Part shown: positions 1 through 64,000 of the stretch, in pieces
Layout: each line of letters starts with the position of its first letter
How positions within the stretch are numbered: position 1 is the first letter of the stretch
Assembly (NCBI GenBank): GCA_016197155.1
Contig: JACPWF010000025.1
Location: 28,276 to 92,275 of the forward strand
Origin: Candidatus Omnitrophota bacterium
Lineage (GTDB): Bacteria > Omnitrophota > Gorgyraeia > 2-02-FULL-51-18
Length of the DNA: 64,000 nt
Direction: 5' to 3'
Translations under genes and position numbers: made by a program
Notes under the pieces: model-generated
What the model was told of the DNA's origin: nothing
Database searches by the model: none
The model's input: the letters and a program-made list of their open reading frames with translations, nothing else

Positions 1-678
1 TGCTTTGCGCGCCACAAAATAGATCCCCAAAGGTCCTGGGAACGGCTTGAGCCGCATCTTTTTCAGGGCGCCAGGCTGATAGGCATAAATCTTCCAAGGA
101 TCGGTGTCATGCCGCTCCGTGTACTGAAAAATGTATGAGGTCTCAATTTTGTAACCGTTGGCGGCATAGAATTCGTAAAAAAAAGTGGGTGAATACATGT
201 AAAAGCCATGGTCCACGTGGTTAGTGGAAGGCGCACCATGAATGACGCGCCCTCCGACTTTCAGCAGGCGATGGATGTTCCTCAACGCCGCGGCCTGGTC
301 AAACACGTGTTCCAGAGTCCCGCCGTCCAAGATCACGTCATAAAAGCCATAAAGCCCCTCGGGAACCGGCAGGTTGAGATCAAGCGTATGCGTGGATTGC
401 TCATAATCCGAAACATCCAAACTGTGCACCGTCTTAAAACCCAGCGCCGAAAAAAAAGTCTGGTCGTCCATGCATCCCCTCTCCGCCAGTTCCGGATGAT
501 GGGACTTATCGACAAAGGCGAGCCCGGCCAGTTTCACCCCATGCCAAGCGGCCCATCGGATCAATTCATCCATGTTGAAGTAAACCAGTTGTCTTCCCAG
601 CTCGAGAATGGAGCCGTTGAATGGACTCTTTTGGGCTTCCGATAAAAGCAGGCGGGCCATCCCCCGCGCGATACCCAT
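1..678 (-). CDS. SAM-dependent methyltransferase (class I fold), 3' part; gene continues past window start
   Basis: Minus-strand frame read by hand from ATG ~678: MGIARGMARLLLSEAQKSPFNGSILELG...LDLNLPVPEGLYGFYDVILDGGTLEHVFD...LLKVGGRVIHGAPS; motif-I-like ILELG and motif-II-like DVILDGG...LEHV. Not in ORF track because it runs off the window edge. The forward ORF 208-645 is its antisense. Confidence 0.5.
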   Translation of the reverse strand, partial: MGIARGMARLLLSEAQKSPFNGSILELGRQLVYFNMDELIRWAAWHGVKLAGLAFVDKSHHPELAERGCMDDQTFFSALGFKTVHSLDVSDYEQSTHTLDLNLPVPEGLYGFYDVILDGGTLEHVFDQAAALRNIHRLLKVGGRVIHGAPSTNHVDHGFYMYSPTFFYEFYAANGYKIETSYIFQYTERHDTDPWKIYAYQPGALKKMRLKPFPGPLGIYFVARKA

Positions 679-2562
679 TCAGGATATGATCGCCGGTGAA
701 GACTGCCGAACCTGGTCCGCATTGATCGCATCCTTTCGAAAATGGCCTTGTATCTTCCAATATTCGAAAAATGGGCCGCGACTATCCAAAAGTTCGTCGA
801 GGGTCCCTTGCTCCACCACTTGTCCGTTTTCAATCACAACGATCTTATCCGCGTCGGCAATAGTCGAAAGCCGGTGAGCAATTACAATCGCTGTTCGACC
901 TTTGATGCTTTCCGCGATCGCGCTTTGAACTCGTTTCTCCGTCTTTGCATCCATCGCGCTTGTAGCCTCGTCCAATATCAGGATATCCGCGCCCTTTAAG
1001 AGCGCCCGGGCAATCATGACCCGCTGTCTTTCACCACCCGACAGCAAAACCCCCCTGTCTCCCATGAGTGACTCTAGTCCCAACGGCAAGCGCTCAACCA
1101 CCTTCCCAAGCTCGGCCATCCTGATGACTCTTTGAATTTCGTCCTCTGAGATCCCTCTGTCCAGGCCATAACAAAGATTATTCCGAAGCGTGTCATTGAA
1201 AAACATCGGTTCTTGGGCCACAAAGGCGACACGGTCCATGAGAGAACGCCGGCTGAAATCCCGTACGTCTTTGCCGTCCAAAAAAATACTGCCGGGCGGG
1301 CATTCATAAAAACGCATGAGAAGATGAGCAACCGTCGTCTTCCCCGCTCCGGTCGATCCAACAATCGCTGTCGTCTGCCCCTTTTTCAAAGACAGGCTCA
1401 GGTTGCGCAATACGGGAACGTCCGGCAAATAGCCGAAGTTGAGATTCCTGATTTCGATGCTCTCACGCAGAGATTGAAAGGTTTTTGTGCCTTCTGAAAT
1501 GTAGTATTTTTTCTCTTCATTCATGATATAGCGAATATAAACTAGTGTGCCCTCCGCACGGGCCACGGAAATGTTAAATTGTGTGAGAGCCCCGAAAAGC
1601 GGGATGGTTCTCATCGCTACCAAAAAAAAGACAAGATGGGAGGAAACGTTTCGGTGCCCGGAATCCGAAGAAAACTGCATCATGAGAAACGCCACAAATC
1701 CAAGCAAGGCAATTCTGGACAACTCTTGAATGGGCGCAATCAGCAACTCCTTTTTCTTCGCTTCATGATCAAGAAGGATTTGTTTGTCGCTCAATTCCGT
1801 CAGACGGCTCACCTCATCTTTTTCACAAGCATAGGCTTTAACCAGTCCGATAGCTGAAACGACGTTAAACACTCGGAGAGAAAAATCAAGATACGATGTC
1901 TCCTGGGAAAGCGAAGACTCTTTGAGCTGCTGGATCAGCCGCCCAAAGAAAAAATGGTGCACGGGGAAAGTAATCACAAGAAAGAGCGTGAGTTTCCAGG
2001 AAATCCAACACATGAAAAAAAGATAGGCGGCCAGGAGCATCACCTGGCCGAGAAATCGCCGCAGGCTGCCCAGTTGGCCAGTGATGGTTTCGGATCCCCT
2101 GATCATCGTCTTGCTGATGTCACTCACGGCAATACCATCATAAAATTGTTTTCCAAAGGCCAGACACCTGCCAATGATGAGTTTCCGGACGTTGCGGTCC
2201 ACAATTTTGCTTTGTTGATCCATGTTGAGGCTCGAGAAATAAACTAGAAAATTTTTGACAACAAGCGAAATAACGATCGTGGACAAAAGCAGGACAAGAT
2301 AAGAGGCGGGGCTGGAAAATACGCTTGGGAAAAATTTCTGGACGTGTGAAATCAGCCCCAACTTGTCATGGACCGTCGTAAAATTCCCCTCGATAAGTCC
2401 GCGCAGGAATTTGATCAAAAGAGCCATTCCCAACAGATTAAATACGACCGAGAGCGCCGTGCAACCAATGGCTAGAAAGAAATGAATTGGGACTATGCCC
2501 ATGCGGCGGAAGAAATCAACTAGCTCCCGAATTTGAGTCAACGAATTGGATTTACCTTCCAT
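679..2562 (-). CDS. ABC transporter, fused permease/ATP-binding subunit (MsbA-like exporter)
   Basis: 627-aa ORF: N-terminal multi-TM region; Walker A GSTGAGKTT, signature LSGGERQR, Walker B ILILDEAT, H-loop IAHRLST. Confidence 0.85.
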   Translation of the reverse strand: MEGKSNSLTQIRELVDFFRRMGIVPIHFFLAIGCTALSVVFNLLGMALLIKFLRGLIEGNFTTVHDKLGLISHVQKFFPSVFSSPASYLVLLLSTIVISLVVKNFLVYFSSLNMDQQSKIVDRNVRKLIIGRCLAFGKQFYDGIAVSDISKTMIRGSETITGQLGSLRRFLGQVMLLAAYLFFMCWISWKLTLFLVITFPVHHFFFGRLIQQLKESSLSQETSYLDFSLRVFNVVSAIGLVKAYACEKDEVSRLTELSDKQILLDHEAKKKELLIAPIQELSRIALLGFVAFLMMQFSSDSGHRNVSSHLVFFLVAMRTIPLFGALTQFNISVARAEGTLVYIRYIMNEEKKYYISEGTKTFQSLRESIEIRNLNFGYLPDVPVLRNLSLSLKKGQTTAIVGSTGAGKTTVAHLLMRFYECPPGSIFLDGKDVRDFSRRSLMDRVAFVAQEPMFFNDTLRNNLCYGLDRGISEDEIQRVIRMAELGKVVERLPLGLESLMGDRGVLLSGGERQRVMIARALLKGADILILDEATSAMDAKTEKRVQSAIAESIKGRTAIVIAHRLSTIADADKIVVIENGQVVEQGTLDELLDSRGPFFEYWKIQGHFRKDAINADQVRQSSPAIIS

Positions 2563-3259
2563 TCTTTTTTACTCCCACGCCAACCGCCATTAAATAATGG
2601 GCCATCGGATAAAAACCGGTGTGCACAATTTCATCGTTCATCGAGAAAACGAACACATTGTGAAAACACCGTGTCAAAAGTTTTCTCAAACCCTCCGAAT
2701 TCTTCAGATTCACGTGCGCGATCCGACTGCGGGGGCTGGCATACTTGCGAGCTTCCTTGTTGGGAGTGCCCAGAATCAAAATTCCTTGAGGTGCGAGCGA
2801 TTTACAAATATTTCTCACAAAATGCCTTTCCAAAACCCTCGGAATATGCTCGATCACATCCAATGAATACGCCGCATCGAATTTTCGACCTGTCACCCGG
2901 TTTTTTGTAATATCAAGCACCGAAAAACGGCATTTTTTGATCCCCTCATGCCACAAACGATCCTGCGCATCGTGGATCACAAACGGCTCAAGATCTACAC
3001 CATGGACAAAACCAACTGTTTGGAGCATTACCGGGATGCCTATGGCATCGCCGCAGCCCACTTCCAGCACGCGCACGCAACCCGCGAGCATCTTGGCACA
3101 AAACTTGTATCGTGCCAGCAGAAACCCCAGATGCTTTGGATCGCTTCGCCAGATGTTACTGCTCCACGGCCCCAGGTGTGCGGCACCTCTTTGCCGATAG
3201 TCGTCAAGCTGACTATCCTGGGCCAGATGCTGTTTCTGTTTCGCGTCGATCCGGGTCAT
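2552..3259 (-). CDS. class I SAM-dependent methyltransferase
   Basis: Motif I VLEVGCGDAIG; ~235 aa. Start assigned to internal Met (MTRIDAK) giving an ATGA start/stop overlap with panB at 3256-3259. Confidence 0.7.
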   Translation of the reverse strand: MTRIDAKQKQHLAQDSQLDDYRQRGAAHLGPWSSNIWRSDPKHLGFLLARYKFCAKMLAGCVRVLEVGCGDAIGIPVMLQTVGFVHGVDLEPFVIHDAQDRLWHEGIKKCRFSVLDITKNRVTGRKFDAAYSLDVIEHIPRVLERHFVRNICKSLAPQGILILGTPNKEARKYASPRSRIAHVNLKNSEGLRKLLTRCFHNVFVFSMNDEIVHTGFYPMAHYLMAVGVGVKKNGR

Positions 3260-4146
3260 TTTGGAGATTCGACGACGTATTTCCACCGGGGATCCGCCAA
3301 CATTCTCTCGAGTTCTTCGTCTTTCAATTCATAAAAATGCTCGCTTGAGGGAAATTTTCCTGTACGCACTTCGGATGCGTACTGTCTCAGCGACTGCTCA
3401 ATCACCCTGCCCACCTCGCAATAGCGCTTGACAAATTTGGACTTGAATTCAAAAAACATGCCTATCAAATCATGCAGAATCACCAGCTGACCGTCCACCT
3501 GATCGCCGGCGCCGATGCCGTAAACCGGGATTTTTAAATTTTTGGCGACATAGCCGGCCGATTCCCGCGGCATCGCCTCGAGCAATAAAAGCCGGCAACC
3601 GGCCTCTTGCAGAGCGATCGCCTGCTCCAATATCCTGTCGGTTTCTTTCTTTGTCTTTCCCTGCACACGGTAGCCGCTTAGCATGGCCCGCGTTTGAGGT
3701 GTCAGACCCAGATGGCTCATCACGACAATGCCGGCGTCGGCAATCGCTTTGACCCGGTCCACCATGGCGCCTTCGACCTTCACCGCATCGCAGCCCCCTT
3801 CCTGCAAAAACCGGCCCGCATTGCGCACGGCAATTTCGTTGGAGACCTGGTAGGACATGAAAGGCATGTCCCCGATCTGCATGGCCTTTTTGTTGGCCCG
3901 CCAAACACCTCGGCAATGGCTGATCATGTCCTCCATCGTGACGGCAATGGTCGTCTTGTAGCCAAGTGTCGTCATCCCTAGCGAATCTCCCACCAGCACG
4001 ATATCCACTCCGGCGCGGTCGGCCAACAACGCCTCCGGATAAGTGTACGCGGTAACGGCCACCACTTTTTCTTTTTCTTCTTTTTTTCTCTCAAGCGTCA
4101 CCAGCGTTGTGCGCGGCCTGTCCATCGGACCGGAATTTTCTAGCAT
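3256..4146 (-). CDS. panB: 3-methyl-2-oxobutanoate hydroxymethyltransferase (ketopantoate hydroxymethyltransferase)
   Basis: Strong similarity to PanB along its length: VTAYTYPEALLADRAGVDIVLVGDSLGMT..., HLGLTPQ, IGAGDQVDGQLVILHD. Confidence 0.8.
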   Translation of the reverse strand: MLENSGPMDRPRTTLVTLERKKEEKEKVVAVTAYTYPEALLADRAGVDIVLVGDSLGMTTLGYKTTIAVTMEDMISHCRGVWRANKKAMQIGDMPFMSYQVSNEIAVRNAGRFLQEGGCDAVKVEGAMVDRVKAIADAGIVVMSHLGLTPQTRAMLSGYRVQGKTKKETDRILEQAIALQEAGCRLLLLEAMPRESAGYVAKNLKIPVYGIGAGDQVDGQLVILHDLIGMFFEFKSKFVKRYCEVGRVIEQSLRQYASEVRTGKFPSSEHFYELKDEELERMLADPRWKYVVESPK

Positions 4147-5954
4147 AGCGTTTTACTCCCTTTTAGTCTTTCTTTCTCCACTAATGTTGAGAACGCCTTT
4201 TCAATCTCCTTTAATTCCTCGGATCCGAGCTTGGGGTCCAAATCTTCGAGCGAGCCTCCAAATTTCAGCATCGGGACAATCCTTTGGTTTGGGAATATTT
4301 CCACGTTGCACAAGACGGGCCCCTGGCTTTGAAGGGCCTCACGGATCTGCCGACTCATTTTGGCGTGATCGCAGATATTCACGGTTTTCATGCCAAACGC
4401 CTGGCCGCTTTTCAAAAAATCGGGAAAGGCCAGACCGGTCGGTTCATCCACTCCTTCATACCGGGAATCCAGCCAGGTGTCCAGCGTCTGTTTTTGAATG
4501 CCGTGCCCATGGTTATTGAAAATGAAAACCGTGACAGGCAGGTGATGCCGGACCAGTGTCGCCAGTTCAGCCAGGCACATCATGATCCCGCCGTCACCGA
4601 TGATGCACAGGACGCGGCGATGACCCGCCGCCAGCGCCGCACCGATGCTCGCCGGCAGGGAATACCCCATCGGCGAATGGTTCCAGGCCGAAAAAAGACG
4701 CTGGCCGGGCTTGACGCGCCAGGCCTGCATCGTCCAGCTTAAATTTCCCCCGGCGTCGGTGATCACGATATCGTTTTCGCCGGATTGCTTCGAAAGCTCC
4801 TCCACAAACAGGTAGGCGTCCACACTGTCCGTTTTTTCAGACAGCCCGTCTGGTGCAATTGGAAACCGGCGCCGTAAGAGGCGGATAAAATCCAGCCAAT
4901 GATCGCGTTCCGAAGCCCGCACGGAAAAATCAACGGAAGAACAGTTTTGAAAAAATTCCCGGATACCGCTTTGAATCGGCAGATCCACCTTCACGCCGCA
5001 AGGGGCAAACTTTGCAAATTCTTCGGCGTCGATATCCACCACCGCCTTGCGTGCGTCCGGGGCGAAAAGCTCCTGCCTGCCGCCCGTGATCATTTGAGAG
5101 AGCCGGGTTCCCACCGCCAAAATCAGATCCGCCCTCTGGACCGTGAAGTTGCCCGCGCGCGGTCCGCACACGCCCAGCCCTCCCGCGCTGATCGGGTGGT
5201 CATACGGTATCAAATCGGCCCCACCCCATGTCAATAGGACCGGGATCCCTAATCGGTTGGCAAAATCAATCGCTTCTCTCTCAGCCTTTGCCAAACGGAT
5301 ACCCGCGCCATAAATGAGGACCGGACGCCGGCTTTGCTTCACCAAGGCGCATAATTTCTCCGGCCAATCGAATAACGGGGTTAGGCCCTGGGTCGAAGGC
5401 CCCGGCGCCTCAAACCGCTCCAATTTTTCAGGATCCACATCCACCCGCTGAACATCATCCGGAATGTCCAAAAGCACGGGGCCCGGACGGCCCGAACGCG
5501 CCAGCCAAAGCGCTTTTTCAAGCTCGTAGCGGATCAACGCCGGATCCTCAACCAAAACGGCATATTTGGTGACCGGTTTGAAAATGGAAACCACGTCCGT
5601 CTCCTGGAAACCTTTTTGCCTCAAACACCCGTTTTTCTTCAGACGGAAACGGGCCACCTGGCCGGTGAGAAAAAGTGAAGGGATAGAATCAAAATAAGCG
5701 CAACAGACGCCCGTGAGAAGGTTGGTGGCGCCCGGGCCGCTGGTCGTGATGGCCACGCCGAGGTTACCCGTGATTCGTGAATAGGCGTCCGCGGCCATCG
5801 CGGCGGCCTGTTCGTGTTGCGGACAAATGTACCGGAGGGAAGGGTGCCTGGCCACCGAATCCACCAAATGAATCGCGGCCCCGCCGGAAATCAAGAACAC
5901 GTGCCTGACTCCCTGACGCGCGATGAAATCGGCAACGTAGTCGGACAGTTTCAT
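4140..5954 (-). CDS. thiamine-diphosphate-dependent enzyme, acetolactate synthase large-subunit family (specific reaction unknown)
   Basis: ALS/IlvB-like N-terminal Pyr domain (GVRHVFLISGGAAIHLVD, TSGPGATNLLTG), SGRPGPVLLDIP, C-terminal TPP motif IIGDGG...N. Start placed at MKLSDYVADF (ATGA overlap with SDR stop at 5951-5954). Confidence 0.8.
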   Translation of the reverse strand: MKLSDYVADFIARQGVRHVFLISGGAAIHLVDSVARHPSLRYICPQHEQAAAMAADAYSRITGNLGVAITTSGPGATNLLTGVCCAYFDSIPSLFLTGQVARFRLKKNGCLRQKGFQETDVVSIFKPVTKYAVLVEDPALIRYELEKALWLARSGRPGPVLLDIPDDVQRVDVDPEKLERFEAPGPSTQGLTPLFDWPEKLCALVKQSRRPVLIYGAGIRLAKAEREAIDFANRLGIPVLLTWGGADLIPYDHPISAGGLGVCGPRAGNFTVQRADLILAVGTRLSQMITGGRQELFAPDARKAVVDIDAEEFAKFAPCGVKVDLPIQSGIREFFQNCSSVDFSVRASERDHWLDFIRLLRRRFPIAPDGLSEKTDSVDAYLFVEELSKQSGENDIVITDAGGNLSWTMQAWRVKPGQRLFSAWNHSPMGYSLPASIGAALAAGHRRVLCIIGDGGIMMCLAELATLVRHHLPVTVFIFNNHGHGIQKQTLDTWLDSRYEGVDEPTGLAFPDFLKSGQAFGMKTVNICDHAKMSRQIREALQSQGPVLCNVEIFPNQRIVPMLKFGGSLEDLDPKLGSEELKEIEKAFSTLVEKERLKGSKTLC

Positions 5955-6739
5955 CGCAATCCCGGCTCCACAAAAAAATGCCGGCTTTGGCCGCCATCGA
6001 CTGGAATAATAGCTCCTTGGCAAAATTCAGCCAAGTCCGAACATAGAAACACAACCATCGCCGCAACGTTTTCAGGCGTTCCAAAACGGCCAAGCGGGCA
6101 ACGTTCGGATAGATATTTTTTGACGTGCGCTGGACGTTCTCTAACTGCCTTGTCCCAATAACCCCCCTCGGTGAATACCGCCCCCGGCAAAACCGCGGAC
6201 ATCACGACTCCGTCCTTGGCCAGCACGCGCCCCATGCTACGCGAGTAAGCCGCCAACGCCGCCTTCGAAGTACAATAAGTCACGGGGCCGTTATTTTCCA
6301 TCGAAGAAGTTGAGCCAATATGAACGATACGACCCCATTTTTTCTTTTTCATTGCCGGAATAAAAATCTGATCCAGTTCAATTGCGATTTCCAGATTGCA
6401 ACGTAGCACCCTCCGCCAATCGCTCATCGAGCAAAAAGGATCGGTGATCTCGAGCGTCGATCCAAGATTATGCACCACCATATCCAAAGCCCCAAAATTT
6501 TTCTTAAGCCGGTGCGACAAAATGGCCGGCGCCTTGTCGGACATAAGATCCAGGGATTCACCGTAATGACCCTCTCCATACCGGCTCATTTCGTGGACTA
6601 GTGAGTGCACATCAGATTTTGTACGGGAAAATACGGAAACCTTAACCCCTTCCCTCGCCAAAGCGATCGCAATCCCGCGGCCGATCCCGCGGCCGGCGCC
6701 CGTCACAAGAGCAAGTTTTCCTTTAATTCCCAATTCCAT
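5951..6739 (-). CDS. short-chain dehydrogenase/reductase (SDR) family oxidoreductase
   Basis: N-terminal Rossmann motif LVTGAGRGIGRGIA; 262 aa; typical SDR length. Confidence 0.8.
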   Translation of the reverse strand: MELGIKGKLALVTGAGRGIGRGIAIALAREGVKVSVFSRTKSDVHSLVHEMSRYGEGHYGESLDLMSDKAPAILSHRLKKNFGALDMVVHNLGSTLEITDPFCSMSDWRRVLRCNLEIAIELDQIFIPAMKKKKWGRIVHIGSTSSMENNGPVTYCTSKAALAAYSRSMGRVLAKDGVVMSAVLPGAVFTEGGYWDKAVRERPAHVKKYLSERCPLGRFGTPENVAAMVVFLCSDLAEFCQGAIIPVDGGQSRHFFVEPGLR

Positions 6740-6756
6740 TATTCACCTTTGGACCA

Positions 6757-7731
6757 TCAGGCGTAAACATTTGATACATCCTGGTTTTCCCCGGCAAGCC
6801 ACTGATACTCTTGTTTCCAATGCAAATTCCACCTCGCGTCAGCCTGGCCGGGCGCGGCGGACCTGCTCAAGAAGTGCGCGGCGATATCCATGAGCCGGGG
6901 ATCTTTTTCCTGAGGAGAAAGTCCGCTGAAAACCCGGGAAGCTCCGAGTCTATCCCCCAACCAGGCCAGATTGATCCCATTGCACAAATTCAAAGACTTT
7001 TCGATCGCGTCAAAAAGCCGCTTGGCCGTCGGTGAGGCGTTTCGGACCTGAGACGCGGGGACAAAACGGAAATTAAAACTCAATCGCCTCCGCGACCGAG
7101 GTTTGGTCGCGCCATGAACCGTTTGAGGATCAAACACGAGCGCGTCGCCCTGTTTCAATGCGTACTGAACGATCTCGCTTTTTAGAAGCGGGTCGACTTC
7201 ATGTGCCTTACTTAGATATTCGTTTAGATTGTAGCGGTTTTTCTCCCCTTTCAAGGGAGCCGGGACAACATCCGAGACGTGCGTGGAGAAACCGCAGAGA
7301 CCGCCTGTTGACTCATTGATCTCTTCGAGCGGGACCCATATTGAAAACCCAAAAACACCATAGGCAGTGTCGTAGTGAGGTTCGGTGTATAGGAAAGCCT
7401 TCTCATGTTCTTTGGACAAGAAAACACCTGGCTGACAAAACCTCAGATAAAACAAAGGGCAAAGCATAAAATCCTCCCGGCTTCCATGGAAATCCCTCAG
7501 CTGAGGCGCCAAATAGTCCTTGATCCTCAGCAGGATCGCCGTTGACGCAAAACGAAACGTGACAATCCTCGAAACAACGGATTCTTTCTGGTGAATGCCG
7601 TTAAACTCCTCGCGTGTCCGGTTGCTGAAGTAATCCTTGTAAACGTCCTCCGAGGTCTTGTCCGCCGCATGGCGCAGCTCTTCCACAAAACTCTGCGGAA
7701 ACACACCTTTCAATAATCGCATTTGGCCCAT
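6757..7731 (-). CDS. PhyH-like Fe(II)/2-oxoglutarate-dependent dioxygenase (putative hydroxylase)
   Basis: HxD triad candidate (EPHYDTAYG), distal His (VHGATKP) and RRRLSFNFRF tail resemble the phytanoyl-CoA dioxygenase family. Start set at the internal ATG at 7731, which overlaps the upstream stop (TGATG). Confidence 0.5.
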   Translation of the reverse strand: MGQMRLLKGVFPQSFVEELRHAADKTSEDVYKDYFSNRTREEFNGIHQKESVVSRIVTFRFASTAILLRIKDYLAPQLRDFHGSREDFMLCPLFYLRFCQPGVFLSKEHEKAFLYTEPHYDTAYGVFGFSIWVPLEEINESTGGLCGFSTHVSDVVPAPLKGEKNRYNLNEYLSKAHEVDPLLKSEIVQYALKQGDALVFDPQTVHGATKPRSRRRLSFNFRFVPASQVRNASPTAKRLFDAIEKSLNLCNGINLAWLGDRLGASRVFSGLSPQEKDPRLMDIAAHFLSRSAAPGQADARWNLHWKQEYQWLAGENQDVSNVYA

Positions 7732-8969
7732 CACCACACCCCCGCGGGTAAAAAAACGGATTTGGGTCCGAGACCAAGCAGACGCCGCATGATAGGGCGA
7801 GCGCTGTCTAACGCCGTGATCAGGATATTGGCCGACCCCCATAAAATGCCCGGCCAGGGTTTGCGTATTTTCACCGCCAACGCCGGATAACACAAACCAT
7901 CCCGCCCGGGATCATCGTCCAGAATACATTCCAAAAAACCCAAGTCGCTCTTTAGATGATAGGCCAATGTCGGAACCATTTGTGCGCCCCCGTAGCCGTA
8001 CAGCGGCCCGCCCACATTTTGAACAAAATCCACGGTTTGCTCCATTCTTTGTTTGAACAAATCATGACGATGTCTGACCTGAGCGGCACTGGGAACCGGG
8101 GAGTTCGGCGGGAATACCCCTCCCGAACCGCTTTTTCCCTTCTCGAAAGCGATCAGCAAAGTGCCGTTCCAATATTGATGATTAAAAGTGTGGGCGACGT
8201 AACGCCCCCCTACGGCCTCAATCAAGCGGCAAAAGGATGCGACGCTGAAATATTGTAAATGCTGATGAAAGACCTGATCGAACCGCGAAGCGGCCAAAAG
8301 GGTCTCAAACGCCGGCACCTCGATCACAAAGAGCGCCCGGTCTGAGGCATATTTCACCCATGCCTCCAGAACCTTCCGCGGATCGGCCATGTGTTCAAAC
8401 GTGTGCGCGGAAATCACAAGATCCGGCCGATCACCCATTTCGTTCTTCAAATCCACCTCGTCGGCAAATTTCCCCAAGACGCGGATCTTCCCTTCTTTTA
8501 AAGGCCTGTCTTTCCAGATGGGATCGATACCGACCAGCCGCTTCGCTTTTGTTTGAATTTTTTTCAAAAGATACAAATCATTGCAGCCGATTTCGGCAAC
8601 CGTATGGAACGTTCTTCTTGCGAGAAATCCCTTTAGAAATGAATAAAAGAAATCGTTGCCCTGCCTGGCGATCGCGCTACGCGAGCTTCGATGGGAGTAC
8701 GTCTGGACATACAAATATTCGGGATCAATCACGTTTGAGAGTTGCGCATGCCCGCAATCTTCGCAGAGCGCTAGCATCTGGTCAAAAACCGGATAACATT
8801 CGGGACGGGGCCGGTCCACGTAAATGCCAGTCAGAGGGAATTGGGGAAGATCCAATACGGGTTCCAGATTCGCGCCGTGGCATACCGAACAACCGTTGTT
8901 ACGTAAAAACCGGATACGCGAAGCCGCTGGCGCCGTGCCTAAAGGGGGATCAGTTTGAACAGTTATCAT
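7731..8969 (-). CDS. C-methyltransferase of the TylCIII/EryBIII-like family (zinc-ribbon + SAM MTase + C-terminal C-MT domain)
   Basis: N-terminal CxxC...CxxC (CSVCHG...CEDCGHAQLSNVIDPEYLY), motif I VAEIGCNDLYLL, 412 aa, typical of NDP-hexose 3-C-methyltransferases. Confidence 0.6.
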   Translation of the reverse strand: MITVQTDPPLGTAPAASRIRFLRNNGCSVCHGANLEPVLDLPQFPLTGIYVDRPRPECYPVFDQMLALCEDCGHAQLSNVIDPEYLYVQTYSHRSSRSAIARQGNDFFYSFLKGFLARRTFHTVAEIGCNDLYLLKKIQTKAKRLVGIDPIWKDRPLKEGKIRVLGKFADEVDLKNEMGDRPDLVISAHTFEHMADPRKVLEAWVKYASDRALFVIEVPAFETLLAASRFDQVFHQHLQYFSVASFCRLIEAVGGRYVAHTFNHQYWNGTLLIAFEKGKSGSGGVFPPNSPVPSAAQVRHRHDLFKQRMEQTVDFVQNVGGPLYGYGGAQMVPTLAYHLKSDLGFLECILDDDPGRDGLCYPALAVKIRKPWPGILWGSANILITALDSARPIMRRLLGLGPKSVFLPAGVW

Positions 8970-9714
8970 AGATCGTTACCGAGGCCTTTTTTTGCAACAG
9001 ATGGTTGTATTCGGCCTGCCAGAGTTCGCCAAATTTCACATGCTTCCATTTATCAAACCACGGGCCGCCGCGCGTGAAATGAATGGCCTTGGGAATTTCG
9101 TCCGGAACGGCCCTGCTCCAACCCTCAAGCCAATTCCAAGTCTCCGGAAGCGCGCCGATCTCGGAATCTTTGAGCCATTGGAAACGGTGTAAAAAAGCGC
9201 CTGTTTCACGATTCACGGCCTCCGGGGTCAAAACACCGTTGGATGGGTAGGCACAATTCCAAAGCACGAGGCTGGACCAATTTTTCCGCGGATAAACCGT
9301 TTGAAGCGCGCCGTCCATTTTCGTCCGCTCCGGCGGACGATGGTCATGCTGGACACACATCACGGCGCACCGCGGATCGGCCATGGCGAAAAGCTCGGCG
9401 ACATCGGCCGTGAACAAAAAATCGCAGTCCACAAACAATGCCCAACCCCGGTAGTCGGCCAAAAAAGGCGTCAAAAAGCGGGTATACGTGAACTCCGTCG
9501 AGGCCAGAGGATCCTTGGACCGCGCGTATAGTCCCCCATGCCGAAGTTCTTCCTGTTTGAGAGGGGTGACATCAAGCGGCCGGCTCGAGTACCTGCGAAG
9601 AGACGCCAGACAAACGTCGTAGGCCACTTCCTCGCGGCTGTCCCAACCGATAAAAATTCTCAGTGCCTTCTTCATCAATCCGTCCATGATATAACAGGAT
9701 CGATAAACCTGCAA
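8950..9714 (-). CDS. GT-A fold glycosyltransferase, GT8-like
   Basis: Rossmann-like N-terminus (MKKALRIFIGWD), DxD candidate FVDCDFLF, C-terminal IHFTRGGPW resembling the GT8 HxxGxxKPW motif. True start may be the internal Met at ~9675. Confidence 0.5.
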   Translation of the reverse strand: MQVYRSCYIMDGLMKKALRIFIGWDSREEVAYDVCLASLRRYSSRPLDVTPLKQEELRHGGLYARSKDPLASTEFTYTRFLTPFLADYRGWALFVDCDFLFTADVAELFAMADPRCAVMCVQHDHRPPERTKMDGALQTVYPRKNWSSLVLWNCAYPSNGVLTPEAVNRETGAFLHRFQWLKDSEIGALPETWNWLEGWSRAVPDEIPKAIHFTRGGPWFDKWKHVKFGELWQAEYNHLLQKKASVTIYDNCSN

Positions 9715-10779
9715 TCAGCTTCTCAAAACCTTGAGTATCCTTTGCGCGGCGTCTCCCGAAATTACCGTTCGACTAACCATTTGTCTTGAATTTTCAAAAA
9801 GCGGCTGATTGTCAGGGGCCTTTTTAGCCAGATGAACGAAATGAAACCAATCCTCCGTCTCCCGGATCAAAAAAAGCGGCTCGTAGCGGGATGTGTCCAC
9901 GTCGCCGGCAACCACCGCCACCGGCACTCCGGCCCGGGCCGCGTCCAAAGCGACCGTTGAAGGAGTCGTGATGATCGCGTCCGACCCGCGAAGAAAAGCG
10001 GAAAGTCCGTAACGCCCCCAAACCGGCGCATGCGGATCGGCTAAAATCAGGTTCTTTAGACCGGAAAATACTTCACGGCCGTGCCGCGTAAACCACCTTT
10101 GGTCCGGATGAGGCCGCACAAAAAAGGTGGTGTCGGGAAGGCGCCTGGCGGTTTCTTTCAAATCCGCCATGAAACGCCTCCGGTACTCGTCGGAATAGCG
10201 ATGCCAATGCAAATTCTCAAAAACTGTGACGGTGAAAGGCCGCCCCTCGACTTTACCCAGGGGTATTTCGGAAAGCCTGAGTTCACGCGGATACCCCACC
10301 GGAATACATCTTCCCTTAACTTCGGACGGGATTTGGGGATCTAGGGAGGACAACTCCCCCCAAACAAAAATCTTTTGCGAAGCAAATCGCACCGTTCCCG
10401 GCGGATCTTTCTCATCAAAATAAGTCAGGCCGACCTGCTCAAAGCCATGCTGGACCGTGAAGGTTTTAATTCCAAGACGATTGGCCCGTCGCGTCAACGC
10501 GTAAGCCGCCGCGTGCGGCCGCAGACTGGATTCCGAAGCAGTAACCAGCGCGTCAAAGCCTCGCAGGCCCGGTCCTAGCCCCAAAATGATTTTCCATCTG
10601 GGAATCACCTGAAAACGAATGGGTAGGGACTGGAAATCGGAAGCTGTGGCGGCAAACCGGCGAAACAGCCTGTCCGTGAAATAGACGGACGCTTCAAACC
10701 CCCTGCCCACACCGCCTTTCACAATGGGCAACAAAAGTTCCGTGTCCTGCACATAATCCAGAAAAAAAAGAATCTTCAC
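9715..10779 (-). CDS. putative GT-B fold glycosyltransferase / capsule-type sugar transferase
   Basis: C-terminal TPSTVALDAARAGVPV resembles GT-B nucleotide-sugar binding helix. GTG start at 10779 forms a GTGA overlap with the upstream stop; the ORF-track N-terminal 57 aa overlap the upstream gene and are discounted. Confidence 0.4.
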   Translation of the reverse strand: MKILFFLDYVQDTELLLPIVKGGVGRGFEASVYFTDRLFRRFAATASDFQSLPIRFQVIPRWKIILGLGPGLRGFDALVTASESSLRPHAAAYALTRRANRLGIKTFTVQHGFEQVGLTYFDEKDPPGTVRFASQKIFVWGELSSLDPQIPSEVKGRCIPVGYPRELRLSEIPLGKVEGRPFTVTVFENLHWHRYSDEYRRRFMADLKETARRLPDTTFFVRPHPDQRWFTRHGREVFSGLKNLILADPHAPVWGRYGLSAFLRGSDAIITTPSTVALDAARAGVPVAVVAGDVDTSRYEPLFLIRETEDWFHFVHLAKKAPDNQPLFENSRQMVSRTVISGDAAQRILKVLRS

Positions 10780-12083
10780 GCGTCCCTCACGAACGGCGCG
10801 CGCGTCAAAAAAAAGTAGGTCAGGACGGGAAAACTCTGGATCATCAACCGGTCCAACGACACGGCGAGCTGAGTCGGCAAATTCAAAGCTGTCAGACAAT
10901 AGACACCCGCGTATCCGGCGTTCAGAAAAAAAACGGTCAGGGGTATCCAAATTTTATCTCTACCAAATATCTCCCGCCGGAAGAAAACCGCCAGCACACC
11001 GAAAACGGGCCAGGCATACGCCCAGGAATTTTCTTTGCGGATTTCCGCGGCAAAAAAGGAAAAAACCGTTCCCAGCCTTGACAAAATCTCTTCGGCCGTC
11101 AACCGACTGATCGCTTCCGGCCGCAGCATGTGATTCGGCGAAAACGTGCTCAGTTTAAAAAATACTGTGAACGCCAAAAATAAAAGTCCCCCCTTCGCCA
11201 TCGCGAAGAGAAACCGCCTCTCCGTAAACAGAGCCAGCGAGAGGCAAAAGGCCGCAAAAAACAAAAGCCCTTCGTTTTTCACAAAACCGGACATCCCTGC
11301 AAACGCGCCCGATACCATCGCCCAACGCGCGTCCTCGCCACAAAGTGCCATGTCCATCGAAACGATGGCAGCCGTAAAAAAATAGGCGACCGGAATATCC
11401 GCGTACTGCGACCCGCCCATTCCAATGAAATGCGGAATCGAAATGAGAAAGAGACCGGATACCCACGCCGAACGCCTTCCATAACGGGCGGCGGCCGCCA
11501 TTACCAAACCGACCAGGCACAAGGTCATCATGAAAGCCAACAGAAAAGCGGCCGCGGCCGTCTCCCGTCCCGCAAAAAGCCATGCCCAAACCAAGGCCAG
11601 CGGATAAAAGAGCGGATAGTCCGGATGAGAAAAACGTAAACCCGGCGCGAAGATCGCCCGCCAGTCCGCGGCATGATAAATGAAACGTGCCTTTATTTTC
11701 CAAATGGCCCAGACGTCGAGGCCCGTCCCGAACGGCGATTTCAGCATGACCGCGAGCAACAACAAAGCCGCCGCCGAAAGAATGGCGAAAAAAACCACGC
11801 CTTCTTTCATTGCCGCAGGTTCCCGTTTTGTATTGCGATATGCCCCCCACAGCATGACCAGCAAAAAAAGATGCGCGGCAATCGCGAGTTCTCTGGAAAT
11901 TCGGTGAAAGAAATACAGATCGAAATATAAAAGGAAGCTGGATATAAAAAGTCCCGCTCCCGGAGCGAGAAAAAGAAGGAGAGATCCCGGACAACGGGAA
12001 TTTTTCAGAAAAACCCGAAGGGCACAGAAACCGATCGCGCCTGAAACCAGATACGACATCATCGCTAAAAAACCGGCTGTCAT
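10776..12083 (-). CDS. polytopic inner-membrane protein, GT-C-like glycosyltransferase or O-antigen polymerase/ligase-like
   Basis: 435 aa, ~10-12 hydrophobic helices throughout, aromatic-rich loops. No soluble domain recognised. Confidence 0.4.
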   Translation of the reverse strand: MTAGFLAMMSYLVSGAIGFCALRVFLKNSRCPGSLLLFLAPGAGLFISSFLLYFDLYFFHRISRELAIAAHLFLLVMLWGAYRNTKREPAAMKEGVVFFAILSAAALLLLAVMLKSPFGTGLDVWAIWKIKARFIYHAADWRAIFAPGLRFSHPDYPLFYPLALVWAWLFAGRETAAAAFLLAFMMTLCLVGLVMAAAARYGRRSAWVSGLFLISIPHFIGMGGSQYADIPVAYFFTAAIVSMDMALCGEDARWAMVSGAFAGMSGFVKNEGLLFFAAFCLSLALFTERRFLFAMAKGGLLFLAFTVFFKLSTFSPNHMLRPEAISRLTAEEILSRLGTVFSFFAAEIRKENSWAYAWPVFGVLAVFFRREIFGRDKIWIPLTVFFLNAGYAGVYCLTALNLPTQLAVSLDRLMIQSFPVLTYFFLTRAPFVRDA

Positions 12084-12505
12084 GTGAAGCGCCTGTCTTT
12101 CCGTGCGATCGCCAAACCACCTGACTGAAAAAGGACCTCAAGGGAATTGTCCCTGCAATGGGACTCGAGTGATTCCGGCGTTTCGAAATCGAGAACGAAA
12201 TGATCGGCATGCGCGTTATTGTCTGAGATGAGGTGAGGAGCCATCGCGTATTGAAAGTCGTAATACCGCTCCGCCGCTTTCCCGGGAATCCCGGAGACGT
12301 AGGAAAAACGCGAAAAATCAAAGGGTGACGAAGAAACGAAGGAAAGAATTTTGTCTTTGAGAATCCGGTAACGCGAATCCACGGCCTCATGCCGCGAAAC
12401 CAGCGCCTGAACAGATCGGCAGGCAATCTTGATCTGCCTTATGAAACCAAAGGCTATCGACAAAATCAGGACAAAGCAGAGAAGGAATTTACGAAAACGA
12501 GGCAC
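12080..12505 (-). CDS. hypothetical membrane-anchored protein
   Basis: 141-aa ORF with N-terminal hydrophobic helix (FLLCFVLILSIAFGFI). Alternative (GTG) start; 4-nt overlap with downstream gene start. Confidence 0.4.
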   Translation of the reverse strand: MPRFRKFLLCFVLILSIAFGFIRQIKIACRSVQALVSRHEAVDSRYRILKDKILSFVSSSPFDFSRFSYVSGIPGKAAERYYDFQYAMAPHLISDNNAHADHFVLDFETPESLESHCRDNSLEVLFQSGGLAIARKDRRFT

Positions 12506-12515
12506 TTCGTTACCT

Positions 12516-12553
12516 AAAAAACAAAACCCGGTTCCCTTAGCGGGGAACCGGGT
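12516..12553 (-). terminator. rho-independent terminator downstream of the OM beta-barrel gene
   Basis: Perfect 11-bp stem cccggttcccc/ggggaaccggg with 4-5 nt loop. On the minus strand it is followed by a U-run (forward aaaaaacaaaa at 12516-12526). Confidence 0.45.
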
Positions 12554-12571
12554 CGGAGTTTGAGAATTTAA

Positions 12572-13462
12572 TTACCAGCGAATGCGCCCGTTCAGCGAGA
12601 CTGCCGTCTCCGCGATAAAGCGACCTTCAACATTCACGGCCAGACGATCACCAAAAGTGATGAGTTGAAGTCCTGTGGCCACCGCGACCGAATCTTGACC
12701 ATTCCGATGACCGGTCTGAACCGTTTCCCTCGGGTTGGTGGCATCTGCCGGCAATGAGCTGGTACCGGATATATTCAGGTCCAGATCATTGTATTGGACA
12801 CCCACGTAAGGAGTAATGCTAAACCCATTGATTCCGATAAAGCCGAGGGGATTGTCAATGCGTTGGGCGATTCCGATGCCCGTCTGCCATTCATTGATTT
12901 CCACTTCCAGATCCTCAATGACCGCATCCACCACCCCAATCGACGCGGTATCAACGGCCAAATGGGTCCATCGATAGCCACCGCTACCATAGATGTTCGC
13001 TTTTGGTAGGCCCGGAAAAATTCCAGAAAGCAGGTCCACCTCAATGAGATCGACTTTCCCGCCGACACCCACAGCAAACTGCGAATCAGTTTTAAGAACC
13101 ACTTTCGTAGTGGTGTTGTTGCTGATCGGCGTATTTCCAAGTTTCAAATTGGCTGTCCCAAGGAAGACATCGAGGTGAACCTTGTCGAGAGGGTCCCAGT
13201 AAACGTTGCCACCCCACCAGGTGGCCTCGCTCACGTCGGTGGCATCATCGAGGTTTCTGTCAATCACATAATCAGCTGACGTCCCAAACCCAACCGCCCA
13301 CGGACCCCACATGCCCATCCACGGCTGATCCTTGGAAGTGAGAAGCGGCGTCATCTGATAAGTGTTCAGGTCCGCATCGGACGGCATCGCGAAAGCGCGG
13401 TCGCCGGAAAATGAGACCACAGCCAAAAGGAACGCAACCACAACGAACGTTTTTATTTTCAT
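12572..13462 (-). CDS. outer-membrane beta-barrel protein (porin-like)
   Basis: Signal peptide MKIKTFVVVAFLLAVVSFSGDRAFA, alternating amphipathic strands, C-terminal ...NGRIRW (aromatic beta-signal). Confidence 0.6.
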   Translation of the reverse strand: MKIKTFVVVAFLLAVVSFSGDRAFAMPSDADLNTYQMTPLLTSKDQPWMGMWGPWAVGFGTSADYVIDRNLDDATDVSEATWWGGNVYWDPLDKVHLDVFLGTANLKLGNTPISNNTTTKVVLKTDSQFAVGVGGKVDLIEVDLLSGIFPGLPKANIYGSGGYRWTHLAVDTASIGVVDAVIEDLEVEINEWQTGIGIAQRIDNPLGFIGINGFSITPYVGVQYNDLDLNISGTSSLPADATNPRETVQTGHRNGQDSVAVATGLQLITFGDRLAVNVEGRFIAETAVSLNGRIRW

Positions 13463-13516
13463 CCAATCGTCTCCTTTAATAGTAAGAGTCCCACAAGCAT
13501 GAATCTTTAGTTATGG

Positions 13517-13545
13517 ATTATATAAAATAACTCATTTTTAATCAA
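13517..13545 (-). promoter_or_regulatory. sigma70-type promoter for the OM beta-barrel gene
   Basis: On the minus strand: TTGATT, 17-nt spacer, TATAAT. AAGGAG SD 6 nt before the ATG at 13462. AT-rich UP-like region upstream. Confidence 0.5.
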
Positions 13546-13554
13546 GATTAATTA

Positions 13555-14421
13555 TTAAAAAAAATTTTTAGCCGTTTCCACCAGTTCTTCGGCGGAAAAA
13601 ACGTTTTCGGAGTCCGCGGCGGCCGCGGCGGCGGTCAATTCCAACCGATAAAACTCCGCCACGTTGTCGTTGTAAAATTTGAGGTTGTCGCGGAAGCGCT
13701 TGGCGATGACTTCCAGATTTGCCCAGACGGCGTCGATCGCGCACACCGCGAACGCGTCGCCGCCGTAGCGGCAAAGAACGTCGGATCGCCGAAAGGAAGT
13801 CTTTAAAATCTCGGCGGCGCGGGTCAAGGCCCGGCTACCCTCCTTGTAACCGAGGCCTTCGTTCATTTTGTTGAGATTGGCGACCTGAAAATGAAAGAAG
13901 AGATGCCCCTTTTTCGTGCGCGGTAAAAGTTTGAGCTGCTGCTCGGCCACGATCGAGAACCCTCTGCGGTTGTACAGGCCCGTGAGATCGTCGAGCAAAA
14001 GATTTTCGCACAGTTCCCGGTGAGCCCTGTTTCTCGCCACGGCGCGGCGCACCAGGCGCGCGATCCGCCCGGCGTCGCGCTCGGATTTGAAGAGACCGTC
14101 GTCGGCGCCGAAGCGAACGGCCTTTTCAATGAGAGGTTCCTCGGTCTCGCCGGCGAGAACGAGGATGGGGATGCCGCGCGCGCGGGAACGAAGCGAAAAA
14201 AAGGCGTCCATCCCCTTGGCCTCGGGCAGAGCCAAATCCACAAGTACCGCGTCCGCGCCGCCGCGCTTCAAAAATTCGAGGCCGTCCTTCAGCGAGCCGG
14301 TGTGCTCGAGACGACAGTCAGGGGCGTGTTTTTTAAAAATATCGTTTAGGAAAAGCGGGTAGTCGGGATCGGCCGTGATGAGAAAAACGCGGACCGATGG
14401 GTTTTCGTGAGCGGCGGACAT
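13555..14421 (-). CDS. response regulator: receiver domain + degenerate GGDEF domain
   Basis: Receiver (VLVDLALPE phospho-Asp context, ...LFKS). GGDEF domain starts DLTGLYNRRGF, but the signature reads RYGGDAF and the upstream metal-binding DxD is absent. Confidence 0.75.
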   Translation of the reverse strand: MSAAHENPSVRVFLITADPDYPLFLNDIFKKHAPDCRLEHTGSLKDGLEFLKRGGADAVLVDLALPEAKGMDAFFSLRSRARGIPILVLAGETEEPLIEKAVRFGADDGLFKSERDAGRIARLVRRAVARNRAHRELCENLLLDDLTGLYNRRGFSIVAEQQLKLLPRTKKGHLFFHFQVANLNKMNEGLGYKEGSRALTRAAEILKTSFRRSDVLCRYGGDAFAVCAIDAVWANLEVIAKRFRDNLKFYNDNVAEFYRLELTAAAAAADSENVFSAEELVETAKNFF

Positions 14422-14473
14422 CTGGATTTAATCTAACGGGTCACGGCGATAAAATCAATATTAAAAACAAAAA

Positions 14474-14562
14474 CGGAGAGGTAGGGATTCGAACCCTAGG
14501 ACCCGTTTTACCAGGTCAGTCACTTAGCAGGCGACTGCAATCGGCCTCTCTGCCACCTCTCC
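14474..14562 (-). tRNA. tRNA-Ser (anticodon GCU)
   Basis: Reverse complement GGAGAGGUGGCAGAG...: 7-bp acceptor stem, anticodon loop CUGCUAA, long variable arm, T-arm UAGGGUUCGAAUCCCUA, 89 nt, no encoded CCA. Confidence 0.8.
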
Positions 14563-14696
14563 TAAAATTAAAACTATCCATCTTTACTCAGCCTCTCCCT
14601 GCCTGCCGGCAGGCAGGTGCCACCTCTCCTAAAATTAAAACTATCCATCTTTACTCAGCCTCTCCCTGCCTGCCGGCAGGCAGGTGCCACCTCTCC
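14563..14696. repeat. perfect tandem duplication of a 67-bp unit containing a 20-bp GC palindrome and a copy of the tRNA-Ser 5' end
   Basis: Unit taaaattaaaactatccatctttactcagcctctccctgcctgccggcaggcaggtgccacctctcc occurs twice back-to-back (14563-14629, 14630-14696). Each copy ends with tgccacctctcc, the complement of tRNA nt 1-12, followed by taaaatt. Confidence 0.9.
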
Positions 14697-14740
14697 TAAA
14701 ATTTTAAAAAATGTTTATAGATTTTAAATTTATCCGATCC

Positions 14741-14829
14741 TGGCGGAGAGGGTAGGATTCGAACCTACGGTCGCCAGTGGCGACAGCGGTTTTCAAGACC
14801 GCCGCATTAGACCACTCTGCCACCTCTCC
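14741..14829 (-). tRNA. tRNA-Ser (anticodon UGA), CCA encoded
   Basis: Reverse complement GGAGAGGUGGCAGAGUGGUCUAAUGCGGCGGUCUUGAAAACCGC...: anticodon loop CUUGAAA, long variable arm, T-arm UAGGUUCGAAUCCUA, terminal CCA present. Confidence 0.8.
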
Positions 14830-15059
14830 CTGATCCACTTCCGTCCTTGACCTGATTTTAAAAAGTTTTCTCTCTGTCTGGCACGGGTGTAATCAGACAA
14901 TTCTTCCTCATAGAACAAAACCCAGGGACGATAAGGCTTGGTGGATTTCACCTTGCCTGAGTTATGAGATTGAAGTCTGGTGAAAGACATTCCTTCTCGG
15001 CTTGAGCCAATATAGAAACCTTTTTTTGATTCACTGTAAAGGATATAAACACAAGACAC
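14793..15059 (-). CDS. GIY-YIG nuclease-family small protein (YhbQ/UPF0213-like)
   Basis: VYILYSESKKGFYIGSS...RLQSHNSGK...STKPYRPWVLFYEEE...RARQRENFLKSGQGRKWI matches the GIY-YIG / YhbQ pattern. The last ~13 codons overlap the 5' half of tRNA-Ser(UGA). Confidence 0.7.
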   Translation of the reverse strand: MSCVYILYSESKKGFYIGSSREGMSFTRLQSHNSGKVKSTKPYRPWVLFYEEELSDYTRARQRENFLKSGQGRKWIRERWQSGLMRRS

Positions 15060-15095
15060 TCTTATCCCTTTCCCTTAAAGCGGTTTTTCCGCCAA

Positions 15096-15195
15096 AGGCG
15101 CCCGCCTGCCGGTCGGGCAGGGACTCGCCTCCGGCGGGCAAGACCGCCGCATTAGACCACTCCCTGCCTGCCGGCAGGCAGGTGCCACCTCTCCT
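15096..15195. repeat. tRNA-fragment / GC-palindrome repeat block
   Basis: 15139-15162 copies nt 14793-14816 of tRNA-Ser(UGA) (caagaccgccgcattagaccactc). A third copy of cctgcctgccggcaggcagg lies at 15163-15182 and of tgccacctctcc at 15184-15195, overlapping the serS stop codon. A related palindrome cctgccggtcgggcagg lies at ~15104-15122. Confidence 0.7.
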
Positions 15196-16465
15196 ATTTC
15201 TTAATCACCGCCATTCCGCCCAGGTACGGCCGCAGGACTTCCGGCACGCGCACCGAGCCGTCGGCGTTTTGATTGTTTTCCAAAATCGCGATGACGACGC
15301 GCGGCAGAGCCAGTCCCGAGCCGTTCAGCGTGTGGACGAATTCCGATTTATTCGAATTTTTTCTTTTGAAGCGGATATTCGCGCGCCGCGCCTGAAACGC
15401 CTCAAAGTTGGAAACCGACGACACCTCGAGCCATCGCCCCAGGCCCGCGGCCCAGGCCTCGATGTCGTAGCACTTGGCCGCCGCGAAGCCCATGTCGCCG
15501 CTCGAAAGCTGGATCACGCGATAGGGAATTTCCAAAAGATCTAAAATTTTCTCCGCGTCTTTCAGAAGCGACTCGTGCGCCTTGTAGGAATCCTCCGGCT
15601 TCGTGAATTTGACGAGCTCCACTTTGTCAAACTGGTGCACGCGCACAAGGCCCTTGGTGTCTTTTCCGTAGGAACCCGCTTCGCGGCGGAAACACGGCGT
15701 GTAGGCCGTGTATTTCAAAGGCAGGTCCTCTTCTTTCAAAATCTCGTCGCGGTGAAGGTTCGTCACCGGCACCTCGGCCGTGGGGATGAGAAAAAGGTCG
15801 TCGTCCTTCAGGCGGTAGAGGTCTTCTTCGAATTTCGGAAGCTGTCCCGTGCCCGTCATGCTCGCGCGGTTCACGAGAGACGGCGGCCAGATTTCCGTGT
15901 AGCCGTGCGCGGCGTGCCGGTCGAGCATGAAATTGACCAGCGCGCGCAGAAGGCGCGACCCCGTCCCCCAAAAAAGCGGAAAAGCGCTTCCCGTAATCTT
16001 GGCCGCGCGCGCCATGTCGAGGATCCCGAGGGTCTGGCCGATTTCCGTGTGTTCCCGGGGTTTGAAACTGAATTTGGGAATGTCCCCGCGATGCGAAACT
16101 TCCGTGTTGGCACGGCTGTCGGCGCCGATCTTCACGGATTCGTGAGGCAGATTGGGGATGAGAAGGAGTTCTTCTCTAAATTTTATTTCAATCTCCTCCG
16201 CCTTCGCTTCGAGCGCGCCGATTTTTTGCGAGGCCTCTTTCATGGAGGCGATGAGGGCCTTGGGGTCTTTTTTTTCTTTTAGGACCCGCGAGATCTCGTC
16301 GTTTTTTCTGTTTTTTTGACCGCGGAGTCCGTCAAGCTCGGTTTGGACCGCACGGCGTTTGGCGTCGAGCGCCAGGAACGCGTCGAATGGAAATTTCGGA
16401 GCCCTGGTTTTCAGGAGCTCCTTCACTTTTTCCTGATTGTCACGAATAAACGATACATCCAGCAT
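15194..16465 (-). CDS. serS: seryl-tRNA synthetase
   Basis: Class II aaRS motifs and SerS N-terminal coiled coil. Start at [11 protein letters not shown]; the ORF-track upstream extension overlaps tRNA-Lys and is discounted. Confidence 0.9.
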
Positions 16466-16537
16466 GGGGAGATTATAGCGAATACGCCGATGGTGAGCAA
16501 GGCGGATGGCCAAAAGGCCATCCGCCGCGTCGAACCA

Positions 16538-16610
16538 TGAGGCGCCCGGGACTTGAACCCGGCACACCTTCCTTAAAAGGGAAGTGCTCTACCAGATGAG
16601 CTAGCGCCTC
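16538..16610 (-). tRNA. tRNA-Lys (anticodon UUU)
   Basis: Reverse complement GAGGCGCUAGCUCAUCUGGUAGAGCACUUCCCUUUUAAGGAAGGUGUGCCGGGUUCAAGUCCCGGGCGCCUCA; anticodon loop CUUUUAA; 73 nt. Confidence 0.8.
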
Positions 16611-16621
16611 GTGAACTTGTT

Positions 16622-17188
16622 TTAAACTTGGGTGAGATCTTTTTCTTTGGCGGCCTCGGCCTGATCGATCATTTGGATATAGCGATCGGTCAGCTTCTGA
16701 ATATCCGTCTGGCCCTTAAAACTTTCGTCTTCGGTGGCGGTCTTTTCCTTTTCGAGCTGTTTCGTCTTTTCATTGGCCTCGCGGCGGATCGAGCGGAGCG
16801 CCACGCGGCCCTCTTCGGCCAGTTTGTGGACGATCTTGACCAGATCCTCCCGGCGTTCGCGCGTGAGCGGCGGAATGACGAGCCTCACCATCTTGCCGTC
16901 AATCACCGGCGCGATGCCCAGGTCCGACTCGCCGATCGCCTTTTCGATCGCCTTCAAAACCGACGGGTCCCACGGGTGAAGGAGCAACATGCGCGGCTCA
17001 GGGACCGTGATATTGGCCACCTGCCGCAGGGGCGTCGGCGTGCCGTAATAGTCGACGCGGATATTTTCCACCATCCCGGCCGAGGCGCGGCCCGAGCGCA
17101 CCGCCGCGAAATGCTGGTAGACGATGTCCACGGACTTTTTCATTTTTTCTTCGGATTCGCGGATGAGGTTCTGCGCGCCGCCCGCCAT
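16622..17188 (-). CDS. frr: ribosome recycling factor
   Basis: Characteristic RRF sequence (VRSGRASAGMVENIRVDYYGTPTPL...); 188 aa. Confidence 0.9.
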   Translation of the reverse strand: MAGGAQNLIRESEEKMKKSVDIVYQHFAAVRSGRASAGMVENIRVDYYGTPTPLRQVANITVPEPRMLLLHPWDPSVLKAIEKAIGESDLGIAPVIDGKMVRLVIPPLTRERREDLVKIVHKLAEEGRVALRSIRREANEKTKQLEKEKTATEDESFKGQTDIQKLTDRYIQMIDQAEAAKEKDLTQV

Positions 17189-17189
17189 C

Positions 17190-17909
17190 TTAATTGGTCA
17201 CGATCGTGCCGATATTCTGGCCCGACACCACGCGCTCGATGTTGCCGTGTTTCAAAAGGTCAAACACGATGATCGGAAGGTTGTTGTCCATGCAGAGACT
17301 GATCGCGGTGGCGTCCATCACTTTCAATTTCTTTTTCAAAACGTCCATGTAGCGCAGGCGCGTGAAACGCTTGGCGTCCTTCACGGCCTTGGGATCCGCC
17401 GAATAGATCCCGTCGACCTTCGTCGCCTTTAGGATCACCTCGGCCCCGAGCTCGATCGCGCGCAAGGCCGCCGTCGTGTCGGTCGTGAAATAAGGATTCC
17501 CCGTGCCGCCGGCCAAAATCACGATGCGGCCTTTCTCCAAATGCCGGATCGCGCGGCGCCGGATGTAGGGCTCGGCCAGCGCCTCCATCGTGATCGCGGT
17601 GAGGACCCGCGTGAAAACCCCTTTTCGTTCGAGCGCGTCCTGGAGCGCCATGCCGTTGATGACCGTCGCCAGCATCCCCATGTAATCGGCCGTCGAACGG
17701 TCCATCCCGCGCGAGGCGGCCTCGAGGCCCCGGAAAATATTTCCCCCGCCGATCACCACGGCCAGCTCCACGCCGCGGTCTTTTATTTCCTTCAGCTGAA
17801 GGGCGATCGAATCCACCACGCGCGGGTCGATGCCGTAATTCTGCCGCCCCTGGAGCGCCTCGCCGCTCAGCTTTAAGAGCACCCGTTTGTACGCTTTTAT
17901 TTTTTTCAT
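17190..17909 (-). CDS. pyrH: UMP kinase
   Basis: [19 protein letters not shown]...[11 protein letters not shown]. Start at an internal Met with ATGA overlap with the tsf stop (17906-17909). Confidence 0.9.
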
Positions 17910-18742
17910 GCCGTCACCGTCTCCCCCACCTCGAAACGCACGAACTGTCTCACCTCCACGGCGCTCCCCCATTTTTTTCCGGCGCCGTCCAACAGCGCCT
18001 GAACGGATAGTTTATCATCTTTGATGAACGGTTGCTCCAAAAGACAGTTGGTCGCGTAAAATTTTTCGAGTTTGCCCTGCACGATCTTTTCGATGATATT
18101 TTCGGGCTTGCCCTTCACCTCTTCGCGGAAGATGGCCTTCTCGCGTTCCAAAACGCCGGGCGGGACTTCGCTTCTTTTAAGGCAAAGGGGATTGGCCGCG
18201 GCCACCTGCATCGCGATATTTTTTCCGAGCTCGTGAAACCCGGCTTCCCGTGCGGCCTGCGCCCCGGCCGAGGCGATCTCCACGACGACGCCCAATTTAT
18301 GATTGGAATGAATGTAGGTGAAAAGGGCCCCGCCCCGGGCCTGGATAATTTTCGCGCGGCGCACGACGATCTTTTCCCCGATCTTGCCGGAGAGCTCGGT
18401 CACGGCCTGGGTGATTTTGGGAGACTTGATGGCGGACTCGCCGTGCGCGAGCGTTTCGTTCGCGGCGAGTGTGGTGAGATTTCTGAATTCATCCGTGCGC
18501 GCGACAAAATCGGTTTCGGAGTTCACCTCGACGATCACGGCGCGGTTGCCTTCGACGCGCGACCACACGAGACCTTCTTTGGCCTGGCGGCCCGCGCGCT
18601 TGGCGGCCTGGGCCACTCCTTTTTTCCGCAGAAAATCGATCGCCTTTTCGAGGTCGTTCCCGGAAGACGCGAGCGCGGCCTTGCAATCCATGATCCCCGC
18701 GCCCGTCCTCTCACGCAGGTCCTTGATCAAATCAAATGACAT
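17906..18742 (-). CDS. tsf: elongation factor Ts
   Basis: [24 protein letters not shown]... UBA-like N-terminus and EF-Ts core. The R/S-rich 78-aa ORF-track extension is rejected. Confidence 0.85.
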
Positions 18743-18749
18743 CGGGCTT

Positions 18750-19466
18750 TTAGACCTCGACCGTTTCCTTGGCGGGGTGCTTGGCCTTCTCGAGTCCCTC
18801 GAGCAAACTCTCGGTAATAATGCCCGTGATGAGCTTGATCGAGCGGATCGCGTCGTCGTTTCCGGGGATCGGGTACTGGACGGTGTCCGGATCCGAATCC
18901 GTGTCCACCAGCGCCACGACGGGAATCCCGAGGCGGTTGGCCTCTTTGATCGCGATCTCTTCTTTTTTGGCGTCAATCACGAAAAGCGCGCCGGGCAGTT
19001 TTCCCATTTCCGTCACGCCGGCGAGATTCCTCTCGAGTTTTGAAACTTCTTTTTCGATCTCGGAAATTTCTTTTTTCGTCAAAACCTCAAAGGTGCCGTC
19101 CTCCCGCATCAAAAGCAGGCTCTTGTAGCGGCGCACGCTGTTGCGAATGGTCTGGTAATTGGTGAGCATCCCGCCGAGCCAGCGGTGATTCACGTGATAC
19201 ATTCCAGAGCGCTTGGCCTCGGCCTCGATGATGTCCTGCGCCTGGGGCTTGGTCCCGACGAACAGGATCGGCTGGCCCTGGGCCGCGGTGTCGCGGATGA
19301 ACGCGCAGGCGCGCGAGAGGCACTCGACCGTCTTTTCAAGGTCGATGACGTAGATGCCGTTTTTTTCTCCGAAAATGTACGGCTTCATTTTGGGATTCCA
19401 CTTCTTGGTCTGATGACCGAAGTGGACGCCCGCTTCGAGCAGATTCTGGATCAGTTCCTTAGACAA
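18750..19466 (-). CDS. rpsB: 30S ribosomal protein S2
   Basis: [27 protein letters not shown]...; 238 aa. Confidence 0.9.
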
Positions 19467-19634
19467 TTGGACACTCCTATCGGTTTTAAGAGAACGCCTA
19501 ACTTATTAAAAATGAATCCGTTAGGCACGGCGCTACCGTTACTCTCTCCCCCGTAGCTTTCCTGCGAAAGCAAGAAGCGGGGGTGGTTTCAGTTTAAGAG
19601 CCCTAAATTATACCAAAGATCGGGGCCCAGGCAA
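19467..19634 (-). promoter_or_regulatory. rpsB-tsf promoter and structured 5' leader
   Basis: On the minus strand: TTGCCT, 16-nt spacer, TATAAT (forward 19607-19634), followed by a ~140-nt leader with two strong hairpins (ccccgcuucuugcuuucgcaggaaagcuacggggg; gccuaacggauucauuuuuaauaaguuaggc) and an AGGAG SD. Confidence 0.3.
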
Positions 19635-19658
19635 GGGATTTCGGAGTGGAGTTTAATG

Positions 19659-20021
19659 TTAAGGCCGGTGTGAAAGCTTAAGCCGATCTGCCGCCAAAAT
19701 AAGGCTGTGATCGAGGGTCCATAATGAAGCTTCTGCAATCGCTGCCGAGGCCAACAAGTGGGCATCAATAAAACCGATCCCGAGATTATTGAGAGATTGA
19801 GCATCTATAAAATCAAGAATTTCTTCCTGAGTCACAAGGGGCGCGTGAGGAAGGGCCTTTAAAAGAGAGAGGATTTCTTTGCGATTTTTCAGGGATCCGC
19901 AGGCCAGCTCACCGATAACAAAATCGTGAGTGATCACCCGCCCCTCCGTCAAAAGCACGGACAATCGCCGATCCCCTTCCCTCAAATGGGCAACCCACAC
20001 GGACGTGTCAACCAGAACCAC
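19659..20021 (-). CDS. vapC: PIN-domain toxin, VapC family
   Basis: MVLVDTSVWVAHL... with the acidic residues of a PIN fold; 120 aa; 6 bp downstream of the vapB-like gene. Confidence 0.75.
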   Translation of the reverse strand: MVLVDTSVWVAHLREGDRRLSVLLTEGRVITHDFVIGELACGSLKNRKEILSLLKALPHAPLVTQEEILDFIDAQSLNNLGIGFIDAHLLASAAIAEASLWTLDHSLILAADRLKLSHRP

Positions 20022-20027
20022 TTTGGG

Positions 20028-20216
20028 CTAGTCTCTTCGACGGGGAATTCTGCGCAAAGATTTTTCCGTGCCCCCCAAGCGGGCCAGACGTTTTTCGCTT
20101 TCGAGAGTGATCAAGGCCTCGAGCCCCCGCCTCACCAAAGACGTCTTTTCCCGGATGCCGGTTAAGCGGGCGGCCTCATCCACAATGTGGTCATCGAGAT
20201 TGAGTGTTGTTCTCAT
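20028..20216 (-). CDS. vapB: VapB-family antitoxin (ribbon-helix-helix type)
   Basis: MRTTLNLDDHIVDEAARLTGIREKTSLVRRGLEALI; 62 aa; immediately upstream of vapC. Confidence 0.65.
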   Translation of the reverse strand: MRTTLNLDDHIVDEAARLTGIREKTSLVRRGLEALITLESEKRLARLGGTEKSLRRIPRRRD

Positions 20217-20252
20217 GCATCATAGTATGCATGTTTTATGCATCAAAGTCAA
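20217..20252 (-). promoter_or_regulatory. vapBC promoter with ATGCAT-gtttt-ATGCAT operator-like repeat
   Basis: On the minus strand: TTGACT, 17 nt, CATACT ~7 nt before the ATG (near-leaderless). Two palindromic ATGCAT hexamers 5 nt apart overlap the -10/start region. Confidence 0.4.
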
Positions 20253-20280
20253 GGGGTTATTTGAAATTTCGGCGGGATCA

Positions 20281-22098
20281 CTATTCCCTAAACTGCAGTT
20301 CGTACAGCCTCCGGTAGAGGCCGTTTTTGGCCAGAAGCTCCTCGTGACTGCCGGACTCGAGCACGCCCGCCTTATCGAGAACAAGAATCCGGCTGGCGTC
20401 CTTGACGGTCGAGAGCCGGTGCGCGATCACAAAAACCGTGCGGCCCTTCATGAGGTTGTGGATCGCCTCCTGAACCAAAAGCTCGCTCTCGGAGTCGAGC
20501 GCCGAGGTCGCCTCGTCCAAAATCAGAATCGGCGGATTTTTGAGGACGGCGCGCGCGATCGAGATCCGCTGGCGCTCGCCGCCCGACAGGCGAAAGCCGC
20601 GGTCGCCGACGACGGTTTGGTATTTGTGGGGAAGTTTCGAGATGAACGCGTGGGCGTTGGCGATCTCGGCGGCGCGCTCGACGTCTTTTTGCGGCGTGTG
20701 CGAGCGGCCGTAGGCGATATTCGCGGTGACGGTGTCATTGAATAAAACCGTTTCCTGCGTCACGACGCCGATCTGGTCGCGGAGCGACCGGAGGGTCACG
20801 TCCCGGACGTCCGTGCCGTCGATGCGGACCGCGCCCTTCCTCGGATCGTAAAAACGCGGGAGGAGATTCACGAGGCTCGTCTTCCCCACCCCGCTCGGCC
20901 CCACGATCGCGAGGATCTCGCCGGGGCGGACTTTGAAATCGATATTTTCCAAAATGAGTTTCTCGGTGTTATAGCCGAAGGAAATATTTTCAAAATGGAT
21001 TTCGTTCTTTAATGGCAAAAGGGCCTTCGCATTTTCTTTTTCCCGGATCTCATTCGGCATGTCGAGGATGTCAAAAATTCTTTCCGCCGCGGCCAGCGCG
21101 TGCTGGTTGATCCCGTGCACGCGCGAGAGGCGCTTGAAGGGCCTTAGCAGCGAAAAAAGCGCGACCAAAAATGCGATGAACGCCCCCGGCGACATCTGGC
21201 TTTCGATGACGGTCTTGCCGCCGATCCACAACACCACTCCCAAACAGACAAATCCGATGAACTCCGTGAGCGGGCTCACGAAAATCATCCGGCTGATCGA
21301 GAGCATCATCGTCCGGTAAAGCCCCTCGTTCTGCCGGCGGAAACGGTCGGTTTCGTATTTTTCCATTCCGAAACCCTGAACGATCCGGATGCCCGAGATG
21401 GATTCAAAGAGCGTCGAATTGATCTCGGCGACCTGCTCCTGGCTCGAGCGGCTGATTTTTTTGAGGAGCCTTCCCACGCGCAGGACGGGAAAAACGACTA
21501 ACGGCAATAAAATGAAGATCACGAACACGAGCGACCAGGGGATTCCAAAGATGAACTTGATCGACAAGAGCGCCACCAGATGCACCGCGATCTGAACGGG
21601 CTGAAACAAAAAATCGGTGAGGCCCTCGGAGATCGCGTCGCGGATGACGCCGGTGTCGTAGGTGATGCGTGACACGAGCGCCCCGGTCTGGGATTTTCCG
21701 AAAAAACTCAAGGGCAGTCCCACGATTTTTTCATAAAGCTCATTCCGCAGATCGCGGATCACGCGCTGGCTGGCGTCATTCATGAGGTACGACTGCCAGT
21801 ATTCGAAGAAGAGCCTGAAAAAGGCCAGGCCCACCGTCCACACGATCAGGATATTCAAAAGGTCCCAGCGCGACAGCGCGTTCACGCGGTAAACCAGGTC
21901 CACGAGGAACGCGGGCAGGCGGGTTTGATTGGGGATCGCGATCGGTTTGCCGGCCAGGATCGAATCTACGAACGGGATGATGAGCCCGATGATGGGCAGT
22001 CCCCCCAGAAGCGAATTCATCACCATCGCGCCAAAGGCCAGATACAGCCTCGCCGAATGGGGCTTCACAAAACTGATCATGCGTCTATAATGGCTCAC
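20281..22098 (-). CDS. ABC transporter permease/ATP-binding protein, MsbA-like (lipid A/lipid exporter family)
   Basis: 605 aa, six-TM N-terminal domain; Walker A GPSGVGKTS, LSGGERQR, ILILDEATSALD. Divergent from the Gfo/Idh/MocA oxidoreductase-lpxB gene pair. Confidence 0.85.
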   Translation of the reverse strand: MSHYRRMISFVKPHSARLYLAFGAMVMNSLLGGLPIIGLIIPFVDSILAGKPIAIPNQTRLPAFLVDLVYRVNALSRWDLLNILIVWTVGLAFFRLFFEYWQSYLMNDASQRVIRDLRNELYEKIVGLPLSFFGKSQTGALVSRITYDTGVIRDAISEGLTDFLFQPVQIAVHLVALLSIKFIFGIPWSLVFVIFILLPLVVFPVLRVGRLLKKISRSSQEQVAEINSTLFESISGIRIVQGFGMEKYETDRFRRQNEGLYRTMMLSISRMIFVSPLTEFIGFVCLGVVLWIGGKTVIESQMSPGAFIAFLVALFSLLRPFKRLSRVHGINQHALAAAERIFDILDMPNEIREKENAKALLPLKNEIHFENISFGYNTEKLILENIDFKVRPGEILAIVGPSGVGKTSLVNLLPRFYDPRKGAVRIDGTDVRDVTLRSLRDQIGVVTQETVLFNDTVTANIAYGRSHTPQKDVERAAEIANAHAFISKLPHKYQTVVGDRGFRLSGGERQRISIARAVLKNPPILILDEATSALDSESELLVQEAIHNLMKGRTVFVIAHRLSTVKDASRILVLDKAGVLESGSHEELLAKNGLYRRLYELQFRE

Positions 22099-22151
22099 AG
22101 TTTTCGCATCATAACATAGCCAACTCCCCTTGTCGATTCACCAGAAATCCC

Positions 22152-22264
22152 GGGGACTGTCCCTTTTTGCCCAAAAAGGGACAGTCCCCTCCTTTGTGAT
22201 GTCAGACAGCCCAACAAGCCTCCCCGGTCGCCGCGGCGACCACCCCTCCTTAAACAAGGAGGGG
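22152..22264. repeat. cluster of three perfect hairpins in a divergent intergenic region
   Basis: The hairpins are ggggactgtcccttttt-gccc-aaaaagggacagtcccc (17-bp stem, 22152-22189), ggtcgccgcggcgacc (22226-22241) and cccctcctt-aaaca-aggagggg (22243-22264). The arm motifs recur at 54837-54874. Confidence 0.6.
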
Positions 22265-22309
22265 AATGTTTCTTGTGGTGCCTGACACCATCGGTTAAAA
22301 TACTGCTCT

Positions 22310-23242
22310 ATGAATAGCCCCCTTAAAATTGCCGTAATTGGCGCGGGGAAATTGGGCGCGCGGCACGCCGAAGTCTATGCCAAACTGCCGGGTGTAACCC
22401 TCGTGGGCGTGTGCGACATCCTCGAATCACGCGCCAAAGAGGCGGCCCTCCATCACCGAACGCGGGCCTTCACGGACTACCGCGATCTCCTGGGGCAGGT
22501 GGACGCGGCCAGTATCGCCGTCCCCTCTCACAAACACTACGAGATCTCAAAGGAATTCCTCGAAAAAAACAGCCATCTCCTCATCGAGAAACCCATCACG
22601 ACGGACCTCGCGCACGCCGACGAACTGTTGATGCTCGCCCGCGAAAAAAATCTCACGATCCAGGTGGGCCACATCGAGCGGTACAACTCCGCGATCCGCA
22701 CGATCAAAAACATCATCAAGGTCCCCCGCTTCATCGAATGCCACCGCCTGGGTTCGTACGATCCGCGCGTGGCCGACGTGGGCGTCACGCTCGACCTCAT
22801 GATCCACGACATCGACATCGTCCTGGACCTCGTGCGTTCGCCGATCAAAAACGTGGACGCCGTGGGCGCTTTTATCCTGTCCAAGACCGAGGACATCGCC
22901 AACGCGCGCATCCGCTTCGCGAACAACTGCGTCGCGGATCTCACGGCCAGCCGCGTGACGCAGGACACGACGCGGAAAATCCGGATCTTTCAGGACGACG
23001 CTTACATTTCCCTCGACTACGTCACGCAGGAGGCGCTGATTTACAAAAAAGAAAACGGACGCATTGATTTTAAAAAAATTGACATTCAAAAATCGGATTC
23101 GCTGAAAGAGGAACTGGCGGATTTTATCGATTGCGTGCGCACCGGCAGACAGCCTTTGGTTTCCGGAGCGGAGGGGCGCGAGGCCCTGGCGCTGGCGCTC
23201 CAGATCTCAAAACAGATCCGCGAGCAATCTCATCCGGGCTAG
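22310..23242 (+). CDS. Gfo/Idh/MocA-family NAD(P)-dependent oxidoreductase (possible UDP-GlcNAc 3-dehydrogenase GnnA-like)
   Basis: Rossmann motif IAVIGAGKLGARHAEVYAKLPGVTLVGVCD and the EKP motif LLIEKPIT; 310 aa; stop 3 nt before the lpxB start. Confidence 0.75.
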   Translation: MNSPLKIAVIGAGKLGARHAEVYAKLPGVTLVGVCDILESRAKEAALHHRTRAFTDYRDLLGQVDAASIAVPSHKHYEISKEFLEKNSHLLIEKPITTDLAHADELLMLAREKNLTIQVGHIERYNSAIRTIKNIIKVPRFIECHRLGSYDPRVADVGVTLDLMIHDIDIVLDLVRSPIKNVDAVGAFILSKTEDIANARIRFANNCVADLTASRVTQDTTRKIRIFQDDAYISLDYVTQEALIYKKENGRIDFKKIDIQKSDSLKEELADFIDCVRTGRQPLVSGAEGREALALALQISKQIREQSHPG

Positions 23243-23245
23243 CCG

Positions 23246-24361
23246 ATGACGAAGAAAATATTCGTGATCGCGGGCGAGGCGTCGGGGGATCTGCACGGAG
23301 CCGCGCTCATCCGCGCGCTTCGCGAGGCCGGACGAGAGGGTGTTGAAATTTACGGCGTGGGGGGCGAGCGGATCCGCGAAACGGGGGCGCTCGAATTTTT
23401 TGACCTCGCCCGTTTTCACACGACAGGCTTTACCGAAGCGATCAAAAAACTGCCCCAGTACCGCCGGGCCGCGCGGGCCATTCTCTCCAACGTCGAAAAA
23501 GCCGAGCCCGACACGGTGGTCCTCATCGACAATCCCGGACTGAACCTGTATCTGGCCGAAAAAATCCACGCGCTCGGGATCCCCGTGGTTTACTACATCG
23601 CGCCCCAGGTCTGGGCCTGGGCACCCAAACGCGTTTTGAAAATAAAAAAATTTATCCGAAAAGTACTCGTGGTCTTTGAGTTTGAGAAAAAAATTTACGA
23701 GGAAAACGGCATCCCTGTCGCGTGGGTGGGACACCCGCTGAAAGACCGGATCGGCGCGCCCTCTCCCCCGCTCCCCCCGGGACTTCCGAAAGACGAGTGG
23801 CGCGTCTCGCTCCTGCCGGGATCGCGCGAGACAGAGGTCAAAACACTTCTGCCGATTCTCCTGGGCGCGGCCGAAATTCTCTCGGGAAAAAATCAGGCGC
23901 GGTTCTCGCTCATCCAGTCCCCCACTCTCCCGCGCGCGTTTTACGAGCCGTTCCTTTGGAAAAGCCGCTTGCGGATCGAGCTTGTGGAAAAAAACGCCTA
24001 CGACGCGATCGGCAAAAGCGATTTGGCTTTGGTGTGTTCGGGCACCGCCACGCTCGAGTGCGCGATCCTGGGGACGCCGATGATCATCACCAATAAGGGG
24101 AGCTTCCTCACGTATCTGGCGGCCAAATGCCTCATCCGCGTGCCGTGCCTTGGACTGCCGAATCTGATTTTGGGGGAGAAAAAAATTCCGGAGTTTCTGC
24201 AATACGACGCGACACCGGAGAAGATCGCCCGCGAGGCGGAGGAAATTTTAAGGAATGAGGAAAGGCGATCGGAAATGAAAAAGGCGCTTCAAAAAGTTTC
24301 CGAAAACTTGGGGGCCCCGGGCGCTTCCCGGCGCGCGGCGCTGGAAATTTTTAATTTATAA
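23246..24361 (+). CDS. lpxB: lipid-A-disaccharide synthase
   Basis: MTKKIFVIAGEASGDLHGAALIRAL... GT19 family pattern; 371 aa. Confidence 0.85.
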   Translation: MTKKIFVIAGEASGDLHGAALIRALREAGREGVEIYGVGGERIRETGALEFFDLARFHTTGFTEAIKKLPQYRRAARAILSNVEKAEPDTVVLIDNPGLNLYLAEKIHALGIPVVYYIAPQVWAWAPKRVLKIKKFIRKVLVVFEFEKKIYEENGIPVAWVGHPLKDRIGAPSPPLPPGLPKDEWRVSLLPGSRETEVKTLLPILLGAAEILSGKNQARFSLIQSPTLPRAFYEPFLWKSRLRIELVEKNAYDAIGKSDLALVCSGTATLECAILGTPMIITNKGSFLTYLAAKCLIRVPCLGLPNLILGEKKIPEFLQYDATPEKIAREAEEILRNEERRSEMKKALQKVSENLGAPGASRRAALEIFNL

Positions 24362-25696
24362 AACCGGCAAATATTTCTCGAGCTCGTAATTTGTGATCTC
24401 CGCGCAGGTCTTCGACCACTCGATCTTCTTATTTTCAATGAGCGAATGGAAGATGTGCTCGCCGAGCGCCTCTTTCAGGAACTTGCTCTCTTCGGCAATC
24501 GCGATCGCCTCGCCCAGGCTTTGAGGCAATAGCGCGATCCCGCGCTTTTTTCTTTCGGGGTCCGACATCTCATGCACGTTTTCCTCGACGGGATCCGCGA
24601 GGTCCCAACCGTGCCTGATGCCCTCGAGACCCGCCGCCAGCATCACGGAAAAAACCAGGTACGGATTGCACGCCGCGTCGGGCGAGCGCAGTTCCGCTCG
24701 GGTGCCGTTTTCGTTGCCGGGCCGGTAGGCCGGGACCCGCACGAGAGCCGAACGGTTCTTTTTCGCCCACAACACGTAAACCGGCGCCTCATAACCGGGA
24801 GTGAGACGTTTGTAGGAGTTCACCCATTGATTCGTGACGATGCAGATCTCGGGCGCGTATTTGAGGAGCCCCGCGATGTAGTGCTTGGCGAGTTTTGAAA
24901 GGTGGTTCTTGTCGTTTTTGTCAAAAAAGGCGTTTTTGTCTCCCTCAAATAAAGACTGGTGAACGTGCATGCCGCTGCCGTTTTCGTTTTTGAGGGGCTT
25001 GGGCATGAACGTCGCGTAAACGCCGTTCTTCATCGCGATCTCTTTCACGACCAGGCGATAGGTCATCGCGTTGTCGGCCATCGTGAGCGCGTCGGTGTAG
25101 CGCAGATCGATCTCGTGCTGGCTGGGAGCGACCTCATGGTGGCTCGACTCGACGCCGATGCCCATTTCTTCCAAAGTCAAAACCGTTTCGCGGCGCAGGT
25201 CACTGCCCGCGTCCAGGGACGTGAGGTCAAAATAACCGCCCTGGTCGAGGGGTTTGGTTCCTTGCGAATCCTGAAAATAAAAATACTCGATCTCCGGCCC
25301 CACGTAAAACGTGTAGCCCATCTCCGAGGCCTTTTTCACATGCCGCTTCAAACACTGGCGCGGATCGCCCACAAACGGCGCGCCGCTCACACTGCGGATG
25401 TCCGCGAACATGCGCGCGACGGCGTTTTCGCGCGGCCGCCACGGCAGGATCTGAAAAGTCTCCGGATCCGGAAACGCCCGCATGTCCGATTCGTCGCTCC
25501 GCGCGAAACCCTCGATGGAGGAACCGTCAAAACCCTTGCCCTCTTCCATCGCTTCTTTTAATTCATCGATCGTGATCGCGAAACTTTTTAAGAACCCCAG
25601 AATATCCGGAAACCACAGCCGGATAAACCGCACGTTGTTATCGGCGGCCTTTTTCAACACAAACTCTTTACTTTGTTTGTCGGGACTTTTCCGCAT
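24356..25696 (-). CDS. glnA: glutamine synthetase, type I
   Basis: GS beta-grasp and catalytic motifs (GPEIEYFYF, MHVHQSLF, NPYLVFSVMLAAGLEG); 446 aa. Confidence 0.9.
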   Translation of the reverse strand: MRKSPDKQSKEFVLKKAADNNVRFIRLWFPDILGFLKSFAITIDELKEAMEEGKGFDGSSIEGFARSDESDMRAFPDPETFQILPWRPRENAVARMFADIRSVSGAPFVGDPRQCLKRHVKKASEMGYTFYVGPEIEYFYFQDSQGTKPLDQGGYFDLTSLDAGSDLRRETVLTLEEMGIGVESSHHEVAPSQHEIDLRYTDALTMADNAMTYRLVVKEIAMKNGVYATFMPKPLKNENGSGMHVHQSLFEGDKNAFFDKNDKNHLSKLAKHYIAGLLKYAPEICIVTNQWVNSYKRLTPGYEAPVYVLWAKKNRSALVRVPAYRPGNENGTRAELRSPDAACNPYLVFSVMLAAGLEGIRHGWDLADPVEENVHEMSDPERKKRGIALLPQSLGEAIAIAEESKFLKEALGEHIFHSLIENKKIEWSKTCAEITNYELEKYLPVL

Positions 25697-25700
25697 TTTT

Positions 25701-26387
25701 TTAATCTTCCTCAGAGGTGAATTTGTAACCGATGTTCCTCACCGTTTCGATAAACGTGGAGGACTTGCCCTCGATCTTGGCCCGCAGGCGCCGGATGTGC
25801 ACGTCCACGGTGCGCGTCCCGCCGTAATATTCGTACCCCCACACTTTGTTCAGAAGCACCTCGCGCGTGAAAACCGTGCCGGGATGCCCGCATAAAAATT
25901 TGAGCAGTTCAAATTCGGTGAAGGTGAGATCGATCTTTTTATCCCCCACCCTCACCTCGTATTTGGCGATGTCGATGGTGATCCGGCCGCGCTGGATCAG
26001 ATTTTTCTGATCCACCTTGTGGATCCGCTTAAAGAGAAGCTGGACCCGCGCCAGCGCCTCGGCCAGGCGAAGCGGCCGGTACAGCACTTCCTGAATCCCC
26101 GACGGCAGATCGGCCGATTTCATCTCACTTTCGTCCATGAGGAGAATAATGGGCGTGTCCTCGATCTGCGGCTCTTTTTTCAGGCTGTAATAAAAATCCA
26201 TGCATTCGACATAACTGTTTTTGGGATTGAGGACGACCAGGTCCGGCTCCTTATCGGCCACAGTGTTCAGGGATAAGCCGTTCCGGGAAACGAGTTGCGC
26301 CGTGAAATGCGTCTCTTTTTTGAGCGCGTCCCTCAGCTCGAAGCCGTTTTTATTTTGATCCCCGATAATTAAAATACTGCCGACCAT
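25701..26387 (-). CDS. OmpR/PhoB-family DNA-binding response regulator with atypical receiver domain
   Basis: C-terminal winged helix (LTFTEFELLKFLCGHPGTVFTREVLLNKVWGYEYYGGTRTVDVHIRRLRAKI). In the receiver the phospho-acceptor Asp is Asn (DLVVLNPKN) and the conserved Lys is Arg (LYRP). Confidence 0.7.
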   Translation of the reverse strand: MVGSILIIGDQNKNGFELRDALKKETHFTAQLVSRNGLSLNTVADKEPDLVVLNPKNSYVECMDFYYSLKKEPQIEDTPIILLMDESEMKSADLPSGIQEVLYRPLRLAEALARVQLLFKRIHKVDQKNLIQRGRITIDIAKYEVRVGDKKIDLTFTEFELLKFLCGHPGTVFTREVLLNKVWGYEYYGGTRTVDVHIRRLRAKIEGKSSTFIETVRNIGYKFTSEED

Positions 26388-26388
26388 T

Positions 26389-27219
26389 TTATAACCCCAC
26401 GATTGTCATGTTTTCGCGATCGGCCTTTTCGATGAGTCTTTCCTTAAAAAGCATGATCGTCTTCCCGGCCTCGACGCCGAGCACCCGCGACGAGACGCCT
26501 TTGAGCGCGTCCAGCGTCGCCTCCCCGACACACGGCAGATCAAAGCGCAGGTCCTGATTGGGTTTTGAAACCTTCACGACGACGACCCCGCCCTGGCCCA
26601 GCTCGCCGCCGCGGCGGATGGTCTCATTGGTCCCTTCGAGCCCCTCGACGGCGAGCGCCACGCCGTGCTTGACCGCCACGGTTTGGCCGATGTCCATTTT
26701 GCCGATTCCCTTGGCCACTTTCCAGCCAAATCTCAAATCCCTCCACTCGCCCTCGGACGGTGCGCGGCGCGTCAAAACCCCCTTCGGGGCCAGCGTCTCC
26801 TTCAGAAAAAACCGCGAGTCCACCACCGACACGCCGCACTTGGCCTTCAAAAAAATCTGAAACGCCCTGAGCAAATGGTCGTCGCCCTTATTGGCCGCCC
26901 CGCCGATCAGGCCCCTGGCGGCCTCATCCATCCGCGTGCCGGGATTGTAAATTTCCTTTTTGGGGATGCCTCCCGCAAAGACGACCTCTCTCACCCGCGA
27001 AGCCTGAAGGAGCTCCACCAACCTCCCGAGCGATCCGAGCTCCACGTAATGGGCCTCGCGCACAAACCGGTCGAGACGCCTGTCCGTCAATCCTTCGACG
27101 CCAAAGGCGATCACGTCCCTTTTTAAGGAAAGGGCGGCCTGGGCGAATAAAAGGGGAAACTCACCCTGGCCCGCAATGAGCCCGATAACCTCCGAGGGAT
27201 TTGACCGGCGCCACCACAC
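26389..27219 (-). CDS. lpxI: UDP-2,3-diacylglucosamine diphosphatase LpxI (DUF1009 family)
   Basis: GVLTRRAPSEGEWRDLRFGWKVAKGIGKMDIGQTVAVKHGVALAVEGLEGTNETIRRGGELG...VVVKVSKPNQDLRFDLP closely matches Caulobacter LpxI. Located lpxA-adjacent as in alpha-proteobacteria. Confidence 0.8.
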   Translation of the reverse strand: MWWRRSNPSEVIGLIAGQGEFPLLFAQAALSLKRDVIAFGVEGLTDRRLDRFVREAHYVELGSLGRLVELLQASRVREVVFAGGIPKKEIYNPGTRMDEAARGLIGGAANKGDDHLLRAFQIFLKAKCGVSVVDSRFFLKETLAPKGVLTRRAPSEGEWRDLRFGWKVAKGIGKMDIGQTVAVKHGVALAVEGLEGTNETIRRGGELGQGGVVVVKVSKPNQDLRFDLPCVGEATLDALKGVSSRVLGVEAGKTIMLFKERLIEKADRENMTIVGL

Positions 27220-27222
27220 GCG

Positions 27223-28020
27223 TCACTCCTCCCCGGTCTCGACGGCGCCGGCGCGGCAGATGCCTCTCTTGGAATTTTCGATAAAAGAAAGAATGTGCCG
27301 GATATTTTCGTTGTCTTTAAACTCGGTTTGAACTTTTTTAACCGCCCTGGCAAGATTCGATTTCGAGGCAAACAGGGTTTTGAGCGCCTTTTTAATTTTA
27401 AAAATTTCCTCCGCCTTAAAACCGGCGCGTTTCAGGCCGATCGCGTTGACACCGTAGAAACTCGCCGGGTGGCCGTCACAAACCGAAAAGGGCGGGATGT
27501 CCATCACGGCCTTCGACAGGCCGCCGATCATCGCGAATTTTCCGATCCGGACGAACTGGTGAACGCCCACCAGGCCGCTGATCACCGCGTGGTCCTCCAC
27601 GGCCACGTGGCCGGCGAGCACCGTGTTGTTGGACATCGTGATCTCATTCCCCAAAACGCACTCGTGCGCCACGTGACAGCCGATCATGATAAAATTTTTG
27701 TTCCCGATCACCGTCGGCGCGTGCGGAGAATGGCCGCCGTTCACGGTGACATGCTCGCGGAAAATATTGTCGTCCCCGACGACCAGGACCGAACGCTCCT
27801 CTTTCATTTTTTTGTCCTGAGAGAGCGTCCCCAGGCACGCGCCGTGGCCAATCCGGCAGCGCGCGCCGATCCGCGTCGCGCCCTCGACCACGACGTGACC
27901 GCCGATCCGTGTCCCTTCGCCGATTTTCACCTCCGGGCCGATCACCGAATAAGGCCCGATCTCGACGCCGGGGGCGATTTCGGCCTTTTCCGATACGATC
28001 GCCGTCGGGTGAATGCTCAT
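27223..28020 (-). CDS. lpxA: acyl-ACP--UDP-N-acetylglucosamine O-acyltransferase
   Basis: Left-handed beta-helix hexapeptide repeats; MSIHPTAIVSEKAEIAPGVEIGPYSVIG. ATGA overlap with the lpxC/fabZ stop. Confidence 0.85.
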   Translation of the reverse strand: MSIHPTAIVSEKAEIAPGVEIGPYSVIGPEVKIGEGTRIGGHVVVEGATRIGARCRIGHGACLGTLSQDKKMKEERSVLVVGDDNIFREHVTVNGGHSPHAPTVIGNKNFIMIGCHVAHECVLGNEITMSNNTVLAGHVAVEDHAVISGLVGVHQFVRIGKFAMIGGLSKAVMDIPPFSVCDGHPASFYGVNAIGLKRAGFKAEEIFKIKKALKTLFASKSNLARAVKKVQTEFKDNENIRHILSFIENSKRGICRAGAVETGEE

Positions 28021-29309
28021 TCGCCGCCCATGCTGAACATGATTTCCGCGTCGCACACCTCTTCACCATTCACCTTGGCCACGCCTTTGATGAGGCCGAC
28101 GCGGGATTTCACTTTCAAAATCTCCACTTCCAGGCGAAGCGCGTCGCCGGGCCTCACCATCTTGCGGAAGCGGGCGCTGTTCACCGACACCAGATACGCC
28201 ATTTTTCCCCGGTTTTCCGGTTTGGAAAGAATGAGAACGCCGCCCGTTTGGGCCAGTGCTTCGATCATGAGCACCCCGGGCATGATGGGTTTCCCGGGAA
28301 AATGGCCTTTGAAATGGGGCTCGTCCGCGCGCACGTCTTTGACGCCCACGATGAAGTGGTCGTTCATCTCCAGGATCCGGTCCACCATCAGAAAAGGGTG
28401 CCGGTGCGGCAAAATTTTCATGATCGCTTCGGAATCCATCAACGCCGACTTCGGCCGGGAATGTGCCATCTGCAGTTCCTTTCTCTGTTTTTGGATCGCC
28501 TCAATCAGCGCCCGGTTCAGGGAATGGCCGCTTCGCAAACCCACCACGCGGCCCGCGACCGAAAACTCCAAAAGGTTCATGTCCCCCAAAATATCCAGCA
28601 CCTTGTGCCGCGCGCATTCGTCGGGAAAGCGAAGGGTATTTTGGACAACCCCCTTTTCGGAAATAACGAGCGTGTTCTCGTGCGTGGCGCCCAAACCAAA
28701 ACCCTGTTTTTGCAGGACGCGCGCCTCCTCGTCCGTGCAGAACGTGCGCGCCGGCGCGATCTGGGATTCAAACGTCTCGGGCGTCAGCGTGAAATCCACC
28801 TTCTGGTCCCGGAGAGAGGCCATGGGATAATCGAGCGTGTAGGCCACGCTGAATTCCCCGGCGGGATAGATCGCCAGGGCCTTGCCCGGTTCGTGACAAA
28901 AAATCGGCGATTGAATTTGAAAAGTCTCGCGCGTCTCGGCCTGCTCGACGATCCCCAGATTTTTTATCCATTTCACAAACGGCAGGGCGCTCCCGTCCAT
29001 GCCGGGAATCTCGGGCCCGTCCACCTCGATGCGCAGATTGGAAATTCCCAGACCAAAAAGCGCGGCCAGGAGATGCTCCACTGTTTTGATATTCAATTCT
29101 TCGGAGACAATGGAGGTACAGCGAAGGCTCTCTTCGGCCGGTGCGGCCGGTGCGCGGCCGTTCGTTTCGGAAGAACCGGGTACTTGAGAAAAACGGATCC
29201 CGTGTCCGGCGGGCGCGGGCCGAAGCGTCACCTTCACGCGCGCGCCGGTATGAAGACCGACGCCTTCGAGCGAGCCTTGGCGAATGATCGTTTTCTGCCG
29301 GCTAACCAT
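28017..29309 (-). CDS. lpxC/fabZ: bifunctional UDP-3-O-acyl-GlcNAc deacetylase / 3-hydroxyacyl-ACP dehydratase (LpxC-FabZ fusion)
   Basis: N-terminal LpxC (GVGLHTGARVKVTLRPA..., HKVLDILGD). C-terminal FabZ hot-dog (ILPHRHPFLMVDRILE..., GHFPGKPIMPGVLMIEALAQ); 430 aa. Confidence 0.85.
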   Translation of the reverse strand: MVSRQKTIIRQGSLEGVGLHTGARVKVTLRPAPAGHGIRFSQVPGSSETNGRAPAAPAEESLRCTSIVSEELNIKTVEHLLAALFGLGISNLRIEVDGPEIPGMDGSALPFVKWIKNLGIVEQAETRETFQIQSPIFCHEPGKALAIYPAGEFSVAYTLDYPMASLRDQKVDFTLTPETFESQIAPARTFCTDEEARVLQKQGFGLGATHENTLVISEKGVVQNTLRFPDECARHKVLDILGDMNLLEFSVAGRVVGLRSGHSLNRALIEAIQKQRKELQMAHSRPKSALMDSEAIMKILPHRHPFLMVDRILEMNDHFIVGVKDVRADEPHFKGHFPGKPIMPGVLMIEALAQTGGVLILSKPENRGKMAYLVSVNSARFRKMVRPGDALRLEVEILKVKSRVGLIKGVAKVNGEEVCDAEIMFSMGGE

Positions 29310-30375
29310 TTTCTTTTAATGGAACCGGCGATTTTTTCTTTAAATCCAAAATTTCCTTGAAGAGCTCGGGAAGCCGCGCGGTCGCCGCGAGAATTCTTTT
29401 TTGCTCGGATATCGGGCGCGCGGGTTCGCCGAGGAGCACGCTGTTGTCCGGAGCGGATTTGGTGACGCCGCTCCGCGCGCCCACGACCACCCGGTCGCCG
29501 AGCGTGATGTGCCCGACCAGCCCCGCCTGTCCGGCGATCACGACATTTTTCCCGAGTTGGGTCGAACCCGAGATCCCCGCCTGCGAGACGATGAGCGCAT
29601 TTTCCCCCACGACCACGTTGTGCGCGATCTGCACGAGATTGTCGATTTTTGAGCCTTTTTTGATCCAGGTTTTTTGGAAACGGCCGCGGTCCACGCACGT
29701 GTTGGCGCCGATCTCGACGTCATCTTCGATCACGACGGAACCGATCTGCGGGATCTTCACGTGCTCGTCCCCGACCGTCTCGTAGCCAAAACCGTCACTG
29801 CCGATCACGACCCCGCTGTGAAGGATCACGTTGTCGCCGATCAGGGTTTCCTCGCGGATGGACACCTGAGGATAGATGGTCGCGTTCCGGCCGATGCGGG
29901 TGTTGCGTCCGATATAAACCTGCGTGCCGATCGATCCCCCGTCGCCGATTTCAACCCCCTCTTCGATCACCGCGTGCGGGCCGACGGCGACGCCTTTTCC
30001 CAATTTTACGCCCTTTTCAATGACGGCCGTGCGGTGGACCCCCTTGGCCTTCGCCGATTTCCCCGAGGAGGCAAAAAAATCGACCACTTGGGTGAAAGCC
30101 CGTGAAGGGTTTTGCGTGCGGATAAGCGGTTTTTGTGAAGAGTGGATATCGCGGGAAGTAATGACCGCCGCGGCGCGGGTCTGGTCTAAAAATGGCAGGT
30201 ACTTCGAATTGGATAGAAACGTGACTTCGTTTTCTTGGGCTTCTTTTATTCCCGCGACACCGGTGACGACGAGCCCGGGATCGCCGATGAGCTCTCCCCC
30301 TACAAGTTTCGCGATGTCTTGTAGCTTTAGGCTTTTCCGGTCTCCCCTATTTTTTCTTTGCGGTGTAGGAGTCAT
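29302..30375 (-). CDS. lpxD: UDP-3-O-(3-hydroxyacyl)glucosamine N-acyltransferase
   Basis: N-terminal LpxD domain (LQDIAKLVGGELIGD) followed by long hexapeptide-repeat beta-helix. Start codon uncertain (ORF start overlaps skp by 29 nt). Confidence 0.85.
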   Translation of the reverse strand: MTPTPQRKNRGDRKSLKLQDIAKLVGGELIGDPGLVVTGVAGIKEAQENEVTFLSNSKYLPFLDQTRAAAVITSRDIHSSQKPLIRTQNPSRAFTQVVDFFASSGKSAKAKGVHRTAVIEKGVKLGKGVAVGPHAVIEEGVEIGDGGSIGTQVYIGRNTRIGRNATIYPQVSIREETLIGDNVILHSGVVIGSDGFGYETVGDEHVKIPQIGSVVIEDDVEIGANTCVDRGRFQKTWIKKGSKIDNLVQIAHNVVVGENALIVSQAGISGSTQLGKNVVIAGQAGLVGHITLGDRVVVGARSGVTKSAPDNSVLLGEPARPISEQKRILAATARLPELFKEILDLKKKSPVPLKENG

Positions 30376-30874
30376 TCAAAACCTTGATCACCTGCGGCGT
30401 CAGGTCGTTCCCTTCGCTCTTGTAAACCAGCACGCGGTCGTTGAAAATAAATGAATAACCCTGGGATTTGCCGAAGCCGTCTATCACGGTCTCGATCTCT
30501 TTCAAAATGTCCCGGACGATCCCGTCTCTCTCTTTCCGGAGCGCGTCGCGTGTGGCGCGGTCAAACTCCTGAAGTGATTTGATCCTCTCGTCGATGACCG
30601 CCTGTTTTTCGTCCTTGGCCTTCGCGGATAGAAGCTCGGCCTCGTCGCGCAGTTTTTTGATCTCGCTCACCATCTTGTCCCGATCGCCCTGCTTCGCCGT
30701 CCCTTTCGCTTCGAGTGACTTGTCGAAATCTTTCGTTTTCAGGTATTCGTCGAAAACCCTCGCCAGGTCCACGTAACCGATCTTGAGTTCCTGAGCGAAA
30801 GCGGACGGGACCTGCGACAGGCCCATCGCGGCGAAGACAAACACGGCCGAGGCGAATGACACGATCTTTTTCAT
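30347..30874 (-). CDS. skp: periplasmic chaperone Skp/OmpH
   Basis: Signal peptide, coiled-coil K/E-rich 175-aa protein in canonical position between bamA and lpxD. Confidence 0.75.
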   Translation of the reverse strand: MKKIVSFASAVFVFAAMGLSQVPSAFAQELKIGYVDLARVFDEYLKTKDFDKSLEAKGTAKQGDRDKMVSEIKKLRDEAELLSAKAKDEKQAVIDERIKSLQEFDRATRDALRKERDGIVRDILKEIETVIDGFGKSQGYSFIFNDRVLVYKSEGNDLTPQVIKVLNDSYTAKKK

Positions 30875-30890
30875 TTCTAATGCTCCTTTT

Positions 30891-33200
30891 TTAAAATCCC
30901 TGACTGATATTAAAATAAAATCTCAATTTTTTCTTGTCGTTCTCCACGTCATCGAGCGGGTAACCCGCGTCGAGCCGAACGGGGCCGATCGGAGTCTTGA
31001 TCAGCACCCCCATGCCGATCCCCGAGACCACGCCGCCCGATCCAAAATTCTGGACTTGATCAAACACGTTGCCCGTGTCAAAAAACACCGCGCCCTTGAT
31101 CAGATCCGGATAGATCGGAAAACTTTCTTCGACGTTGGCGATCCAGTATCCCTCGCCGCCGGTGGGCTCGAGATTCCCGGTGTCGCGCGGACCCACGCGG
31201 CGCTCGCGGTAGCCGCGGATCGTGTTGGCGCCGCCCGCGTAAAACCGCTCGTAGATCGGCACGCGCGGAGAGCCTGAAATTTCATCAACGATGCCCCCAC
31301 GGAGTTTGAGCTCCAGAACCATGTCCCAGAAATTTTCAAAGTACGTGCTGCCAATGCCGGAGAGACGGTAAAAATCCTTGTCACCGGCAAGCGGTCCCCC
31401 GGCCAATTCCGCCGTGCCGGAAAGGAGGTACCCGGTGGTTGGGTTGTACACATTGTCCCGCTGGTCGTGGCTGAGCGTCAGCGCGAGGCTGGACGTGGTG
31501 TTTTTTCCCTCTTCATCCTTCAGGGCCTGCGAGGCGCTGGTGGGGATGTCGGAAATTTTCACCTGCTCGAGCTTGTACACCGCCAGTCCCTTGTCATACT
31601 CGCTAAACTCTTTTCCCAGCCGGATATCACCGCCGGTTTTCTGCTGGTCAAAGAAATAACCCGCGGTCCCGGAACGGTTAAATTCCTTTCGGTAAAGGTC
31701 AAAGCCCAGAGAATAGGGGTGGCCAAACGCCCACGGCTCGGTGAAACTGAGCTCCGCGTTCTGCCGGACACTGCCGAGCTCAAACCGCAGGCCAAAATCC
31801 TGCCCCGCGCCGGTGAATGTCTTCCAATTCTGCCAGTCAAAGTTTTTCTGCCGGATCTGCGCGAATCCCACCACCGCGTCCACCGAGCTGTACCCGCCGC
31901 CGAAGCTGAACTCGCCGGTCTTGGCCTCTTTGACCGATACGAGGAGGTCACGCGCGTTCGGCAGGGGACCCGGTTCGGTGTCAAAACGCACGTCGTCAAA
32001 AAATCCCAGATTGTAAAGGCGTTCCTTGGAGCGCTTGAGCTTGGCGCCGCTGAAGGATTCGCCCGGATAGGCGCGTAGTTCGCGGCGGATCACGATGTCC
32101 TTGGTTTTGGTGTTGCCCTGGATCTTCACCTTTCCGACGTAGGTGAGCTCGTTCTCCACAATCGTGTAGGTCAGATCCACGCGGTCGGTGGTTTCGTTGT
32201 AGACGGATTCGGAACGGATCTGCGAGGACAGATACCCTTTCTCGAAATAAAGGTCCTGAATATTCCCCACGTCTATCCGGAGTCCCCGGCGGGAAAAGGG
32301 TTTTTGGCTGGTCATCTTGACGGCCTTTAAAATGTCCGCCGAAGAAAGGATGGCGTTTCCCTTTAATTCAATGCCGCCGACGATGTATTTTTTTCCTTCC
32401 TTCACGATGACTTTCAAAATAATGTCGCCGCTGCCTTTGACCGGTTCGGTCTCGGTGGTCACCTCCACGTCGCTGTAGCCGGCCTCGTCGTAAAGCGCTT
32501 TCACGCGCTCAACGTCCTCGAGGAGGTCATCTTCCTTTAAGTAACCGGAATGGAAAAACCCCCACCAGGAAAGCATCTTGGTTTTCATCACTTTCCGGAT
32601 CTGGCCCGAGTCGATCGCGTGATTGCCCTCGACGCGGATGTCGCGGATGCGGACATTGACTCCCTCGTCCACGAGTACCTTCAAAACCGCCTGGTTGGTG
32701 TCGGGATTCACCTCGAGCGCGCTGTCGACGCGCGCGCCCGAAAAACCCTTCTTTTCGTAAAGCGCCCGCACGGCCTCGAGGTCGTCGTGGACCCTTTTCT
32801 GGTCCACAAAATCGCCGATCACCGACTGCATTTCCTTTTTGATCTGCTCTTTGTTCAGCTTGTGATTGCCTTCGATGGCGATTTTGGAGAGAACGGGTTT
32901 TTCGACGACGAGGAAAACGACCTTCACCCCGCCCTCAAAATCCTCCTGCTCGATGCGCACGTCCGTGAAAAATCCCAGGCCATAAAGCCGCTTCAGATCT
33001 TCATTGAGCACGGTCGAAGACAGGGGCTGGCCGATCTGGGTTTTGACCTTCGCGAGAACCGTGAGCGAGGAGACGGTTTTATTGCCTCTCACGTCGACGG
33101 CCTTGACAACCTTGGCGGCGTCTTCGGCGCGGAGGAAGGACGGAAAAGAGAAATAAAAGCCCAAAAGAAGGACGGATAAAAAAAGAATTTTGCGGGTCAT
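30891..33200 (-). CDS. bamA: outer membrane protein assembly factor BamA
   Basis: 769 aa: signal peptide, repeated POTRA domains, C-terminal Omp85 barrel ending ...YFNISQGF. Confidence 0.85.
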   Translation of the reverse strand: MTRKILFLSVLLLGFYFSFPSFLRAEDAAKVVKAVDVRGNKTVSSLTVLAKVKTQIGQPLSSTVLNEDLKRLYGLGFFTDVRIEQEDFEGGVKVVFLVVEKPVLSKIAIEGNHKLNKEQIKKEMQSVIGDFVDQKRVHDDLEAVRALYEKKGFSGARVDSALEVNPDTNQAVLKVLVDEGVNVRIRDIRVEGNHAIDSGQIRKVMKTKMLSWWGFFHSGYLKEDDLLEDVERVKALYDEAGYSDVEVTTETEPVKGSGDIILKVIVKEGKKYIVGGIELKGNAILSSADILKAVKMTSQKPFSRRGLRIDVGNIQDLYFEKGYLSSQIRSESVYNETTDRVDLTYTIVENELTYVGKVKIQGNTKTKDIVIRRELRAYPGESFSGAKLKRSKERLYNLGFFDDVRFDTEPGPLPNARDLLVSVKEAKTGEFSFGGGYSSVDAVVGFAQIRQKNFDWQNWKTFTGAGQDFGLRFELGSVRQNAELSFTEPWAFGHPYSLGFDLYRKEFNRSGTAGYFFDQQKTGGDIRLGKEFSEYDKGLAVYKLEQVKISDIPTSASQALKDEEGKNTTSSLALTLSHDQRDNVYNPTTGYLLSGTAELAGGPLAGDKDFYRLSGIGSTYFENFWDMVLELKLRGGIVDEISGSPRVPIYERFYAGGANTIRGYRERRVGPRDTGNLEPTGGEGYWIANVEESFPIYPDLIKGAVFFDTGNVFDQVQNFGSGGVVSGIGMGVLIKTPIGPVRLDAGYPLDDVENDKKKLRFYFNISQGF

Positions 33201-33248
33201 GATGAAGGTTTACTTTAACACAGCCGGTTTAATTAATAAATTAAAATT

Positions 33249-34613
33249 CTACGCCATTTCCTCGCGGCGGACCAGTTCCATATTCTCAAAACGCGTGTAT
33301 TCGTGAATGAAGGTCAGTTTCAAATTCCCGACCGGGCCGTTTCGCTGTTTGGCGATCATGATGTCGGCCTTCCCGCGGTTTTCCTCGCTGGGGTTGTAAT
33401 ATTCCTCTCGCAAAAGCAAAACCACCACGTCCGCGTCCTGTTCAATCGCGCCCGATTCGCGAAGATCCGAAAGCTGGGGCCGGTGATCCACGCGCGACTC
33501 GACCGCGCGCGACAGCTGGCTCACCGCGATGACGGGAATGTTCAGCTCGCGCGCCAGTTCCTTAAGCGACCGGGAAATTTCGGAAATTTCCTGCTGGCGG
33601 CTTTCACTGCCGGCACTGCCCTGCATGAGCTGAAGATAATCCAGGATCAAAAGTTTGATGTCAAACTGGGATTTGAGGCGCCGCGCCTTGGCCTTGAGCT
33701 CGAGGACGCTGATGCCCGGCGTGTCGTCGATGTAGATCGGCGCCTCCGAAAGTTTGGCCGCGGCACTGGTCAGATTCGGCCAATCCGACTGCGCGAGAAA
33801 TCCGGTCCGGACTTTATGCGCGTTCACCCGCGCGCGCGAGCAAAGCATTCTTTGAATGAGCTGTTCTTTTGACATTTCGAGGCTGAAAATCGCCACGGGA
33901 ATTTTGAGCGTCACGCCGGCGTGTTCGGCCACACAGGTGACGAAGGCGCTCTTCCCCATCGACGGGCGAGCGGCCACGACGATGAGGTCCGAGGCCTGGA
34001 GGCCCGCGGTCTGCGTGTCAAATTCGTGAAAACCCGTCGCGATGCCGGTGATGTGTTCCTTGCGCTGGTAAAGCCGGTCGATCACCTCGATCTGGTTGCG
34101 CACGATGTCTTTCAGGGGAACGACGCCGCCCGTGAATTTTTGATTGGAGATGTCAAAGATGAGTTTTTCCGCGCGGTCCAAAAGCGTGTCCACGTCATGC
34201 GAGGCGTCGTAGCTGTCGGTCACGATCTGCGTGGCGTGGCTGATGAGGTGGCGCAGGATGTATTTTTCTTTGACGATCTTCGCGTAATGCGTGATGTTGG
34301 CGGCCGTGGGCACGACCGTGGTCAGGTACGCCAGATAATCCGCGCCGCCCACTTCCTCGAGGCCGCCTTCCTTTAGGAGGACGTCGGTGAGGGTCACCAG
34401 GTCCACGGCTTTATTTTCGTTGAAAAGATGGATGATGCCCTGAAAGATTTTTCGGTGGGCGTCTTTGTAAAACGACTCGGGGCTTAAAAGCTCGATGGCC
34501 TGCGGGACTGCGTCTTCCTCGATCAACACCGATCCGAGGACCGCGGTCTCGGCGTCGAGACTCTGCGGGGGAAGTTTTTCTTTCTGAAGAAACGCTTCGA
34601 GATTTCTCATCAC
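33249..34613 (-). CDS. dnaB: replicative DNA helicase
   Basis: DnaB N-terminal domain plus RecA-like core, Walker A GARPSMGKSAF, LILDYLQLM; 454 aa. Confidence 0.9.
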   Translation of the reverse strand: MMRNLEAFLQKEKLPPQSLDAETAVLGSVLIEEDAVPQAIELLSPESFYKDAHRKIFQGIIHLFNENKAVDLVTLTDVLLKEGGLEEVGGADYLAYLTTVVPTAANITHYAKIVKEKYILRHLISHATQIVTDSYDASHDVDTLLDRAEKLIFDISNQKFTGGVVPLKDIVRNQIEVIDRLYQRKEHITGIATGFHEFDTQTAGLQASDLIVVAARPSMGKSAFVTCVAEHAGVTLKIPVAIFSLEMSKEQLIQRMLCSRARVNAHKVRTGFLAQSDWPNLTSAAAKLSEAPIYIDDTPGISVLELKAKARRLKSQFDIKLLILDYLQLMQGSAGSESRQQEISEISRSLKELARELNIPVIAVSQLSRAVESRVDHRPQLSDLRESGAIEQDADVVVLLLREEYYNPSEENRGKADIMIAKQRNGPVGNLKLTFIHEYTRFENMELVRREEMA

Positions 34614-34614
34614 T

Positions 34615-35070
34615 CTAATTTTTTTTCTTCACCACTGACAATTTCAATACGGCGCTCACCTCGGGGTAGAGTTTCACCGATACAGTGTGCATCCCCAGTT
34701 TCCGGATCGGCTCTTCGAGCTGGATCGATTTCTTGTCTATTTTAATCCCTTGAGCGGCCAATTGTTGAGCGATTTCTTGGGTGGTCACCGCTCCGAAAAG
34801 TTTATCTCCCTCGCCGGCGAGCACCTCCACGCTGAGCGGATTTTTTTCCAGTTTCTCCGCGACGGCGCGGGCCTCGGCGATTTCCGCGGCCTCGCGTTTT
34901 TGGCGGCGGCTTTTTTCTTCGTTAAAACGTTTTAAATTGGAAGGGGTCGCCGGCACCGCTTTCCCGCGCGGCACGAGGTAATTCCGCGCGTGACCGTCGG
35001 CGACTTTGATCAACTCTCCGCGGCGGCCGAGTTTCGGATCGTCCTGAGTCAGAATAACCTCAATATCCAC
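34615..35070 (-). CDS. rplI: 50S ribosomal protein L9
   Basis: MDIEVILTQDDPKLGRRGELIKVADGHARNYLVPRGKA...; 151 aa. Confidence 0.9.
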   Translation of the reverse strand: MDIEVILTQDDPKLGRRGELIKVADGHARNYLVPRGKAVPATPSNLKRFNEEKSRRQKREAAEIAEARAVAEKLEKNPLSVEVLAGEGDKLFGAVTTQEIAQQLAAQGIKIDKKSIQLEEPIRKLGMHTVSVKLYPEVSAVLKLSVVKKKN

Positions 35071-35100
35071 TATCTACCATCCACGATCCACCATCCGTTC

Positions 35101-35364
35101 TTATTCCGCGACGTACGGCAAAAGGGCCAGGTGCCGCGCGCGCTTGATCTGGCGCGTCAGGTACCGCTGGGCCTTGGCGCCGGCGCCGGAGATGCGGCTG
35201 GGGATGATCTTCCCTCTTTCCGTGACGAAGTAGCGCAGGCGGCTGATGTCCTTGTAATCGATGGTGGCGATCTCTTCGGGTTTGAATTTGCAGACTTTTT
35301 TCTTGATGAATTTCTTTTTCTTCAGGTCGTCTTTCTTTTTTTTCATTCTCTTTTTTTCGAACAC
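35101..35364 (-). CDS. rpsR: 30S ribosomal protein S18 with lysine-rich N-terminal extension
   Basis: Core [50 protein letters not shown]. Preceded by [23 protein letters not shown]. Confidence 0.85.
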
Positions 35365-35398
35365 GGATCTCTCCTTGGATTAATCAATCATTAAAAAA

Positions 35399-35857
35399 TT
35401 AAAACGGCGCCTCTTCGGAGGATTTGGCTCCCGCTTCGGGGGCCTCTTCCAACTGGATCTCCGGCATTTCCTCGCGCGGGGCCTGCGCGGAGATGTCCGG
35501 CGCGTCCCCCCGGTCCTTGGTTTGGCCCGCGCCGCGCAAAAATTGCACGCTCTGCGCGATCACCTCGAGCGTGCTGCGCTTCTGGCCGTCGGGGCCGTCC
35601 CAACTGCGGCTCTGGAGGCGCCCCTCGACGAACGCGGGAGAGCCCTTTTTCATATATTCCCCGCAAGTTTCGGCCATGCGGCCCCACACCACGACGCGGA
35701 CAAAACTGACTTCCTCTTTTTTCTCGCCGGTCTGAAGTTTGTAAACGCGGTTCATTGCCAGCGTAAAACTCGCCACCGCCGAGCCGCTCGGGATGTACCG
35801 GAGCTCGGGGTCCCGCGTCAGGTTTCCGATGAGCAACACTTTATTGAGATTGGCCAT
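35399..35857 (-). CDS. ssb: single-stranded DNA-binding protein
   Basis: OB-fold MANLNKVLLIGNLTRDPELRYIPSGSAVASFTLA..., Gly/Pro-rich linker, acidic C-terminal tail ...EEAPF. Confidence 0.9.
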   Translation of the reverse strand: MANLNKVLLIGNLTRDPELRYIPSGSAVASFTLAMNRVYKLQTGEKKEEVSFVRVVVWGRMAETCGEYMKKGSPAFVEGRLQSRSWDGPDGQKRSTLEVIAQSVQFLRGAGQTKDRGDAPDISAQAPREEMPEIQLEEAPEAGAKSSEEAPF

Positions 35858-35872
35858 GTGAAGCGTCCTCCT

Positions 35873-36163
35873 TTAGAGCGCGTCCTTGTTCACCAAGAGA
35901 AAACGGAGCAGCCCGTCGTTCAGCCGCAGGGACTGCTCGAGTTTCTTGGTCTGATTGGAATCCATCTGAAAATTGAAAAGCACGTAGTGGCCTTCATGCT
36001 TTTTTTTGATCTTGTAGGCCAGCCGGCGCTTGCCCCATTCCTGCAGGCCGTCGACATGCCCGCCGTTTTTGGAAATGAGTTCCTGCACCTGCGCGACCAA
36101 CGATTTTGAGGCCTCGCCCGACAGATCGGGACTCAGGATGAAAACGCCTTCGTAATTTCTCAT
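35873..36163 (-). CDS. rpsF: 30S ribosomal protein S6
   Basis: MRNYEGVFILSPDLSGEASKSLVAQVQELI...; start at internal Met after the pth stop. Confidence 0.85.
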   Translation of the reverse strand: MRNYEGVFILSPDLSGEASKSLVAQVQELISKNGGHVDGLQEWGKRRLAYKIKKKHEGHYVLFNFQMDSNQTKKLEQSLRLNDGLLRFLLVNKDAL

Positions 36164-36177
36164 GAAAAGGACTCTCC

Positions 36178-36705
36178 TTATTCTTTTTCCTTCACCGATT
36201 GCAATTGACTCAAACGCTTCATCGCCGCGTCCCAACCGTCTTTCGCCCAGCTTTCGCAAACCGACGCGGCGTTTTTCACGATCCCCGGCAGTTCTTTTTT
36301 TTCGCCGGCGTCAAAACCTTCGAGCACGAAAGGGACGAGGTCCTTCGGCATGCGTTCATTTTTCACGCCGAGGCGCAGGCGCGCGAACGCCTCGGACCCG
36401 AGCGACTCGATCACCGACAAAAGCCCGTGATGCCCGCCCGCGCCCCCCGACGCGCGGAGCCGCATCTTTCCGAACGCGAGATTCACGTCGTCGCAGACCA
36501 CGAGAAGGTCTTTCAGGTCCGGCTTTTTCCGTTCGACGATCTCGCGGACCGCGCGGCCGGTGTCGTTGACAAAGGTGCCGGGCCTCACAAGCACCGTGTC
36601 TTTGGGCCCGAGTTTTTTCAGTTCATCGAGGACCCGGAAACCGATATTGTGACGCGTCTTCTCGTACTTTTTACCGGGATTGCCGATGCCAATGATAAAC
36701 TTCAA
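36178..36705 (-). CDS. pth: peptidyl-tRNA hydrolase
   Basis: (M)KFIIGIGNPGKKYEKTRHNIGFRVLDEL...; apparent TTG start codon. Confidence 0.9.
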   Translation of the reverse strand: MKFIIGIGNPGKKYEKTRHNIGFRVLDELKKLGPKDTVLVRPGTFVNDTGRAVREIVERKKPDLKDLLVVCDDVNLAFGKMRLRASGGAGGHHGLLSVIESLGSEAFARLRLGVKNERMPKDLVPFVLEGFDAGEKKELPGIVKNAASVCESWAKDGWDAAMKRLSQLQSVKEKE

Positions 36706-36727
36706 GAGAAAAAACCCACGAGAAAAC

Positions 36728-36850
36728 GGCTACCAGGATACCAGGAGACCGGGGCGCAGGACATCAGGAGACCAGATTATCAGGAATGTTTTGTCCCTGA
36801 TACCCTGATCATCTGATACCCTGCCTCCTGATAACCTGATCATCTGATTC
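36728..36850. repeat. dispersed intergenic hairpin repeat, copy 1 (ATCAGGA-array / CCTGATAACCTGAT element)
   Basis: The left arm carries 5-6 degenerate (A/C)YCAGGA(G/A) units, then a central T-run. The right arm carries complementary cctgataccctgatcatctgataccctgcctcctgataacctgat. It lies between rplY stop and pth start. Confidence 0.6.
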
Positions 36851-36856
36851 CCGCCC

Positions 36857-37549
36857 TTATGTTTGTTTCTTCTCCGCTTTGGGCTCTTCCTTTGGCTTCT
36901 CCGCGGCGGGAGCGCCCTCCTCTTCCTTCTTCTCGCGGATCACTTCGACTTCCGGCGTCTCGGCGGCGGCTTCCTCCGCTTTTTCTTCGATGTGGACCTG
37001 GACCTGGAACAAAAGCGCTTCGGGGTCGTTCAAAACTTTGAGCGTCTCCGGCAGGCGCAGGTCCTTCACGTGGATGGACTGATTGAGCTTGAGCCCGGAG
37101 ACGTCGACATCGATGTGTTTGGGGATGTCCGTCGGCAGGCACTGGATTTTAAGCTCGCGCAGGGGATGATCCAAAACGCCGCCTTCCTGTTTCACGCCGG
37201 CCGGCTCGCCCACCGCGCGGACCTCGACTTCGAGGGTGATCTTTTCCGTGAGCGAAATTTCGTTGAAATCGACGTGCAGGATCCCGCGCGTCACCGGATG
37301 ATGCTGGACTTCCTTGATGAGGACGGTGCGCGATTTCTTGGCGTTCTCAACGGATAAATGGATCAATAAATTTTCGGCGCCGGCGCCGCGGATGATTTTT
37401 GAAATTTCCCTTTCCGACAACGCCACCGAAACCGGCTCTTCGCCGCGGTGATACACCGTGCCCGGCACCGTGCCCTGCCCGCGGAGTTTTTTAACCGCCT
37501 GCTTGCCTTTGTCCTGTCTCACCGTCGCTTTTAATTTGATCTGTTCCAT
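36857..37549 (-). CDS. rplY: 50S ribosomal protein L25 / general stress protein Ctc
   Basis: MEQIKLKATVRQDKGKQAVKKLRGQGTVPGTVYHRGEEP...; acidic/lysine-rich C-terminal tail; 230 aa. Confidence 0.85.
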   Translation of the reverse strand: MEQIKLKATVRQDKGKQAVKKLRGQGTVPGTVYHRGEEPVSVALSEREISKIIRGAGAENLLIHLSVENAKKSRTVLIKEVQHHPVTRGILHVDFNEISLTEKITLEVEVRAVGEPAGVKQEGGVLDHPLRELKIQCLPTDIPKHIDVDVSGLKLNQSIHVKDLRLPETLKVLNDPEALLFQVQVHIEEKAEEAAAETPEVEVIREKKEEEGAPAAEKPKEEPKAEKKQT

Positions 37550-37568
37550 TTCTTTTCCTTTTTCTGTG

Positions 37569-38507
37569 TCAATTGAATAAACTGCTCACCGATTCTTCGT
37601 CGTGAATTCTCCGGATCGCCTCTCCCAGAAGCGGCGCCACGGACAACACTTTAAAAATGGGGTCTTTTTTATCCCCGAGCGGAATGCTGTCGGACACGAT
37701 GAATTCCTCGATCACCGATTTTTTAATCCGCTCGATTGCCGGGCCCGACAACACCGCGTGCGAAACCGCCGCGAAGATCCTGAGGGCGCCCGCTTTTTTG
37801 ATCGCCGCGGCCGCCTCGCAGATGGAGCTGGCGGTCGCCACGAGGTCGTCGATGATCACGATATTTTTCTTTTTCACGTCGCCCAAAATGTTCATCGCCT
37901 CGATGCTGCGGTCGTCGATGCGCCGTTTGTCGACGATCGCCAGATTCGCGTTCAGCCGTTTGGCGTACGCGCGCGCCATCTTGATCCCGCCCACGTCGGG
38001 CGAGGCGACGACGAGATTTTTTATTTTTTTCTTCTCAAAATAATCCATCACCGTGTTCACCGCGAACAGGTGATCCATCGGGATGTCGAAAAATCCCTGG
38101 ATTTGGCTGGCGTGCAGATCCATCGTGAGGATCCGGTCGGCGCCGGCCGTCGTCAAAAGGTTTGCGACAAGCTTCGCGGTGATCGGCACCCGCGGCTGGT
38201 CTTTGCGGTCCTGGCGCGCGTAGCCGAAATACGGGATCACCGCCGTGATGCGCCGCGCCGAGGCGCGCCTCATCGCGTCGATGAGGATGAGAAGCTCCAT
38301 CAGGTTGTTGTTCGTCGGCGGACAGGTGGGCTGGACGATGAACACGTCGCGGCCCCGCACGTCCTCGTTGATCTTGACGCGGATCTCGCCCTCGCTGAAC
38401 GTCGACACGAGCGCGTCGCCGAGCGGCGTTTTTAAAACCTTCGCGATCTTTTGGGCCAGTTCCGGATTCGCGTTTCCCGAAAATATTTTAAGTTCGCCGT
38501 TATGCAC
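37569..38507 (-). CDS. prs: ribose-phosphate pyrophosphokinase
   Basis: PRPP synthetase pattern (KIFSGNANPELAQKIAK..., DLHASQIQGFFDIPMDHL, PRPP-binding loop VDDLVATASS). Confidence 0.9.
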   Translation of the reverse strand: MHNGELKIFSGNANPELAQKIAKVLKTPLGDALVSTFSEGEIRVKINEDVRGRDVFIVQPTCPPTNNNLMELLILIDAMRRASARRITAVIPYFGYARQDRKDQPRVPITAKLVANLLTTAGADRILTMDLHASQIQGFFDIPMDHLFAVNTVMDYFEKKKIKNLVVASPDVGGIKMARAYAKRLNANLAIVDKRRIDDRSIEAMNILGDVKKKNIVIIDDLVATASSICEAAAAIKKAGALRIFAAVSHAVLSGPAIERIKKSVIEEFIVSDSIPLGDKKDPIFKVLSVAPLLGEAIRRIHDEESVSSLFN

Positions 38508-38523
38508 GCTTCTCTCCCAGCTT

Positions 38524-39828
38524 CTAGCTTCTAACTTTTAACTTTCTCGCCGGCACTCCCACAACCACCACACGGTCCGGCACGTTTTTTCCCTTCGTGA
38601 CCACCGCCCCCGCGCCGGTCTTGGCGGAGCGGCCCACCGTCACCGGCGCCACGAGCACCGTGCCGCTTCCGATTTCGGCGCCGTCCTTGATGACGGTTTT
38701 GTGTTTTTTCCGGCCGTCGTAATTGGCGGTGATCGTGCCCGCGCCGATATTGACCGACGAACCGATCGCGGCGTCGCCCACGTAGCTCAAATGTTTCACA
38801 AGCGTCTTTTTGCCGATCACCGAGCGCGTCACTTCCACGAAATTTCCGATCACGCTTCCGTCGCCGATCCGCGAGCCGCCGCGGACGCGCGCGAACGGGC
38901 CGATCACGCAGTTTTTGCCGATCACCGAACCTTCCTCGATCACCACGTGCGGTAAAACGACCGTGCCCGCGCCGATCACCACACCCTCGTCGATCCATGT
39001 GGTCTTTGGGTCGCGGATCCGCACCCCGTTTTCGATGTGTCTATTCAAAATTTTTTGTTCCATCATCGCCTCGATCCGGACCAGGTCGCTTGGCGTGTTC
39101 ACCCCGAGTGTTTCTTCCCGGTCGGAGGCGACCACCGCGCGCACCTTCCCGTTTTTAGCCAAAATTCCGACCGCGTCCGTCAAATAATATTCATGCTTCG
39201 CGGCATTGACCGAAACCTCGCCCAGCGCCCGGAAAAGCGGGGCGGCCTTAAACACATAACAGCCGACGTTGATCTCGCGGATCTTTTTTTCTTCGGCGGA
39301 GGCGTCGTTTTCTTCGATGATCTTTCGCACCGAGCCGTCCGCGGCCCTTTGAATCCGCCCATACCCCAAGGGATTTTCGCTCTCCACCGCCAAAAGCGTG
39401 CAATCCGTCCCGTGCCGGCCGTGATCCGCGACGAGCTCTCCCAGGGTCTTCGCGGTAACCAGAGGCGTGTCGCAGTACAAAACAAGCACCGAACCGTCAA
39501 ATCCGGAGAGCGCCGCGCGGGCCTGACTCACGGCATGCCCGCTGCCGAGCTGTTTTTTTTGATGGACAAGGGCCGTCGAGCCGTTCAAAAAATTCCTCAC
39601 TTCGCCGATCCGGTGGCCCGCGACCACCACGGTTTTTCGCGCGCCAAACGCGCGCGCGGCGTTCAAAAGAAATTCCACCATCGGCCGCCCGCAGATCGGT
39701 TCGAGCGCCTTGGGGCCGTCCGACTTGAGACGCGCGCCGCGCCCCGCGGCCAAAATGACCGCCGCCAGCGGTGAGCGCGGTCGAACCGCCAGCCTAGGCG
39801 ATCTTTTTCTCTTCAACTTTTTTTTCAA
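38524..39828 (-). CDS. glmU: bifunctional UDP-N-acetylglucosamine pyrophosphorylase / glucosamine-1-phosphate N-acetyltransferase
   Basis: [16 protein letters not shown] nucleotidyltransferase N-terminus and C-terminal hexapeptide-repeat acetyltransferase. Start may be a GTG near 39786 rather than the ATG overlapping clpX. Confidence 0.85.
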
Positions 39829-41041
39829 TGAACAAAGGCTTCTGCCGTCCGAGAACGACGGGGCCGTCGATCACGCATTCGGCGATCCCCTCCATCGACG
39901 GCAGGTCGTACATCACGTCGAGCATCAGCGTCTCCAGGATCGCGCGCAGGCCCCGCGCGCCCGTTTTCTTTTTCATCGCCTCGCGGACGATTTCCAAGAG
40001 CGCCTCGTCGGTGAAAGTGAGCCGCACGCCCTCCATTTCAAAAAATTTCTGAAATTGCCGGACGAGCGCGTTTTTTGGCTTCACCAAAATGTCCAGAAGG
40101 TCTTTTTCACCGAGCGGCCGGAGCGCGGCGATGACCGGAAACCGGCCGACGAATTCCGGGATCATTCCAAACTGCACGAGGTCCTCGGTCTGGACCAGAT
40201 CCGTGAGAAATCGGCCGGGTCCGACGGCCGGCGCGGGCCCGTGATGGGCCGAAAAACCGATACTGCGCTTGCCGAGCCTTTTTTCAATGATTTGATCGAG
40301 GTGACTGAAGGTCCCGCCGCAGATGAAGAGGATGTGGGTCGTGTCCACCTGGACGGTTTCGGTCTGGGGGTGTTTGCGTCCGCCCTGGGGCGGGACGCTG
40401 GCCTTGGTGCCTTCCAAAATTTTTAAAAGCGCCTGCTGGACGCCTTCGCCCGAGACGTCGCGCGTGATGGAGACATTGTCGGAAGTTTTGCCGATCTTGT
40501 CGATCTCATCAATGTAAACAATGCCGGCCTGCGCGCGCTCGACGCTGTGCTGGGCATCCTGGAGGAGTCGGACGATCACGTTCTCGACGTCCTCCCCGAC
40601 GTAACCGGCTTGGGTGAGCGTCGTCGCGTCGCAGATCGCGAACGGCACCTTTAAAATCCGCGCGAGTGTGCGCGCCAAAAGCGTTTTTCCGGAGCCCGTG
40701 GGGCCGATCAAAAGGACGTTTGATTTTTCAAGCTCCACGTCGCGCGCGTCGACGGGCGAAAACACACGCTTGTAGTGATTGTACACGCTCACCGAAAGCT
40801 GTTTTTTGGTCTGGTCCTGGCCGATGACGTATTCATCGAGAATTTTTTTGATTTCGGCGGGCTTGGGCAGGTTCACGACCGGCTCGGGGGCTTTTTTGGC
40901 GCCGTCTTTTTCGCGGGAGATCACCTGACCGCAAAATTTGACGCATTCCTCGCAGATAAAAACGTCCGGCCCCGAAAAAAGCTTCTCATCGCTTTTCACG
41001 AGCTTCTGGCAGAACGAACACTTTTGAATCGTCGGTTTCAT
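39794..41041 (-). CDS. clpX: ATP-dependent Clp protease ATP-binding subunit ClpX
   Basis: Zinc-finger CSFCQK...CEEC, Walker A GPTGSGKT, sensor and LGF-loop context; 415 aa. Confidence 0.9.
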
Positions 41042-41376
41042 TAGTTTTTATCTTTAATGACTAAAATCTGTTTTTTTAAAATGGGTAATTTATGCCTGAC
41101 AATGTCCCACACTACTTCCAAATCAATCCCGAAATATTCATGGGCCAAAATGTCTCTCAGACCGCCGATTTTTCTCCACTCCACCTCGGGATGTTTCTTC
41201 CGGGTCTGTTGGGGAATGTTTTTCGACGCTTCGCCCAAAATCTCGAGATTACGAACAACCCCGTCAATAACCAATTCGTCTCTTTTTAACTGCCGGAGGG
41301 TCTTGCCTCCAGTATATTTTTCAATCCGTTGGATGGCCTCCAGCATGTCATCCAAATATAAATCATGATCACGCAT
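41041..41376 (-). CDS. hepT: HepT-like (DUF86) RNase toxin of a HepT/MntA toxin-antitoxin pair
   Basis: Rx4HxY motif RDILAHEY; 111 aa; overlaps mntA-like gene by 8 nt. Confidence 0.7.
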
Positions 41377-41662
41377 ACTGAACTTCGGACAGCACCTGTT
41401 TTTTGATTTTCTGTTTCAGGGCCTCCTTGATGACCAGGTCGACTTTCCTGTGAAAAACCTTCTCCAAATAAAATTTAAGCCCGATATAGTTGTCAAACGT
41501 CTTTGTGCCTTTGTTGAATTCCACGATCACGTCAATATCGCTCCCGGGACGCTGATCCGAGTGAGAAAATGAACCAAAAATGCCCATTTTTTTGACGCCA
41601 AAAGCCCCGATTTCTTCAGAGCATTGTTTTATCGTTTTTAATATTTTATCTTTTGTAAGCAT
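41369..41662 (-). CDS. mntA: MntA-like minimal nucleotidyltransferase antitoxin
   Basis: GSX10DXD motif [18 protein letters not shown]; 97 aa. Confidence 0.7.
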
Positions 41663-41694
41663 TTTCGCTTGTTCCTTGTAAATGCAAAGAAGAA

Positions 41695-41765
41695 CTGCCC
41701 CGCTAGGATTCGAACCTAGACAATCGCCTCCAAAGGGCGGTGTGCTACCATTACACCACAGGGCA
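41695..41765 (-). tRNA. tRNA-Gln (anticodon UUG)
   Basis: Reverse complement UGCCCUGUGGUGUAAUGGUAGCACACCGCCCUUUGGAGGCGAUUGUCUAGGUUCGAAUCCUAGCGGGGCAG; U1-A72 acceptor start typical of tRNA-Gln; anticodon loop CUUUGGA. Confidence 0.7.
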
Positions 41766-41770
41766 ATGCG

Positions 41771-42625
41771 TCAGTAAGTTGATGTTACAAACACCTGCCA
41801 CCCTTTGCGTTTTCTAAAAAAACGAGAGGCTCGAAACGCGGCGGCCATGGAACCGAAAACTCCAAAAACCGAAGAACCACTGCCGGACATGAGGCTGGCC
41901 ATGGCGCCCTGGTTTTTCAAACTTTCCTTTATTTCAAAAATTGTCTTAACTCTTTTATTAAGAGAGAGTTCCAGACTATTGGCCAAGAGTTTGGAGAGCG
42001 TCCCCACATCACCCTTTTGAATAGAATGGAGGAGCATTTTAGCATCGGGTTTTTGGGGTGTCAAGTGCCGCGTCTTTAAGGCCCCGTATGCCGCTTTCGT
42101 GGAAATCCCGAATGGCGGTTTCACCAGACAATGCCAAATCCGCCGGCCATGCGCGGGGATGCGTTTTAAAATTTCCCCCCTCCCCCGGCCGAGCGCGAAG
42201 GAAGTCTCGAGCACAAAAAAAGGAACGTCACTGCCCAGCTCGAAAGCCAGTTCCCGAAGTTTCTTTTTTGAAAGATGAAGCCGCCAAAGACGGTTCAGGC
42301 CCAAAAGCACGGCCGCCGCGTCGCTCGAGCCGCCGCCAAGGCCCGCCGCGACGGGGATTTTTTTTTCAAGTTTAATGAAAACGCCTTTTCGGACGCCGGT
42401 GTGTGCGCGCAAAAGCGCGGCCGCGCGAAAGGCGAGATTTTCCGGGCCGCTTGGAATTTTGGGATCGGAGCATTCGAGTTTGATCCCGGATTTCCGCGGC
42501 GAAAGGGTGAGGGTGTCGCAAAGCGACACGCGTTCAAAGAGGGTTTCGATCTCGTGGGTGCCGTCCGGCCGCCGGCGTCTCACGTTTAAAAAGAGGTTGA
42601 TCTTTGCCGGGGCCCGGATTTTCAA
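41771..42625 (-). CDS. ispE: 4-diphosphocytidyl-2-C-methyl-D-erythritol kinase
   Basis: GHMP kinase motif PVAAGLGGGSSDAAAVL, N-terminal KINLFLNV; 284 aa. Confidence 0.85.
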   Translation of the reverse strand: MKIRAPAKINLFLNVRRRRPDGTHEIETLFERVSLCDTLTLSPRKSGIKLECSDPKIPSGPENLAFRAAALLRAHTGVRKGVFIKLEKKIPVAAGLGGGSSDAAAVLLGLNRLWRLHLSKKKLRELAFELGSDVPFFVLETSFALGRGRGEILKRIPAHGRRIWHCLVKPPFGISTKAAYGALKTRHLTPQKPDAKMLLHSIQKGDVGTLSKLLANSLELSLNKRVKTIFEIKESLKNQGAMASLMSGSGSSVFGVFGSMAAAFRASRFFRKRKGWQVFVTSTY

Positions 42626-43530
42626 TTCTTCTCGGCCGCGGCCTCGGTGGCGGACGGGGAGACGCCAAAAAGTTTAAAGGCGTCCCGGACCGACTGCGAT
42701 TCGGTGAGGTACCGGTCGAGAATTTCCTGATCGGTGATCCGCTTGGCCTGATAATTCAGAACCGTCTCTTTGTCCAGAGTGAGTTTTTGCCGGTTCAGGT
42801 AATCCTGGATTTCGATCGCGCCGTAGTCCGTAAACCCGTAATCCTTCAGAACGCCCGAGGCCGTGTGAAAAATGTCGAGCATGGTTTTGTGCGGATTCTC
42901 CTCCTGCAGGGACAGGGTCGAAAAACGGAACACGCGCTCTCCATGAGAGGCGTCGAACGATCCCTCGATCAATACAAACCGGCTGCTTGTCTCCTCGGCG
43001 TCCTCGCGGGATTCCCTGGCAAAACCCAGCCGCACGCGCTGGGCGATCTGTTCGGCCAAAAAATCTTCAAGCTTCACTTCCTTCAAAATAAAATTGCCGT
43101 TTCCGCGCCCGACCGGCCGGTACTTGCCCTGGCGGAACACGGTGCGGTTGATGGATTCCTCGATCCCGATCGCGTCGGCGTTCGCGCGTTTGGTGTCGTC
43201 GAGAGACCGGAGGATCACCAGTTCATTCAGATACTTTCGGTCGCGCACGATCACTTCGCAGAAATCGATCGCCAGGTCCGTCGAGAGCGCCACGCGCGTC
43301 ACCGCCTGCATCACCTGCCCCATTTTTTCGTGGACCGCGCGCGGAATCTGGCCCTTGGCGTCGAGGAGGTCGTTGATGGACAAAAGCGCCCCGACGGTTT
43401 TGCCCGCCACTCGCGCTTTGACGGCAAGATTATTTTCCTTTAGACAAATGTCCTGAATCGACTGGGGAACGGTGTTCGCGGGGTAGGTGTAATCCGGGCC
43501 GCAACCGGAGACAAAAAACGCGCCCGCGAG
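42622..43530 (-). CDS. hypothetical lipoprotein
   Basis: Lipobox LAGAFFVSGC near the N-terminus. Start codon uncertain (no in-frame ATG after the ftsH stop; probable TTG). ATGA overlap with ispE start. Confidence 0.4.
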   Translation of the reverse strand, partial: LAGAFFVSGCGPDYTYPANTVPQSIQDICLKENNLAVKARVAGKTVGALLSINDLLDAKGQIPRAVHEKMGQVMQAVTRVALSTDLAIDFCEVIVRDRKYLNELVILRSLDDTKRANADAIGIEESINRTVFRQGKYRPVGRGNGNFILKEVKLEDFLAEQIAQRVRLGFARESREDAEETSSRFVLIEGSFDASHGERVFRFSTLSLQEENPHKTMLDIFHTASGVLKDYGFTDYGAIEIQDYLNRQKLTLDKETVLNYQAKRITDQEILDRYLTESQSVRDAFKLFGVSPSATEAAAEKN

Positions 43531-43570
43531 AAATGACCGCAAAAGAAAAAGGCGCGTTTTTGAACAAAAA

Positions 43571-45217
43571 TTACTTATTGGGACCGCCCTTGGGAACGTA
43601 TTTCGACGCGACGCGGGGATTGGATTTCCCGTATTCCTTGAAGATCGCTTCGATCTCGTCATAATCCAGCTCTTTTTTCTCAATGAGTTCCTGCGCGAAC
43701 CGATCAAAGATCACGTGTTCTTTTTTGAGGAGATCCTCGACCTGCCTCATGCAGGACTGGATGATCTCGTGCGTCTCCGCGTTCAGTTTGTCCTTCACAC
43801 TGCCCGAGAGCTGATCGGCCGGAATGCTCGTGTAGTCTCCGAGCGACTCGGTCTTGCCCATGCCGAGGCTCCACACCATGTAATGCGCGAGTCTCATCGC
43901 GTGCTGGAAGTCGCTCGAGACACCGCTCGAGGTCACGCCGAATTTCACCTTTTCGGCCACGTAACCGGCGATGAGGACGCAGATCTGCGCGACAAACCAG
44001 TCGCGGTTGCGGAACATCTCGTCCTCTTTCGGCAGGGAATACGTCACCCCGCCCGCGGGACCCCGCGGGATGATCGACGCCTTGAAGACATCGTCGGTCG
44101 GATGCATGAGATAGGTCACGATCACGTGCCCCGTTTCGTGGTAGGCGGTGATCTGCATTTCTTTTTCGCTGACTTTGCGGTTTTTCTTTAACCCCAGATC
44201 GATGCGTTCCATCGCTTCGGAGAGATGCTGGGCCAAGACCTTGTCCTGCTTCGAGCGCGTGGCGATGAGGGCGGCTTCTTTGGTGATATTGGCGATGTCC
44301 GCGGGGCTTTTGCGGACGGCCTTTCGCGCGAAACGCGCGACATCGATCGATTCGTCAAATTTGATCTTGGATAAATAATAATGGAAAAGCGCCTCGCGCT
44401 CCTCGAGGTCCGGACGGTCCACGAAAATTTTACGGTCGAACCGGCCGGGACGCAGGAGCGCCTCGTCCAGCGTGTCCTCGGCGGCGTTCGTGGCGCCGAT
44501 CACGATCACGTTTTCGTCTTTTTCTTTCAGGCCGTCCATCTCGGCGAGCAATTGGTTCTGGGTGGAGTTGGTTTCTTCGGTCCCGCCGAACGCGGAAAAA
44601 ACGCGCTTGCGGCCGACCGCGTCGATTTCATCGAGGAACACGATGCACCCGCCCTCGGCATAGGCCAGGCGGCGCGCCTTTTGAAAAAGCTGTCTCACGC
44701 GCGAGGCGCCGACGCCGACAAACACCTCCACAAACTCCGAACCCGACATGGAAATGAAGGGGATCCCCGCCTCGGTCGCGACTGCCTTCGCCAGATACGT
44801 CTTCCCGCATCCGGGAGGGCCCATCATGAGCATCCCGCGGATGATGTTGCCGCCGATTTTTTTGATGCGCGCGCGGTCTTGAATGAGTTCGACGAGCTCC
44901 CGCGCCTCCATCTTCGCGGCCTCCATGCCGATGACGTCCTTCCAATGGATATTGACGCCCTCGCTTTTGACCTGCCTTTTCTTCAGTTTTTGAAGGCCGC
45001 CCTGAAGCACCCAGGCGTAGAGCACGACGAAAATGACGGCACTAATGGTCGCCTGGAGTCCCATCGTCGACAGCCAGGCCACCATGTACGAACGCTGGTA
45101 CGAATCAATGGAGCGCAGGGCCGCGACCGGGATCCAGAAAATGAAGACGACCCAGGCGACCACCACGATCTTGACCCAGTGATTCCACCAAAATAATTTT
45201 AACTTTCTCCAGAACAT
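43571..45217 (-). CDS. ftsH: FtsH-family ATP-dependent zinc metalloprotease (compact form)
   Basis: Two N-terminal TM helices with almost no periplasmic loop, AAA module (GPPGCGKT, DEIDAVG), zinc motif HETGHVIV; 548 aa. Confidence 0.85.
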   Translation of the reverse strand: MFWRKLKLFWWNHWVKIVVVAWVVFIFWIPVAALRSIDSYQRSYMVAWLSTMGLQATISAVIFVVLYAWVLQGGLQKLKKRQVKSEGVNIHWKDVIGMEAAKMEARELVELIQDRARIKKIGGNIIRGMLMMGPPGCGKTYLAKAVATEAGIPFISMSGSEFVEVFVGVGASRVRQLFQKARRLAYAEGGCIVFLDEIDAVGRKRVFSAFGGTEETNSTQNQLLAEMDGLKEKDENVIVIGATNAAEDTLDEALLRPGRFDRKIFVDRPDLEEREALFHYYLSKIKFDESIDVARFARKAVRKSPADIANITKEAALIATRSKQDKVLAQHLSEAMERIDLGLKKNRKVSEKEMQITAYHETGHVIVTYLMHPTDDVFKASIIPRGPAGGVTYSLPKEDEMFRNRDWFVAQICVLIAGYVAEKVKFGVTSSGVSSDFQHAMRLAHYMVWSLGMGKTESLGDYTSIPADQLSGSVKDKLNAETHEIIQSCMRQVEDLLKKEHVIFDRFAQELIEKKELDYDEIEAIFKEYGKSNPRVASKYVPKGGPNK

Positions 45218-45328
45218 TTTACCGCTCTCTTTTCTTATGCCTGTCGCGACGCCGTCTCTTTTTCCTTTTATGGACGGCCATCTTGTGGCGCTTTCGTTTT
45301 CGACCGCAAGGCATGCGTCAGTCTCCTC

Positions 45329-46213
45329 TTAGTAAATCACTTTATTGAGCGGATACTCAATGATCCCCTCGGCGCCCGCTTCCTTCAGCTTCGGAATGAG
45401 CTCGCGGACCACTTTTTCATCAATGATCGTGTCCACGTCAAACCACCCTTTTTGCGCCAAATTGGAAACAGTGGGATTTTTCATCGCCGGCAAAAGGGAA
45501 ACCACTTTTTTCAAATTTTCTTCGTTCACGTTCATCTTGAGGCCGACCTTGGCCTCCGCGTGAATGGCGCCCTCGAGCAGCATCGCGATGTGTTGCATCT
45601 TCTCTTTTTTCTTCGCGTCTGTCCATGCTTTTTTATTGGCGACGAACTGCGTGGTCGAGCGGCAGAGCGTCTCGACGATCCTTAAATTGTTCGCGCGGAG
45701 CGATGAACCGGTCTCCGTGAGCTCGACGATCGCGTCGACGAGGCCCGACCCGACCTTCACCTCGGTGGCCCCCCAGCTAAACTCGACGTCGGCCTCGACG
45801 CCGCGCTCCTTCAAATATTTCTCGGTGAAACCTTTGAGCTCCGTCGCGATCCGCTTGCCTTTCAGGTCCTTCACCGCCCGGATCGGCGAATCATTCGGCA
45901 CCGCCAGCACCCAGCGCACGGGATTGGTGCCGGTCTTCGCGTACACCAGTTCCTTCACGCGCACGACGTCGGAGCCGTTTTCCTGGATCCAGTCCTCGCC
46001 CGTGATCCCGCAGTCGAGCGCCCCGTCCTCGACGTAGCGCGACATCTCCTGCGCGCGGATGAGGACGCACTCGATCTGGTCGTCGTCGATATAAGGAAAG
46101 TACGAGCGGGAACCCACCGTGATGTTGAAACCCGCCTTCTTGAACATCTTAAAGGTGGATTCCTGCAAACTGCCTTTCGGCAGGCCTAATTTTAATTTTC
46201 CCGATTGAGCCAA
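45329..46213 (-). CDS. hisG: ATP phosphoribosyltransferase (long form)
   Basis: [23 protein letters not shown]... with C-terminal regulatory domain; 294 aa. Confidence 0.9.
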
Positions 46214-46330
46214 TGAATGAATCCCCTCATGAATTCCCTTAAAGAGCGAAAAATCCCGCCCTTTCTTCCTCTTTCAGGCGGGATTGGCAGAGTATAACAC
46301 AGCCAAAAGCGGGATGTCAATTTTACCCCG

Positions 46331-46359
46331 CTTGCATTTTCACCCTCCCTTCCTTATAA
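46331..46359 (+). promoter_or_regulatory. sigma70-type promoter for the ppiD/surA-like gene
   Basis: TTGCAT, 17-nt spacer, TATAAT ending ~10 nt before the ATG (short or no leader). Confidence 0.4.
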
Positions 46360-46369
46360 TGCCCTTCTT

Positions 46370-47803
46370 ATGCTCAAATTCCTCCGCGCCAAGAAGGTTC
46401 AACACCGGATCTACCTCATTCTCGCGGCGGTCATCATTCCCCCGTTTCTTTTCTGGGGGGTCACCGTGTCCCAAAAGGAAGGCAAAAACCCGTCGTCGCT
46501 GGGCCTCATCGACGGCCGTCCGGTTTCCGTTCAGGACTACCTCGGCAGTTACAAGGCCGTTCAGCGCCAGGCGACGTTCCTTTTCGGAGAGAGGCTCAAA
46601 TCCCTCCAAAACCGGATCAATTTCAAAGGCGAGGCCTGGGACCGGCTACTTTTGGTTCACGAGGCCAAAAAAGAAAACATCCGCGTCTCCGACGAGGAGG
46701 TGGTGGACTGGATCGGCCGCCAGCCGGTTTTTCTGAGCAAGGGCCGCTTCGACGACCGGTACTACCAACTGTACGTGGACCGCGCCCTGCGCATGAGCGC
46801 GCGTGATTTCGAGGAAGAGATCCGCCAGACGCTCCTCATTCAAAAACTCCAGGAAAAAGTGCGCTCCACGGCCACGCTGTCCGATGAGGAATTGAAGGAT
46901 CTCTACCGCCGCAAAAAGGGCGGGCTCGACCTCGTGTACGCGGTCCTCCCCTGGGAATCCGAAAAAGAAAATGTGAAAGCGGACGAGAAATCGCTCGAGG
47001 CCCGCTTCGCCGCGGCGCCGGACAAATGGAAAACTCCGGAGAAAGTGAAGATCCGCTACCTCTTTGTGCCCAAAGAAAACACCGGGGCCGCGGCGATCCG
47101 CGACGAGAAGCAGTTGGACCTCGACGCGCTTGCCAAAAAATACGGCCTTTCGGTAAAGGAGACCGCCGCCTTCTCCAAAAACGACGCCGTGCCGGACCTG
47201 GGCGGCTATGAGGAACTTTTGAGTTTAAGTTTTCTTCTCAAAACCGGCGAAGAATCCGGCTGGATGTCCGTGGACGAGGGGATGTTCAAATTGAAATCCG
47301 CCGGCCGCGAAAGCGCGCGCGATCTGACATTCGAAGAGGCCAAAGAAGACCTGCGCCGCGATTTCGTGAAAGAAAAAGCGACGGCGCTCGCCGTTAAAAA
47401 ATTGGACGAACTGGCCAGGCCCATGCCGGCCGGAGAAGACTTTGCCGCGTTCTTTAAAAATAAGGGGATCGAAACGAAAACGATCGGGCACTACACCTCC
47501 GCGGCGGACCTGGCGCCTCTCGGAAATCCCGAAAGGGCCGAAAAAAATATCTCGAGCTTAAAACAGGGCGAGCGAAGCGCGGCGTTCGCGGTGCCGCAGG
47601 GCGCGGCCGTCGTGAAAGTGGTGAAAGAATCCGCGTTTGACGCGAAAAAATTTGAGGAGGAAAGGGACTCCTTCCGGAAAGAGGCCTTGATTCAAAAAGG
47701 CCGCGAGGCGATGCAGGCCCTTTTGGAAAAACTGCGGAATGCCCTCAAACTCAACCTGGAAATGATGAAGGACCTTTTTCCCGCCGAAGACGCTAAGCCC
47801 TAA
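46370..47803 (+). CDS. periplasmic chaperone, PpiD/SurA N-domain family
   Basis: N-terminal TM anchor ([18 protein letters not shown]) followed by SurA-N-like chaperone region; 477 aa. No clear parvulin motif recognised. Confidence 0.55.
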
Positions 47804-48266
47804 ACGTCCTCTCCTTCTTTCCCAAAAGTTCCTTTAGTTCCTTCATGAACTGATTGATGTCCTTGAACTGCCGGTACACCGAGGCGAAGCGTACGTACGC
47901 GACCTGGTCGAGTTTGTGCAGGTGGTCCATCACCAGCTCCCCGACGACCTGGGCCTTCACTTCCTTGTCGAAACTTTTTTGAAGTTCCTTTTCCACCCGG
48001 TCGACGACGGCCTCCACTTTTTCCATCCCGACCGGGCGCTTTTCGCAGGCCTTTAAAATCCCCGAGATGATCTTGTTGCGGTCAAACGGCTCGCGACGGC
48101 CGTCTTTTTTCACGACCATGAGCGGGATCTCCTCGATGTACTCGTAGGTCGTGAAGCGCTTCTTGCATTTCAGGCATTCGCGGCGGCGGCGGACACTTTT
48201 GTCTTCGTTCGACGAGCGCGAATCGATGACCTTGTCTTCGGTGTGAGAGCAGAACGGGCATTTCAT
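47793..48266 (-). CDS. nrdR: transcriptional repressor NrdR
   Basis: [42 protein letters not shown] zinc ribbon + ATP-cone; 157 aa. Confidence 0.9.
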
Positions 48267-49528
48267 TTTTGGGCCTTTAAGTTTTTTAAAAGTTCGGGGT
48301 ATAAGGGAAACTGCTCCGCGAGCGCACGGACTTTTTCGCGCACGGCCTCGATCTTCGAGGGATTCGAAAGGTCCGATAAAACGGAATCAATGCATCCGGC
48401 GATTTCGCCCATTTCTTTTTCCTTCATGCCCCGTGTCGTGACCGCCGGGGTGCCCAGACGAACGCCGCCGGCCTTGAACGGGCTTTGCGTGTCAAACGGG
48501 ATCGCGTTTTTGTTCACCGTGATCGCCGCGTGATCGAGCGCTTCGGCGCAGTCCTTGCCGGTGAGGCCCTTTTCATTCACGTCGACGAGCATCAGATGAT
48601 TGTCCGTGCCGCCCGAGACGAGGCGAAAACCCTTTTGGATGAGCGCGGCGGCCAGGACCTGCGCGTTTTTCACGATTTGATTCTGATAAATTTTGAATCC
48701 GGGCTCGAGCGCCTCTTTTAGGGCCACGGCCTTCCCCGCGATCACGTGCATGAGCGGGCCGCCCTGGAGGCCGGGAAAAACTTCGGCGTCGATTTTTTTC
48801 GCGAAGTCTTTTTTGCAAAACACGAGTCCGCCGCGCGGGCCGCGGAGCGTTTTGTGCGTGGTTGTGGTGACAAATTCGGCGTGCGGCACGGGACTCGGAT
48901 GAAGCCCCGCGGCGACGAGACCCGCGATGTGCGCCATGTCGACGAAAAAAAACGCGCCCACCTTGTCGCAAATTTTCCGGAAGCGCGCGAAATCGATGAC
49001 GCGCGGATAGGCCGAGGCCCCCGCCAGGATCATCCGGGGCCGGTGCTCGAGCGCCAGCGACTCGATCTCGTCGTAATCGATGCGCTCGTCTTTTTTCGAG
49101 ACGCCGTACGGCACGATCTTGAAAAATTTGCCCGAAAAATTCATGGGGTGCCCGTGCGTCAGGTGCCCGCCGTGGGAGAGATTCATCGCCAGCACCGTGT
49201 CGCCGGGCGCGAGGGCCGAAAAATAAACGGCGGCGTTCGCCTGGGAACCCGAATGCGGCTGGACATTCACGTGCTCGGCGCCGAAAAGTTTTTTCGCTCT
49301 TTCGATCGCGAGGTCCTCCGCCACGTCCACGTTCTGACAGCCGCCGTACCAGCGCTTGGCGGGATAGCCCTCGGCGTATTTGTTGGTGAGCGACGAGCCC
49401 ACGGCTTCCATCACCGCGGGGCTTGTGAAATTTTCGCTCGCGATGAGCTCGATATTGTCGTTCTGGCGCTGGGTCTCTTTTAAAATCGCCCTAAAAATTT
49501 CCGGATCTTCTTTTGAAAGCGCGCTCAC
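48263..49528 (-). CDS. glyA: serine hydroxymethyltransferase
   Basis: SHMT pattern including PLP-Lys region [15 protein letters not shown]; 421 aa. Confidence 0.9.
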
Positions 49529-49995
49529 TTTTTCTTTTTTCCCTTTTTAAGGAGACCCACTTTTTTCTCGATTTGCGCGATCTGGCTCACGCGCCGTTTG
49601 TGCCGCCCGCCCTCAAACCGGGCCCCCAGCCAGCTTTTTAAGATGGTTTCGGGGTCGTCAAAAAGGTGCTCGGAGCCGAGGACCAGAATATTCGCGTCGT
49701 TGTGCTGGCGCGACAGGACTGCGACGTTCTTGTCAAAGCAGATCGCCGCGCGCACGCCGGGAAGTTTATTGGCCACCATCGCCATTCCGTTGCCGCTTTT
49801 GCAGATCAGGACCCCGAGGTCCGCTTTTTTTTCGGACACGGCCTTGGCCACCTTGTACGCGTACTTCGGGTAATCGCAGGGCTCGGGTCCGTTCGTCCCG
49901 TAGTCCGCCGTCTGATAGCCGGCCTGCGCCAGAAAATCCTTTATCTCGCTTTTTAAACGGAAACCGCCGTGATCCGCGCCGAGCGCTATTTTCAT
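49525..49995 (-). CDS. rpiB: ribose-5-phosphate isomerase B
   Basis: [15 protein letters not shown]...[14 protein letters not shown]; 156 aa. Confidence 0.85.
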
Positions 49996-50008
49996 TTCGT
50001 GGGCCCTT

Positions 50009-50452
50009 TCAAATTTTCTTCACCAGGTTCGTGACACAGTCCCGAATCGTCGCGAGCGTGTTTTTGTAAAAATAGTCGGACATCCGGATCGGGTCCGGAA
50101 TGCCCTCTTTGCCCTCCGAGGAAAACTCCGTCAGGAGAAAAACTTTTTTTTCGGAATCCGGCGCGATCCGCAAGATCCAGTCCTTGTGCATTTTTTCCAT
50201 CACGAGGATCCTGTCAGCGGCCTTGATCCTCTCGGGCGTGAGCCGCCGCGTGCGGTGACCGGAGACGTCGACCCCTTCCTCTTTCATCGCGCGCACAGTC
50301 TCGTCGGTCGGCGGAAATCCGTCCACCGCGGCCACGCCCGCCGATCCGACCGCGAACTCCCCCGCCCGGCCTCCGGCGATTTTTTTAAACAAACCCTCCG
50401 CCATGACCGAGCGGCAGCTGTTGCCGGTGCAGACAAAGAGAATGTTTTGCAT
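50009..50452 (-). CDS. low-molecular-weight protein tyrosine phosphatase / arsenate reductase-fold protein
   Basis: P-loop CTGNSCRS (CX5R) at the N-terminus; 147 aa. Confidence 0.75.
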   Translation of the reverse strand: MQNILFVCTGNSCRSVMAEGLFKKIAGGRAGEFAVGSAGVAAVDGFPPTDETVRAMKEEGVDVSGHRTRRLTPERIKAADRILVMEKMHKDWILRIAPDSEKKVFLLTEFSSEGKEGIPDPIRMSDYFYKNTLATIRDCVTNLVKKI

Positions 50453-50463
50453 AAAGAATCAAA

Positions 50464-50586
50464 AAGGCTATCAGGATATCAGGAGATCAGGAGGTAGAAC
50501 ATCGGGAGACCAGGAGATCAGGAGTTTTCCTGATAACCTGATAGTCTGGTGTCCTGCCCCCTGATGGCCTGATAGCCTGATAGCCG
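50464..50586. repeat. dispersed intergenic hairpin repeat, copy 2
   Basis: ctatcaggatatcaggagatcaggaggtagaacatcgggagaccaggagatcaggag-tttt-cctgataacctgatagtctggtgtcctgccccctgatggcctgatagcctgatagcc; between the LMW-PTP gene start and the purE stop. Confidence 0.6.
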
Positions 50587-50598
50587 CCTTAACAAGAT

Positions 50599-51084
50599 TC
50601 ACAAAACCACTCTCTTCTTCAATATTTTCTCTCGATTTTTTTCCCTATAATCTACCAGCGCCTTAGCAAGTTTGGTGTCTTGAAGAGCCAGCATGCGCGC
50701 TGCCAAAAAAGCGGCATTGCGAACCCCGCCGGATCCCACCGCAACGGTGGCCACTGGGGTGCCTGCGGGCATTTGCACCGTAGATAAAAGAGAATCCATT
50801 CCTTTAAAAGAAGGGCTTTCGATAGGAATTCCGATAACGGGCAGTTCTGTGTGCGCCGCCACAACACCGGCCAAATGCGCCGCGCCGCCCGCCGCGCAAA
50901 TAAAAACCCGTATCCCGTTTTTCTTCGCCGCTTCCACGTAGCTCACCGTCTCTTTGGGGGTGCGGTGAGCCGAAAGCACGCGAACCTCGTAGCCAAGACC
51001 CAATTCTCTCAAAACTTCTCCGCAAGGTTTAAGCTGTTCTGCGTCGGAGTCACTTCCCATCAAAATGGCAACTTGTGGCTTCAT
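50599..51084 (-). CDS. purE: 5-(carboxyamino)imidazole ribonucleotide mutase
   Basis: [10 protein letters not shown]...SAHRTP...AGGAAHL; 161 aa. Confidence 0.9.
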
Positions 51085-51097
51085 GATTTATCCTTTG

Positions 51098-52375
51098 TTA
51101 TTTCATCACCCTGACCGCTTTGTGTCCGATGTCTTTCCGGTAAACCATTTTATCAAAAAATATTTTATCCACCGCGGAATAAGTCTTGGACAGCGCCTCG
51201 AACATGCTGCGCGCGCAGGCGACGACGTTCAACACGCGCCCGCCAGCCGTCACGAGCCGGCCGCCTTCGATTTTTGTCCCCGCGTGAAAAATGTGGACGT
51301 CCGGATTTTCCTTCGCGGTGGAAATCCCCGCTATCTTTTTTCCCATTTCAACCGTCTCGGGATAGCCGTGCGAGGCGATGACCACGCACACGCAAGTTTC
51401 GTCCGCCCATTCCAGTTTGACGCGCGAAAGGTTCCCCTCCACCGTCGCCAGGATCACATCCAACAGATCGTTTTTCAGGCGCGGAAGAATGGCCTGCGCC
51501 TCGGGGTCGCCGAGACGGACGTTGAATTCAAGCACGCGAAATCCGTCGAGGGTCACCATGATACCGGCGTAGAGAAAACCTTTAAAGGGATGCCCTTCTT
51601 CCTTTAGTTGCCTGACAATCGGCATAAAAACTTTCTGAAGCAGTTCCTTTTCGAGCTCGTCGGTCACGACCGGCGCCGGCGAATAAGCGCCCATCCCGCC
51701 GGTGTTGGGCCCCGTGTCTCCCTCGTGAATGCGCTTGTGGTCCTGGCTCGACGCCAAAAGCCGCACCGCCTCGCCGTCGGTGACGGCGATCACCGAGGCC
51801 TCCTCGCCCTCGAGACATTCCTCGATCACGATTTTCTCGCCGGCCTTTCCGAAAACTTTTTTCACCATGTCGCGATGGATCGCCTCCATCGCCTTGGGTT
51901 TGGATTGGGCCACCGTGACGCCCTTGCCGCCGGCCAGGCCGTCGACCTTTACCACGATGGGCACGCCCTTTTTCGCGACGTAATCCATCGCCTTGTCCGC
52001 GGAATCAAATACCTCAAATTCGGCGGTCGGGATCGAGAGTTTTCGCATGATCTCTTTTGAAAAAACCTTGGATCCCTCGAGCTGGGCCGCGTATTTGGAG
52101 GGGCCGAAAATTTTAATTTTCTCTTTTTCAAAACGGTCGACGATGCCCTCGACAAGCGGCGCCTCGGGGCCGACCACGACGAGGTCAATCGCCTTTTTTT
52201 TGCAAAATTGAAGGAGCCGCTCCTGGTCTTTGGCGGCGATGTCCACACACTCGGCCACTTCGGCGATGCCTGCGTTTCCGGGGGCCGCGTAAAGTTTTGT
52301 CAATTTCGGCGAAAGCGAAAGCTTCCAGCACATCGCGTGTTCGCGGCCGCCGTTTCCAATTACCAATACTTTCAA
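51098..52375 (-). CDS. purD: phosphoribosylamine--glycine ligase
   Basis: [14 protein letters not shown]...ATP-grasp; 425 aa. Confidence 0.9.
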
Positions 52376-52400
52376 TTTAATTCTCCTGTGCTACCACGTA

Positions 52401-53402
52401 CTACTGAATAACCACTCCTTCTTCCTTAACTACTTCCCCGATCACCCACGCGCGCTCTTTGAATTTTCCCAAACGCGAAATGACTTTGAGCGCGCGCTCC
52501 TTCGGCGTCACGAGGGCCATGCCGATGCCCATGTTGAACGTGCGGTACATCTCGGTGAGCGACGCCCTCCCCGCCTCGCCGATCCACCGGAAAACCCGCG
52601 GCACCGGCCAACTGCCCGTGTGAATGCGGGCGCCACAGCCCTTGGGCAGGACGCGCGGGATGTTGTCAAAAAATCCGCCGCCGGTGATGTGCGCCATCGA
52701 AAAAACGGGTTCTTTTTGAATCAGGGAAAGGATGGGCTTCACGTAAATTTTTGTGGGTTTTAAAATTTCATCCGCGTGCGAACGGATGAATGCGCTTTTC
52801 AATACTTTTCTCACGAATGAAAAACCGTTCGAATGGATCCCGCTCGAAGCGATCCCGATGATCGCGTGCCCCGCGCGCGCGTTTTTCCCGTCAATGATTT
52901 TTTCCCGGTCCACCACGCCCACGCAAAATCCCGCCAGGTCAAAATCCCCCCTCGCGTAAAGCCCGGGCATCTCGGCCGTCTCGCCGCCGATCAAAGCGCA
53001 ACCGGCCTCCTTACAGCCCCTGGCCACGCCGCTCAGGATCGCGCGCATCATCCCGGGGCTCAGCTTTCCCACCGCGAAATAATCCAGAAAAAAAAGAGGC
53101 TCCGCGCCCAAAGTCAAAATGTCGTTCACGTTCATCGCCACGAGGTCCACGCCGAGCCCCTCGTAACGGCCGGTCTTTTTTCCCAAAACCAGTTTTGTCC
53201 CGACGCCGTCGGTGGAACTGACAAGGATGGGCTCTTTGTATTTTTTGTCCGGCAGGCGGCACAGCGCCCCGAAGCCGCCGATCCCGGCCAGGACCTCCGG
53301 GCGGGCCGTCGCGCGCGCGTAGGGCTTGATGGTCTCAATGAAAGCGTTGGCCCTATCAATATCGACGCCGGATTTTTTATAGGTGAAACTTTTTGTCCTC
53401 AC
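52401..53402 (-). CDS. purM: phosphoribosylformylglycinamidine cyclo-ligase (AIR synthetase)
   Basis: YKKSGVDIDRANAF..., GIGGFGAL..., DGVGTKL. Start assigned to GTG (VRTKSFTYKKSGVDI) abutting the purF stop. Confidence 0.85.
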   Translation of the reverse strand: MRTKSFTYKKSGVDIDRANAFIETIKPYARATARPEVLAGIGGFGALCRLPDKKYKEPILVSSTDGVGTKLVLGKKTGRYEGLGVDLVAMNVNDILTLGAEPLFFLDYFAVGKLSPGMMRAILSGVARGCKEAGCALIGGETAEMPGLYARGDFDLAGFCVGVVDREKIIDGKNARAGHAIIGIASSGIHSNGFSFVRKVLKSAFIRSHADEILKPTKIYVKPILSLIQKEPVFSMAHITGGGFFDNIPRVLPKGCGARIHTGSWPVPRVFRWIGEAGRASLTEMYRTFNMGIGMALVTPKERALKVISRLGKFKERAWVIGEVVKEEGVVIQ

Positions 53403-54832
53403 TGGCCTTTTTCCGTGTGAAACTTGTCGATGCCGTCGAAACGGACCGGATAATCCCCGCTCCAACAGGCCGTGCAGTAGCTTTCTTTCGGGTATTTCAC
53501 GCACGAGAGCATCCCCTCGAGCGAGAGGTAGCCCACCGAATCGCAGTCGAAATATTTCCGGATCTCGTCGGGCGAATACTTGTTCGCGATGAGCTCTTCC
53601 CGCGTCGGAAAATCAATGCCGTACGCGCAGGGGTACTTGTGCGGCGGACAGCTGATCCGGAGATGCACCTCTTTGGCGCCCGCCTGCCGCAGGCTCTTCA
53701 CGCGCACCTTGGAGGTCGTGCCGCGCACGATCGAATCGTCGACGATCACGACGCGCTTGCCGCTCAAGACCTCGCGGACAAAATTGAATTTGAGCCGCAC
53801 CTTAAAATCGCGCATGCCCTGGCTCGGCTGAATGAACGTCCGGCCGACGTAGTGATTGCGGATGATGCCGGCCTCGAGAGGGATCCCGGACTCCTGGGAA
53901 AATCCGAGCGCGGCCGAATTGCCCGAATCCGGCACGGGGATCACGATGTCCGCCTCGACCGGTTTTTCCTTGGCGAGCTGTCTGCCGAAACGTTCGCGCA
54001 CCAGGTGGACCGACTCCCCGAAAATTTTCGAATCGGGCCTCGCGAAATAAACATGCTCAAAGACGCAGTGCGCGTGGCGCGTGCCGGGATCGACGGGAAG
54101 TTTCTGCGACTTCACCCCTTTTTCGGAAATGAATAAAACCTCGCCCGGCTCGATCTCGCGGACGGCCTGGGCGTCCATGATGTCAAAGGCGCAGGTCTCC
54201 GACGAAACCACGTGCGCGTTTCCGATCTTCCCGAGCCACAAAGGCCGAAACCCCTGCGGGTCGCGCGCCGCGACGAGATACTGGTGCGTCAAAAACACGA
54301 GCGAATAGGCGCCCTTCACGCGCGCGAGCGCCTCGACCACGCCCTCTTCGACATTGCGGAGCGAGGGCTTGGCCATTAAATGGATAATGATTTCACTGTC
54401 CGTGGTGGTTTGAAAGATGGAGCCGTAGGCCTCCAGTTCCGAGCGCAGGATGTCGGCGTTGACGATATTTCCGTTGTGGCCGATCGCGATCTCGCCGCGC
54501 GAATAATCGACCAAAATCGGCTGGGCATTTTTCAAAAGGCTTGAGCCGGTCGTCGAATAACGCACGTGCCCGATCGCGCGATCGCCGGTAAGATTAGCCA
54601 GATCCGCGTCCTGAAAAATCTCCTGCACGTGGCCCATGCCTTTGTGGACGCGCATCTTTTTGCCGTCGGAGGTGACGATGCCGGCCGATTCCTCGCCGCG
54701 ATGCTGGAGCGCGTAAAGCCCGAGGTACGTCAGGTACGCCGATTCTTTATGGCCGTAGATCCCGAAAACGCCGCATTTATCCTTCAACTCATGAGGCATA
54801 AATTCCTTTTTGAATTCAACCTGCCTCCCCAT
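53399..54832 (-). CDS. purF: amidophosphoribosyltransferase
   Basis: Ntn CGVFGIYG after a short propeptide (MPHELKDK), PRTase motif; an upstream in-frame ATG at 54832 may or may not be used. Confidence 0.9.
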   Translation of the reverse strand: MGRQVEFKKEFMPHELKDKCGVFGIYGHKESAYLTYLGLYALQHRGEESAGIVTSDGKKMRVHKGMGHVQEIFQDADLANLTGDRAIGHVRYSTTGSSLLKNAQPILVDYSRGEIAIGHNGNIVNADILRSELEAYGSIFQTTTDSEIIIHLMAKPSLRNVEEGVVEALARVKGAYSLVFLTHQYLVAARDPQGFRPLWLGKIGNAHVVSSETCAFDIMDAQAVREIEPGEVLFISEKGVKSQKLPVDPGTRHAHCVFEHVYFARPDSKIFGESVHLVRERFGRQLAKEKPVEADIVIPVPDSGNSAALGFSQESGIPLEAGIIRNHYVGRTFIQPSQGMRDFKVRLKFNFVREVLSGKRVVIVDDSIVRGTTSKVRVKSLRQAGAKEVHLRISCPPHKYPCAYGIDFPTREELIANKYSPDEIRKYFDCDSVGYLSLEGMLSCVKYPKESYCTACWSGDYPVRFDGIDKFHTEKGQ

Positions 54833-54836
54833 TTTC

Positions 54837-54874
54837 CTCCCCTTACCAAGGGGAGGTGGTCGCCAAAGGCGACC
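54837..54874. repeat. two adjacent hairpins sharing arm motifs with the 22152-22264 element
   Basis: cctcccctt-acc-aaggggagg followed by ggtcgcc-aaag-gcgacc. On the minus-strand mRNA the first hairpin sequesters a GGGGAGG SD-like sequence just upstream of the purF region. Confidence 0.5.
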
Positions 54875-54881
54875 GGAGGGG

Positions 54882-55124
54882 TCAATTATTTTTTAATTTT
54901 TCAATCCAATGACTCACGTGCCTGGCCATCCCCTCGCGGCCGACGGGTTCCTTTAAAATGACGTCTAATTTTTTCTCCCACACGGACAATTCTTCCGCCA
55001 GATCCGGCACGGGCGCCAATTTCCGCGCCGCCTTCACCGCCGCTTCGATTTTCCCGCGCTCCGCCGAACCCCTGACCAGGTCCGCGATCGCCTCCAAAGC
55101 CCGAATGGTTTTTTCGTCAGCCAC
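54882..55124 (-). CDS. hypothetical small protein (80 aa) embedded in pur operon
   Basis: [60 protein letters not shown]...; helical, no recognised motif; 8-nt overlap with the purL start. Confidence 0.4.
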
Positions 55125-57396
55125 GCATCCTCCTTCCGATGGCGTTCCGCCAGGTGTGGGACAACACCCTGACCGGTATCGGGGTCAGACCCCTGTGGAT
55201 AACTTGGATTGCCAAATCCTCTCCCCCCGTCTTCCCGATCACTTCATACGGAGTGGCGGATGATTGTATCACCTCTTCGGCCTTTTTTAAATTTTTAGGG
55301 CTCACGGAGATCACGACGCGCGATTGGGATTCGCCGAATAAAAGGGCCTCGGTCGACACATCCGTAGGGGCGACGCGACGCCCGCCTGCCGGACGGGCAG
55401 GCGTCGCCCCTACATTAATGGCCGCCCCCATTTCGTAACCTTTGTTTGAAATACAGGATTCCGCCAGCGCCACGGCGAGCCCCCCCTCCGCGCAGTCGTG
55501 CGCGGAGGCCAATAAATTTTCTTTCGCCAGACGGATCATGAGATCATTCAGCGCCTTCGCCTCTTTCAAATCCAGCCGCGGGCAAACGCCCGCCTTCACT
55601 CCAAAAATCGTTTTTAAAAATTCCGAGCCGCCGAGTTCCTCGCGCGTTTGGCCCAGCAAAATCACGACGTCCCCTTCATTTTTGAAATGCGACGTCACGG
55701 GCTCGCGGCCCTCGATGAGCCCCACCATCCCGATTGTCGGCGTGGGATCGATCGCCCCTTTGGGATTTTGATTGTACAAAGAAACGTTTCCGCCCGAGAC
55801 GGGCGTCTCAAAGGCCAGGCAGGCGTCCCGAATCCCCTCGATGCATTTTTTCAGGGTCCAGAAAATCTCGGGATTCATCGGATTCCCGAAATTGAGGCAA
55901 TTGGTAATGGAGAGCGGCACAGCCCCCGCGCACGCGACGTTCCGCGCGGCCTCGGCCACCGCGATCTTGGCGCCTTCATAGGGATCCAGATAACAATACG
56001 TCGAGTTGCCGTCCGTCGAAATCGCAATCGACTTATTCGTGCCTTTGATGCGAATGACGGACGCGTCCGATCCGGGCAGGACCACGGTGTTCGTGCGCAC
56101 CATGTGATCGTACTGCCCGTAGACCCATTCTTTCGAGGCGATCGACGGCGCGTCCAACAGTTTCAACAACACCGCGTTCAAATCGCCGGCGCTCCCGAGA
56201 GATTTGGGATCAAAATTTCCCGCGCTTTTCAAATACGCGGGTTCTTTTTCCTCCCGAATGTAAACCGGCGCGTCGTCGGCGAGTTTTTTGGCGGGGATTT
56301 CGGAAACCGTGACCCCGTTTTCTTTCACGCGCATGAGGCCGTCATCCGTCACAAGGCCGATGGCTTCGGCGTGCAGGTCCCATTTCTCAAAAATCCGTTT
56401 TGCCTCGGCCTCGCGGCCTTTTTTCAAAATGACGAGCATCCGCTCCTGCGATTCGGAGAGCATGATTTCGTAGGGAACCATCCCCGTCTCGCGCTGGGGG
56501 ACCTTCGCGACGTCAATCTCGACCCCTGTATTTCCGCGCGAGGCGGTTTCACAGGTGGAACACGTGAGCCCCGCCGCCCCCATGTCCTGGATCCCGACCA
56601 CACAGCCGGATTTCAAAAGTTCCAAAACCGCTTCGAGCAAAAGTTTTTCAAGGAACGGGTCCCCCACCTGAACGGCGGGCCTGTCTTTTTCGGAGGCTTC
56701 GCTCAAATCTTTTGAGGCAAAGGCCGCGCCGCCCATCCCGTCGCGGCCGGTCGCCGCGCCCAGATAAAAAACGGGATTGCCCGTTCCCTCGGCCTTGGCC
56801 TTCACAATTTCTTCACGGCGCGCCAGTCCCAAAGCAAACGCGTTCACGAGAGGATTGCCCTCATAAGATTCATCAAAATAAATTTCGCCGCCGATCGTCG
56901 GCACGCCGATGCAATTTCCGTAGTGCGAGATGCCGGCCACGACCCCGGACAAAAGACGTTTCGTGTTTCCATTGTCATCCAATTTCCCGAACCTGAGCGA
57001 ATTCATCGACGCGATCGGCCGCGCGCCCATCGTGAAAATGTCTCGCAGGATCCCGCCGACGCCGGTGGCCGCGCCCTGAAAGGGCTCGATCGCCGAGGGG
57101 TGATTGTGGGACTCCATTTTAAAAACAACGACGAGCCCGTCGCCGATGTCGACGACCCCCGCGTTTTCCTCGCCGGCTTTCACGAGCATGCGCGGGCCGT
57201 CCTTCGGCAAAAGTTTCAAAACATTTTTGGAATTTTTGTAGGAGCAGTGCTCGCTCCACATGACGCTGAAAATTCCCAGCTCCGTGAGGTTCGGCTCGCG
57301 GCCGAGGATTTTTTTAATGGAGCCGTATTCGGCCGGCGTGATGCCGTGTTTTTGGATAATTTCCGGCGTTAATTTAATTTCTTCCGCTGTTTTCAT
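55117..57396 (-). CDS. purL: phosphoribosylformylglycinamidine synthase subunit PurL
   Basis: 759 aa, PurL (small-form FGAM synthase II) AIRS-like domains; [14 protein letters not shown]. Confidence 0.9.
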
Positions 57397-57422
57397 TTTT
57401 TCTTCTTTTCCCTAACTTCTAA

Positions 57423-58079
57423 CTACTGACTTACAATCGACTCAAATATTTTCCGCCCGTCGACGGAGCCCAATTCCCGCTCCGAAGCCCGCTCCGGATG
57501 CGGCATGAGCCCAAAGACGTTCCGCTTTTTATTGCAGATGCCCGCGATGTCTTCGACCGAACCGTTGGGATTGTCCGCGTAGCGCAAAAGGATCTGGTCG
57601 TTTTTTTTCAAATCCGCGAGCGCCTCGTCGTCGGCGAAATAATTTCCCTCCCCGTGCGCGACGGGCAGGCGGAGCCTCTGGCCTTTTTTGGTTTTCTTCG
57701 TGAATGCGGAATCGGCGCTTTCGACGCGGAGCTCGACAAACTTACAGACAAATTTTAAAGAGGCGTTTCGGAGCATGGCGCCCGGCAGAAGACCCGATTC
57801 GAGAAGGATCTGAAAACCGTTGCAGATGCCGATCACGAGCTTCCCGCGCTCGGCGTGTTTTTGCACGGCCTCCATCACCGGCGAGAAACGCGCGATGGCC
57901 CCGGTGCGCAGGTAATCGCCGTAGCTGAAACCGCCCGGAAGCACGACGCAGTCGTAGCGCGAGAGGTCGCGGTCCTTGTGCCAGACAAAATCCGCCTCCT
58001 GGCCCATCACGTTTTTTAAAACGTGACGGCAGTCCTCGTCACAATTCGAACCGGGGAAAACCACGACACCAAATTTCAC
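57423..58079 (-). CDS. purQ: phosphoribosylformylglycinamidine synthase glutaminase subunit PurQ
   Basis: (V)[15 protein letters not shown]..., [12 protein letters not shown] triad. GTG start assigned; the upstream in-frame ATG lies inside the repeat element. Confidence 0.85.
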
Positions 58080-58099
58080 AGAAAACCTCGTGTGAGAGC

Positions 58100-58195
58100 G
58101 GGTATCAGGATACCCGTTGATCAGGAAGCAGGACATCAGGAAACCAGGAAATCAGGATTTTTTTGACCTGATAACCTGATCCCCCGATACCCGCC
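58100..58195. repeat. dispersed intergenic hairpin repeat, copy 3
   Basis: gggtatcaggatacccg ttgatcaggaagcaggacatcaggaaaccaggaaatcaggat-ttttttg-acctgataacctgatcccccgatacccgcc; between the purS stop and purQ start. Confidence 0.6.
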
Positions 58196-58201
58196 TTCTC
58201 A

Positions 58202-58444
58202 CTAATTTTGTATTTCCCACCGATATTCCTCAATCACGGTATTCGCCAACAATTTTTCACACATCGCTTTGATATTTTTCTCAGTCCCCGCCCTGTCCGC
58301 GCCGTTCATTTCCAGTTCAATGTATTTGCCCATCCGCACGTCCCTGACGCCGCCAAAACCCATCGACGAGAGCGCCTGCCCCACGGCCTTGCCCTGCGGG
58401 TCGAGCACGGATTTTTTGAGCGTGACGTAAATTTTGGCTTTCAT
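58202..58444 (-). CDS. purS: phosphoribosylformylglycinamidine synthase subunit PurS
   Basis: MKAKIYVTLKKSVLDPQGKAVGQAL...; 80 aa. Confidence 0.85.
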   Translation of the reverse strand: MKAKIYVTLKKSVLDPQGKAVGQALSSMGFGGVRDVRMGKYIELEMNGADRAGTEKNIKAMCEKLLANTVIEEYRWEIQN

Positions 58445-59739
58445 TATTTCAGAACCCGCTTAAAAATCGTCCCCACGTGTTTCAGGTAATCGTCCAGTTT
58501 GAAAATCCCCTCAATCTCTTTCCGCGAAAGCCGCGAGGTCACGGCCGTCTCCCGCAAAAGAAGGTCCTTGAGAAGAAGCCGTTTGTCCCGCCACACCTTC
58601 ATCGCGTTTTTTTGGACAATTTTGTAGGCCGCTTCCCGCGAAAGTCCTTTGTCAATGAGCGCGAGTAAAACTCTCTGCGAAAAAATGAGCCCGCGCGTGC
58701 GCGCGATATTTTCCATCATGTTCTCGGGGTAAACGGCAAGTCCTTTCAGGATCGCGGTCATTTCCGACAACATGAAATCGGCGAGGGTGAATGAATCCGG
58801 CAAAATCACGCGCTCGACGGACGAATGCGTGATGTCCCGCTCATGCCAGAGCGCGATGTTTTCGAGCGCCGCGACGGCGTTTCCCCGGAGGACGCGCGCC
58901 AGGCCCGCGACGCGCTCGGCGTTCACGGGATTTCTTTTGTGGGGCATGGCGCTTGAGCCGGTCTGCCCCTCGGAAAAAGGTTCCTCGAGCTCGAGCGTCT
59001 CGGTTTTCTGGAGATGCCGGATCTCGGTGGCGAGTTTCTCGAGCGACCCGCCGAGGATCGCCAGCACCGCGACGACCTGCGCGTGGCGGTCGCGCTGGAG
59101 GATCTGCGTCGAAACGGGCGCCGCCTTGAGATTCAAAATCCGCATCGAGCGCCCTTCCACGCGCGGATCGATATTCGCGTAAGTGCCGACCGCGCCCGAC
59201 AGCTTCCCGACGGAAATCGCCTCCCGCGCGCGCTCGAGCCGCGCGAGATTCCGTTTAAATTCTTCGTAAAAAAGGAGAAATTTGAGGCCCAGCGTCGTGG
59301 GCTCCGCGTGCACGCCGTGCGTTCTACCCATCATCGGGGTGTTTTGGTGGCGAAGCGCCTGGGTTTTTAAAAGGGAAACCAGACCGGCCGTTTTGCCGCG
59401 CAAAAGGTCGATGGCCCGGCGGATCTGGAGGGAAAGGGCCGTGTCGAGGACGTCGCTTGAGGTGAGGCCTTTGTGAATGAAACGCGCCTCGGGCCCGACG
59501 GATTTTCCGACGCTCTTCAAAAACGCGGTGACGTCGTGTTTTGTAACCTTCTCAAATTGATTAACTTCGGATAATTTAAAACGGGCTTTCTTTTGGATCT
59601 TCCGGGCGGCGGCCTTCGGGATGAGGTGAAGCTCCGCCATCGCGAGGCAGGCGGCAATCTCCACATCGAGCATGGTTTGGAACCGGCTTTCCTCGGTCCA
59701 AATCTGTCCCATTTCGGGCAGGGTGTAGCGGCTAATCAA
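58444..59739 (-). CDS. purB: adenylosuccinate lyase
   Basis: MISRYTLPEMGQIW..., fumarate-lyase signature GSSAMPHKRNP; 431 aa. Confidence 0.9.
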   Translation of the reverse strand: MISRYTLPEMGQIWTEESRFQTMLDVEIAACLAMAELHLIPKAAARKIQKKARFKLSEVNQFEKVTKHDVTAFLKSVGKSVGPEARFIHKGLTSSDVLDTALSLQIRRAIDLLRGKTAGLVSLLKTQALRHQNTPMMGRTHGVHAEPTTLGLKFLLFYEEFKRNLARLERAREAISVGKLSGAVGTYANIDPRVEGRSMRILNLKAAPVSTQILQRDRHAQVVAVLAILGGSLEKLATEIRHLQKTETLELEEPFSEGQTGSSAMPHKRNPVNAERVAGLARVLRGNAVAALENIALWHERDITHSSVERVILPDSFTLADFMLSEMTAILKGLAVYPENMMENIARTRGLIFSQRVLLALIDKGLSREAAYKIVQKNAMKVWRDKRLLLKDLLLRETAVTSRLSRKEIEGIFKLDDYLKHVGTIFKRVLK

Positions 59740-59822
59740 CGGCGGCTCCCTTGAAAGGAAAGGATATTATAACAGAATAGATCTAGGGGCGCAATGGACC
59801 AGCGCCCACAAGGGGTGGGGTT

Positions 59823-60206
59823 TTAGGGTTTCCCTTTGATGGGAAAATACCGTACACCCGGCAGGTTTTTAAAATCTTCGTCGCTGGTCACCAACGTCGC
59901 GCCATATTCACAGGCGGTTGCATAAATAATGGAATCTGCCATGGCCAACCGGTGTTTTAAAGAAATATCAGCGGCCCTGTAAGCAATCGTATCGGTAAGA
60001 AGCGCCAATTGCGTTCTCTGAATCTCGCCGGTCGCCAGAAGAGCCATTTCCTCCCCCGCTTCTTTTTTTAATTTTTTATACACTTCGTAAAGAACGATGG
60101 TTGGGGTCAAAAGCTCATCCATTTTATGAAAATAACCGGCGTAGCTTTTGGCTAAATTTCCATTCAGAAAATATTCCAGCCATCCCGAAGAGTCAATCAT
60201 CATCAT
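59823..60206 (-). CDS. vapC: PIN-domain toxin, VapC family
   Basis: MMMIDSSGWLEYF... PIN fold with acidic residues; 127 aa; 4-nt overlap with the upstream antitoxin gene. Confidence 0.7.
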   Translation of the reverse strand: MMMIDSSGWLEYFLNGNLAKSYAGYFHKMDELLTPTIVLYEVYKKLKKEAGEEMALLATGEIQRTQLALLTDTIAYRAADISLKHRLAMADSIIYATACEYGATLVTSDEDFKNLPGVRYFPIKGKP

Positions 60207-60418
60207 AAAATTCTATCTTTCTTCTCGCGCAAATCATGCAAAGACATGGGTTTTTTTATAAACCCGCGCATTTCACTCATGGGTTTGACGGGAATAAGAC
60301 GCATGACGCCGTCTTTTACGATACACACCATTCTCTGACCTGCCTTGATATGAAGGTCTGTTCGAATGGCTTTAGGGATCACCACTTGATACTTGGTCGA
60401 AACCAATACCTCTGACAT
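60203..60418 (-). CDS. vapB: AbrB/SpoVT/MazE-fold antitoxin (VapB)
   Basis: VSTKYQVVIPKAIRTDLHIKAGQRMV swapped-hairpin AbrB-type domain; 71 aa. Confidence 0.65.
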   Translation of the reverse strand: MSEVLVSTKYQVVIPKAIRTDLHIKAGQRMVCIVKDGVMRLIPVKPMSEMRGFIKKPMSLHDLREKKDRIL

Positions 60419-60458
60419 GATCGCTCCTCCGTTTTACGTTTTACTCATCGATAGTGAA

Positions 60459-60488
60459 ATTGTACACCACATCACAAAAAGTGTCAAT
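60459..60488 (-). promoter_or_regulatory. sigma70 promoter of the second vapBC module, with GTAAAAC direct repeat
   Basis: On the minus strand: TTGACA, 17 nt, TACAAT, then GTAAAACGTAAAAC direct repeat and GGAGG SD 6-7 nt before the ATG. Confidence 0.55.
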
Positions 60489-60528
60489 ACGAAAGCGGGT
60501 GCGGGTAGGTTTGCTGATCCTTCGCCGG

Positions 60529-63500
60529 TTATGCCGCCTGGCGGACGGCCTGGCGGGAGGTTTGGGTGGTCTTGAGGCTGAGGCTAGTAAGCGGCATGGG
60601 CCTCATGATAAAGACGTAAACGGTCCCGCCGTCCGCCGTTGTCATGGGAAGAACGGAGACGTAATCTTTCAGCGAAGAAGGAATATTTTGAATGGAGGAA
60701 TCCTGTCTCATCCCCAAAATGGCGAGTAGCATCGCGGAGCTGTAGCTCTCTCCGGACTTGGCATCGGGGACGCGAATGTAGCGCACGCCGTCCTTGTAGC
60801 CCACGACCCCTTCGAAACGCTCGGGAAAACTGACGGCCAAATGCGCCACCGCGCGACTCAAAGATTTTTCCAAAATAGAGGTCAGGCCCTGGGAGCGAAT
60901 ATCGTTTTCATTGACCAAAACGGCGCTAAATTCGATACCGGGCGCCAGGATCCGAAGGCTGTCGATGGTTTGTTTGGCGGATGCGAGACTCGATTCGCTC
61001 GTCACATAAAATTTCACTTCCAATTGGCCCGACACGCCGGCGGTTTTGGCAAACTCATCGAGCGTTTGAACCGTCGCGGACAAATCGGGAGAGGCCAAAA
61101 GTCTTTCGTCGAACGCCATCACACCCGTCTGCCCTTCGATACTTCCTGCGAATTCTTTCAGGGACCGGATCACCTCATTCCGGAACCCGTTTCTGGCATT
61201 CAAAAGATGAATGGCTTCGAAATCAGCCTCTGAACGAGAAACAGCCGACGCTGATAATCGCGAAACACTTTCGCCGATCGGGAAACGGGCGATGGGTCTC
61301 ACGACCGCGGTAGCGGGATTAAATTGTCCGATCTGGACCTCGTCTGCGTGGGCGTCGGGAATGAAAGACAAGGCCGCCACTTTTGTCGCTAAAAGCAGTG
61401 GGATAATGACTCGACGTGCTCCACGGAAATTCGGCGCCAGACGAGCCGCAGTCTGGCGAAGCTCGTCCCGTTCCGAGGCCGTAAACGGTTCGCTGGAAAT
61501 GCCTAGCCTGTCATTCTGCGAAGCCGAGCCGTAAGGACTCGGCGAAGCAGAAAGCCGCGCACCTCTGGCGGAGTCGGTGAATTCCGGTGCCGCAAGAGAA
61601 GCTCTCAGCCGCGGGCCTTCTAGGCTCGCTTCGAGCGCCAGGCGAGCGCCGGCCGTGGTTTCATTTTTCCTTAGAAATTCCCGGGCTTCTCGGATAGCAT
61701 CAATATCGAAAGGCTCCCGGGTTAATGTATTGATAAAACCTTGGGCATGGTCATGCAAAGGTCTATTTGTTTCAACAGTGCTTCTCCCTAGCGTCAATGA
61801 ATCAATGTAGCTTCGTAGCCGCCTCAAAAGCCCGTCTTTTTCCTCAATGTCATTAGCCGCATCCAGCGTAAATTGAAATGATAAATCCCCGCCGACGTGA
61901 GGCTGGGACACCCGGATACCTTCGTTTCCAATCATTGTCTCCACTTGCGACAGCGGCAGAAAAACTGTCCGTTCGGGCTGACCTAAAGCGCTAAAACGAA
62001 CCGGCACTTTCAAAACGCCAGGGTTGGCCTCAACAAATTCGTCAAAGGCCTTGGAGACCTGCGCGGCATTCAAAAACCGGACTTCCGCGAGGCGCGCGAC
62101 CTGGTTGAGTGCGCCCACTTTCCTTTGAATAATGTCCGTGAGCCTTGCATCCTCTTCCGGAGTCCCGCCGACAACCACCCAATCCGGATAAACGGGCCGG
62201 TGAGGATCGATACCACGAGCCCCCTCAAAACCAGGCTGGCCATAAAGGGGGATTAAAAACGAGCGGGCGGCCATTTCAAAATCACGGGCGCCTTTGGCAT
62301 CAAGCGCCAAACGCAGATCGCTTCCATCCTGAACGGTGGGACGAAGCGCCTGATAAATCTCACTCGCATTTAGTCGGCTTGGATCACTTTCTGTAATCAT
62401 CAAAAAATGAAGCCCGCGTCCGCTTTGGCCGCGAGACAGAAGGACACCCGAGAGACCCGAACCTTTCTTTTCTACGACCACAGTCCGGACCTTCTCAATT
62501 TCCTCCGGTGAAATCCGCCCAGTTGCCGCCGCCGGCCCCGCCACCGAACTGTCGGCGCCTGCCTGACCGGCAGGCAGGGACAGGCGCGCCGCGCGGGGTG
62601 GATGAATGACAATGTTGACCGATGAAACTTCACATTTGGGATTATAATAAATCTCAAAGTCACTGCCAACGGGCGATAAACCAGCCAGTTTTTTAGACAA
62701 ATCCTGAATATCTTTAACATTGTCTCCCAGGATAAAAGTTTTTGTTGTCCTAACAATTTCAAGTTTGAACCATCTCAAACGAGCACGAGAATAAGTCACA
62801 TAAAAGGTTGTGAGCTTGTTCCTATTGATGTCTTCCAGATTAGTGATTGCTTGTTCCAGTTCTCCAATTTTCCAAAACTTGGGGCCATTTTCGGCAACCG
62901 CCAGCCGCGCGGCCTGATGATAGGCGGGTCGGAATTTATCGACAAAGCCTTTTGTGCCGACGATAACCGGTGTCTGCTGATGCATTTTTCGATACCGCAC
63001 ATCCAAAGTCTCTATCTCACCGGCTATCGAACTGCCACCAGCAGCCTCCAAGATAAATGCACCCGGAGCTTCCTCATAGGCAAAACGTATTCTCCCCGGC
63101 CTCTTGGGATCCGCTACATAAACGTAACCGCCATCTTTCATCCGCGGGTCTTTTCCCAATAAAACTCCCACCACATCCGCCCAGTAAGCGCCATTATAGG
63201 CATCAAAAGCTCCGCCCTCGTCCTGCATCTGTGTAATAACGGTATTAACACCCTCCGGCCGTATTTGAAGTCTTTTGCCGCCGGCGGCCATACGAATGTC
63301 CTCCCCCAAGCCCTTAATTTGGCGGATGATGCCTATTCGTCTGAAAGTTTTGGTATCCGGATTCATGCGGAAAACCATGACGCCGTCGGTTTTTTTGGAA
63401 GCGTAGAAAAGCAGGGTTTGAACGCCGTACAGGAAAATGAAAGAGGAATAGAGAGCATCTCTGCCTGTTCTTCCTTTCAAATCTCTCGCAAATATTTCAT

Positions 63501-64000
63501 CTTCCCCGGCGCTGATGACGCCGACCGGAGGTTCATGCGCAGCCCTTTCCGTGCGATGCACGGCGATGATCGTAGCCACATCTCCGTTGGGGAAATACCT
63601 TGATGACCCATCAAGGCTGTCTCCCATGACGCCAAACTTCGCCGAGCGGTTACCCGGCCACATCCCATTGGGCTCTTCCTCGCCGCCCCATCCGCTGATA
63701 ACCGCTTTCGGGACATCGTCGGAATGTACTTTTTGACCTTTTTTGGCAGCGCCGATAAGTTTTGCAGAAATGCCAGGATCTTGATAGGGGTTCAACAGTC
63801 GATCTCGAATCACTTGGTTCGTAAGATCGTCGGCGGGAAGCTGTTCATCTCCCGTTAAATTGGTCGTCCCCTGATGCTCCGCTGTGGTGCCGGACTGTTT
63901 TAAAATAGGTAGAATGTCTTCAAGGACTGTATTCGTTACATTAAGAACAATTCCTGAGGCCTCCGGATCTTCCCCTATTTCATCCAAAACCCTTCCAAGC
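60529..64000 (-). CDS. large multidomain protein: N-terminal class-I fructose-1,6-bisphosphatase domain fused to ~800 aa of unknown function; 5' end may lie beyond the window
   Basis: FBPase motifs GGEEEPNG, GDSLDGSSRYF, KDGGYVYVADPKRPGRIRFAYEEAPGAFILEAAGG in the first ~370 aa. Uninterrupted ORF of >1150 codons. The track start is a TTG, and the frame stays open to the window edge. Confidence 0.6.
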   Translation of the reverse strand, partial: LGRVLDEIGEDPEASGIVLNVTNTVLEDILPILKQSGTTAEHQGTTNLTGDEQLPADDLTNQVIRDRLLNPYQDPGISAKLIGAAKKGQKVHSDDVPKAVISGWGGEEEPNGMWPGNRSAKFGVMGDSLDGSSRYFPNGDVATIIAVHRTERAAHEPPVGVISAGEDEIFARDLKGRTGRDALYSSFIFLYGVQTLLFYASKKTDGVMVFRMNPDTKTFRRIGIIRQIKGLGEDIRMAAGGKRLQIRPEGVNTVITQMQDEGGAFDAYNGAYWADVVGVLLGKDPRMKDGGYVYVADPKRPGRIRFAYEEAPGAFILEAAGGSSIAGEIETLDVRYRKMHQQTPVIVGTKGFVDKFRPAYHQAARLAVAENGPKFWKIGELEQAITNLEDINRNKLTTFYVTYSRARLRWFKLEIVRTTKTFILGDNVKDIQDLSKKLAGLSPVGSDFEIYYNPKCEVSSVNIVIHPPRAARLSLPAGQAGADSSVAGPAAATGRISPEEIEKVRTVVVEKKGSGLSGVLLSRGQSGRGLHFLMITESDPSRLNASEIYQALRPTVQDGSDLRLALDAKGARDFEMAARSFLIPLYGQPGFEGARGIDPHRPVYPDWVVVGGTPEEDARLTDIIQRKVGALNQVARLAEVRFLNAAQVSKAFDEFVEANPGVLKVPVRFSALGQPERTVFLPLSQVETMIGNEGIRVSQPHVGGDLSFQFTLDAANDIEEKDGLLRRLRSYIDSLTLGRSTVETNRPLHDHAQGFINTLTREPFDIDAIREAREFLRKNETTAGARLALEASLEGPRLRASLAAPEFTDSARGARLSASPSPYGSASQNDRLGISSEPFTASERDELRQTAARLAPNFRGARRVIIPLLLATKVAALSFIPDAHADEVQIGQFNPATAVVRPIARFPIGESVSRLSASAVSRSEADFEAIHLLNARNGFRNEVIRSLKEFAGSIEGQTGVMAFDERLLASPDLSATVQTLDEFAKTAGVSGQLEVKFYVTSESSLASAKQTIDSLRILAPGIEFSAVLVNENDIRSQGLTSILEKSLSRAVAHLAVSFPERFEGVVGYKDGVRYIRVPDAKSGESYSSAMLLAILGMRQDSSIQNIPSSLKDYVSVLPMTTADGGTVYVFIMRPMPLTSLSLKTTQTSRQAVRQAA

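What the first reader, a model, noticed from the sequence alone, without database searches (positions are those of the whole stretch)
14474..15195. tRNA-Ser locus with duplicated tRNA fragments, a 20-bp GC palindrome family and an embedded GIY-YIG ORF, next to serS
Seen: two tRNA-Ser genes (GCU, UGA) share their first 15 nt.

The complement of tRNA nt 1-12 (tgccacctctcc) recurs at 14618-14629, 14685-14696 and 15184-15195. A 24-nt internal piece of tRNA-Ser(UGA) is duplicated at 15139-15162. The palindrome cctgcctgccggcaggcagg occurs three times, always immediately 5' of a tRNA-fragment copy.

These repeats bracket a GIY-YIG-family ORF on both sides. Duplicated tRNA segments are the usual footprint of site-specific integration/excision at tRNA genes.

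A possible interpretation (speculative) is a small GIY-YIG-associated element or the scar of repeated integrations; the cognate synthetase gene serS ends inside the last repeat.
Basis: partly seen in the sequence, partly recalled or inferred. Interest (0 to 1): 0.7.

Follow-up and report, generated by a model that had tools for sequence, protein, structure and literature searches.

The report
Tiny nuclease element inside tRNA-Ser gene
The repeats mark a roughly 0.35-kb selfish element (an 88-residue GIY-YIG nuclease gene plus GC-rich hairpins) that sits in a serine tRNA gene and rebuilds the gene beside itself; I found the same design next to tRNA genes in bacteria from many phyla and found no description of it in the literature I could search.

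Summary
All features lie on the minus strand.

The order is serS, then a pseudo-copy of tRNA-Ser(UGA) nt 1-45, then a GIY-YIG ORF, then intact tRNA-Ser(UGA). The ORF's last 12 codons are tRNA sequence. Two 67-bp ORF-less pseudo-units follow, then tRNA-Ser(GCU). The pseudo-copy is interrupted by the 20-nt palindrome (nt 12/13) and by a degenerate 30-nt double hairpin (nt 36/37).

This is not a local oddity. Of 80 relatives from several phyla, as the records label them, 57 have a same-strand tRNA directly downstream (about 0.4 expected). Ten have one directly upstream. About 70 carry the double hairpin inside a partial tRNA copy.

Orthologous serS loci are empty in two lineages (L081, L085/L086). 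A third (L083/L084) holds an ORF-less remnant. The proteins cluster by tRNA type, not by host.

The palindrome is a separate, promiscuous family. It occurs in at least 120 metagenome contigs and inside two ORFs of this window, and it is strongly enriched next to this GIY-YIG family.

Best reading: a homing-type mini-element, closest to UPF0213/Slx1 nucleases. The cleavage step is inferred. Eight topical searches and one exact-string search found no prior description.

The parts
15194..16468 (-). serS (seryl-tRNA synthetase). Its stop codon TAG (15196-15194) shares its last G with nt 1 of the pseudo-tRNA.
   Evidence: Pfam PF00587 and PF02403. Synteny rpsB-tsf-pyrH-frr-tRNA-Lys-serS-tRNA-Ser in relatives.
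15183..15194 (-). Pseudo-tRNA-Ser(UGA), nt 1-12, at the ancestral tRNA position directly after serS.
   Evidence: L081 has the intact tRNA 8 nt after the serS stop.
15163..15182 (.). 20-nt perfect palindrome CCTGCCTGCCGGCAGGCAGG, inserted between pseudo-tRNA nt 12 and 13.
15139..15162 (-). Pseudo-tRNA-Ser(UGA), nt 13-36, 100% identical to the functional copy.
   Evidence: (family D4).
15088..15138 (-). Degenerate 30-nt double hairpin inserted in the anticodon loop between nt 36 and 37. It reads CCCGCC-GGA-GGCGAG, TC, a nested 21-nt palindrome (15101-15121), then CGCC-TTT-GGCGG-A.
   Evidence: Reading against the family consensus. Only a weak covariance-model hit, because the hairpin is split. 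L010 has a palindrome at the same internal position.
15079..15087 (-). Pseudo-tRNA-Ser(UGA), nt 37-45 (AAAACCGCT). This is the end of the duplicated segment.
15060..15078 (-). Short leader between the pseudo-tRNA and the GTG start of the ORF.
14793..15059 (-). 88-residue stand-alone GIY-YIG nuclease ORF. The last 12 codons are tRNA-Ser(UGA) nt 2-37 and the stop codon TGA is the anticodon.
   Evidence: PF01541 E=1.1e-10. Invariant Y5, Y16, R28, H32 and E64. AF2 model pLDDT 91, closest to UPF0213 and Slx1.
14741..14829 (-). Intact tRNA-Ser(UGA), the regenerated copy.
   Evidence: ARAGORN. Rfam 62.8 bits.
14630..14696 (-). ORF-less pseudo-unit 2: tRNA-Ser(GCU) nt 1-12 (14685-14696), palindrome (14665-14684), nt 13-22 with one mismatch (14655-14664), and a 25-nt spacer.
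   Evidence: An analogous six-unit, 101-nt array lies upstream of a tRNA-Ser in L038.
14563..14629 (-). ORF-less pseudo-unit 1, identical to unit 2.
14474..14562 (-). Intact tRNA-Ser(GCU).
   Evidence: ARAGORN. Rfam 48.7 bits.
55381..55401 (.). 21-nt palindrome relative inside purL, nested in a 12-bp inverted repeat. It encodes an in-frame extra segment.
62558..62578 (.). 21-nt palindrome relative inside a 1152-residue ORF.

Best explanation
The locus holds a miniature selfish element that lives in tRNA genes. Its parts are an 80-90-residue stand-alone GIY-YIG nuclease gene of the UPF0213/Slx1-like branch, a 30-nt GC-rich double hairpin, and a replacement copy of the tRNA sequence it displaces.

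In this window it interrupted the tRNA-Ser(UGA) gene that originally followed serS. The old 5' part (nt 1-45) remains as a pseudogene with the double hairpin in its anticodon loop (nt 36/37). The ORF follows. A complete tRNA begins at the ORF's 3' end, so the host keeps a working tRNA.

Proposed mechanism (inferred, not shown): the nuclease breaks an intact tRNA gene at or near the position later occupied by the hairpin. The broken end invades the hairpin-bearing pseudo-copy of an element-carrying allele. Synthesis then copies the hairpin, the ORF and the tRNA. The new strand re-anneals within the tRNA, giving the one-sided form seen here, or within a 3' pseudo-copy, giving the two-sided form seen in other lineages.

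Repeated breaks repaired from the upstream pseudo-copy would produce tandem arrays, with or without the ORF. The two 67-bp units in front of tRNA-Ser(GCU) are such ORF-less units. In them the 20-nt palindrome plays the role of the hairpin, at nt 12/13.

The palindrome itself is a separate, smaller GC-rich hairpin family. It travels with these elements but also lands elsewhere.
For: - Family-wide tRNA linkage. Relatives were sampled with a peptide pattern that is not tRNA-encoded (319 relatives, best 80 kept). Of the 80, 57 have a same-strand tRNA starting -50 to +100 nt from the match end, and 10 have one ending within 100 nt upstream. Background is 0.073 tRNA per kb, or about 0.4 expected. 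Most of the rest are intron-containing tRNAs, tandem copies or contig ends.
- A partial copy of the neighbouring tRNA, usually 100% identical, lies 45-60 nt from the ORF start. It always carries the double hairpin, at lineage-specific positions: the anticodon loop, D-loop, T-loop, D-stem or anticodon stem. Covariance-model hits lie next to the ORF in about 70 of 80 loci.
- The hairpin stems covary: 99.5% of cells are paired and 7 of 12 pairs show changes on both sides.
- Two-sided forms exist. In L046, L063, L065, L068, L058, L080 and L021 the 5' and 3' pseudo-halves each carry a hairpin and flank ORF plus tRNA.
- Presence/absence at the orthologous serS locus. L081 and L085/L086 are empty, and L083/L084 hold an ORF-less remnant.
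- In L083 and L021 the pseudo-fragment keeps one tRNA allele, while the functional tRNA is a different allele with compensatory stem changes. This suggests an imported tRNA.
- In a neighbour-joining ordering, the proteins cluster by tRNA identity across phyla rather than by host.
- Tandem amplification. 13 of 80 loci have 2-4 ORF copies. L038 has six ORF-less 101-nt units.
- The catalytic residues are invariant, the AF2 model is confident, and the closest matches are UPF0213 and Slx1.
Against: - No cleavage activity or cut site is known. The nuclease has no recognisable DNA-binding domain, so how it would find a tRNA gene is unexplained.
- The regenerated tRNA still contains the presumed target, so the usual homing logic (insertion destroys the site) does not obviously hold.
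- No conserved sequence motif exists at the insertion points.
- The hairpin's fixed orientation relative to the tRNA and ORF, together with its covariation, would also fit an RNA-level role.
- The hairpin sequences were picked by a hairpin scan, which inflates the percentage paired.
- All data come from metagenome assemblies. Repeat copy numbers may be wrong, and some host labels are doubtful.
- This window's double hairpin is degenerate: one stem mismatch, and it is split by a palindrome. This copy may therefore be decaying.
Confidence: 0.6

Rival explanations
1. The GC-rich hairpins (the double hairpin and the palindrome) are the real mobile agents. They would be REP- or MITE-like sequences moved by an unlinked enzyme or created by repair. 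The GIY-YIG gene would be a passenger, or a host structure-specific nuclease that processes them. The tRNA duplications would be by-products of hairpin insertion.
For: - The exact palindrome is in at least 120 metagenome contigs, mostly without a tRNA or ORF nearby.
- Relatives lie inside purL and another ORF of this window.
- ORF-less hairpin-plus-pseudo-tRNA units exist and amplify: the window's 67-bp units, the L038 array and L083.
- Flanking direct repeats of 8 nt or more are enriched around the palindrome, 17% against 5% in controls.
- The protein's nearest relatives are structure-specific nucleases.
Against: - The double hairpin is found almost only beside the ORF. In this window the only model hit below E=0.1 lies at this locus (15112-15139, E=0.015-0.087), and the best hit elsewhere is E=0.11. 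In the 80 loci the hits cluster at the ORF.
- The protein ordering tracks the tRNA type, which is not expected for a passenger or a general repair gene.
- 11 of 120 palindrome contigs carry this otherwise rare gene family, 6 of them within 250 nt. This argues for a functional link rather than independence.
Confidence: 0.17
2. The arrangement is not mobile. It would be a conserved operon in which the pseudo-tRNA plus double hairpin is an RNA leader (a processing, stability or attenuation signal), and the small GIY-YIG protein has a housekeeping role tied to the downstream tRNA.
For: - The adjacency is conserved across phyla.
- The hairpin stems covary, and the hairpin's orientation is fixed relative to the transcript.
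- The ORF and tRNA are necessarily co-transcribed, and the ORF often ends inside the tRNA.
Against: - Empty and remnant sites occur in close relatives.
- There is a mirror arrangement, with the ORF after the tRNA and the hairpin in a 3' fragment.
- There are tandem arrays of 2-4 ORFs.
- Different tRNA species and different hairpin positions are used in different lineages.
- The family is rare: 319 relatives among 185,579 species genomes.
- Divergent tRNA alleles lie next to ancestral-type pseudo-fragments.
Confidence: 0.1
3. The repeats are scars of repeated integrase-mediated integration and excision of larger islands or prophages at tRNA-Ser.
For: tRNA genes are classic integration sites, and duplicated tRNA segments are their usual footprint (general knowledge).
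Against: - No integrase or other recombinase ORF lies in or beside the locus.
- The duplicated part is the 5' portion, nt 1-45, not the 3' end.
- The insert is about 0.35 kb.
- The same compact layout recurs in more than 70 independent loci.
- No phage relatives were found, and only 1 hit among 2.9 million viral contigs.
Confidence: 0.03
4. The pattern is an assembly artefact of a metagenome-assembled genome, caused by mis-joined repeats around tRNA genes.
For: The source is a MAG contig. Many related contigs end right at the element, which shows that assemblers struggle here.
Against: - The same architecture appears in independent assemblies from many projects, including contigs of 0.49 and 2.17 Mb.
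- The ORFs are intact and conserved.
- The junctions are precise and reproducible.
Confidence: 0.02

Closest known systems
Free-standing GIY-YIG homing endonuclease genes of T4-like phages (Seg family, e.g. SegB in the T4 tRNA gene cluster; PMC2330249)
   Same: A GIY-YIG nuclease gene that is not inside an intron, sits among or next to tRNA genes, and is inherited preferentially by break-induced gene conversion together with flanking sequence.
   Different: - SegB, as a Seg-type enzyme, is a larger protein with a DNA-binding region beyond the GIY-YIG domain (own knowledge). The protein here is the 88-residue catalytic domain alone.
- The elements here are chromosomal in uncultivated bacteria, with no phage hits.
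- They carry a partial tRNA duplication and a conserved double hairpin, which I do not recall being described for Seg genes.
Mobile GIY-YIG ORF in the atp6 gene of Allomyces mitochondria, and other fungal mitochondrial free-standing endonuclease genes that duplicate the end of their host gene (Paquin et al. 1994; recalled from memory, not read here)
   Same: An endonuclease ORF inserted into an essential gene brings a replacement copy of the displaced gene segment. The original segment is left behind as a pseudogene.
   Different: - Those targets are mitochondrial protein genes and the duplicated part is the 3' coding end. Here the targets are bacterial tRNA genes and the duplicated part is usually the 5' part.
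- The nucleases belong to different GIY-YIG subfamilies.
- Homology between the two systems was not tested.
Double-hairpin elements and GC clusters of fungal mitochondria (cited in PMC4478555, PMC7218506 and PMC10085805 as listed; the papers themselves were not read)
   Same: Short GC-rich elements that fold into two adjacent hairpins, are dispersed in AT-rich genomes, and appear mobile. They co-exist with endonuclease genes.
   Different: - No sequence relationship was tested.
- The bacterial double hairpin here is tightly linked to one gene family and to tRNA pseudo-copies, has a fixed orientation, and is 30 nt long.
UPF0213 / YhbQ-type stand-alone GIY-YIG proteins (PDB 1YWL, 1ZG2) and the Slx1 structure-specific endonuclease
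   Same: These are the closest sequence and fold relatives. The profile gives E=3e-11 to 1YWL and E=6e-5 to Slx1. Foldseek gives probability 0.99-1.0.
   Different: - The UPF0213 proteins have no assigned function or genomic association that I know of.
- Slx1 has an extra zinc-finger domain and needs Slx4.
- Neither is known to be linked to tRNA genes.
Rickettsia palindromic elements and REP/REPIN sequences
   Same: The 20/21-nt palindrome family behaves similarly. It consists of short GC-rich palindromes dispersed in the genome, including apparently in-frame inside protein genes (purL).
   Different: - It is much shorter than Rickettsia palindromic elements.
- It is not restricted to extragenic space as REPs are.
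- The identical 20-mer is shared by many unrelated metagenome contigs.
- No RAYT-type transposase was looked for.

Membership tests
GIY-YIG nuclease superfamily (PF01541) | GIY and YIG motifs on a three-stranded sheet, followed by the conserved Arg, His/Tyr and Glu catalytic residues. | tested here: met
   Pfam E=1.1e-10, residues 1-70. Invariant Y5, Y16, G18, R28, H32 and E64 in 31 relatives. AF2 model pLDDT 91 with a beta-beta-alpha-beta-alpha-alpha layout.
UPF0213 / Slx1-like branch of GIY-YIG | Closer in sequence and fold to UPF0213 and Slx1 than to the I-TevI or UvrC branches. | tested here: met
   Profile against PDB: 1YWL 3.3e-11, 1ZG2 4.3e-8, Slx1 6.3e-5, I-TevI 0.023. Foldseek: 1ZG2 and 6SEH rank first.
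Slx1 proper | C-terminal RING/PHD-type zinc finger and an Slx4 partner. | tested here: not met
   The protein is 88 residues, with only the nuclease domain followed by tRNA-encoded residues.
Homing endonuclease gene (free-standing) | Presence/absence polymorphism at a conserved genomic site in related genomes. | tested here: met
   At the orthologous serS-tRNA-Ser locus, the window has the full element, L083/L084 a remnant, and L081 and L085/L086 are empty.
Homing endonuclease gene (free-standing) | The encoded enzyme makes a site-specific break in the element-free allele. | not testable with these tools
   This needs biochemistry. Only the conserved catalytic residues are shown.
Homing endonuclease gene (free-standing) | A separate DNA-binding module confers long-site specificity, as in I-TevI and the Seg proteins. 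| tested here: not met
   No domain beyond PF01541. The length is 80-90 residues across the family.
Homing endonuclease gene (free-standing) | The element-bearing allele is protected because insertion or sequence change destroys the target. | tested here: inconclusive
   The pseudo-copy is interrupted by the hairpin, but an intact tRNA remains. L083 and L021 carry a divergent functional allele, whereas many loci have identical copies.
Integrase-mediated genomic island or prophage at a tRNA gene | A tyrosine or serine recombinase gene, and a direct repeat of the tRNA 3' end at the far junction. | tested here: not met
   No recombinase ORF in the locus. The repeat is the 5' part, nt 1-45.
Group I intron in a tRNA gene | A catalytic intron core interrupting the anticodon loop of a single tRNA gene. 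| tested here: not met
   Rfam at E<=1 over 13500-17000 finds only tRNAs and noise. Group I introns do occur in the tRNAs next to five relatives, but outside the ORF.
REP/REPIN-RAYT system | Extragenic palindromes in high copy number, plus a RAYT (Y1 transposase) gene. | tested here: inconclusive
   Six family members lie in 64 kb, two of them inside ORFs. RAYT was not searched for, and the rest of the genome was not available.

The most novel reading that the evidence does not exclude
A previously unrecognised class of bacterial selfish DNA. A minimal Slx1-like GIY-YIG nuclease, about 85 residues long, would recognise DNA by structure: the hairpins that tRNA genes and GC-rich palindromes can extrude. 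It would spread by break-induced copying together with GC-rich hairpin 'plugs'. The double hairpin and the 20-nt palindrome would be its non-autonomous riders. They would explain both the tRNA pseudo-copies and the identical palindromes scattered through many uncultivated bacteria, including in-frame insertions in proteins such as PurL.
Probability: 0.3. Interest if true: 0.85.

Novelty: new variant of a known kind. Interest (0 to 1): 0.75.

Why it matters
- If confirmed, this would be one of the smallest autonomous mobile units I know of in bacteria: about 0.35 kb, one 88-residue protein and one 30-nt hairpin.
- It would show a way to colonise essential tRNA genes without killing the host, by regenerating the gene.
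- It would give a function to part of the long-unassigned UPF0213 family.
- It would explain why assemblies of Patescibacteria, Omnitrophota and Ignavibacteria break at tRNA genes.
- It would explain where tRNA pseudo-fragments and GC-rich palindromes in these AT-rich genomes come from.
- It could yield a very small structure- or site-directed nuclease.
- It also matters for annotation. The ORF tails are translated tRNA, and element-borne tRNA alleles can replace host alleles.

Tried and rejected
- **Look-up of the window's GIY-YIG protein by exact sequence:** not on record.
- **NCBIfam, PHROGs and PADLOC scans of the ORF:** no family matched, so it has no curated name and matched no phage-protein or defence-system family in those libraries.
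- **Phage GenBank records:** no match. IMG/VR gave 1 hit in 2.9 million contigs. A viral origin is rejected.
- **Literature:** eight topical searches covered GIY-YIG with tRNA, the anticodon loop, Patescibacteria/CPR, UPF0213/YhbQ/COG2827 and double-hairpin elements. One further search used the exact palindrome and hairpin strings. None described this arrangement. The nearest items are T4 SegB and the papers on group I introns in Patescibacteria tRNAs, and the latter contain no occurrence of 'GIY-YIG' in the search counts.
- **Double-hairpin covariance model on the window:** only weak hits (best E=0.015), because the local copy is split by a palindrome. Nothing else below E=0.1 in 64 kb.
- **Idea that the 25-nt spacer of the 67-bp units is a remnant of the ORF's 3' end ('..AGATGGATAG..' against '..AAATGGATTAAG..'):** the match is too short to claim. 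The ORF-less 101-nt units of L038 show that no ORF remnant is needed.
- **Idea that the 24-nt distance between the palindrome site (12/13) and the hairpin site (36/37) mirrors the I-TevI cleavage offset:** dropped, because hairpin positions vary widely among lineages.
- **Idea that the hairpin A loop (GGAGG/AGAGG) is the ribosome-binding site:** rejected, because it lies 35-45 nt from the start codon.
- **P0062 context:** could not be fetched because the file was too large.
Full report
**1. What is in the window**

All relevant features are on the minus strand. Reading 5' to 3':

- serS (15194-16468).
- A pseudo-copy of tRNA-Ser(UGA) whose first base is the last base of the serS stop codon.
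- A GIY-YIG ORF (14793-15059).
- Intact tRNA-Ser(UGA) (14741-14829).
- A 44-nt AT-rich spacer.
- Two identical 67-bp units (14563-14696).
- Intact tRNA-Ser(GCU) (14474-14562).

The 12-mer GGAGAGGTGGCA occurs 5 times against 0.24 expected. The palindrome occurs 3 times against 0 expected. The 24-nt duplicate is exact. The 67-bp tandem repeat is perfect. The last fragment is at 15183-15194, one base off the reported position.

Its layout is:

- nt 1-12;
- the 20-nt palindrome;
- nt 13-36;
- a 51-nt GC-rich block;
- AAAACCGCT, which is nt 37-45.

It is therefore tRNA-Ser(UGA) nt 1-45, 100% identical to the functional gene, with two insertions.

The ORF's last 12 codons (ERWQSGLMRRS) are tRNA nt 2-37, and its TGA stop is the anticodon.

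**2. The protein**

- The ORF is a GIY-YIG domain (PF01541, E=1.1e-10).
- It matched no family in NCBIfam, PHROGs or PADLOC.
- The source is a Candidatus Omnitrophica MAG.
- In 31 relatives, Y5, Y16, G18, R28, H32 and E64 are invariant.
- An AlphaFold model is confident (pLDDT 91).
- A profile search of the PDB puts it closest to the UPF0213 proteins EF2693 and BH0048 and to Slx1. I-TevI is more distant. Foldseek agrees.
- It is the bare catalytic domain, with no DNA-binding module.

**3. The same layout across a whole family**

The first clue came from the alignment. Many relatives end in E(R/E)WQSG(R/L)MRRS, which is translated tRNA-Ser. Some have N-terminal extensions that read through a tRNA fragment and a GC-rich block.

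I then sampled relatives from 185,579 species genomes with a pattern taken from the conserved core (FLKSG[QVY]GRK), not from the tRNA-encoded tail. There were 319 relatives, and the best 80 were kept. By record title they come from Patescibacteria, Omnitrophota, Planctomycetes, Thermodesulfobacteriota, Ignavibacteria/Chlorobi, Bacteroidota, Margulisbacteria and Verrucomicrobia. Some labels are doubtful.

tRNA linkage among the 80 loci:

- 57 have a same-strand tRNA starting within -50 to +100 nt of the match end.
- 10 have a same-strand tRNA ending within 100 nt upstream.
- The background density in the same loci is 0.073 tRNA per kb, which gives about 0.4 expected.
- Of the remainder, five have a group I intron just downstream. 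The flanking sequence reads as a tRNA-Asn 5' half, of the kind recently described in Patescibacteria (PMC13011429, abstract only).
- Others are tandem copies or contig ends where the tRNA start is visible.
- Only L049 shows no tRNA link.

The tRNA differs by clade: Ser (UGA, CGA, GGA, GCU), Gln, Lys, Asn, Leu, Thr, Tyr and Val.

**4. The partial tRNA copy and the double hairpin**

In most loci a copy of the neighbouring tRNA's 5' part, usually 100% identical, lies 45-60 nt upstream of the start codon. Reading these regions shows a constant design:

- tRNA nt 1 to X;
- a 30-nt double hairpin, consensus TCAGCC-AGA-GGCTGA TCCGCC-TCN-GGCGGA;
- tRNA nt X+1 to about X+10;
- 10-25 nt, then ATG.

X is specific to each lineage:

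| tRNA type | Position of the double hairpin |
|---|---|
| Ser UGA / CGA | 36/37 (anticodon loop) |
| Lys | 37/38 (anticodon loop) |
| Ser GGA, Val | D-loop |
| Asn | after nt 12 (D-stem) or after nt 28 (anticodon stem) |
| Gln, some Ser GGA | T-loop (TTC^GAA) |

There is no target duplication and no shared target motif.

A simple hairpin scan found 93 double hairpins in the 86 loci held at that point (L001-L086); among the 80 family loci, 70 lie next to the ORF. A covariance model finds them next to the ORF in about 70 of 80 loci. The stems covary: 99.5% of cells are paired, 7 of 12 pairs change on both sides, and slid controls collapse. The caveat is that the training sequences were chosen by a hairpin scan. 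The hairpin's orientation is always that of the tRNA and ORF.

In the window the local copy is degenerate. Hairpin A has one mismatch. A 21-nt palindrome relative (15101-15121) splits hairpin B, so the model scores it only weakly. Nothing else in the 64 kb scores below E=0.1. A Campbellbacteria locus (L010) has a palindrome at the same internal position.

**5. Variants that reveal the logic**

- **Mirror form.** In Ignavibacteria, Chlorobi and a few other loci, a complete tRNA abuts the start codon. The ORF follows. Then comes a 3' tRNA fragment with the hairpin in its T-loop.
- **Two-sided form.** In L046, L063, L065, L068, L058, L080, L050 and L021, a 5' pseudo-half and a 3' pseudo-half each carry a hairpin at the same tRNA position. 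Together they flank ORF plus a complete tRNA. The element therefore carries its own tRNA and splits the resident one.
- **Foreign tRNA alleles.** In L021 the 3' pseudo-half is a different allele from the functional tRNA. In L083 the 5' pseudo-fragment keeps the lineage-typical GGAGAGG/GCGGCGG. The functional tRNA beside it is GGAAGGG...CCCTTCC, with compensatory changes in three stems. These changes cannot be pseudogene decay and point to an imported tRNA.
- **Tandem arrays.** 13 of 80 loci have 2-4 ORF copies. L038 has four at a 326-nt period.
- **ORF-less units.** L038 has six 101-nt units, each of tRNA-Ser nt 1-20, hairpin, nt 21-29 and spacer, in front of a tRNA-Ser(CGA). This is the direct analogue of the window's two 67-bp units, in which the 20-nt palindrome takes the hairpin's place at nt 12/13.

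**6. Orthologous loci**

Relatives found through serS share the synteny rpsB-tsf-pyrH-frr-tRNA-Lys-serS.

| Locus | serS identity to window | State of the site |
|---|---|---|
| L081 | 82% | Empty. Intact tRNA-Ser(UGA) starts 8 nt after the serS stop. |
| L085/L086 | 75% | Empty. Clean spacer, then the tRNA. |
| L083/L084 | 75% | ORF-less remnant: pseudo-fragment, hairpins, AAAAACC, then the tRNA. |

The element is thus present, absent or decayed at one conserved site. The window's pseudo-copy sits at the ancestral tRNA position.

**7. Host or target**

A neighbour-joining ordering of the 81 core sequences groups them by tRNA identity. The Ser-UGA clade contains hosts labelled Omnitrophota, several Patescibacteria classes, Planctomycetes and Thermodesulfobacteriota. 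The Leu, Gln, Lys and Asn clades are also separate. The window's protein is 60-69% identical to proteins from hosts labelled as other phyla. This fits transfer between lineages with retention of target. It does not fit a host housekeeping gene.

**8. The palindrome**

It is not tRNA-specific.

- A loose pattern finds 11 overlapping regex matches in the window, at six distinct sites, against 0.64 expected. These include copies inside purL (55381-55401) and inside a 1152-residue ORF (62558-62578).
- The purL copy encodes a segment of about 15 residues that is absent from Thermus PurL.
Their median GC is 43%, and most contexts are unrelated.
- Yet 11 of those 120 loci (680 kb in all) carry this otherwise rare GIY-YIG family. 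Six of them have it within 250 nt of the palindrome, and about seven palindromes sit in tRNA-like flanks.
- Direct repeats of 8 nt or more flank it in 17% of cases against 5% in controls.

The palindrome is a dispersed family, but it is linked to the GIY-YIG elements.

**9. Mechanism**

Shown: the architecture, its recurrence, presence/absence at one site, tandem growth, foreign tRNA alleles, and an intact catalytic core.

Inferred: the nuclease breaks an intact tRNA gene at or near X. The broken end invades the hairpin-bearing pseudo-copy of an element-carrying allele. Synthesis copies hairpin, ORF and tRNA. The new strand then re-anneals. Re-annealing in the tRNA gives the one-sided form found in the window. 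Re-annealing in the 3' pseudo-half gives the two-sided form. Repair from an upstream pseudo-copy on the same chromosome adds a unit, with or without the ORF.

Weak points:

- The protein has no DNA-binding domain.
- There is no common target motif.
- The regenerated tRNA keeps the presumed target.
- The hairpin could instead act in RNA.

Because the nearest relatives are structure-specific nucleases, recognition of extruded hairpins or tRNA-gene cloverleaf DNA is attractive, but it is untested.

**10. Known or new**

Eight topical literature searches, plus a search for the exact strings, found nothing that describes this arrangement. The library lacks many subscription papers, so prior description cannot be excluded.

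The closest known systems are:

- free-standing GIY-YIG homing genes such as T4 SegB in a tRNA cluster (PMC2330249);
- the Allomyces atp6 mobile ORF with a duplicated gene end (from memory);
- mitochondrial double-hairpin elements.

I file it as a new variant of the free-standing homing-endonuclease kind. Membership in that kind rests on genomic behaviour. Cleavage is untested, and the DNA-binding-module criterion is not met.

Noticed in passing
window 55367-55413 (palindrome core 55381-55401), inside purL ORF 55117-57396(-): A 21-nt relative of the palindrome, nested in a 12-bp inverted repeat (GTAGGGGCGACG/CGTCGCCCCTAC), lies in frame inside purL. It encodes '[15 protein letters not shown]', a segment absent from Thermus PurL (3VIU). 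This looks like an in-frame palindrome insertion of the Rickettsia-palindromic-element type.
   Followed up: partly
window 62558-62578, inside ORF 60529-63987(-): Another 21-nt palindrome relative (CCTGCCTGACCGGCAGGCAGG) lies inside a 1152-residue ORF with FBPase-like domains, in a low-complexity Ala/Gly/Pro-rich stretch.
   Followed up: no
L087-L206 (metagenome contigs): The exact 20-nt palindrome is present in at least 120 metagenome contigs from many projects, mostly AT-rich and in unrelated contexts. Eleven of them also encode this GIY-YIG family. Flanking direct repeats are about 3-fold enriched.
   Followed up: partly
L081 5390-6214: The closest relative's locus lacks the GIY-YIG element. 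It has instead a 274-residue LAGLIDADG-type ORF (PF14528, E=7e-9) between tRNA-Ser(UGA) and tRNA-Ser(GCU). Its 3' end reads 48 nt into tRNA-Ser(GCU), at the place where the window has the 67-bp units. A second endonuclease family uses the same niche.
   Followed up: partly
L033, L036, L037, L070, L074 (just downstream of the GIY-YIG ORF): The tRNA next to the ORF in these Patescibacteria loci is interrupted by a group I intron (Rfam RF00028, 54-82 bits). ARAGORN therefore misses it, and two kinds of selfish element share one tRNA gene.
   Followed up: partly
L083 5283-5417 against 5418-5507; L021 about 3345-3440: The pseudo-tRNA fragments keep a different allele from the adjacent functional tRNA, which shows compensatory stem changes. 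This suggests that the functional tRNA was imported with the element.
   Followed up: partly
L038 380-990 (minus strand) and 1960-3240: One Ignavibacteriales contig carries six tandem ORF-less 101-nt units of pseudo-tRNA plus hairpin in front of tRNA-Ser(CGA). About 1 kb away it carries four tandem GIY-YIG units at a 326-nt period in front of tRNA-Ser(GGA).
   Followed up: partly
window 22225-22263 and 54836-54875: Two similar double hairpins (arms GGTCGCC..GGCGACC next to CCCTCC..GGAGGG) of a different family. They may be bidirectional terminators.
   Followed up: no
L063 3410-3445 and 3537-3572: The 3' pseudo-tRNA-Lys copies carry a further GC-rich insertion (CCTGCCCGTCCGTAGCTTTAGCGAAGGCGGG) in the T-arm. 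Its ends resemble the palindrome family.
   Followed up: no
L001-L080 (contig ends): Many contigs stop within a few hundred bases of the element (for example L006, L010, L015, L030, L034, L040). This suggests that these repeats routinely break metagenome assemblies at tRNA genes.
   Followed up: no

What the first reader, a model, noticed from the sequence alone, without database searches (positions are those of the whole stretch)
14793..15059. GIY-YIG (YhbQ-like) ORF whose 3' end is encoded by the tRNA-Ser(UGA) gene
The 88-codon ORF has the GIY...YIG, R, H-N-x-G-K and E motifs of the GIY-YIG nuclease superfamily. Its final ~13 codons overlap nt 1-37 of the tRNA on the same strand. Because the tRNA lies on the same strand inside the ORF, any transcript covering the ORF also contains the tRNA 5' half. 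Such an arrangement is unusual and would couple expression of the nuclease-family protein to tRNA transcription or processing.
Basis: partly seen in the sequence, partly recalled or inferred. Interest (0 to 1): 0.55.

Follow-up and report, generated by a model that had tools for sequence, protein, structure and literature searches.

The report
tRNA-gene-invading GIY-YIG nuclease cassette
The small nuclease gene that runs into tRNA-Ser is one copy of a widespread, apparently undescribed selfish DNA cassette that inserts into bacterial tRNA genes, rebuilds the tRNA from a copy of its front half, and leaves behind a broken tRNA fragment plugged with conserved DNA hairpins.

Summary
An 88-codon GIY-YIG ORF (15059..14793, minus strand) shares its last 37 nt with tRNA-Ser(UGA) (14829..14741), and its TGA stop codon is the anticodon. 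The overlap is not the important feature. In 62 of 80 homologous loci from many phyla a same-strand tRNA starts within 130 nt of the nuclease domain, but half of those ORFs stop before the tRNA. The conserved feature is a cassette: a pseudo-copy of the tRNA 5' part, interrupted in the anticodon and/or D-loop by a conserved hairpin module, then a short leader, the ORF and an intact tRNA. The window has this, plus two ORF-less 67-nt mini-units before tRNA-Ser(GCU). A related genome (L085) has serS followed directly by an intact tRNA-Ser(UGA), an empty site. Another (L081) has an ORF-less remnant there. Identical tandem arrays occur elsewhere. The best reading is a homing-type selfish element that cuts tRNA genes at a loop-coding position and is copied in by repair while regenerating the tRNA. 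Cleavage and mobility are inferred, not shown. Six literature searches and Rfam found no description of it.

The parts
15194..16465 (-). serS (seryl-tRNA synthetase). Its TAG stop (15196-15194) shares its last G with nt 1 of the pseudo-tRNA. It marks the ancestral position of tRNA-Ser(UGA).
   Evidence: Pfam tRNA-synt_2b and Seryl_tRNA_N. In the orthologous locus L085 an intact tRNA-Ser(UGA) starts 3 nt after the serS stop. The start at ATG 16465 is inferred from where the Pfam N-terminal domain begins (residue 35 of the longest ORF).
15183..15194 (-). Pseudo-tRNA-Ser(UGA), nt 1-12 (GGAGAGGTGGCA)
   Evidence: Exact copy of nt 1-12 of the intact tRNA
15163..15182 (-). Module B: a perfect 20-nt palindrome, CCTGCCTGCCGGCAGGCAGG, inserted in the D-loop position (after tRNA nt 12) of the pseudo-tRNA
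   Evidence: It occurs 3 times in 64 kb against 0 expected, each time after nt 12 of a tRNA-Ser 5' fragment. The identical 20-mer sits in D-loops of pseudo-tRNA-Arg, -Lys and -Asn next to GIY-YIG genes in L025, L055 and L079, which come from three other phyla.
15139..15162 (-). Pseudo-tRNA-Ser(UGA), nt 13-36, ending at the 2nd anticodon base (...CTTG)
   Evidence: 24/24 identical to 14794-14817 (repeat D4, spacing 345 nt)
15088..15138 (-). Degenerate module A (double hairpin) with a nested palindrome-like insert, lying between the 2nd and 3rd anticodon bases of the pseudo-tRNA
   Evidence: The only hit of covariance model R1 in the window (19.3 bits, E=0.02). It has the same position and flanks (CTTG|...GGCGGA|AAAAC) as the canonical 30-nt modules in more than 25 other loci.
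15079..15087 (-). Pseudo-tRNA-Ser(UGA), nt 37-45 (AAAACCGCT), the end of the duplicated tRNA part
   Evidence: Gapped alignment of the intact tRNA to the upstream region covers nt 1-45
15060..15078 (-). 19-nt purine-rich leader (TTAAGGGAAAGGGATAAGA) before the GTG start, possibly the ribosome-binding site
   Evidence: Sequence. Equivalent 0-40-nt leaders are seen in other loci. The function is inferred.
14793..15059 (-). GIY-YIG nuclease ORF (88 aa). The conserved core is residues 1-76. Residues 77-88 and the stop codon are encoded by tRNA nt 1-37.
14741..14829 (-). Intact tRNA-Ser(UGA). Under the proposed model nt 1-36 came in with the element and nt 37-89 are the original gene.
   Evidence: ARAGORN, Rfam tRNA 62.8 bits. 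The origin of the two parts is inferred.
14563..14696 (-). Two identical ORF-less 67-nt mini-units. Each is tRNA-Ser(GCU) nt 1-12, then module B, then nt 13-19, then a 28-nt AT-rich spacer.
   Evidence: Repeat families D1 and D2. The same design is seen in L057, with 7 units of 101 nt before a tRNA-Ser(CGA).
14474..14562 (-). Intact tRNA-Ser(GCU), directly following the mini-units
   Evidence: ARAGORN, Rfam tRNA 48.7 bits

Best explanation
The ORF belongs to a selfish, homing-type mobile cassette of about 0.3 kb that lives in bacterial tRNA genes. The cassette consists of a conserved hairpin module, a few nucleotides of tRNA relic, a short leader, a domain-only GIY-YIG nuclease gene of about 76 aa, and a copy of the tRNA's 5' part. 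In the window that copy is nt 1-36, ending inside the anticodon. The cassette sits at a loop-coding position of the target tRNA gene: the anticodon at canonical 35/36 in the window's lineage, and the D-loop in others. The element-borne 5' part joins the resident 3' part to regenerate a working tRNA. The displaced original 5' part stays upstream as a pseudo-tRNA with the module sitting at the break point. In the window the ORF runs into the tRNA only because the cassette ends with tRNA sequence. The TGA stop is completed across the junction, with TG from the element and A from the target.

Proposed mechanism (inferred): the nuclease cuts or nicks an unplugged tRNA gene at that loop position. 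It may recognise DNA structure more than sequence, since it lacks a DNA-binding domain and most resembles SLX1. The broken left end (...tRNA nt 1-36) invades the pseudo-copy of an occupied allele, copies module, ORF and tRNA, and re-anneals in the tRNA 3' part. This would account for first-time insertion, identical tandem arrays (repeated cutting of the regenerated tRNA), ORF-less mini-arrays (deletion derivatives served in trans), and modules accumulating in every cleavable loop of the pseudo-copies.

Shown here: the architecture, its recurrence, empty and occupied alleles, covariation in the module, and the intact catalytic motifs. Inferred: nuclease activity, the cleavage site, the repair pathway and the role of the module.
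For: (1) Recurrence. 62 of 80 homologous loci from Patescibacteria, Omnitrophota, Planctomycetota, Bacteroidota, Ignavibacteria, Elusimicrobia, Margulisbacteria and others have a same-strand tRNA within 130 nt of the domain end (median 19.5 nt), and 6 more are cut by contig ends.
(2) An upstream copy of the same tRNA's 5' part is present in nearly all, often nt 1-36 exact. It carries an insert after the 2nd anticodon base and/or in the D-loop, and ends 5-20 nt after the last insert.
(3) The insert is a conserved 30-nt double hairpin. Model R1 finds it directly upstream of the ORF in about 60 loci at E<1e-6. 6 of 12 pairs show compensatory changes in the (hand-picked) seed set of 16, and 672 of 684 stem positions are Watson-Crick in 57 unique instances.
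(4) Insertion polymorphism at the window's own locus: L085 is empty (serS stop, 2 nt, intact tRNA), L081 has an ORF-less remnant, and the window is occupied.
(5) Tandem arrays of identical units: L057 with 4 x 326 nt and L029 with 2 x 331 nt. ORF-less arrays: L057 with 7 x 101 nt, and the window with 2 x 67 nt.
(6) A full form in L026, L074 and L017 has the target split at 36/37, with modules on both sides and a replacement tRNA inside.
(7) Protein clades follow tRNA type and insertion loop (rough NJ tree).
(8) The protein is a bare GIY-YIG core closest to UPF0213 and SLX1, with catalytic residues invariant across homologues.
Against: No biochemical or expression data exist, so cleavage, its site and homing are all inferred. 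The regenerated tRNA keeps the putative target site, so self-immunity is unexplained. Tandem arrays could equally arise by unequal crossing-over once a duplication exists. A 76-aa domain-only nuclease has no obvious means of sequence-specific recognition. If the module were only a plug, its sequence and structure would not need to be so conserved. In L017 the downstream 3' half does not match the acceptor stem of the upstream 5' copy, which does not fit a simple single-event history. All loci come from MAGs or metagenome contigs. No copies were found on viral contigs, so the vehicle for spread between phyla is unknown. The window's anticodon module is degenerate and the ORF starts with GTG, so this copy may be old or inactive.
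Confidence: 0.62

Rival explanations
1. The hairpin modules are the true mobile units, comparable to REP/RAYT or IS200/IS605-type hairpin elements. The small GIY-YIG protein is their structure-specific nickase or transposase, inserting hairpins into loops of folded single-stranded DNA (tRNA-gene D and anticodon arms, and the loops of other modules). The tRNA duplications and the position of the ORF are by-products of repair at those sites.
For: Modules occur without an ORF (the window mini-units, L057 7 x 101 nt, L081). They nest inside other modules' loops (window, L014, L031, L040, L042, L026). Several kinds exist: A, half-A and B. They always lie in positions that are loops of the tRNA cloverleaf. 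The stems covary, so pairing matters, and they are symmetric on both strands as expected for DNA hairpins. The closest characterised relative, SLX1, is structure-specific.
Against: In 482 kb of loci plus window the modules are almost confined to tRNA pseudo-copies next to these ORFs. The window has none elsewhere in 64 kb, unlike REPs and MITEs. The module never appears inside an intact tRNA. This model does not by itself explain why the ORF is always followed by a tRNA 5' part, or why the duplication starts at about tRNA +1.
Confidence: 0.2
2. One reading: a resident (not mobile) small nuclease gene whose expression is coupled to tRNA transcription and processing through the overlap. For example, RNase P cleavage at tRNA +1 would remove the stop codon and lead to tmRNA tagging. 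The nearby tRNA fragments would then be incidental local duplications.
For: Same-strand adjacency is conserved. No convincing separate promoter or terminator lies between the ORF and the tRNA. In 31 of 62 loci the ORF ends inside or beyond the tRNA, so processing would truncate the mRNA.
Against: The other 31 ORFs stop before the tRNA. The window's locus has empty and occupied alleles. There are identical tandem copies, several copies per genome and a patchy distribution across phyla. The conserved modules and the duplicated tRNA part are left unexplained.
Confidence: 0.06
3. A decayed remnant of an anticodon-loop group I intron that carried a GIY-YIG homing endonuclease, as in I-TevI-type introns. 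The hairpin module would be what is left of the ribozyme.
For: The anticodon-type module sits at canonical position 35/36, the same site as the self-splicing group I introns of Patescibacteria tRNAs (PMC13011429). GIY-YIG homing endonucleases are typical intron passengers.
Against: There is no Intron_gpI or any other ribozyme hit. The 345-nt insert is almost entirely ORF. The 30-nt module is conserved in its own right and also occurs in D-loops. An intact tRNA follows the ORF, so no splicing is needed. The protein is UPF0213/SLX1-like and has no I-TevI-type DNA-binding domain.
Confidence: 0.04

Closest known systems
Free-standing GIY-YIG homing endonuclease genes of T-even phages, especially SegB in the T4 tRNA gene cluster (PMC2330249)
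   Same: A GIY-YIG nuclease gene embedded among tRNA genes. The proposed spread is the same: a double-strand break in a tRNA-gene region of a naive genome, followed by repair that copies the nuclease gene and its flanks, with no intron or intein.
   Different: Seg proteins are more than twice as long and carry DNA-binding domains, whereas this protein is a bare core of about 76 aa. SegB does not duplicate or rebuild its target and has no hairpin module. It is phage-borne, whereas these copies are chromosomal in many bacterial phyla, and none was found on viral contigs.
UPF0213 / YhbQ (COG2827) small GIY-YIG proteins (PDB 1YWL, 1ZG2)
   Same: The best sequence matches among solved structures (E=5e-11 and 2e-8) and the top fold match. 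They have the same single-domain size.
   Different: Their function is unknown, and none of the six literature searches found tRNA linkage reported for them. The tRNA-linked proteins share an extra FLKSGxGRKW motif, and no NCBIfam model matches.
SLX1 structure-specific endonuclease
   Same: The closest characterised catalytic domain (hmmsearch E=4e-5; Foldseek rmsd 2.2 A over 71 residues). It suggests a structure-directed mode of DNA cutting that would fit hairpin and loop targets.
   Different: SLX1 has a RING domain, needs SLX4 and is a eukaryotic repair enzyme. It has no mobile-element context.
Integrase-based islands and prophages that integrate into tRNA genes
   Same: The same host-sparing logic: the element carries a partial copy of the tRNA gene, so that insertion regenerates an intact tRNA and leaves a partial duplicate at the other end.
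   Different: Those elements use tyrosine or serine recombinases, usually duplicate the 3' part, and are kilobases long. Here the insert is about 345 nt with only a GIY-YIG ORF, and the 5' part is duplicated.
Group I introns in bacterial tRNA anticodon loops, including the 35/36 site in Patescibacteria (PMC13011429)
   Same: The same insertion hot-spot (anticodon, canonical 35/36) and overlapping host range. Both solve the problem of sitting inside an essential tRNA gene.
   Different: Introns restore the tRNA by RNA splicing. This cassette has no ribozyme and restores the gene at the DNA level by supplying a new 5' part.
REP/RAYT elements and MITE-like palindromic repeats
   Same: Short GC-rich hairpin-forming DNA modules that multiply and nest, possibly acted on by a dedicated nuclease.
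   Different: REPs are dispersed genome-wide in intergenic regions. These modules are confined to tRNA-derived pseudo-copies, and the associated protein is GIY-YIG, not an HUH transposase.

Membership tests
GIY-YIG nuclease superfamily (Pfam PF01541) | Match to the family HMM above the curated threshold | tested here: met
   42.1 bits against a cut-off of 22.6, E=1.1e-10, residues 1-70
GIY-YIG nuclease superfamily (Pfam PF01541) | Conserved catalytic residues (the GIY and YIG tyrosines, Arg, His/Asn, Glu) | tested here: met
   Y5, Y16, G18, R28 and E64 are invariant, and H32 and N33 are at least 90% conserved in 39 homologues. All are present in the window protein.
GIY-YIG nuclease superfamily (Pfam PF01541) | The alpha/beta GIY-YIG fold | tested here: met
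   AlphaFold mean pLDDT 91.5, element order E-E-H-E-H-H. Foldseek top hits are 1ZG2, Slx1 6SEH and I-TevI 1LN0, although all Foldseek E-values are above 0.001.
GIY-YIG nuclease superfamily (Pfam PF01541) | Metal-dependent nuclease activity | not testable with these tools
   Needs purified protein
UPF0213 / YhbQ-like small GIY-YIG proteins | Single-domain protein of about 80-110 aa whose closest relatives are UPF0213 members | tested here: met
   Best PDB sequence matches are 1YWL (5.3e-11) and 1ZG2 (2e-8)
UPF0213 / YhbQ-like small GIY-YIG proteins | Match to a curated family-specific model | tested here: inconclusive
   No NCBIfam model matches at E<=0.01. Orthology to E. coli YhbQ was not tested.
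Homing endonuclease genes (free-standing) | Presence/absence polymorphism at a defined site in a conserved gene | tested here: met
   At the serS / tRNA-Ser(UGA) locus, L085, L136 and L083 are empty, L081 has an ORF-less remnant, and the window is occupied. This compares related taxa (SerS 57-79% identical), not strains of one species.
Homing endonuclease genes (free-standing) | Patchy distribution across distant hosts | tested here: met
   Homologues 55-69% identical occur in Omnitrophota, Patescibacteria, Planctomycetota and Thermodesulfobacteriota
Homing endonuclease genes (free-standing) | Site-specific cleavage of the empty allele by the encoded protein | not testable with these tools
   Needs a biochemical or genetic assay
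Homing endonuclease genes (free-standing) | A DNA-binding domain giving recognition of a long target | tested here: not met
   The conserved protein is only the catalytic core of about 76 aa. The C-terminal residues are tRNA-encoded and variable.
Homing endonuclease genes (free-standing) | The occupied allele is immune to cleavage | tested here: inconclusive
   The upstream copy is interrupted by a module exactly at the putative site, but the regenerated tRNA keeps an intact site
Integrase-type tRNA-targeting integrative elements | An element-borne partial tRNA copy that regenerates the gene | tested here: met
   Duplicated tRNA nt 1-36/45 flank the ORF. It is the 5' part, not the usual 3' part.
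Integrase-type tRNA-targeting integrative elements | A tyrosine or serine recombinase encoded by the element | tested here: not met
   The 345-nt insert holds only the GIY-YIG ORF
Group I intron in a tRNA gene | A group I ribozyme core | tested here: not met
   No Rfam intron hit in 14300-15400 at E<=1
REP/MITE-like dispersed palindromic repeats | Many copies dispersed through intergenic regions | tested here: not met
   Module B occurs 3 times and module A once in 64 kb, all inside tRNA-Ser pseudo-copies

The most novel reading that the evidence does not exclude
Target choice may be made by nucleic acid and not by the protein. The pseudo-tRNA arms flanking the conserved double-hairpin module would act, as DNA or as a transcript, as a guide with a handle: the arms pair with the matching tRNA gene, and the hairpins recruit the minimal 76-aa GIY-YIG nuclease to cut at the position the module marks. 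This would explain how a nuclease with no DNA-binding domain has been retargeted among Ser, Lys, Gln, Asn, Arg, Leu and Tyr tRNA genes, and between the anticodon and the D-loop, while keeping the same module. It would be a new kind of programmable, guide-directed homing system.
Probability: 0.1. Interest if true: 0.95.

Novelty: new variant of a known kind. Interest (0 to 1): 0.8.

Why it matters
If this is right, tRNA genes in many bacterial phyla, especially the CPR/Patescibacteria, Omnitrophota and Bacteroidota, host a tiny class of selfish element that has gone unnoticed. The element solves the problem of living inside an essential gene without an intron or an intein, by rebuilding the gene at the DNA level. 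This would:
- give thousands of "GIY-YIG nuclease family protein" annotations a biological context;
- explain tRNA-gene fragments, tandem repeats and contig breaks next to tRNA genes in MAGs, including tRNA mis-calls such as the 100-nt "tRNA-Ser(GCU)" in L026;
- provide a minimal (about 76 aa) nuclease plus a conserved 30-nt DNA hairpin module with apparent site selectivity, worth testing as a tool;
- offer a natural system for studying how homing elements change targets.

Tried and rejected
- **Rfam**: only the two intact tRNAs pass. The weak miRNA and sX4 hits are palindrome artefacts.
- **NCBIfam**: no family matches.
- **Viral contigs**: 30 pattern matches, none confirmed as a relative, so there is no evidence for phage carriage.
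- **Generic double-hairpin scan**: the first run crashed on N bases, and the second was far too permissive (about 2,600 hits). I replaced it with covariance model R1.
- **Duplication boundary exactly at tRNA +1** (which would hint at an RNA intermediate): rejected. Several loci also duplicate 4-7 nt of 5' leader.
- **RNA-specific structure for the module**: not supported. G·T and A·C mismatches are equal at 4 each, and the element is symmetric on both strands.
- **Thermodynamic folding**: it does not settle one long hairpin against two hairpins. Covariation favours two (98% against 82% paired).
- **Promoter/terminator scan**: counts are no higher than in shuffled sequence.
- **Literature**: six searches and a reading of PMC13011429 found no description. 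One attempted search and one paper query failed on syntax. Subscription-only papers are not covered.
- **Other copies in the window**: no second GIY-YIG gene was found. A second, module-B-type nuclease elsewhere in this genome is suspected but not found.
Full report
**1. The observation**

Everything lies on the minus strand. The ORF listing gives an 88-codon ORF at 15059..14793 with a GTG start. ARAGORN gives tRNA-Ser(UGA) at 14829..14741, and Rfam's tRNA model confirms it at 62.8 bits. The two share 37 nt (14829..14793), which is tRNA nt 1-37. Reading the sequence shows that the ORF's TGA stop codon is the UGA anticodon itself.

Pfam GIY-YIG matches residues 1-70 (E=1.1e-10, 42.1 bits against a cut-off of 22.6). 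An AlphaFold model built on 39 homologues is confident (mean pLDDT 91.5). Its last helix spans residues 70-82 and its last six residues have low confidence. The closest solved relatives are the UPF0213/YhbQ-type proteins 1YWL and 1ZG2, then SLX1. Foldseek agrees, placing 1ZG2 first, Slx1 second (rmsd 2.2 A over 71 residues) and the I-TevI catalytic domain third.

**2.

Directly upstream of the ORF, starting at the last base of the serS stop codon, lies a second copy of the same tRNA's 5' part, interrupted twice:
- tRNA nt 1-12 at 15194..15183
- a perfect 20-nt palindrome, CCTGCCTGCCGGCAGGCAGG, at 15182..15163
- tRNA nt 13-36 at 15162..15139, which is 24/24 identical to the intact gene (repeat D4)
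- a 51-nt GC-rich insert at 15138..15088
- tRNA nt 37-45 at 15087..15079
- a 19-nt leader, then the ORF

Downstream of the intact tRNA there are two identical 67-nt units. Each consists of tRNA-Ser(GCU) nt 1-12, the same palindrome, nt 13-19 and a 28-nt AT-rich spacer. The intact tRNA-Ser(GCU) at 14562..14474 follows them. The palindrome occurs three times in the 64 kb against none expected, always after nt 12 of a tRNA-Ser 5' fragment.

**3. The arrangement recurs widely**

A protein search found 48 homologues. Many of their C-termini are translated tRNA 5' ends, such as ERWQSGRMRRS, WLSGLKRRS, RDGRVV and GEVA. Several mis-called N-termini are translations of an upstream tRNA fragment followed by a GC-rich element.

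A scan of one genome per species returned 393 relatives, and I fetched the best 80. They come from Patescibacteria/CPR, Omnitrophota, Planctomycetota, Bacteroidota, Ignavibacteria, Elusimicrobia, Margulisbacteria, Verrucomicrobia and others.
- In 62 of 80 loci a same-strand tRNA starts within 130 nt of the end of the conserved domain (median 19.5 nt). Six further loci are cut by a contig end.
- The tRNAs are mostly Ser (UGA 24, CGA 9, GGA 3, GCU 1), but also Lys, Gln, Asn, Arg, Leu and Tyr.
- The overlap itself is not conserved. The stop codon lies before the tRNA in 31 loci, inside it in 21, equals the anticodon in 6, and the frame reads through the whole tRNA in 4.

So the tail is incidental, and the adjacency is the conserved feature.

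**4. The conserved cassette**

In nearly all loci the ORF is preceded by a copy of the same tRNA's 5' part, often nt 1-36 exact. A gapped alignment shows that this copy:
- starts at tRNA +1, or a few nucleotides before it;
- carries an insert after the 2nd anticodon base (canonical 35/36) and/or in the D-loop (after nt 11-12, 17 or 20-22);
- ends 5-20 nt after the last insert, after which a 0-40-nt leader and the ORF follow.

The usual insert, module A, is a conserved 30-nt pair of 6-bp hairpins with consensus CCCGCCAGAGGCGGG-TCCGCCTCCGGCGGA.
- A covariance model built from 16 hand-picked instances finds it at E<1e-6 in about 60 loci, almost always just upstream of the ORF. It scores only once, weakly, in the window (15088-15138, E=0.02).
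- In the seed set, 6 of 12 pairs show compensatory double changes (this set is biased because I chose clean instances).
- In 57 unique instances recovered by the search, 672 of 684 stem positions are Watson-Crick. These instances were recovered with a structure-aware model, so the pairing figure leans towards that structure.
- G·T and A·C mismatches are equal at 4 each, so nothing points to an RNA-only structure.
- Loop 1 is purine-rich and loop 2 pyrimidine-rich, so both strands look alike.
- The two-hairpin fold fits better than one long hairpin (98% against 82% paired). Thermodynamic folding alone is ambiguous on this point.

The window's 20-nt palindrome, module B, is not private to this genome. 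The identical 20-mer sits in the D-loops of pseudo-tRNA-Arg, -Lys and -Asn next to GIY-YIG genes in a Lewinellaceae (L025), a Yanofskybacteria (L055) and a Planctomycetales (L079) genome. Modules also nest inside other modules' loops, in the window and in L014, L031, L040, L042 and L026. Rfam has no family for any of this.

**5. Evidence for mobility**

- **Alleles at one locus.** I used the window's SerS to fetch orthologous loci from metagenomes. In L085 (SerS 79% identical, same serS / tRNA-Ser(UGA) / tRNA-Ser(GCU) synteny) the intact tRNA starts 3 nt after the serS stop, with no remnant, module or nuclease gene. L136 and L083 are similar. L081 (75%) has an ORF-less pseudo-copy with hairpin inserts, followed by an intact tRNA. 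The window is occupied. The window's pseudo-tRNA therefore sits exactly where the ancestral tRNA was.
- **Tandem arrays of identical units.** L057 has 4 x 326 nt and L029 has 2 x 331 nt. L045 has two slightly diverged units.
- **ORF-less arrays.** L057 has 7 x 101 nt before another tRNA-Ser, which is the same design as the window's 2 x 67 nt.
- **A fuller form.** L026, L074 and L017 have the layout [tRNA 1-36] module [relic] ORF [intact tRNA] spacer [..CTTG] module [tRNA 37-end]. That is a target split at 36/37 by an insert bounded by modules and carrying a replacement tRNA. About 8 of 59 testable loci keep such a downstream half.
- **Lineages track targets.** A rough NJ tree of the protein cores groups them by tRNA type and insertion loop.

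**6. Most likely mechanism**

I read this as a homing-type selfish cassette. In the window it spans about 345 nt, from 15138 to 14794. It consists of the module, a relic of tRNA nt 37-45, the leader, the ORF and tRNA nt 1-36, inserted between the 2nd and 3rd anticodon bases of tRNA-Ser(UGA).

The element-borne nt 1-36 join the resident nt 37-89 to give a working tRNA. This is why the ORF runs into the tRNA, and why its stop codon is completed by the target's A.

A cut at that position in an unplugged tRNA gene, repaired by synthesis-dependent strand annealing from an occupied allele, reproduces the observed structure. The left end invades the pseudo-copy, copies module, ORF and tRNA, and anneals in the tRNA 3' part. 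Repeated cutting of the regenerated tRNA would give identical tandem arrays. Internal deletion would give ORF-less units that can still expand if the nuclease is supplied in trans. Pseudo-copies would collect a module at every cleavable loop, because a module plugs the site and so protects the element from deletion.

The nuclease lacks a DNA-binding domain and resembles SLX1, so recognition of DNA structure (hairpins or cruciforms of the tRNA arms and of the modules) is plausible.

All steps involving cleavage and repair are inferred. The unresolved weaknesses are these:
- the regenerated tRNA keeps the presumed target site;
- the module is too strongly conserved for a mere plug;
- unequal crossing-over could also make the arrays;
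- the halves in L017 do not match a single-event history.

**7. Rivals**

- **Modules as the mobile units, with the GIY-YIG protein as a REP/RAYT-like structure-specific nickase (0.2).** This fits the nesting, the solo modules and the loop targeting. It does not fit the confinement of modules to tRNA pseudo-copies or the constant ORF-tRNA junction.
This is contradicted by the empty and occupied alleles, the tandem copies and the 31 ORFs that stop before the tRNA.
- **A decayed group I intron with a homing endonuclease (0.04).** This is suggested only by the shared 35/36 site (PMC13011429). It is contradicted by the lack of any ribozyme and by the intact tRNA that follows the ORF.

**8. Comparison with what is known, and novelty**

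The protein is a member of the GIY-YIG superfamily and is UPF0213/YhbQ-like.

As a system it works most like free-standing GIY-YIG homing genes such as T4 segB, which cuts tRNA-gene DNA (PMC2330249). It also shares the "carry a partial tRNA to heal the target" logic of integrase-based islands. It fails defining features of each:
- it has no DNA-binding domain;
- it has no recombinase;
- it has no ribozyme;
- its repeats are not dispersed.

Six full-text searches, including searches for the module sequences themselves, found no description. NCBIfam has no model for the protein and Rfam none for the module. The literature library does not cover subscription journals, so a prior description cannot be excluded.

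I rate it a new variant of a known kind (homing-type selfish elements), with unusual features: DNA-level regeneration of the target and a conserved hairpin module at the insertion point.

**9. Verdict**

The finding is one instance of a widespread, apparently undescribed cassette that invades tRNA genes. Interest is 0.8. Confidence in the mobile-cassette explanation as stated is about 0.6. Confidence is higher for "mobile cassette that regenerates the tRNA" taken alone, and lower for the specific cut-and-repair pathway.

Noticed in passing
window 14793-14795 (minus strand): The ORF's TGA stop codon is the UGA anticodon of the tRNA. Under the insertion model, TG comes from the element and A from the target, so the stop is assembled at the junction. 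In relatives sitting in tRNA-Ser(CGA) (L003, L013) the same frame reads through the entire tRNA.
   Followed up: partly
window 15097-15112 and 15171-15186: The D-loop palindrome of the pseudo-tRNA is complementary to the palindrome-like insert nested in the anticodon module. Folded as single-stranded DNA, the 116-nt remnant forms a long stem enclosing tRNA nt 13-36 (-40.6 kcal/mol, z=-4.6). Its significance is unknown.
   Followed up: partly
L029 3242-3572 (both tandem units): The GIY-YIG ORF has an in-frame TGA at the position of the family's conserved Trp (RPW). It is identical in both tandem copies. Either this host reads UGA as a sense codon (an alternative genetic code) or both copies are pseudogenes.
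   Followed up: no
L085, about +110 to +262 after the serS stop: In the empty-site relative, a small coiled-coil ORF (MKSPEADDNFDKIRKDLKRLIAELERCYGEIAELKGENQKLRQALKRLKD) lies between tRNA-Ser(UGA) and tRNA-Ser(GCU), and its stop overlaps the start of the second tRNA. In the window this interval holds an AT-rich spacer and the two 67-nt mini-units.
   Followed up: no
window 16465-16610: The longest serS ORF (GTG at 16567) overlaps tRNA-Lys(UUU) at 16538-16610 on the same strand. The Pfam N-terminal domain begins at residue 35, so the real start is probably the ATG at 16465.
   Followed up: partly
L026 3336-3435: ARAGORN calls a 100-nt 'tRNA-Ser(GCU)' here. It is really a 3' half of a tRNA-Ser(UGA) preceded by GGTCTTG and a 30-nt module. 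This is an example of how these cassettes can cause tRNA mis-annotation in MAGs.
   Followed up: yes
L074 3364-3600: Two downstream copies of the tRNA-Lys 3' half carry the module at 36/37 and also a further 31-nt insert in the T-arm region (taggcctgcccgtccgtagctttagcgaagg). The T-loop may therefore be a third insertion site.
   Followed up: no
window 14855-14884 (minus strand): A sigma-70-like match (GTGCCA, 18-nt spacer, TAAAAT) lies inside the ORF's conserved ENFLKSG-coding stretch, about 26 nt upstream of tRNA +1. Promoter-like matches in the region are no more frequent than in shuffles, so this may be chance.
   Followed up: no
L081-L160 (serS loci): In many Omnitrophota-like relatives the seryl-tRNA synthetase gene is followed on the same strand by one to three tRNA-Ser genes, so the enzyme gene is linked to its own substrate tRNAs. 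Distances range from 3 nt to about 1.3 kb.
   Followed up: partly

What the first reader, a model, noticed from the sequence alone, without database searches (positions are those of the whole stretch)
25701..26387. OmpR-family regulator with Asp-to-Asn phospho-site next to glnA
Seen: the receiver has DLVVLN where the phospho-accepting Asp should be, and Arg instead of the conserved Lys. The winged-helix DNA-binding domain is canonical. The gene sits 4 nt downstream of glnA on the same strand.

Established parallel: orphan, phosphorylation-independent OmpR-type regulators (for example GlnR of actinomycetes, HP1043) control nitrogen or essential genes.

Inference: a phosphorylation-independent nitrogen regulator co-transcribed with glutamine synthetase.
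Basis: partly seen in the sequence, partly recalled or inferred. Interest (0 to 1): 0.5.

Follow-up and report, generated by a model that had tools for sequence, protein, structure and literature searches.

The report
Asp-less GlnR-like nitrogen regulator
Next to the glutamine synthetase gene of an uncultured Omnitrophota bacterium sits a transcription factor that can no longer be switched by phosphorylation and looks like a distant cousin of GlnR, the nitrogen master regulator of actinobacteria; it extends a known kind of regulator to new phyla rather than revealing a new mechanism.

Summary
Window 25701-26387 (minus strand) encodes a 228-aa OmpR/PhoB-type regulator with a normal winged-helix domain. 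Four of its five receiver catalytic residues are replaced: G9, N54, M84 and R104. N54 is invariant in 120 close homologs. One correction: the gene lies 4 nt upstream (5') of glnA, not downstream, and 1 nt after lpxI.

No histidine kinase was found in the 64 kb window. The closest solved relatives by sequence are actinobacterial GlnR structures, and all four base-contacting GlnR residues are identical here.

In about 30 Omnitrophota loci and 4 of 5 Dehalococcoidia loci the ortholog directly precedes glnA or amtB-glnK(-glnA). The amtB/glnK promoters in those loci carry TTnAC-n6-GAAAC-n6-GTAAC, followed 9-10 nt later by a -10 hexamer. These are the half-sites and spacing of the GlnR box.

Caveats:
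- The window itself has no amtB or glnK and no such site, so the local DNA target is unknown.
- Orthology with GlnR is unresolved (bootstrap 20-37%).
- The nitrogen signal input is unknown.

Verdict: a phosphorylation-independent, GlnR-like nitrogen regulator co-expressed with glutamine synthetase. It is a new variant of a known kind, of moderate interest.

The parts
25701..26387 (-). Gene for the 228-aa atypical OmpR/PhoB-type regulator (ATG at 26387-26385, TAA at 25703-25701)
   Evidence: ORF list. 100% identical to an NCBI Omnitrophica MAG protein, with 120 homologs at 76-84% identity.
26022..26387 (-). Pseudo-receiver domain (residues 1-122), with the (beta-alpha)5 fold kept and the catalytic quintet lost
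   Evidence: AlphaFold2 gives pLDDT 80-90 with b1-a1...b5-a5 in canonical order. Pfam Response_reg scores 20.4 bits, below the 30.2 cut-off. Key residues.
26226..26228 (-). Codon of Asn54 at the phospho-acceptor position (end of strand beta-3). It is followed by invariant Pro55 and by Lys56 (117 of 120).
   Evidence: Sequence. Alignments with canonical receivers. N in 120 of 120 homologs.
26076..26078 (-). Codon of Arg104, replacing the conserved receiver Lys (end of strand beta-5)
25719..25940 (-). Winged-helix DNA-binding domain (residues 150-223)
   Evidence: Pfam Trans_reg_C, E = 1.6e-27. Best PDB sequence matches are GlnR entries 8HIH, 8HIG and 8HML.
25782..25814 (-). Recognition helix R192-R202 (RTVDVHIRRLR). 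It carries the four residues equivalent to the base contacts R186, V190, R193 and R194 of GlnR.
   Evidence: Residue mapping onto contacts described in PMC10235972. All four are invariant in 120 homologs.
25697..25700 (-). 4-nt spacer between the regulator stop codon and the glnA ATG. GAGGA at 25712-25708, inside the regulator's last codons, serves as a likely ribosome-binding site.
   Evidence: Sequence.
24356..25696 (-). glnA, type I glutamine synthetase (446 aa), immediately downstream of the regulator
   Evidence: Pfam Gln-synt_N and Gln-synt_C. TIGR00653 scores 498 bits, above the 429 cut-off.
26389..27219 (-). lpxI, whose stop codon lies 1 nt before the regulator ATG. It is the last gene of the run bamA-skp-lpxD-lpxC/fabZ-lpxA-lpxI.
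   Evidence: Pfam LpxI_N and LpxI_C. Synteny conserved in all Omnitrophota loci examined.

Best explanation
The gene encodes an orphan OmpR/PhoB-type transcription factor with a pseudo-receiver domain. It works like actinobacterial GlnR.

Shown here:
- The receiver fold is kept, but the acidic pair, the phospho-Asp, the Thr and the Lys are replaced by G9-D10, N54, M84 and R104. These replacements are fixed by selection.
- No kinase gene is nearby.
- The DNA-binding domain keeps every base-contacting residue of GlnR.
- Relatives in Omnitrophota and Dehalococcoidia sit directly upstream of ammonium-assimilation genes.
- The amtB/glnK promoters in those loci carry three direct repeats with an 11-bp period (TTnAC-n6-GAAAC-n6-GTAAC), ending 9-10 nt before a TAnnnT -10 hexamer.

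Inferred:
- The protein forms phosphorylation-independent dimers or higher oligomers.
- It binds these repeats head-to-tail across the -35 region and recruits RNA polymerase, as PhoB and GlnR do. This would switch on ammonium uptake and assimilation.
- In this genome amtB-glnK are absent from the locus. The regulator is translationally coupled between lpxI and glnA, so it is co-expressed with glutamine synthetase. Its DNA targets lie outside the 64 kb window.

The nitrogen signal input is unknown. The most likely options are control by protein level, or a ligand or partner (PII, glutamine synthetase) binding the conserved remodelled pocket.
For: - Pocket residues: alignment with about 43 canonical regulators; HMMER alignment to PleD D53; N54 120/120, R104 119/120, G9 120/120, M84 107/120.
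- Fold.
- No kinase: and the gene content of related loci.
- GlnR relationship: (8HIH 117 bits, 8HIG 116, 8HML 105; next best 93, next DBD-only chain 79). Identity of these entries from PMC10235972. Contact residues.
- Synteny. Among Omnitrophota-type loci, 18 have the regulator directly before glnA, 10 have regulator-amtB/PII-glnA, and 2 more have amtB-PII downstream.
- Dehalococcoidia: L031 regulator-glnA; L033 regulator-asnB-amtB-PII-glnA; L034 and L035 regulator-amtB-PII.
- Distant lineages.
- Motif. Exact GAAAC-N6-GTAAC occurs 7 times in 0.98 Mb of loci, and 6 of these lie in the roughly 100-250-nt spacer just after the regulator gene. Sites not used to build the matrix were found in L002 (second site), L025 (weaker, 15.7), L033, L034, L035, L083 and L085. 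Fourteen aligned sites have the -10 hexamer 9-10 nt downstream.
- Strong constraint: the regulator is 73-82% identical among species in which lpxI is 51-66% identical. The receiver is 69% and the DNA-binding domain 88% identical within the clade.
Against: - No binding site of this type is in the window. There are 0 matches with up to 1 mismatch against 2.9 expected, and the best matrix score of 9.1 is within the shuffle range.
- No amtB or glnK is in the window.
- In relatives, the PII-to-glnA spacers carry no such box, so glnA itself may not be a direct target.
- The receiver shares only 22-28% identity with the other nitrogen-linked clades, the same as with canonical receivers.
- It does not match Pfam GlnR_1st.
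- The DNA-binding-domain tree does not resolve a GlnR clade (20-37% bootstrap).
- The recognition-helix residues are, from my own knowledge of the PhoB sequence, also shared with PhoB. They therefore do not by themselves fix specificity.
- One close relative (L024) and one distant one (P0125) have no nitrogen genes next to them.
- There are no experimental data.
Confidence: 0.6

Rival explanations
1. The regulator controls the lipid A and outer-membrane biogenesis cluster in which it is embedded. The link to nitrogen genes would then be secondary.
For: The lpxI-regulator junction (gaps of 1-20 nt) is kept in every Omnitrophota locus. This includes L024 and L082, where no nitrogen gene follows the regulator. 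glnA itself lies inside the lpx cluster, convergent with lpxB.
Against: Dehalococcoidia relatives have no lpx genes in the fetched flanks, yet are still followed by glnA or amtB-PII. The repeat motif appears only before amtB/glnK and nowhere in the lpx genes of 30 loci or of the window.
Confidence: 0.1
2. The protein is still regulated by covalent modification. This could be phosphorylation on another residue (Ser/Thr, or a neighbouring Asp such as D10 or D85) or acetylation, as proposed for Streptomyces GlnR. It would then not be signal-independent.
For: The loops around the former active site are nearly invariant: GDQNKxG, NPKxxY, MDESEMKxADLPSG and YRPLR. That argues for a functional surface. 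Ser/Thr phosphorylation and Lys acetylation are reported for GlnR (PMC12632262; PMC10704036).
Against: No kinase of any type was seen next to the gene in any locus. The phospho-site residue varies freely between the nitrogen-linked clades (N, S, D, E, A, Q), which suggests no chemistry at that position.
Confidence: 0.15
3. It is a PhoB/PhoP-type phosphate regulator, as some database names say, that happens to lie next to glnA.
For: The best NCBIfam profile is PhoB at 138 bits. JGI and NCBI name some homologs PhoB or PhoP.
Against: The PhoB score is far below that model's cut-off of 296 bits. The catalytic residues needed by PhoB are absent. No pst or pho genes or PhoR are in the window or the related loci. 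The gene context is ammonium assimilation in two phyla.
Confidence: 0.03
4. It is a decaying relic of a response regulator with no function.
For: The receiver falls below the Pfam threshold.
Against: The reading frame is intact. There are 120 homologs at 76-84% identity, with invariant substituted residues. It is more conserved than the flanking lpx genes. The receiver fold is modelled with confidence.
Confidence: 0.02

Closest known systems
GlnR of actinobacteria (orphan atypical OmpR/PhoB regulator of nitrogen metabolism; PDB 8HIH, 8HIG, 8HML)
   Same: - It is the best solved-structure match by sequence.
- It is an orphan regulator with a degenerate phosphorylation pocket.
- The base-contacting residues R186, V190, R193 and R194 are identical, as are 11 of 12 phosphate contacts.
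- It shares the target genes amtB, glnK and glnA.
- The predicted sites use the half-sites GTAAC and GAAAC with 6-nt spacers, and the last site lies between the -35 and -10 positions, as in the GlnR activation complex.
- A basic residue sits two positions after the phospho-site (K56 here, Arg-52 in GlnR).
   Different: - GlnR keeps the Asp (D50/D48), which is needed for dimer formation and function. Here it is Asn.
- The receiver domains are not detectably related beyond the common fold. There is no PF21695 hit, and the GlnR matches do not cover the first 73-77 residues of the protein.
- The host phylum is different.
- The gene is embedded in a lipid A operon and abuts glnA.
- Orthology is unresolved.
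RitR of streptococci and other aspartate-less receiver (ALR) or pseudo-receiver regulators (HP1043/HsrA, ChxR, CosR)
   Same: These are OmpR-type regulators that lack a phosphorylatable pocket. RitR has Asn at the phospho-site (my recollection; the RitR paper was not read here). RitR is the top Foldseek hit, and HP1043, CosR and FrzS are also in the list. Pseudo-receivers make up several percent of all receivers, and Lys-to-Arg is a common change in them (PMC12632262).
   Different: RitR senses redox state through a Cys and controls iron uptake. HP1043 and ChxR control other regulons. None of them is linked to nitrogen genes. Sequence similarity to them is lower than to GlnR.
PleD second receiver-like (adaptor) domain
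   Same: It has the same substitution pattern, DLVIVN ... AMVD ... SRP, aligned with DLVVLN ... LLMD ... YRP here. It is among the best matches to the receiver part alone. From my own knowledge, that domain is not phosphorylated and serves in dimerisation.
   Different: It belongs to a diguanylate cyclase, not to a DNA-binding protein. The similarity is weak (14.6 bits for that stretch).
PhoB (canonical OmpR/PhoB activator)
   Same: It has the same domain order and, from my own knowledge of the PhoB sequence, the same recognition-helix motif RTVDVHIRRLR. Its promoter layout is also the same: direct repeats with an 11-bp period ending about 10 nt upstream of the -10 hexamer and replacing the -35 element (my knowledge of pho boxes).
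   Different: PhoB needs phosphorylation of Asp53 by PhoR. This protein lacks the catalytic residues and has no kinase. The NCBIfam PhoB score of 138 bits is far below the 296-bit cut-off.

Membership tests
OmpR/PhoB-type response regulators | C-terminal winged-helix Trans_reg_C domain | tested here: met
   PF00486, 95.8 bits against a cut-off of 26.2, covering the full profile.
OmpR/PhoB-type response regulators | N-terminal receiver domain with the (beta-alpha)5 fold | tested here: met
   The AlphaFold2 model has five strand-helix units with pLDDT 80-90. Foldseek matches response regulators. The Pfam score of 20.4 bits is below the 30.2 cut-off, so it is not met by that sequence criterion.
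OmpR/PhoB-type response regulators | Catalytic quintet (two acidic residues, phospho-Asp, Thr/Ser, Lys) | tested here: not met
   The residues are G9-D10, N54, M84 and R104, in the columns where about 43 canonical relatives have [DE]D, D, [TS] and K.
OmpR/PhoB-type response regulators | Cognate histidine kinase, usually adjacent | tested here: not met
   None in the 64 kb window. None next to the gene in more than 30 related loci. The rest of the genome was not available.
Pseudo-receiver / aspartate-less receiver (ALR) regulators | Receiver fold without the phospho-acceptor Asp | tested here: met
   N54 is at the end of strand beta-3. It is invariant in 120 homologs.
Actinobacterial GlnR | DNA-binding domain with GlnR's base-contacting residues (R186, V190, R193, R194) | tested here: met
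   They map to R192, V196, R199 and R200, all identical. GlnR entries are the top PDB sequence hits.
Actinobacterial GlnR | Conserved, unphosphorylated Asp (D50/D48) needed for dimerisation and function | tested here: not met
   Asn54 occupies that position. The requirement for Asp in GlnR is from PMC10704036.
Actinobacterial GlnR | GlnR-type N-terminal domain (Pfam PF21695, GlnR_1st) | tested here: not met
   No hit at E up to 10 for residues 1-125. Only a distant relative, P0133, has a faint hit.
Actinobacterial GlnR | GlnR boxes (gTnAc-n6-GaAAc) at the promoters of amtB, glnA and other nitrogen genes | tested here: inconclusive
   Boxes of this form are present before amtB/glnK next to orthologs in Omnitrophota and Dehalococcoidia. 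They are absent from this window and from the PII-to-glnA spacers.
Actinobacterial GlnR | Common descent with GlnR (orthology) | tested here: inconclusive
   In the neighbour-joining tree of the DNA-binding domain, all degenerate-pocket regulators, GlnR included, fall on one side and all canonical ones on the other. Bootstrap support is only 20-37%.
Actinobacterial GlnR | Binding to DNA and a transcriptional response to nitrogen limitation | not testable with these tools
   This requires EMSA or footprinting and expression data.

The most novel reading that the evidence does not exclude
The remodelled, strictly conserved pocket of the pseudo-receiver (GDQNK, NPK, MDESEM, YRP) is itself the nitrogen sensor. 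It would bind a metabolite such as 2-oxoglutarate or glutamine, or dock glutamine synthetase or PII. In this reading the translationally coupled regulator-glnA pair forms a kinase-free nitrogen-sensing circuit. Because the pair sits inside the lipid A operon, the circuit would tie envelope synthesis to nitrogen supply. A corollary is that GlnR-type control is an ancient system spanning several phyla, not an actinobacterial invention.
Probability: 0.15. Interest if true: 0.7.

Novelty: new variant of a known kind. Interest (0 to 1): 0.42.

Why it matters
GlnR-type control of nitrogen assimilation is described in the literature I searched only for actinobacteria. How GlnR senses nitrogen is still unsettled.

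This finding points to a family that shares GlnR's DNA-contact residues, GlnR-box-like sites and the same target operon. It occurs in two unrelated, mostly uncultured phyla (Omnitrophota, and Dehalococcoidia of Chloroflexota).

This clade has dispensed even with the Asp that GlnR needs. It therefore gives a natural test of which receiver features matter for phosphorylation-independent activation. It also gives a concrete, testable regulon prediction for organisms with no genetics.

It also corrects routine annotations of these proteins as PhoB or PhoP.

Tried and rejected
- I searched the window for the repeat motif by pattern and by position weight matrix. Nothing scored above chance.
- I searched the window for amtB and P-II. 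Neither is present.
- I scanned the metagenome collection for the full 20-base promoter pattern to enlarge the regulon. There were only 3 hits. One is another regulator-amtB-PII-glnA locus and two look like chance matches in AT-rich DNA.
- Rfam scans for a glutamine riboswitch or other RNA near glnA found only three tRNAs in the window and nothing in six related loci.
- The sigma-70 promoter and terminator scan of 23800-34000 gave counts at chance level. The only minus-strand promoter-like site lies upstream of bamA.
- Foldseek on the whole model was of limited use because the DNA-binding domain was modelled poorly, with pLDDT below 50.
- Cluster names of distant relatives were uninformative.
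- The literature search for nitrogen regulators of Dehalococcoides, or for GlnR in Chloroflexi, found nothing relevant.
- The paper on the GlnR receiver structure (PMC4140898) is not held.
- A first bootstrap tree run timed out. The rerun gave low deep support.
- Weak minus-strand matrix hits at the regulator's 3' end (L001, L013, L015) were rejected. I judged them by-products of the conserved GYKF coding sequence.

Full report
**What is there**

The ORF 25701-26387 lies on the minus strand and encodes 228 aa. It is 100% identical to a protein of a Candidatus Omnitrophica MAG. It has 120 listed homologs at 76-84% identity, nearly all 226-228 aa long. For 119 of the 120, the precomputed Pfam hit is the C-terminal Trans_reg_C domain only.

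In the window protein Trans_reg_C scores 95.8 bits over the full profile. The N-terminal half matches Response_reg over profile positions 1-110, but at only 20.4 bits against a cut-off of 30.2.

**The receiver residues**

I aligned the regulators from 79 fetched loci. About 43 canonical OmpR-type proteins show [DE]D, D, [TS] and K. The window protein has G9-D10, N54, M84 and R104 in exactly those columns. HMMER independently aligns N54 with the phospho-acceptor Asp53 of PleD.

Among the 120 close homologs the counts are G9 120/120, N54 120/120, M84 107/120 (the rest I, L or V) and R104 119/120. AlphaFold2 models residues 1-122 as a regular (beta-alpha)5 receiver with pLDDT 80-90. N54, M84 and R104 sit at the C-terminal ends of strands 3, 4 and 5.

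Four of the five catalytic residues are gone, not two.

**Gene order**

Both genes are on the minus strand. The regulator's TAA stop is at 25703-25701 and the glnA ATG at 25696-25694. The regulator is therefore upstream of glnA with a 4-nt spacer. GAGGA inside its last codons is placed to serve as the glnA ribosome-binding site.

The regulator's own ATG follows the lpxI stop codon by 1 nt. The minus-strand run bamA-skp-lpxD-lpxC/fabZ-lpxA-lpxI-regulator-glnA is packed with gaps of 16 nt or less, or with overlaps. lpxB, a Gfo/Idh/MocA oxidoreductase and msbA lie beyond glnA.

**Is it an orphan?**

- A motif scan of all ORFs of at least 100 aa found no H-box or G2-box protein.
- Pfam scans of 37 large ORFs found only housekeeping genes: purine synthesis, SHMT, FtsH, ClpX, GlmU, DnaB, SerRS, EF-Ts, ribosomal proteins and others.
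- The same scans found one REC-GGDEF protein at 13555-14421 and no histidine kinase.
- None of the related loci has a kinase next to the gene.

**Relatives and context**

All 30 Omnitrophota loci from the species-representative genomes keep lpxI-regulator. This includes three loci at only 45% identity. A further lineage at 48% identity (P0121) has lpxI-regulator-glnA-lpxB-gfo-msbA.

What follows the regulator in the Omnitrophota-type loci:

| Gene(s) after the regulator | Loci |
|---|---|
| glnA directly | 18, window included |
| amtB and one or two P-II genes, then glnA | 10 |
| amtB-P-II, no glnA seen | 2 |
| exbB/exbD-like pair, then glnA | 1 |
| Unrelated genes | 2 (L024, L082) |

Dehalococcoidia regulators have 57-65% identity in the DNA-binding domain. 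Four of the five loci show the same link, with no lpx genes in the fetched flanks:

- L031: regulator-glnA.
- L033: regulator-asnB-amtB-PII-glnA.
- L034: regulator-amtB-PII-amtB-PII.
- L035: regulator-amtB.

The fifth locus (L032) shows no nitrogen gene in the fetched flank. A 47%-identical metagenomic relative (P0124) also precedes amtB.

This cross-phylum link argues for nitrogen control and against control of the lipid A genes.

**A conserved cis-element**

The spacer between the regulator and amtB or P-II carries an aligned block. It reads TTnAC-n6-GAAAC-n6-GTAAC, followed after 9-10 nt by TATACT-like hexamers.

Exact GAAAC-N6-GTAAC occurs 7 times in 0.98 Mb of loci. Six of these lie in that spacer, on the coding strand. 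About 2 matches would be expected by chance in all that sequence.

Sites not used to build the matrix:

- A second site between P-II and amtB in L002.
- A weaker site (score 15.7) just after the regulator in L025, close to the contig end and with no -10 hexamer found.
- L033, L034 and L035 of Dehalococcoidia, for example GTAAC-n6-GAAAT-n6-GTAAC-n10-TAGACT.
- L083.
- L085, which came from a blind scan of the metagenome collection.

**Comparison with GlnR**

- 8HIH is the M. tuberculosis GlnR transcription activation complex and 8HML the S. erythraea GlnR DNA-binding domain on DNA.
- 8HIH, 8HML and 8HIG are the three best solved-structure matches, at 117, 116 and 105 bits. The next full-length chain scores 93 bits and the next DNA-binding domain 79 bits.
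- The published GlnR box is gTnAc-n6-GaAAc. The paper attributes selectivity for GTAAC to R186, V190, R193 and R194. It places the last protomer downstream of the -35 element.
- These four residues map to R192, V196, R199 and R200 here. Eleven of twelve phosphate contacts are also identical, and all are invariant in the family.
- The half-sites, spacing, promoter position and target operon therefore all match GlnR.

**Limits**

- The window has no amtB or P-II and no such site.
- The PII-to-glnA spacers of relatives carry hairpins with a TAGAAT-like hexamer but no box.
- The well-supported target is therefore amtB/glnK. Here glnA is a co-transcribed neighbour rather than a shown target.
- The receiver shares only 22-28% identity with the other nitrogen-linked clades, no more than with canonical receivers. 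It does not hit the Pfam GlnR_1st model.
- The phospho-site residue differs between the nitrogen-linked clades: N, S, D, E, A and Q.
- A neighbour-joining tree of the DNA-binding domain puts all degenerate-pocket regulators, GlnR included, apart from all canonical ones. Bootstrap support is only 20-37%, so orthology with GlnR is open.
- From my own knowledge, the recognition helix is also shared with PhoB.

**Wider picture**

HMMER read 1.84 billion representative proteins with this query. Of the best 150 representatives, nearly all lack the canonical pocket and only two show DD-D-T-K. The protein therefore belongs to a large radiation of atypical OmpR-type regulators.

Pseudo-receivers are a known and common class, and Lys-to-Arg is a typical change in them (PMC12632262). 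Foldseek lists RitR, GlnR, HP1043, CosR and FrzS among the matches.

In GlnR the retained Asp is needed for dimer formation through contacts with Arg-52 and Thr-9, and D48A abolishes function (PMC10704036). Here the Asp is Asn, and Lys56 (117 of 120 homologs) sits at the same +2 position as Arg-52. That is the main point of difference from GlnR.

**Verdict**

This is a phosphorylation-independent, GlnR-like nitrogen regulator co-expressed with glutamine synthetase. It is a new variant of a known kind, of moderate interest.

Noticed in passing
window 20281-33200: glnA and the regulator are embedded in the lipid A and outer-membrane cluster bamA-skp-lpxD-lpxC/fabZ-lpxA-lpxI | regulator-glnA | lpxB-gfo-msbA. 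The glnA and lpxB ends overlap convergently by 6 nt. The arrangement is kept in more than 30 Omnitrophota loci. Why a nitrogen module sits inside this cluster is unexplained.
   Followed up: partly
L002 10880-11010; L005 10720-10900; L013 10629-10815; L021 10496-10600; L022 10453-10575; L023 5453-5640: The spacer between P-II and glnA carries a GC-rich hairpin with a TAGAAT- or TACAAT-like hexamer in or near its loop, 25-60 nt before glnA. It could be a terminator for amtB-glnK combined with a separate glnA promoter. It matches no Rfam family.
   Followed up: partly
representative proteins P0121-P0270: Nearly all of the 150 closest cluster representatives in 1.84 billion proteins lack the canonical receiver pocket. 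The phospho-site residue is D in 89 rows, E in 20, N in 12 and S in 6 (tally over about 150 aligned rows, which include the window protein and 10 locus anchors). This is a large, mostly unnamed radiation of atypical OmpR-type regulators. At least one (P0125) sits next to an ECF sigma/anti-sigma pair rather than nitrogen genes.
   Followed up: partly
window 28017-29309 (-): lpxC and fabZ are fused into one 430-aa ORF (LpxC plus a FabA-like domain). In several related loci the tblastn match splits into two segments, so the fusion may not be universal.
   Followed up: no
window 13555-14421 (-): A REC-GGDEF protein (PleD-like) is the only other receiver domain found in the window. No kinase is next to it either.
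   Followed up: no
window 19659-20216 (-): Two small overlapping ORFs of 120 and 62 aa lie between rpsB and msbA. By eye they read like a PIN-domain toxin with a small antitoxin. This was not checked against any profile.
   Followed up: no
window 60529-63987 (-): A 1152-aa ORF whose only Pfam hits are fructose-1,6-bisphosphatase domains within residues about 100-355. The remaining 800 or so residues are unannotated.
   Followed up: no
L012 8681-8865; L020 8672-8840: In these two loci the regulator-glnA spacer is enlarged to 168-184 nt by inserted palindromic or repeated elements, for example GTCATTGCGAGGAACGAAGTGACGAAGCAATCC in L020.
   Followed up: no
window 25890-25892 (codon of Cys166): A single Cys in the DNA-binding domain (LKFLCGHPG) is kept in 119 of 120 homologs. 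RitR, the top structural match, is (from my recollection of that work) a Cys-based redox sensor, though its Cys lies elsewhere.
   Followed up: no
window 9715-10950, 11155-12426, 12572-13462, 42622-43707 (all -): Four ORFs of 296-423 aa have no Pfam hit at E of 1e-5 or better.
   Followed up: no
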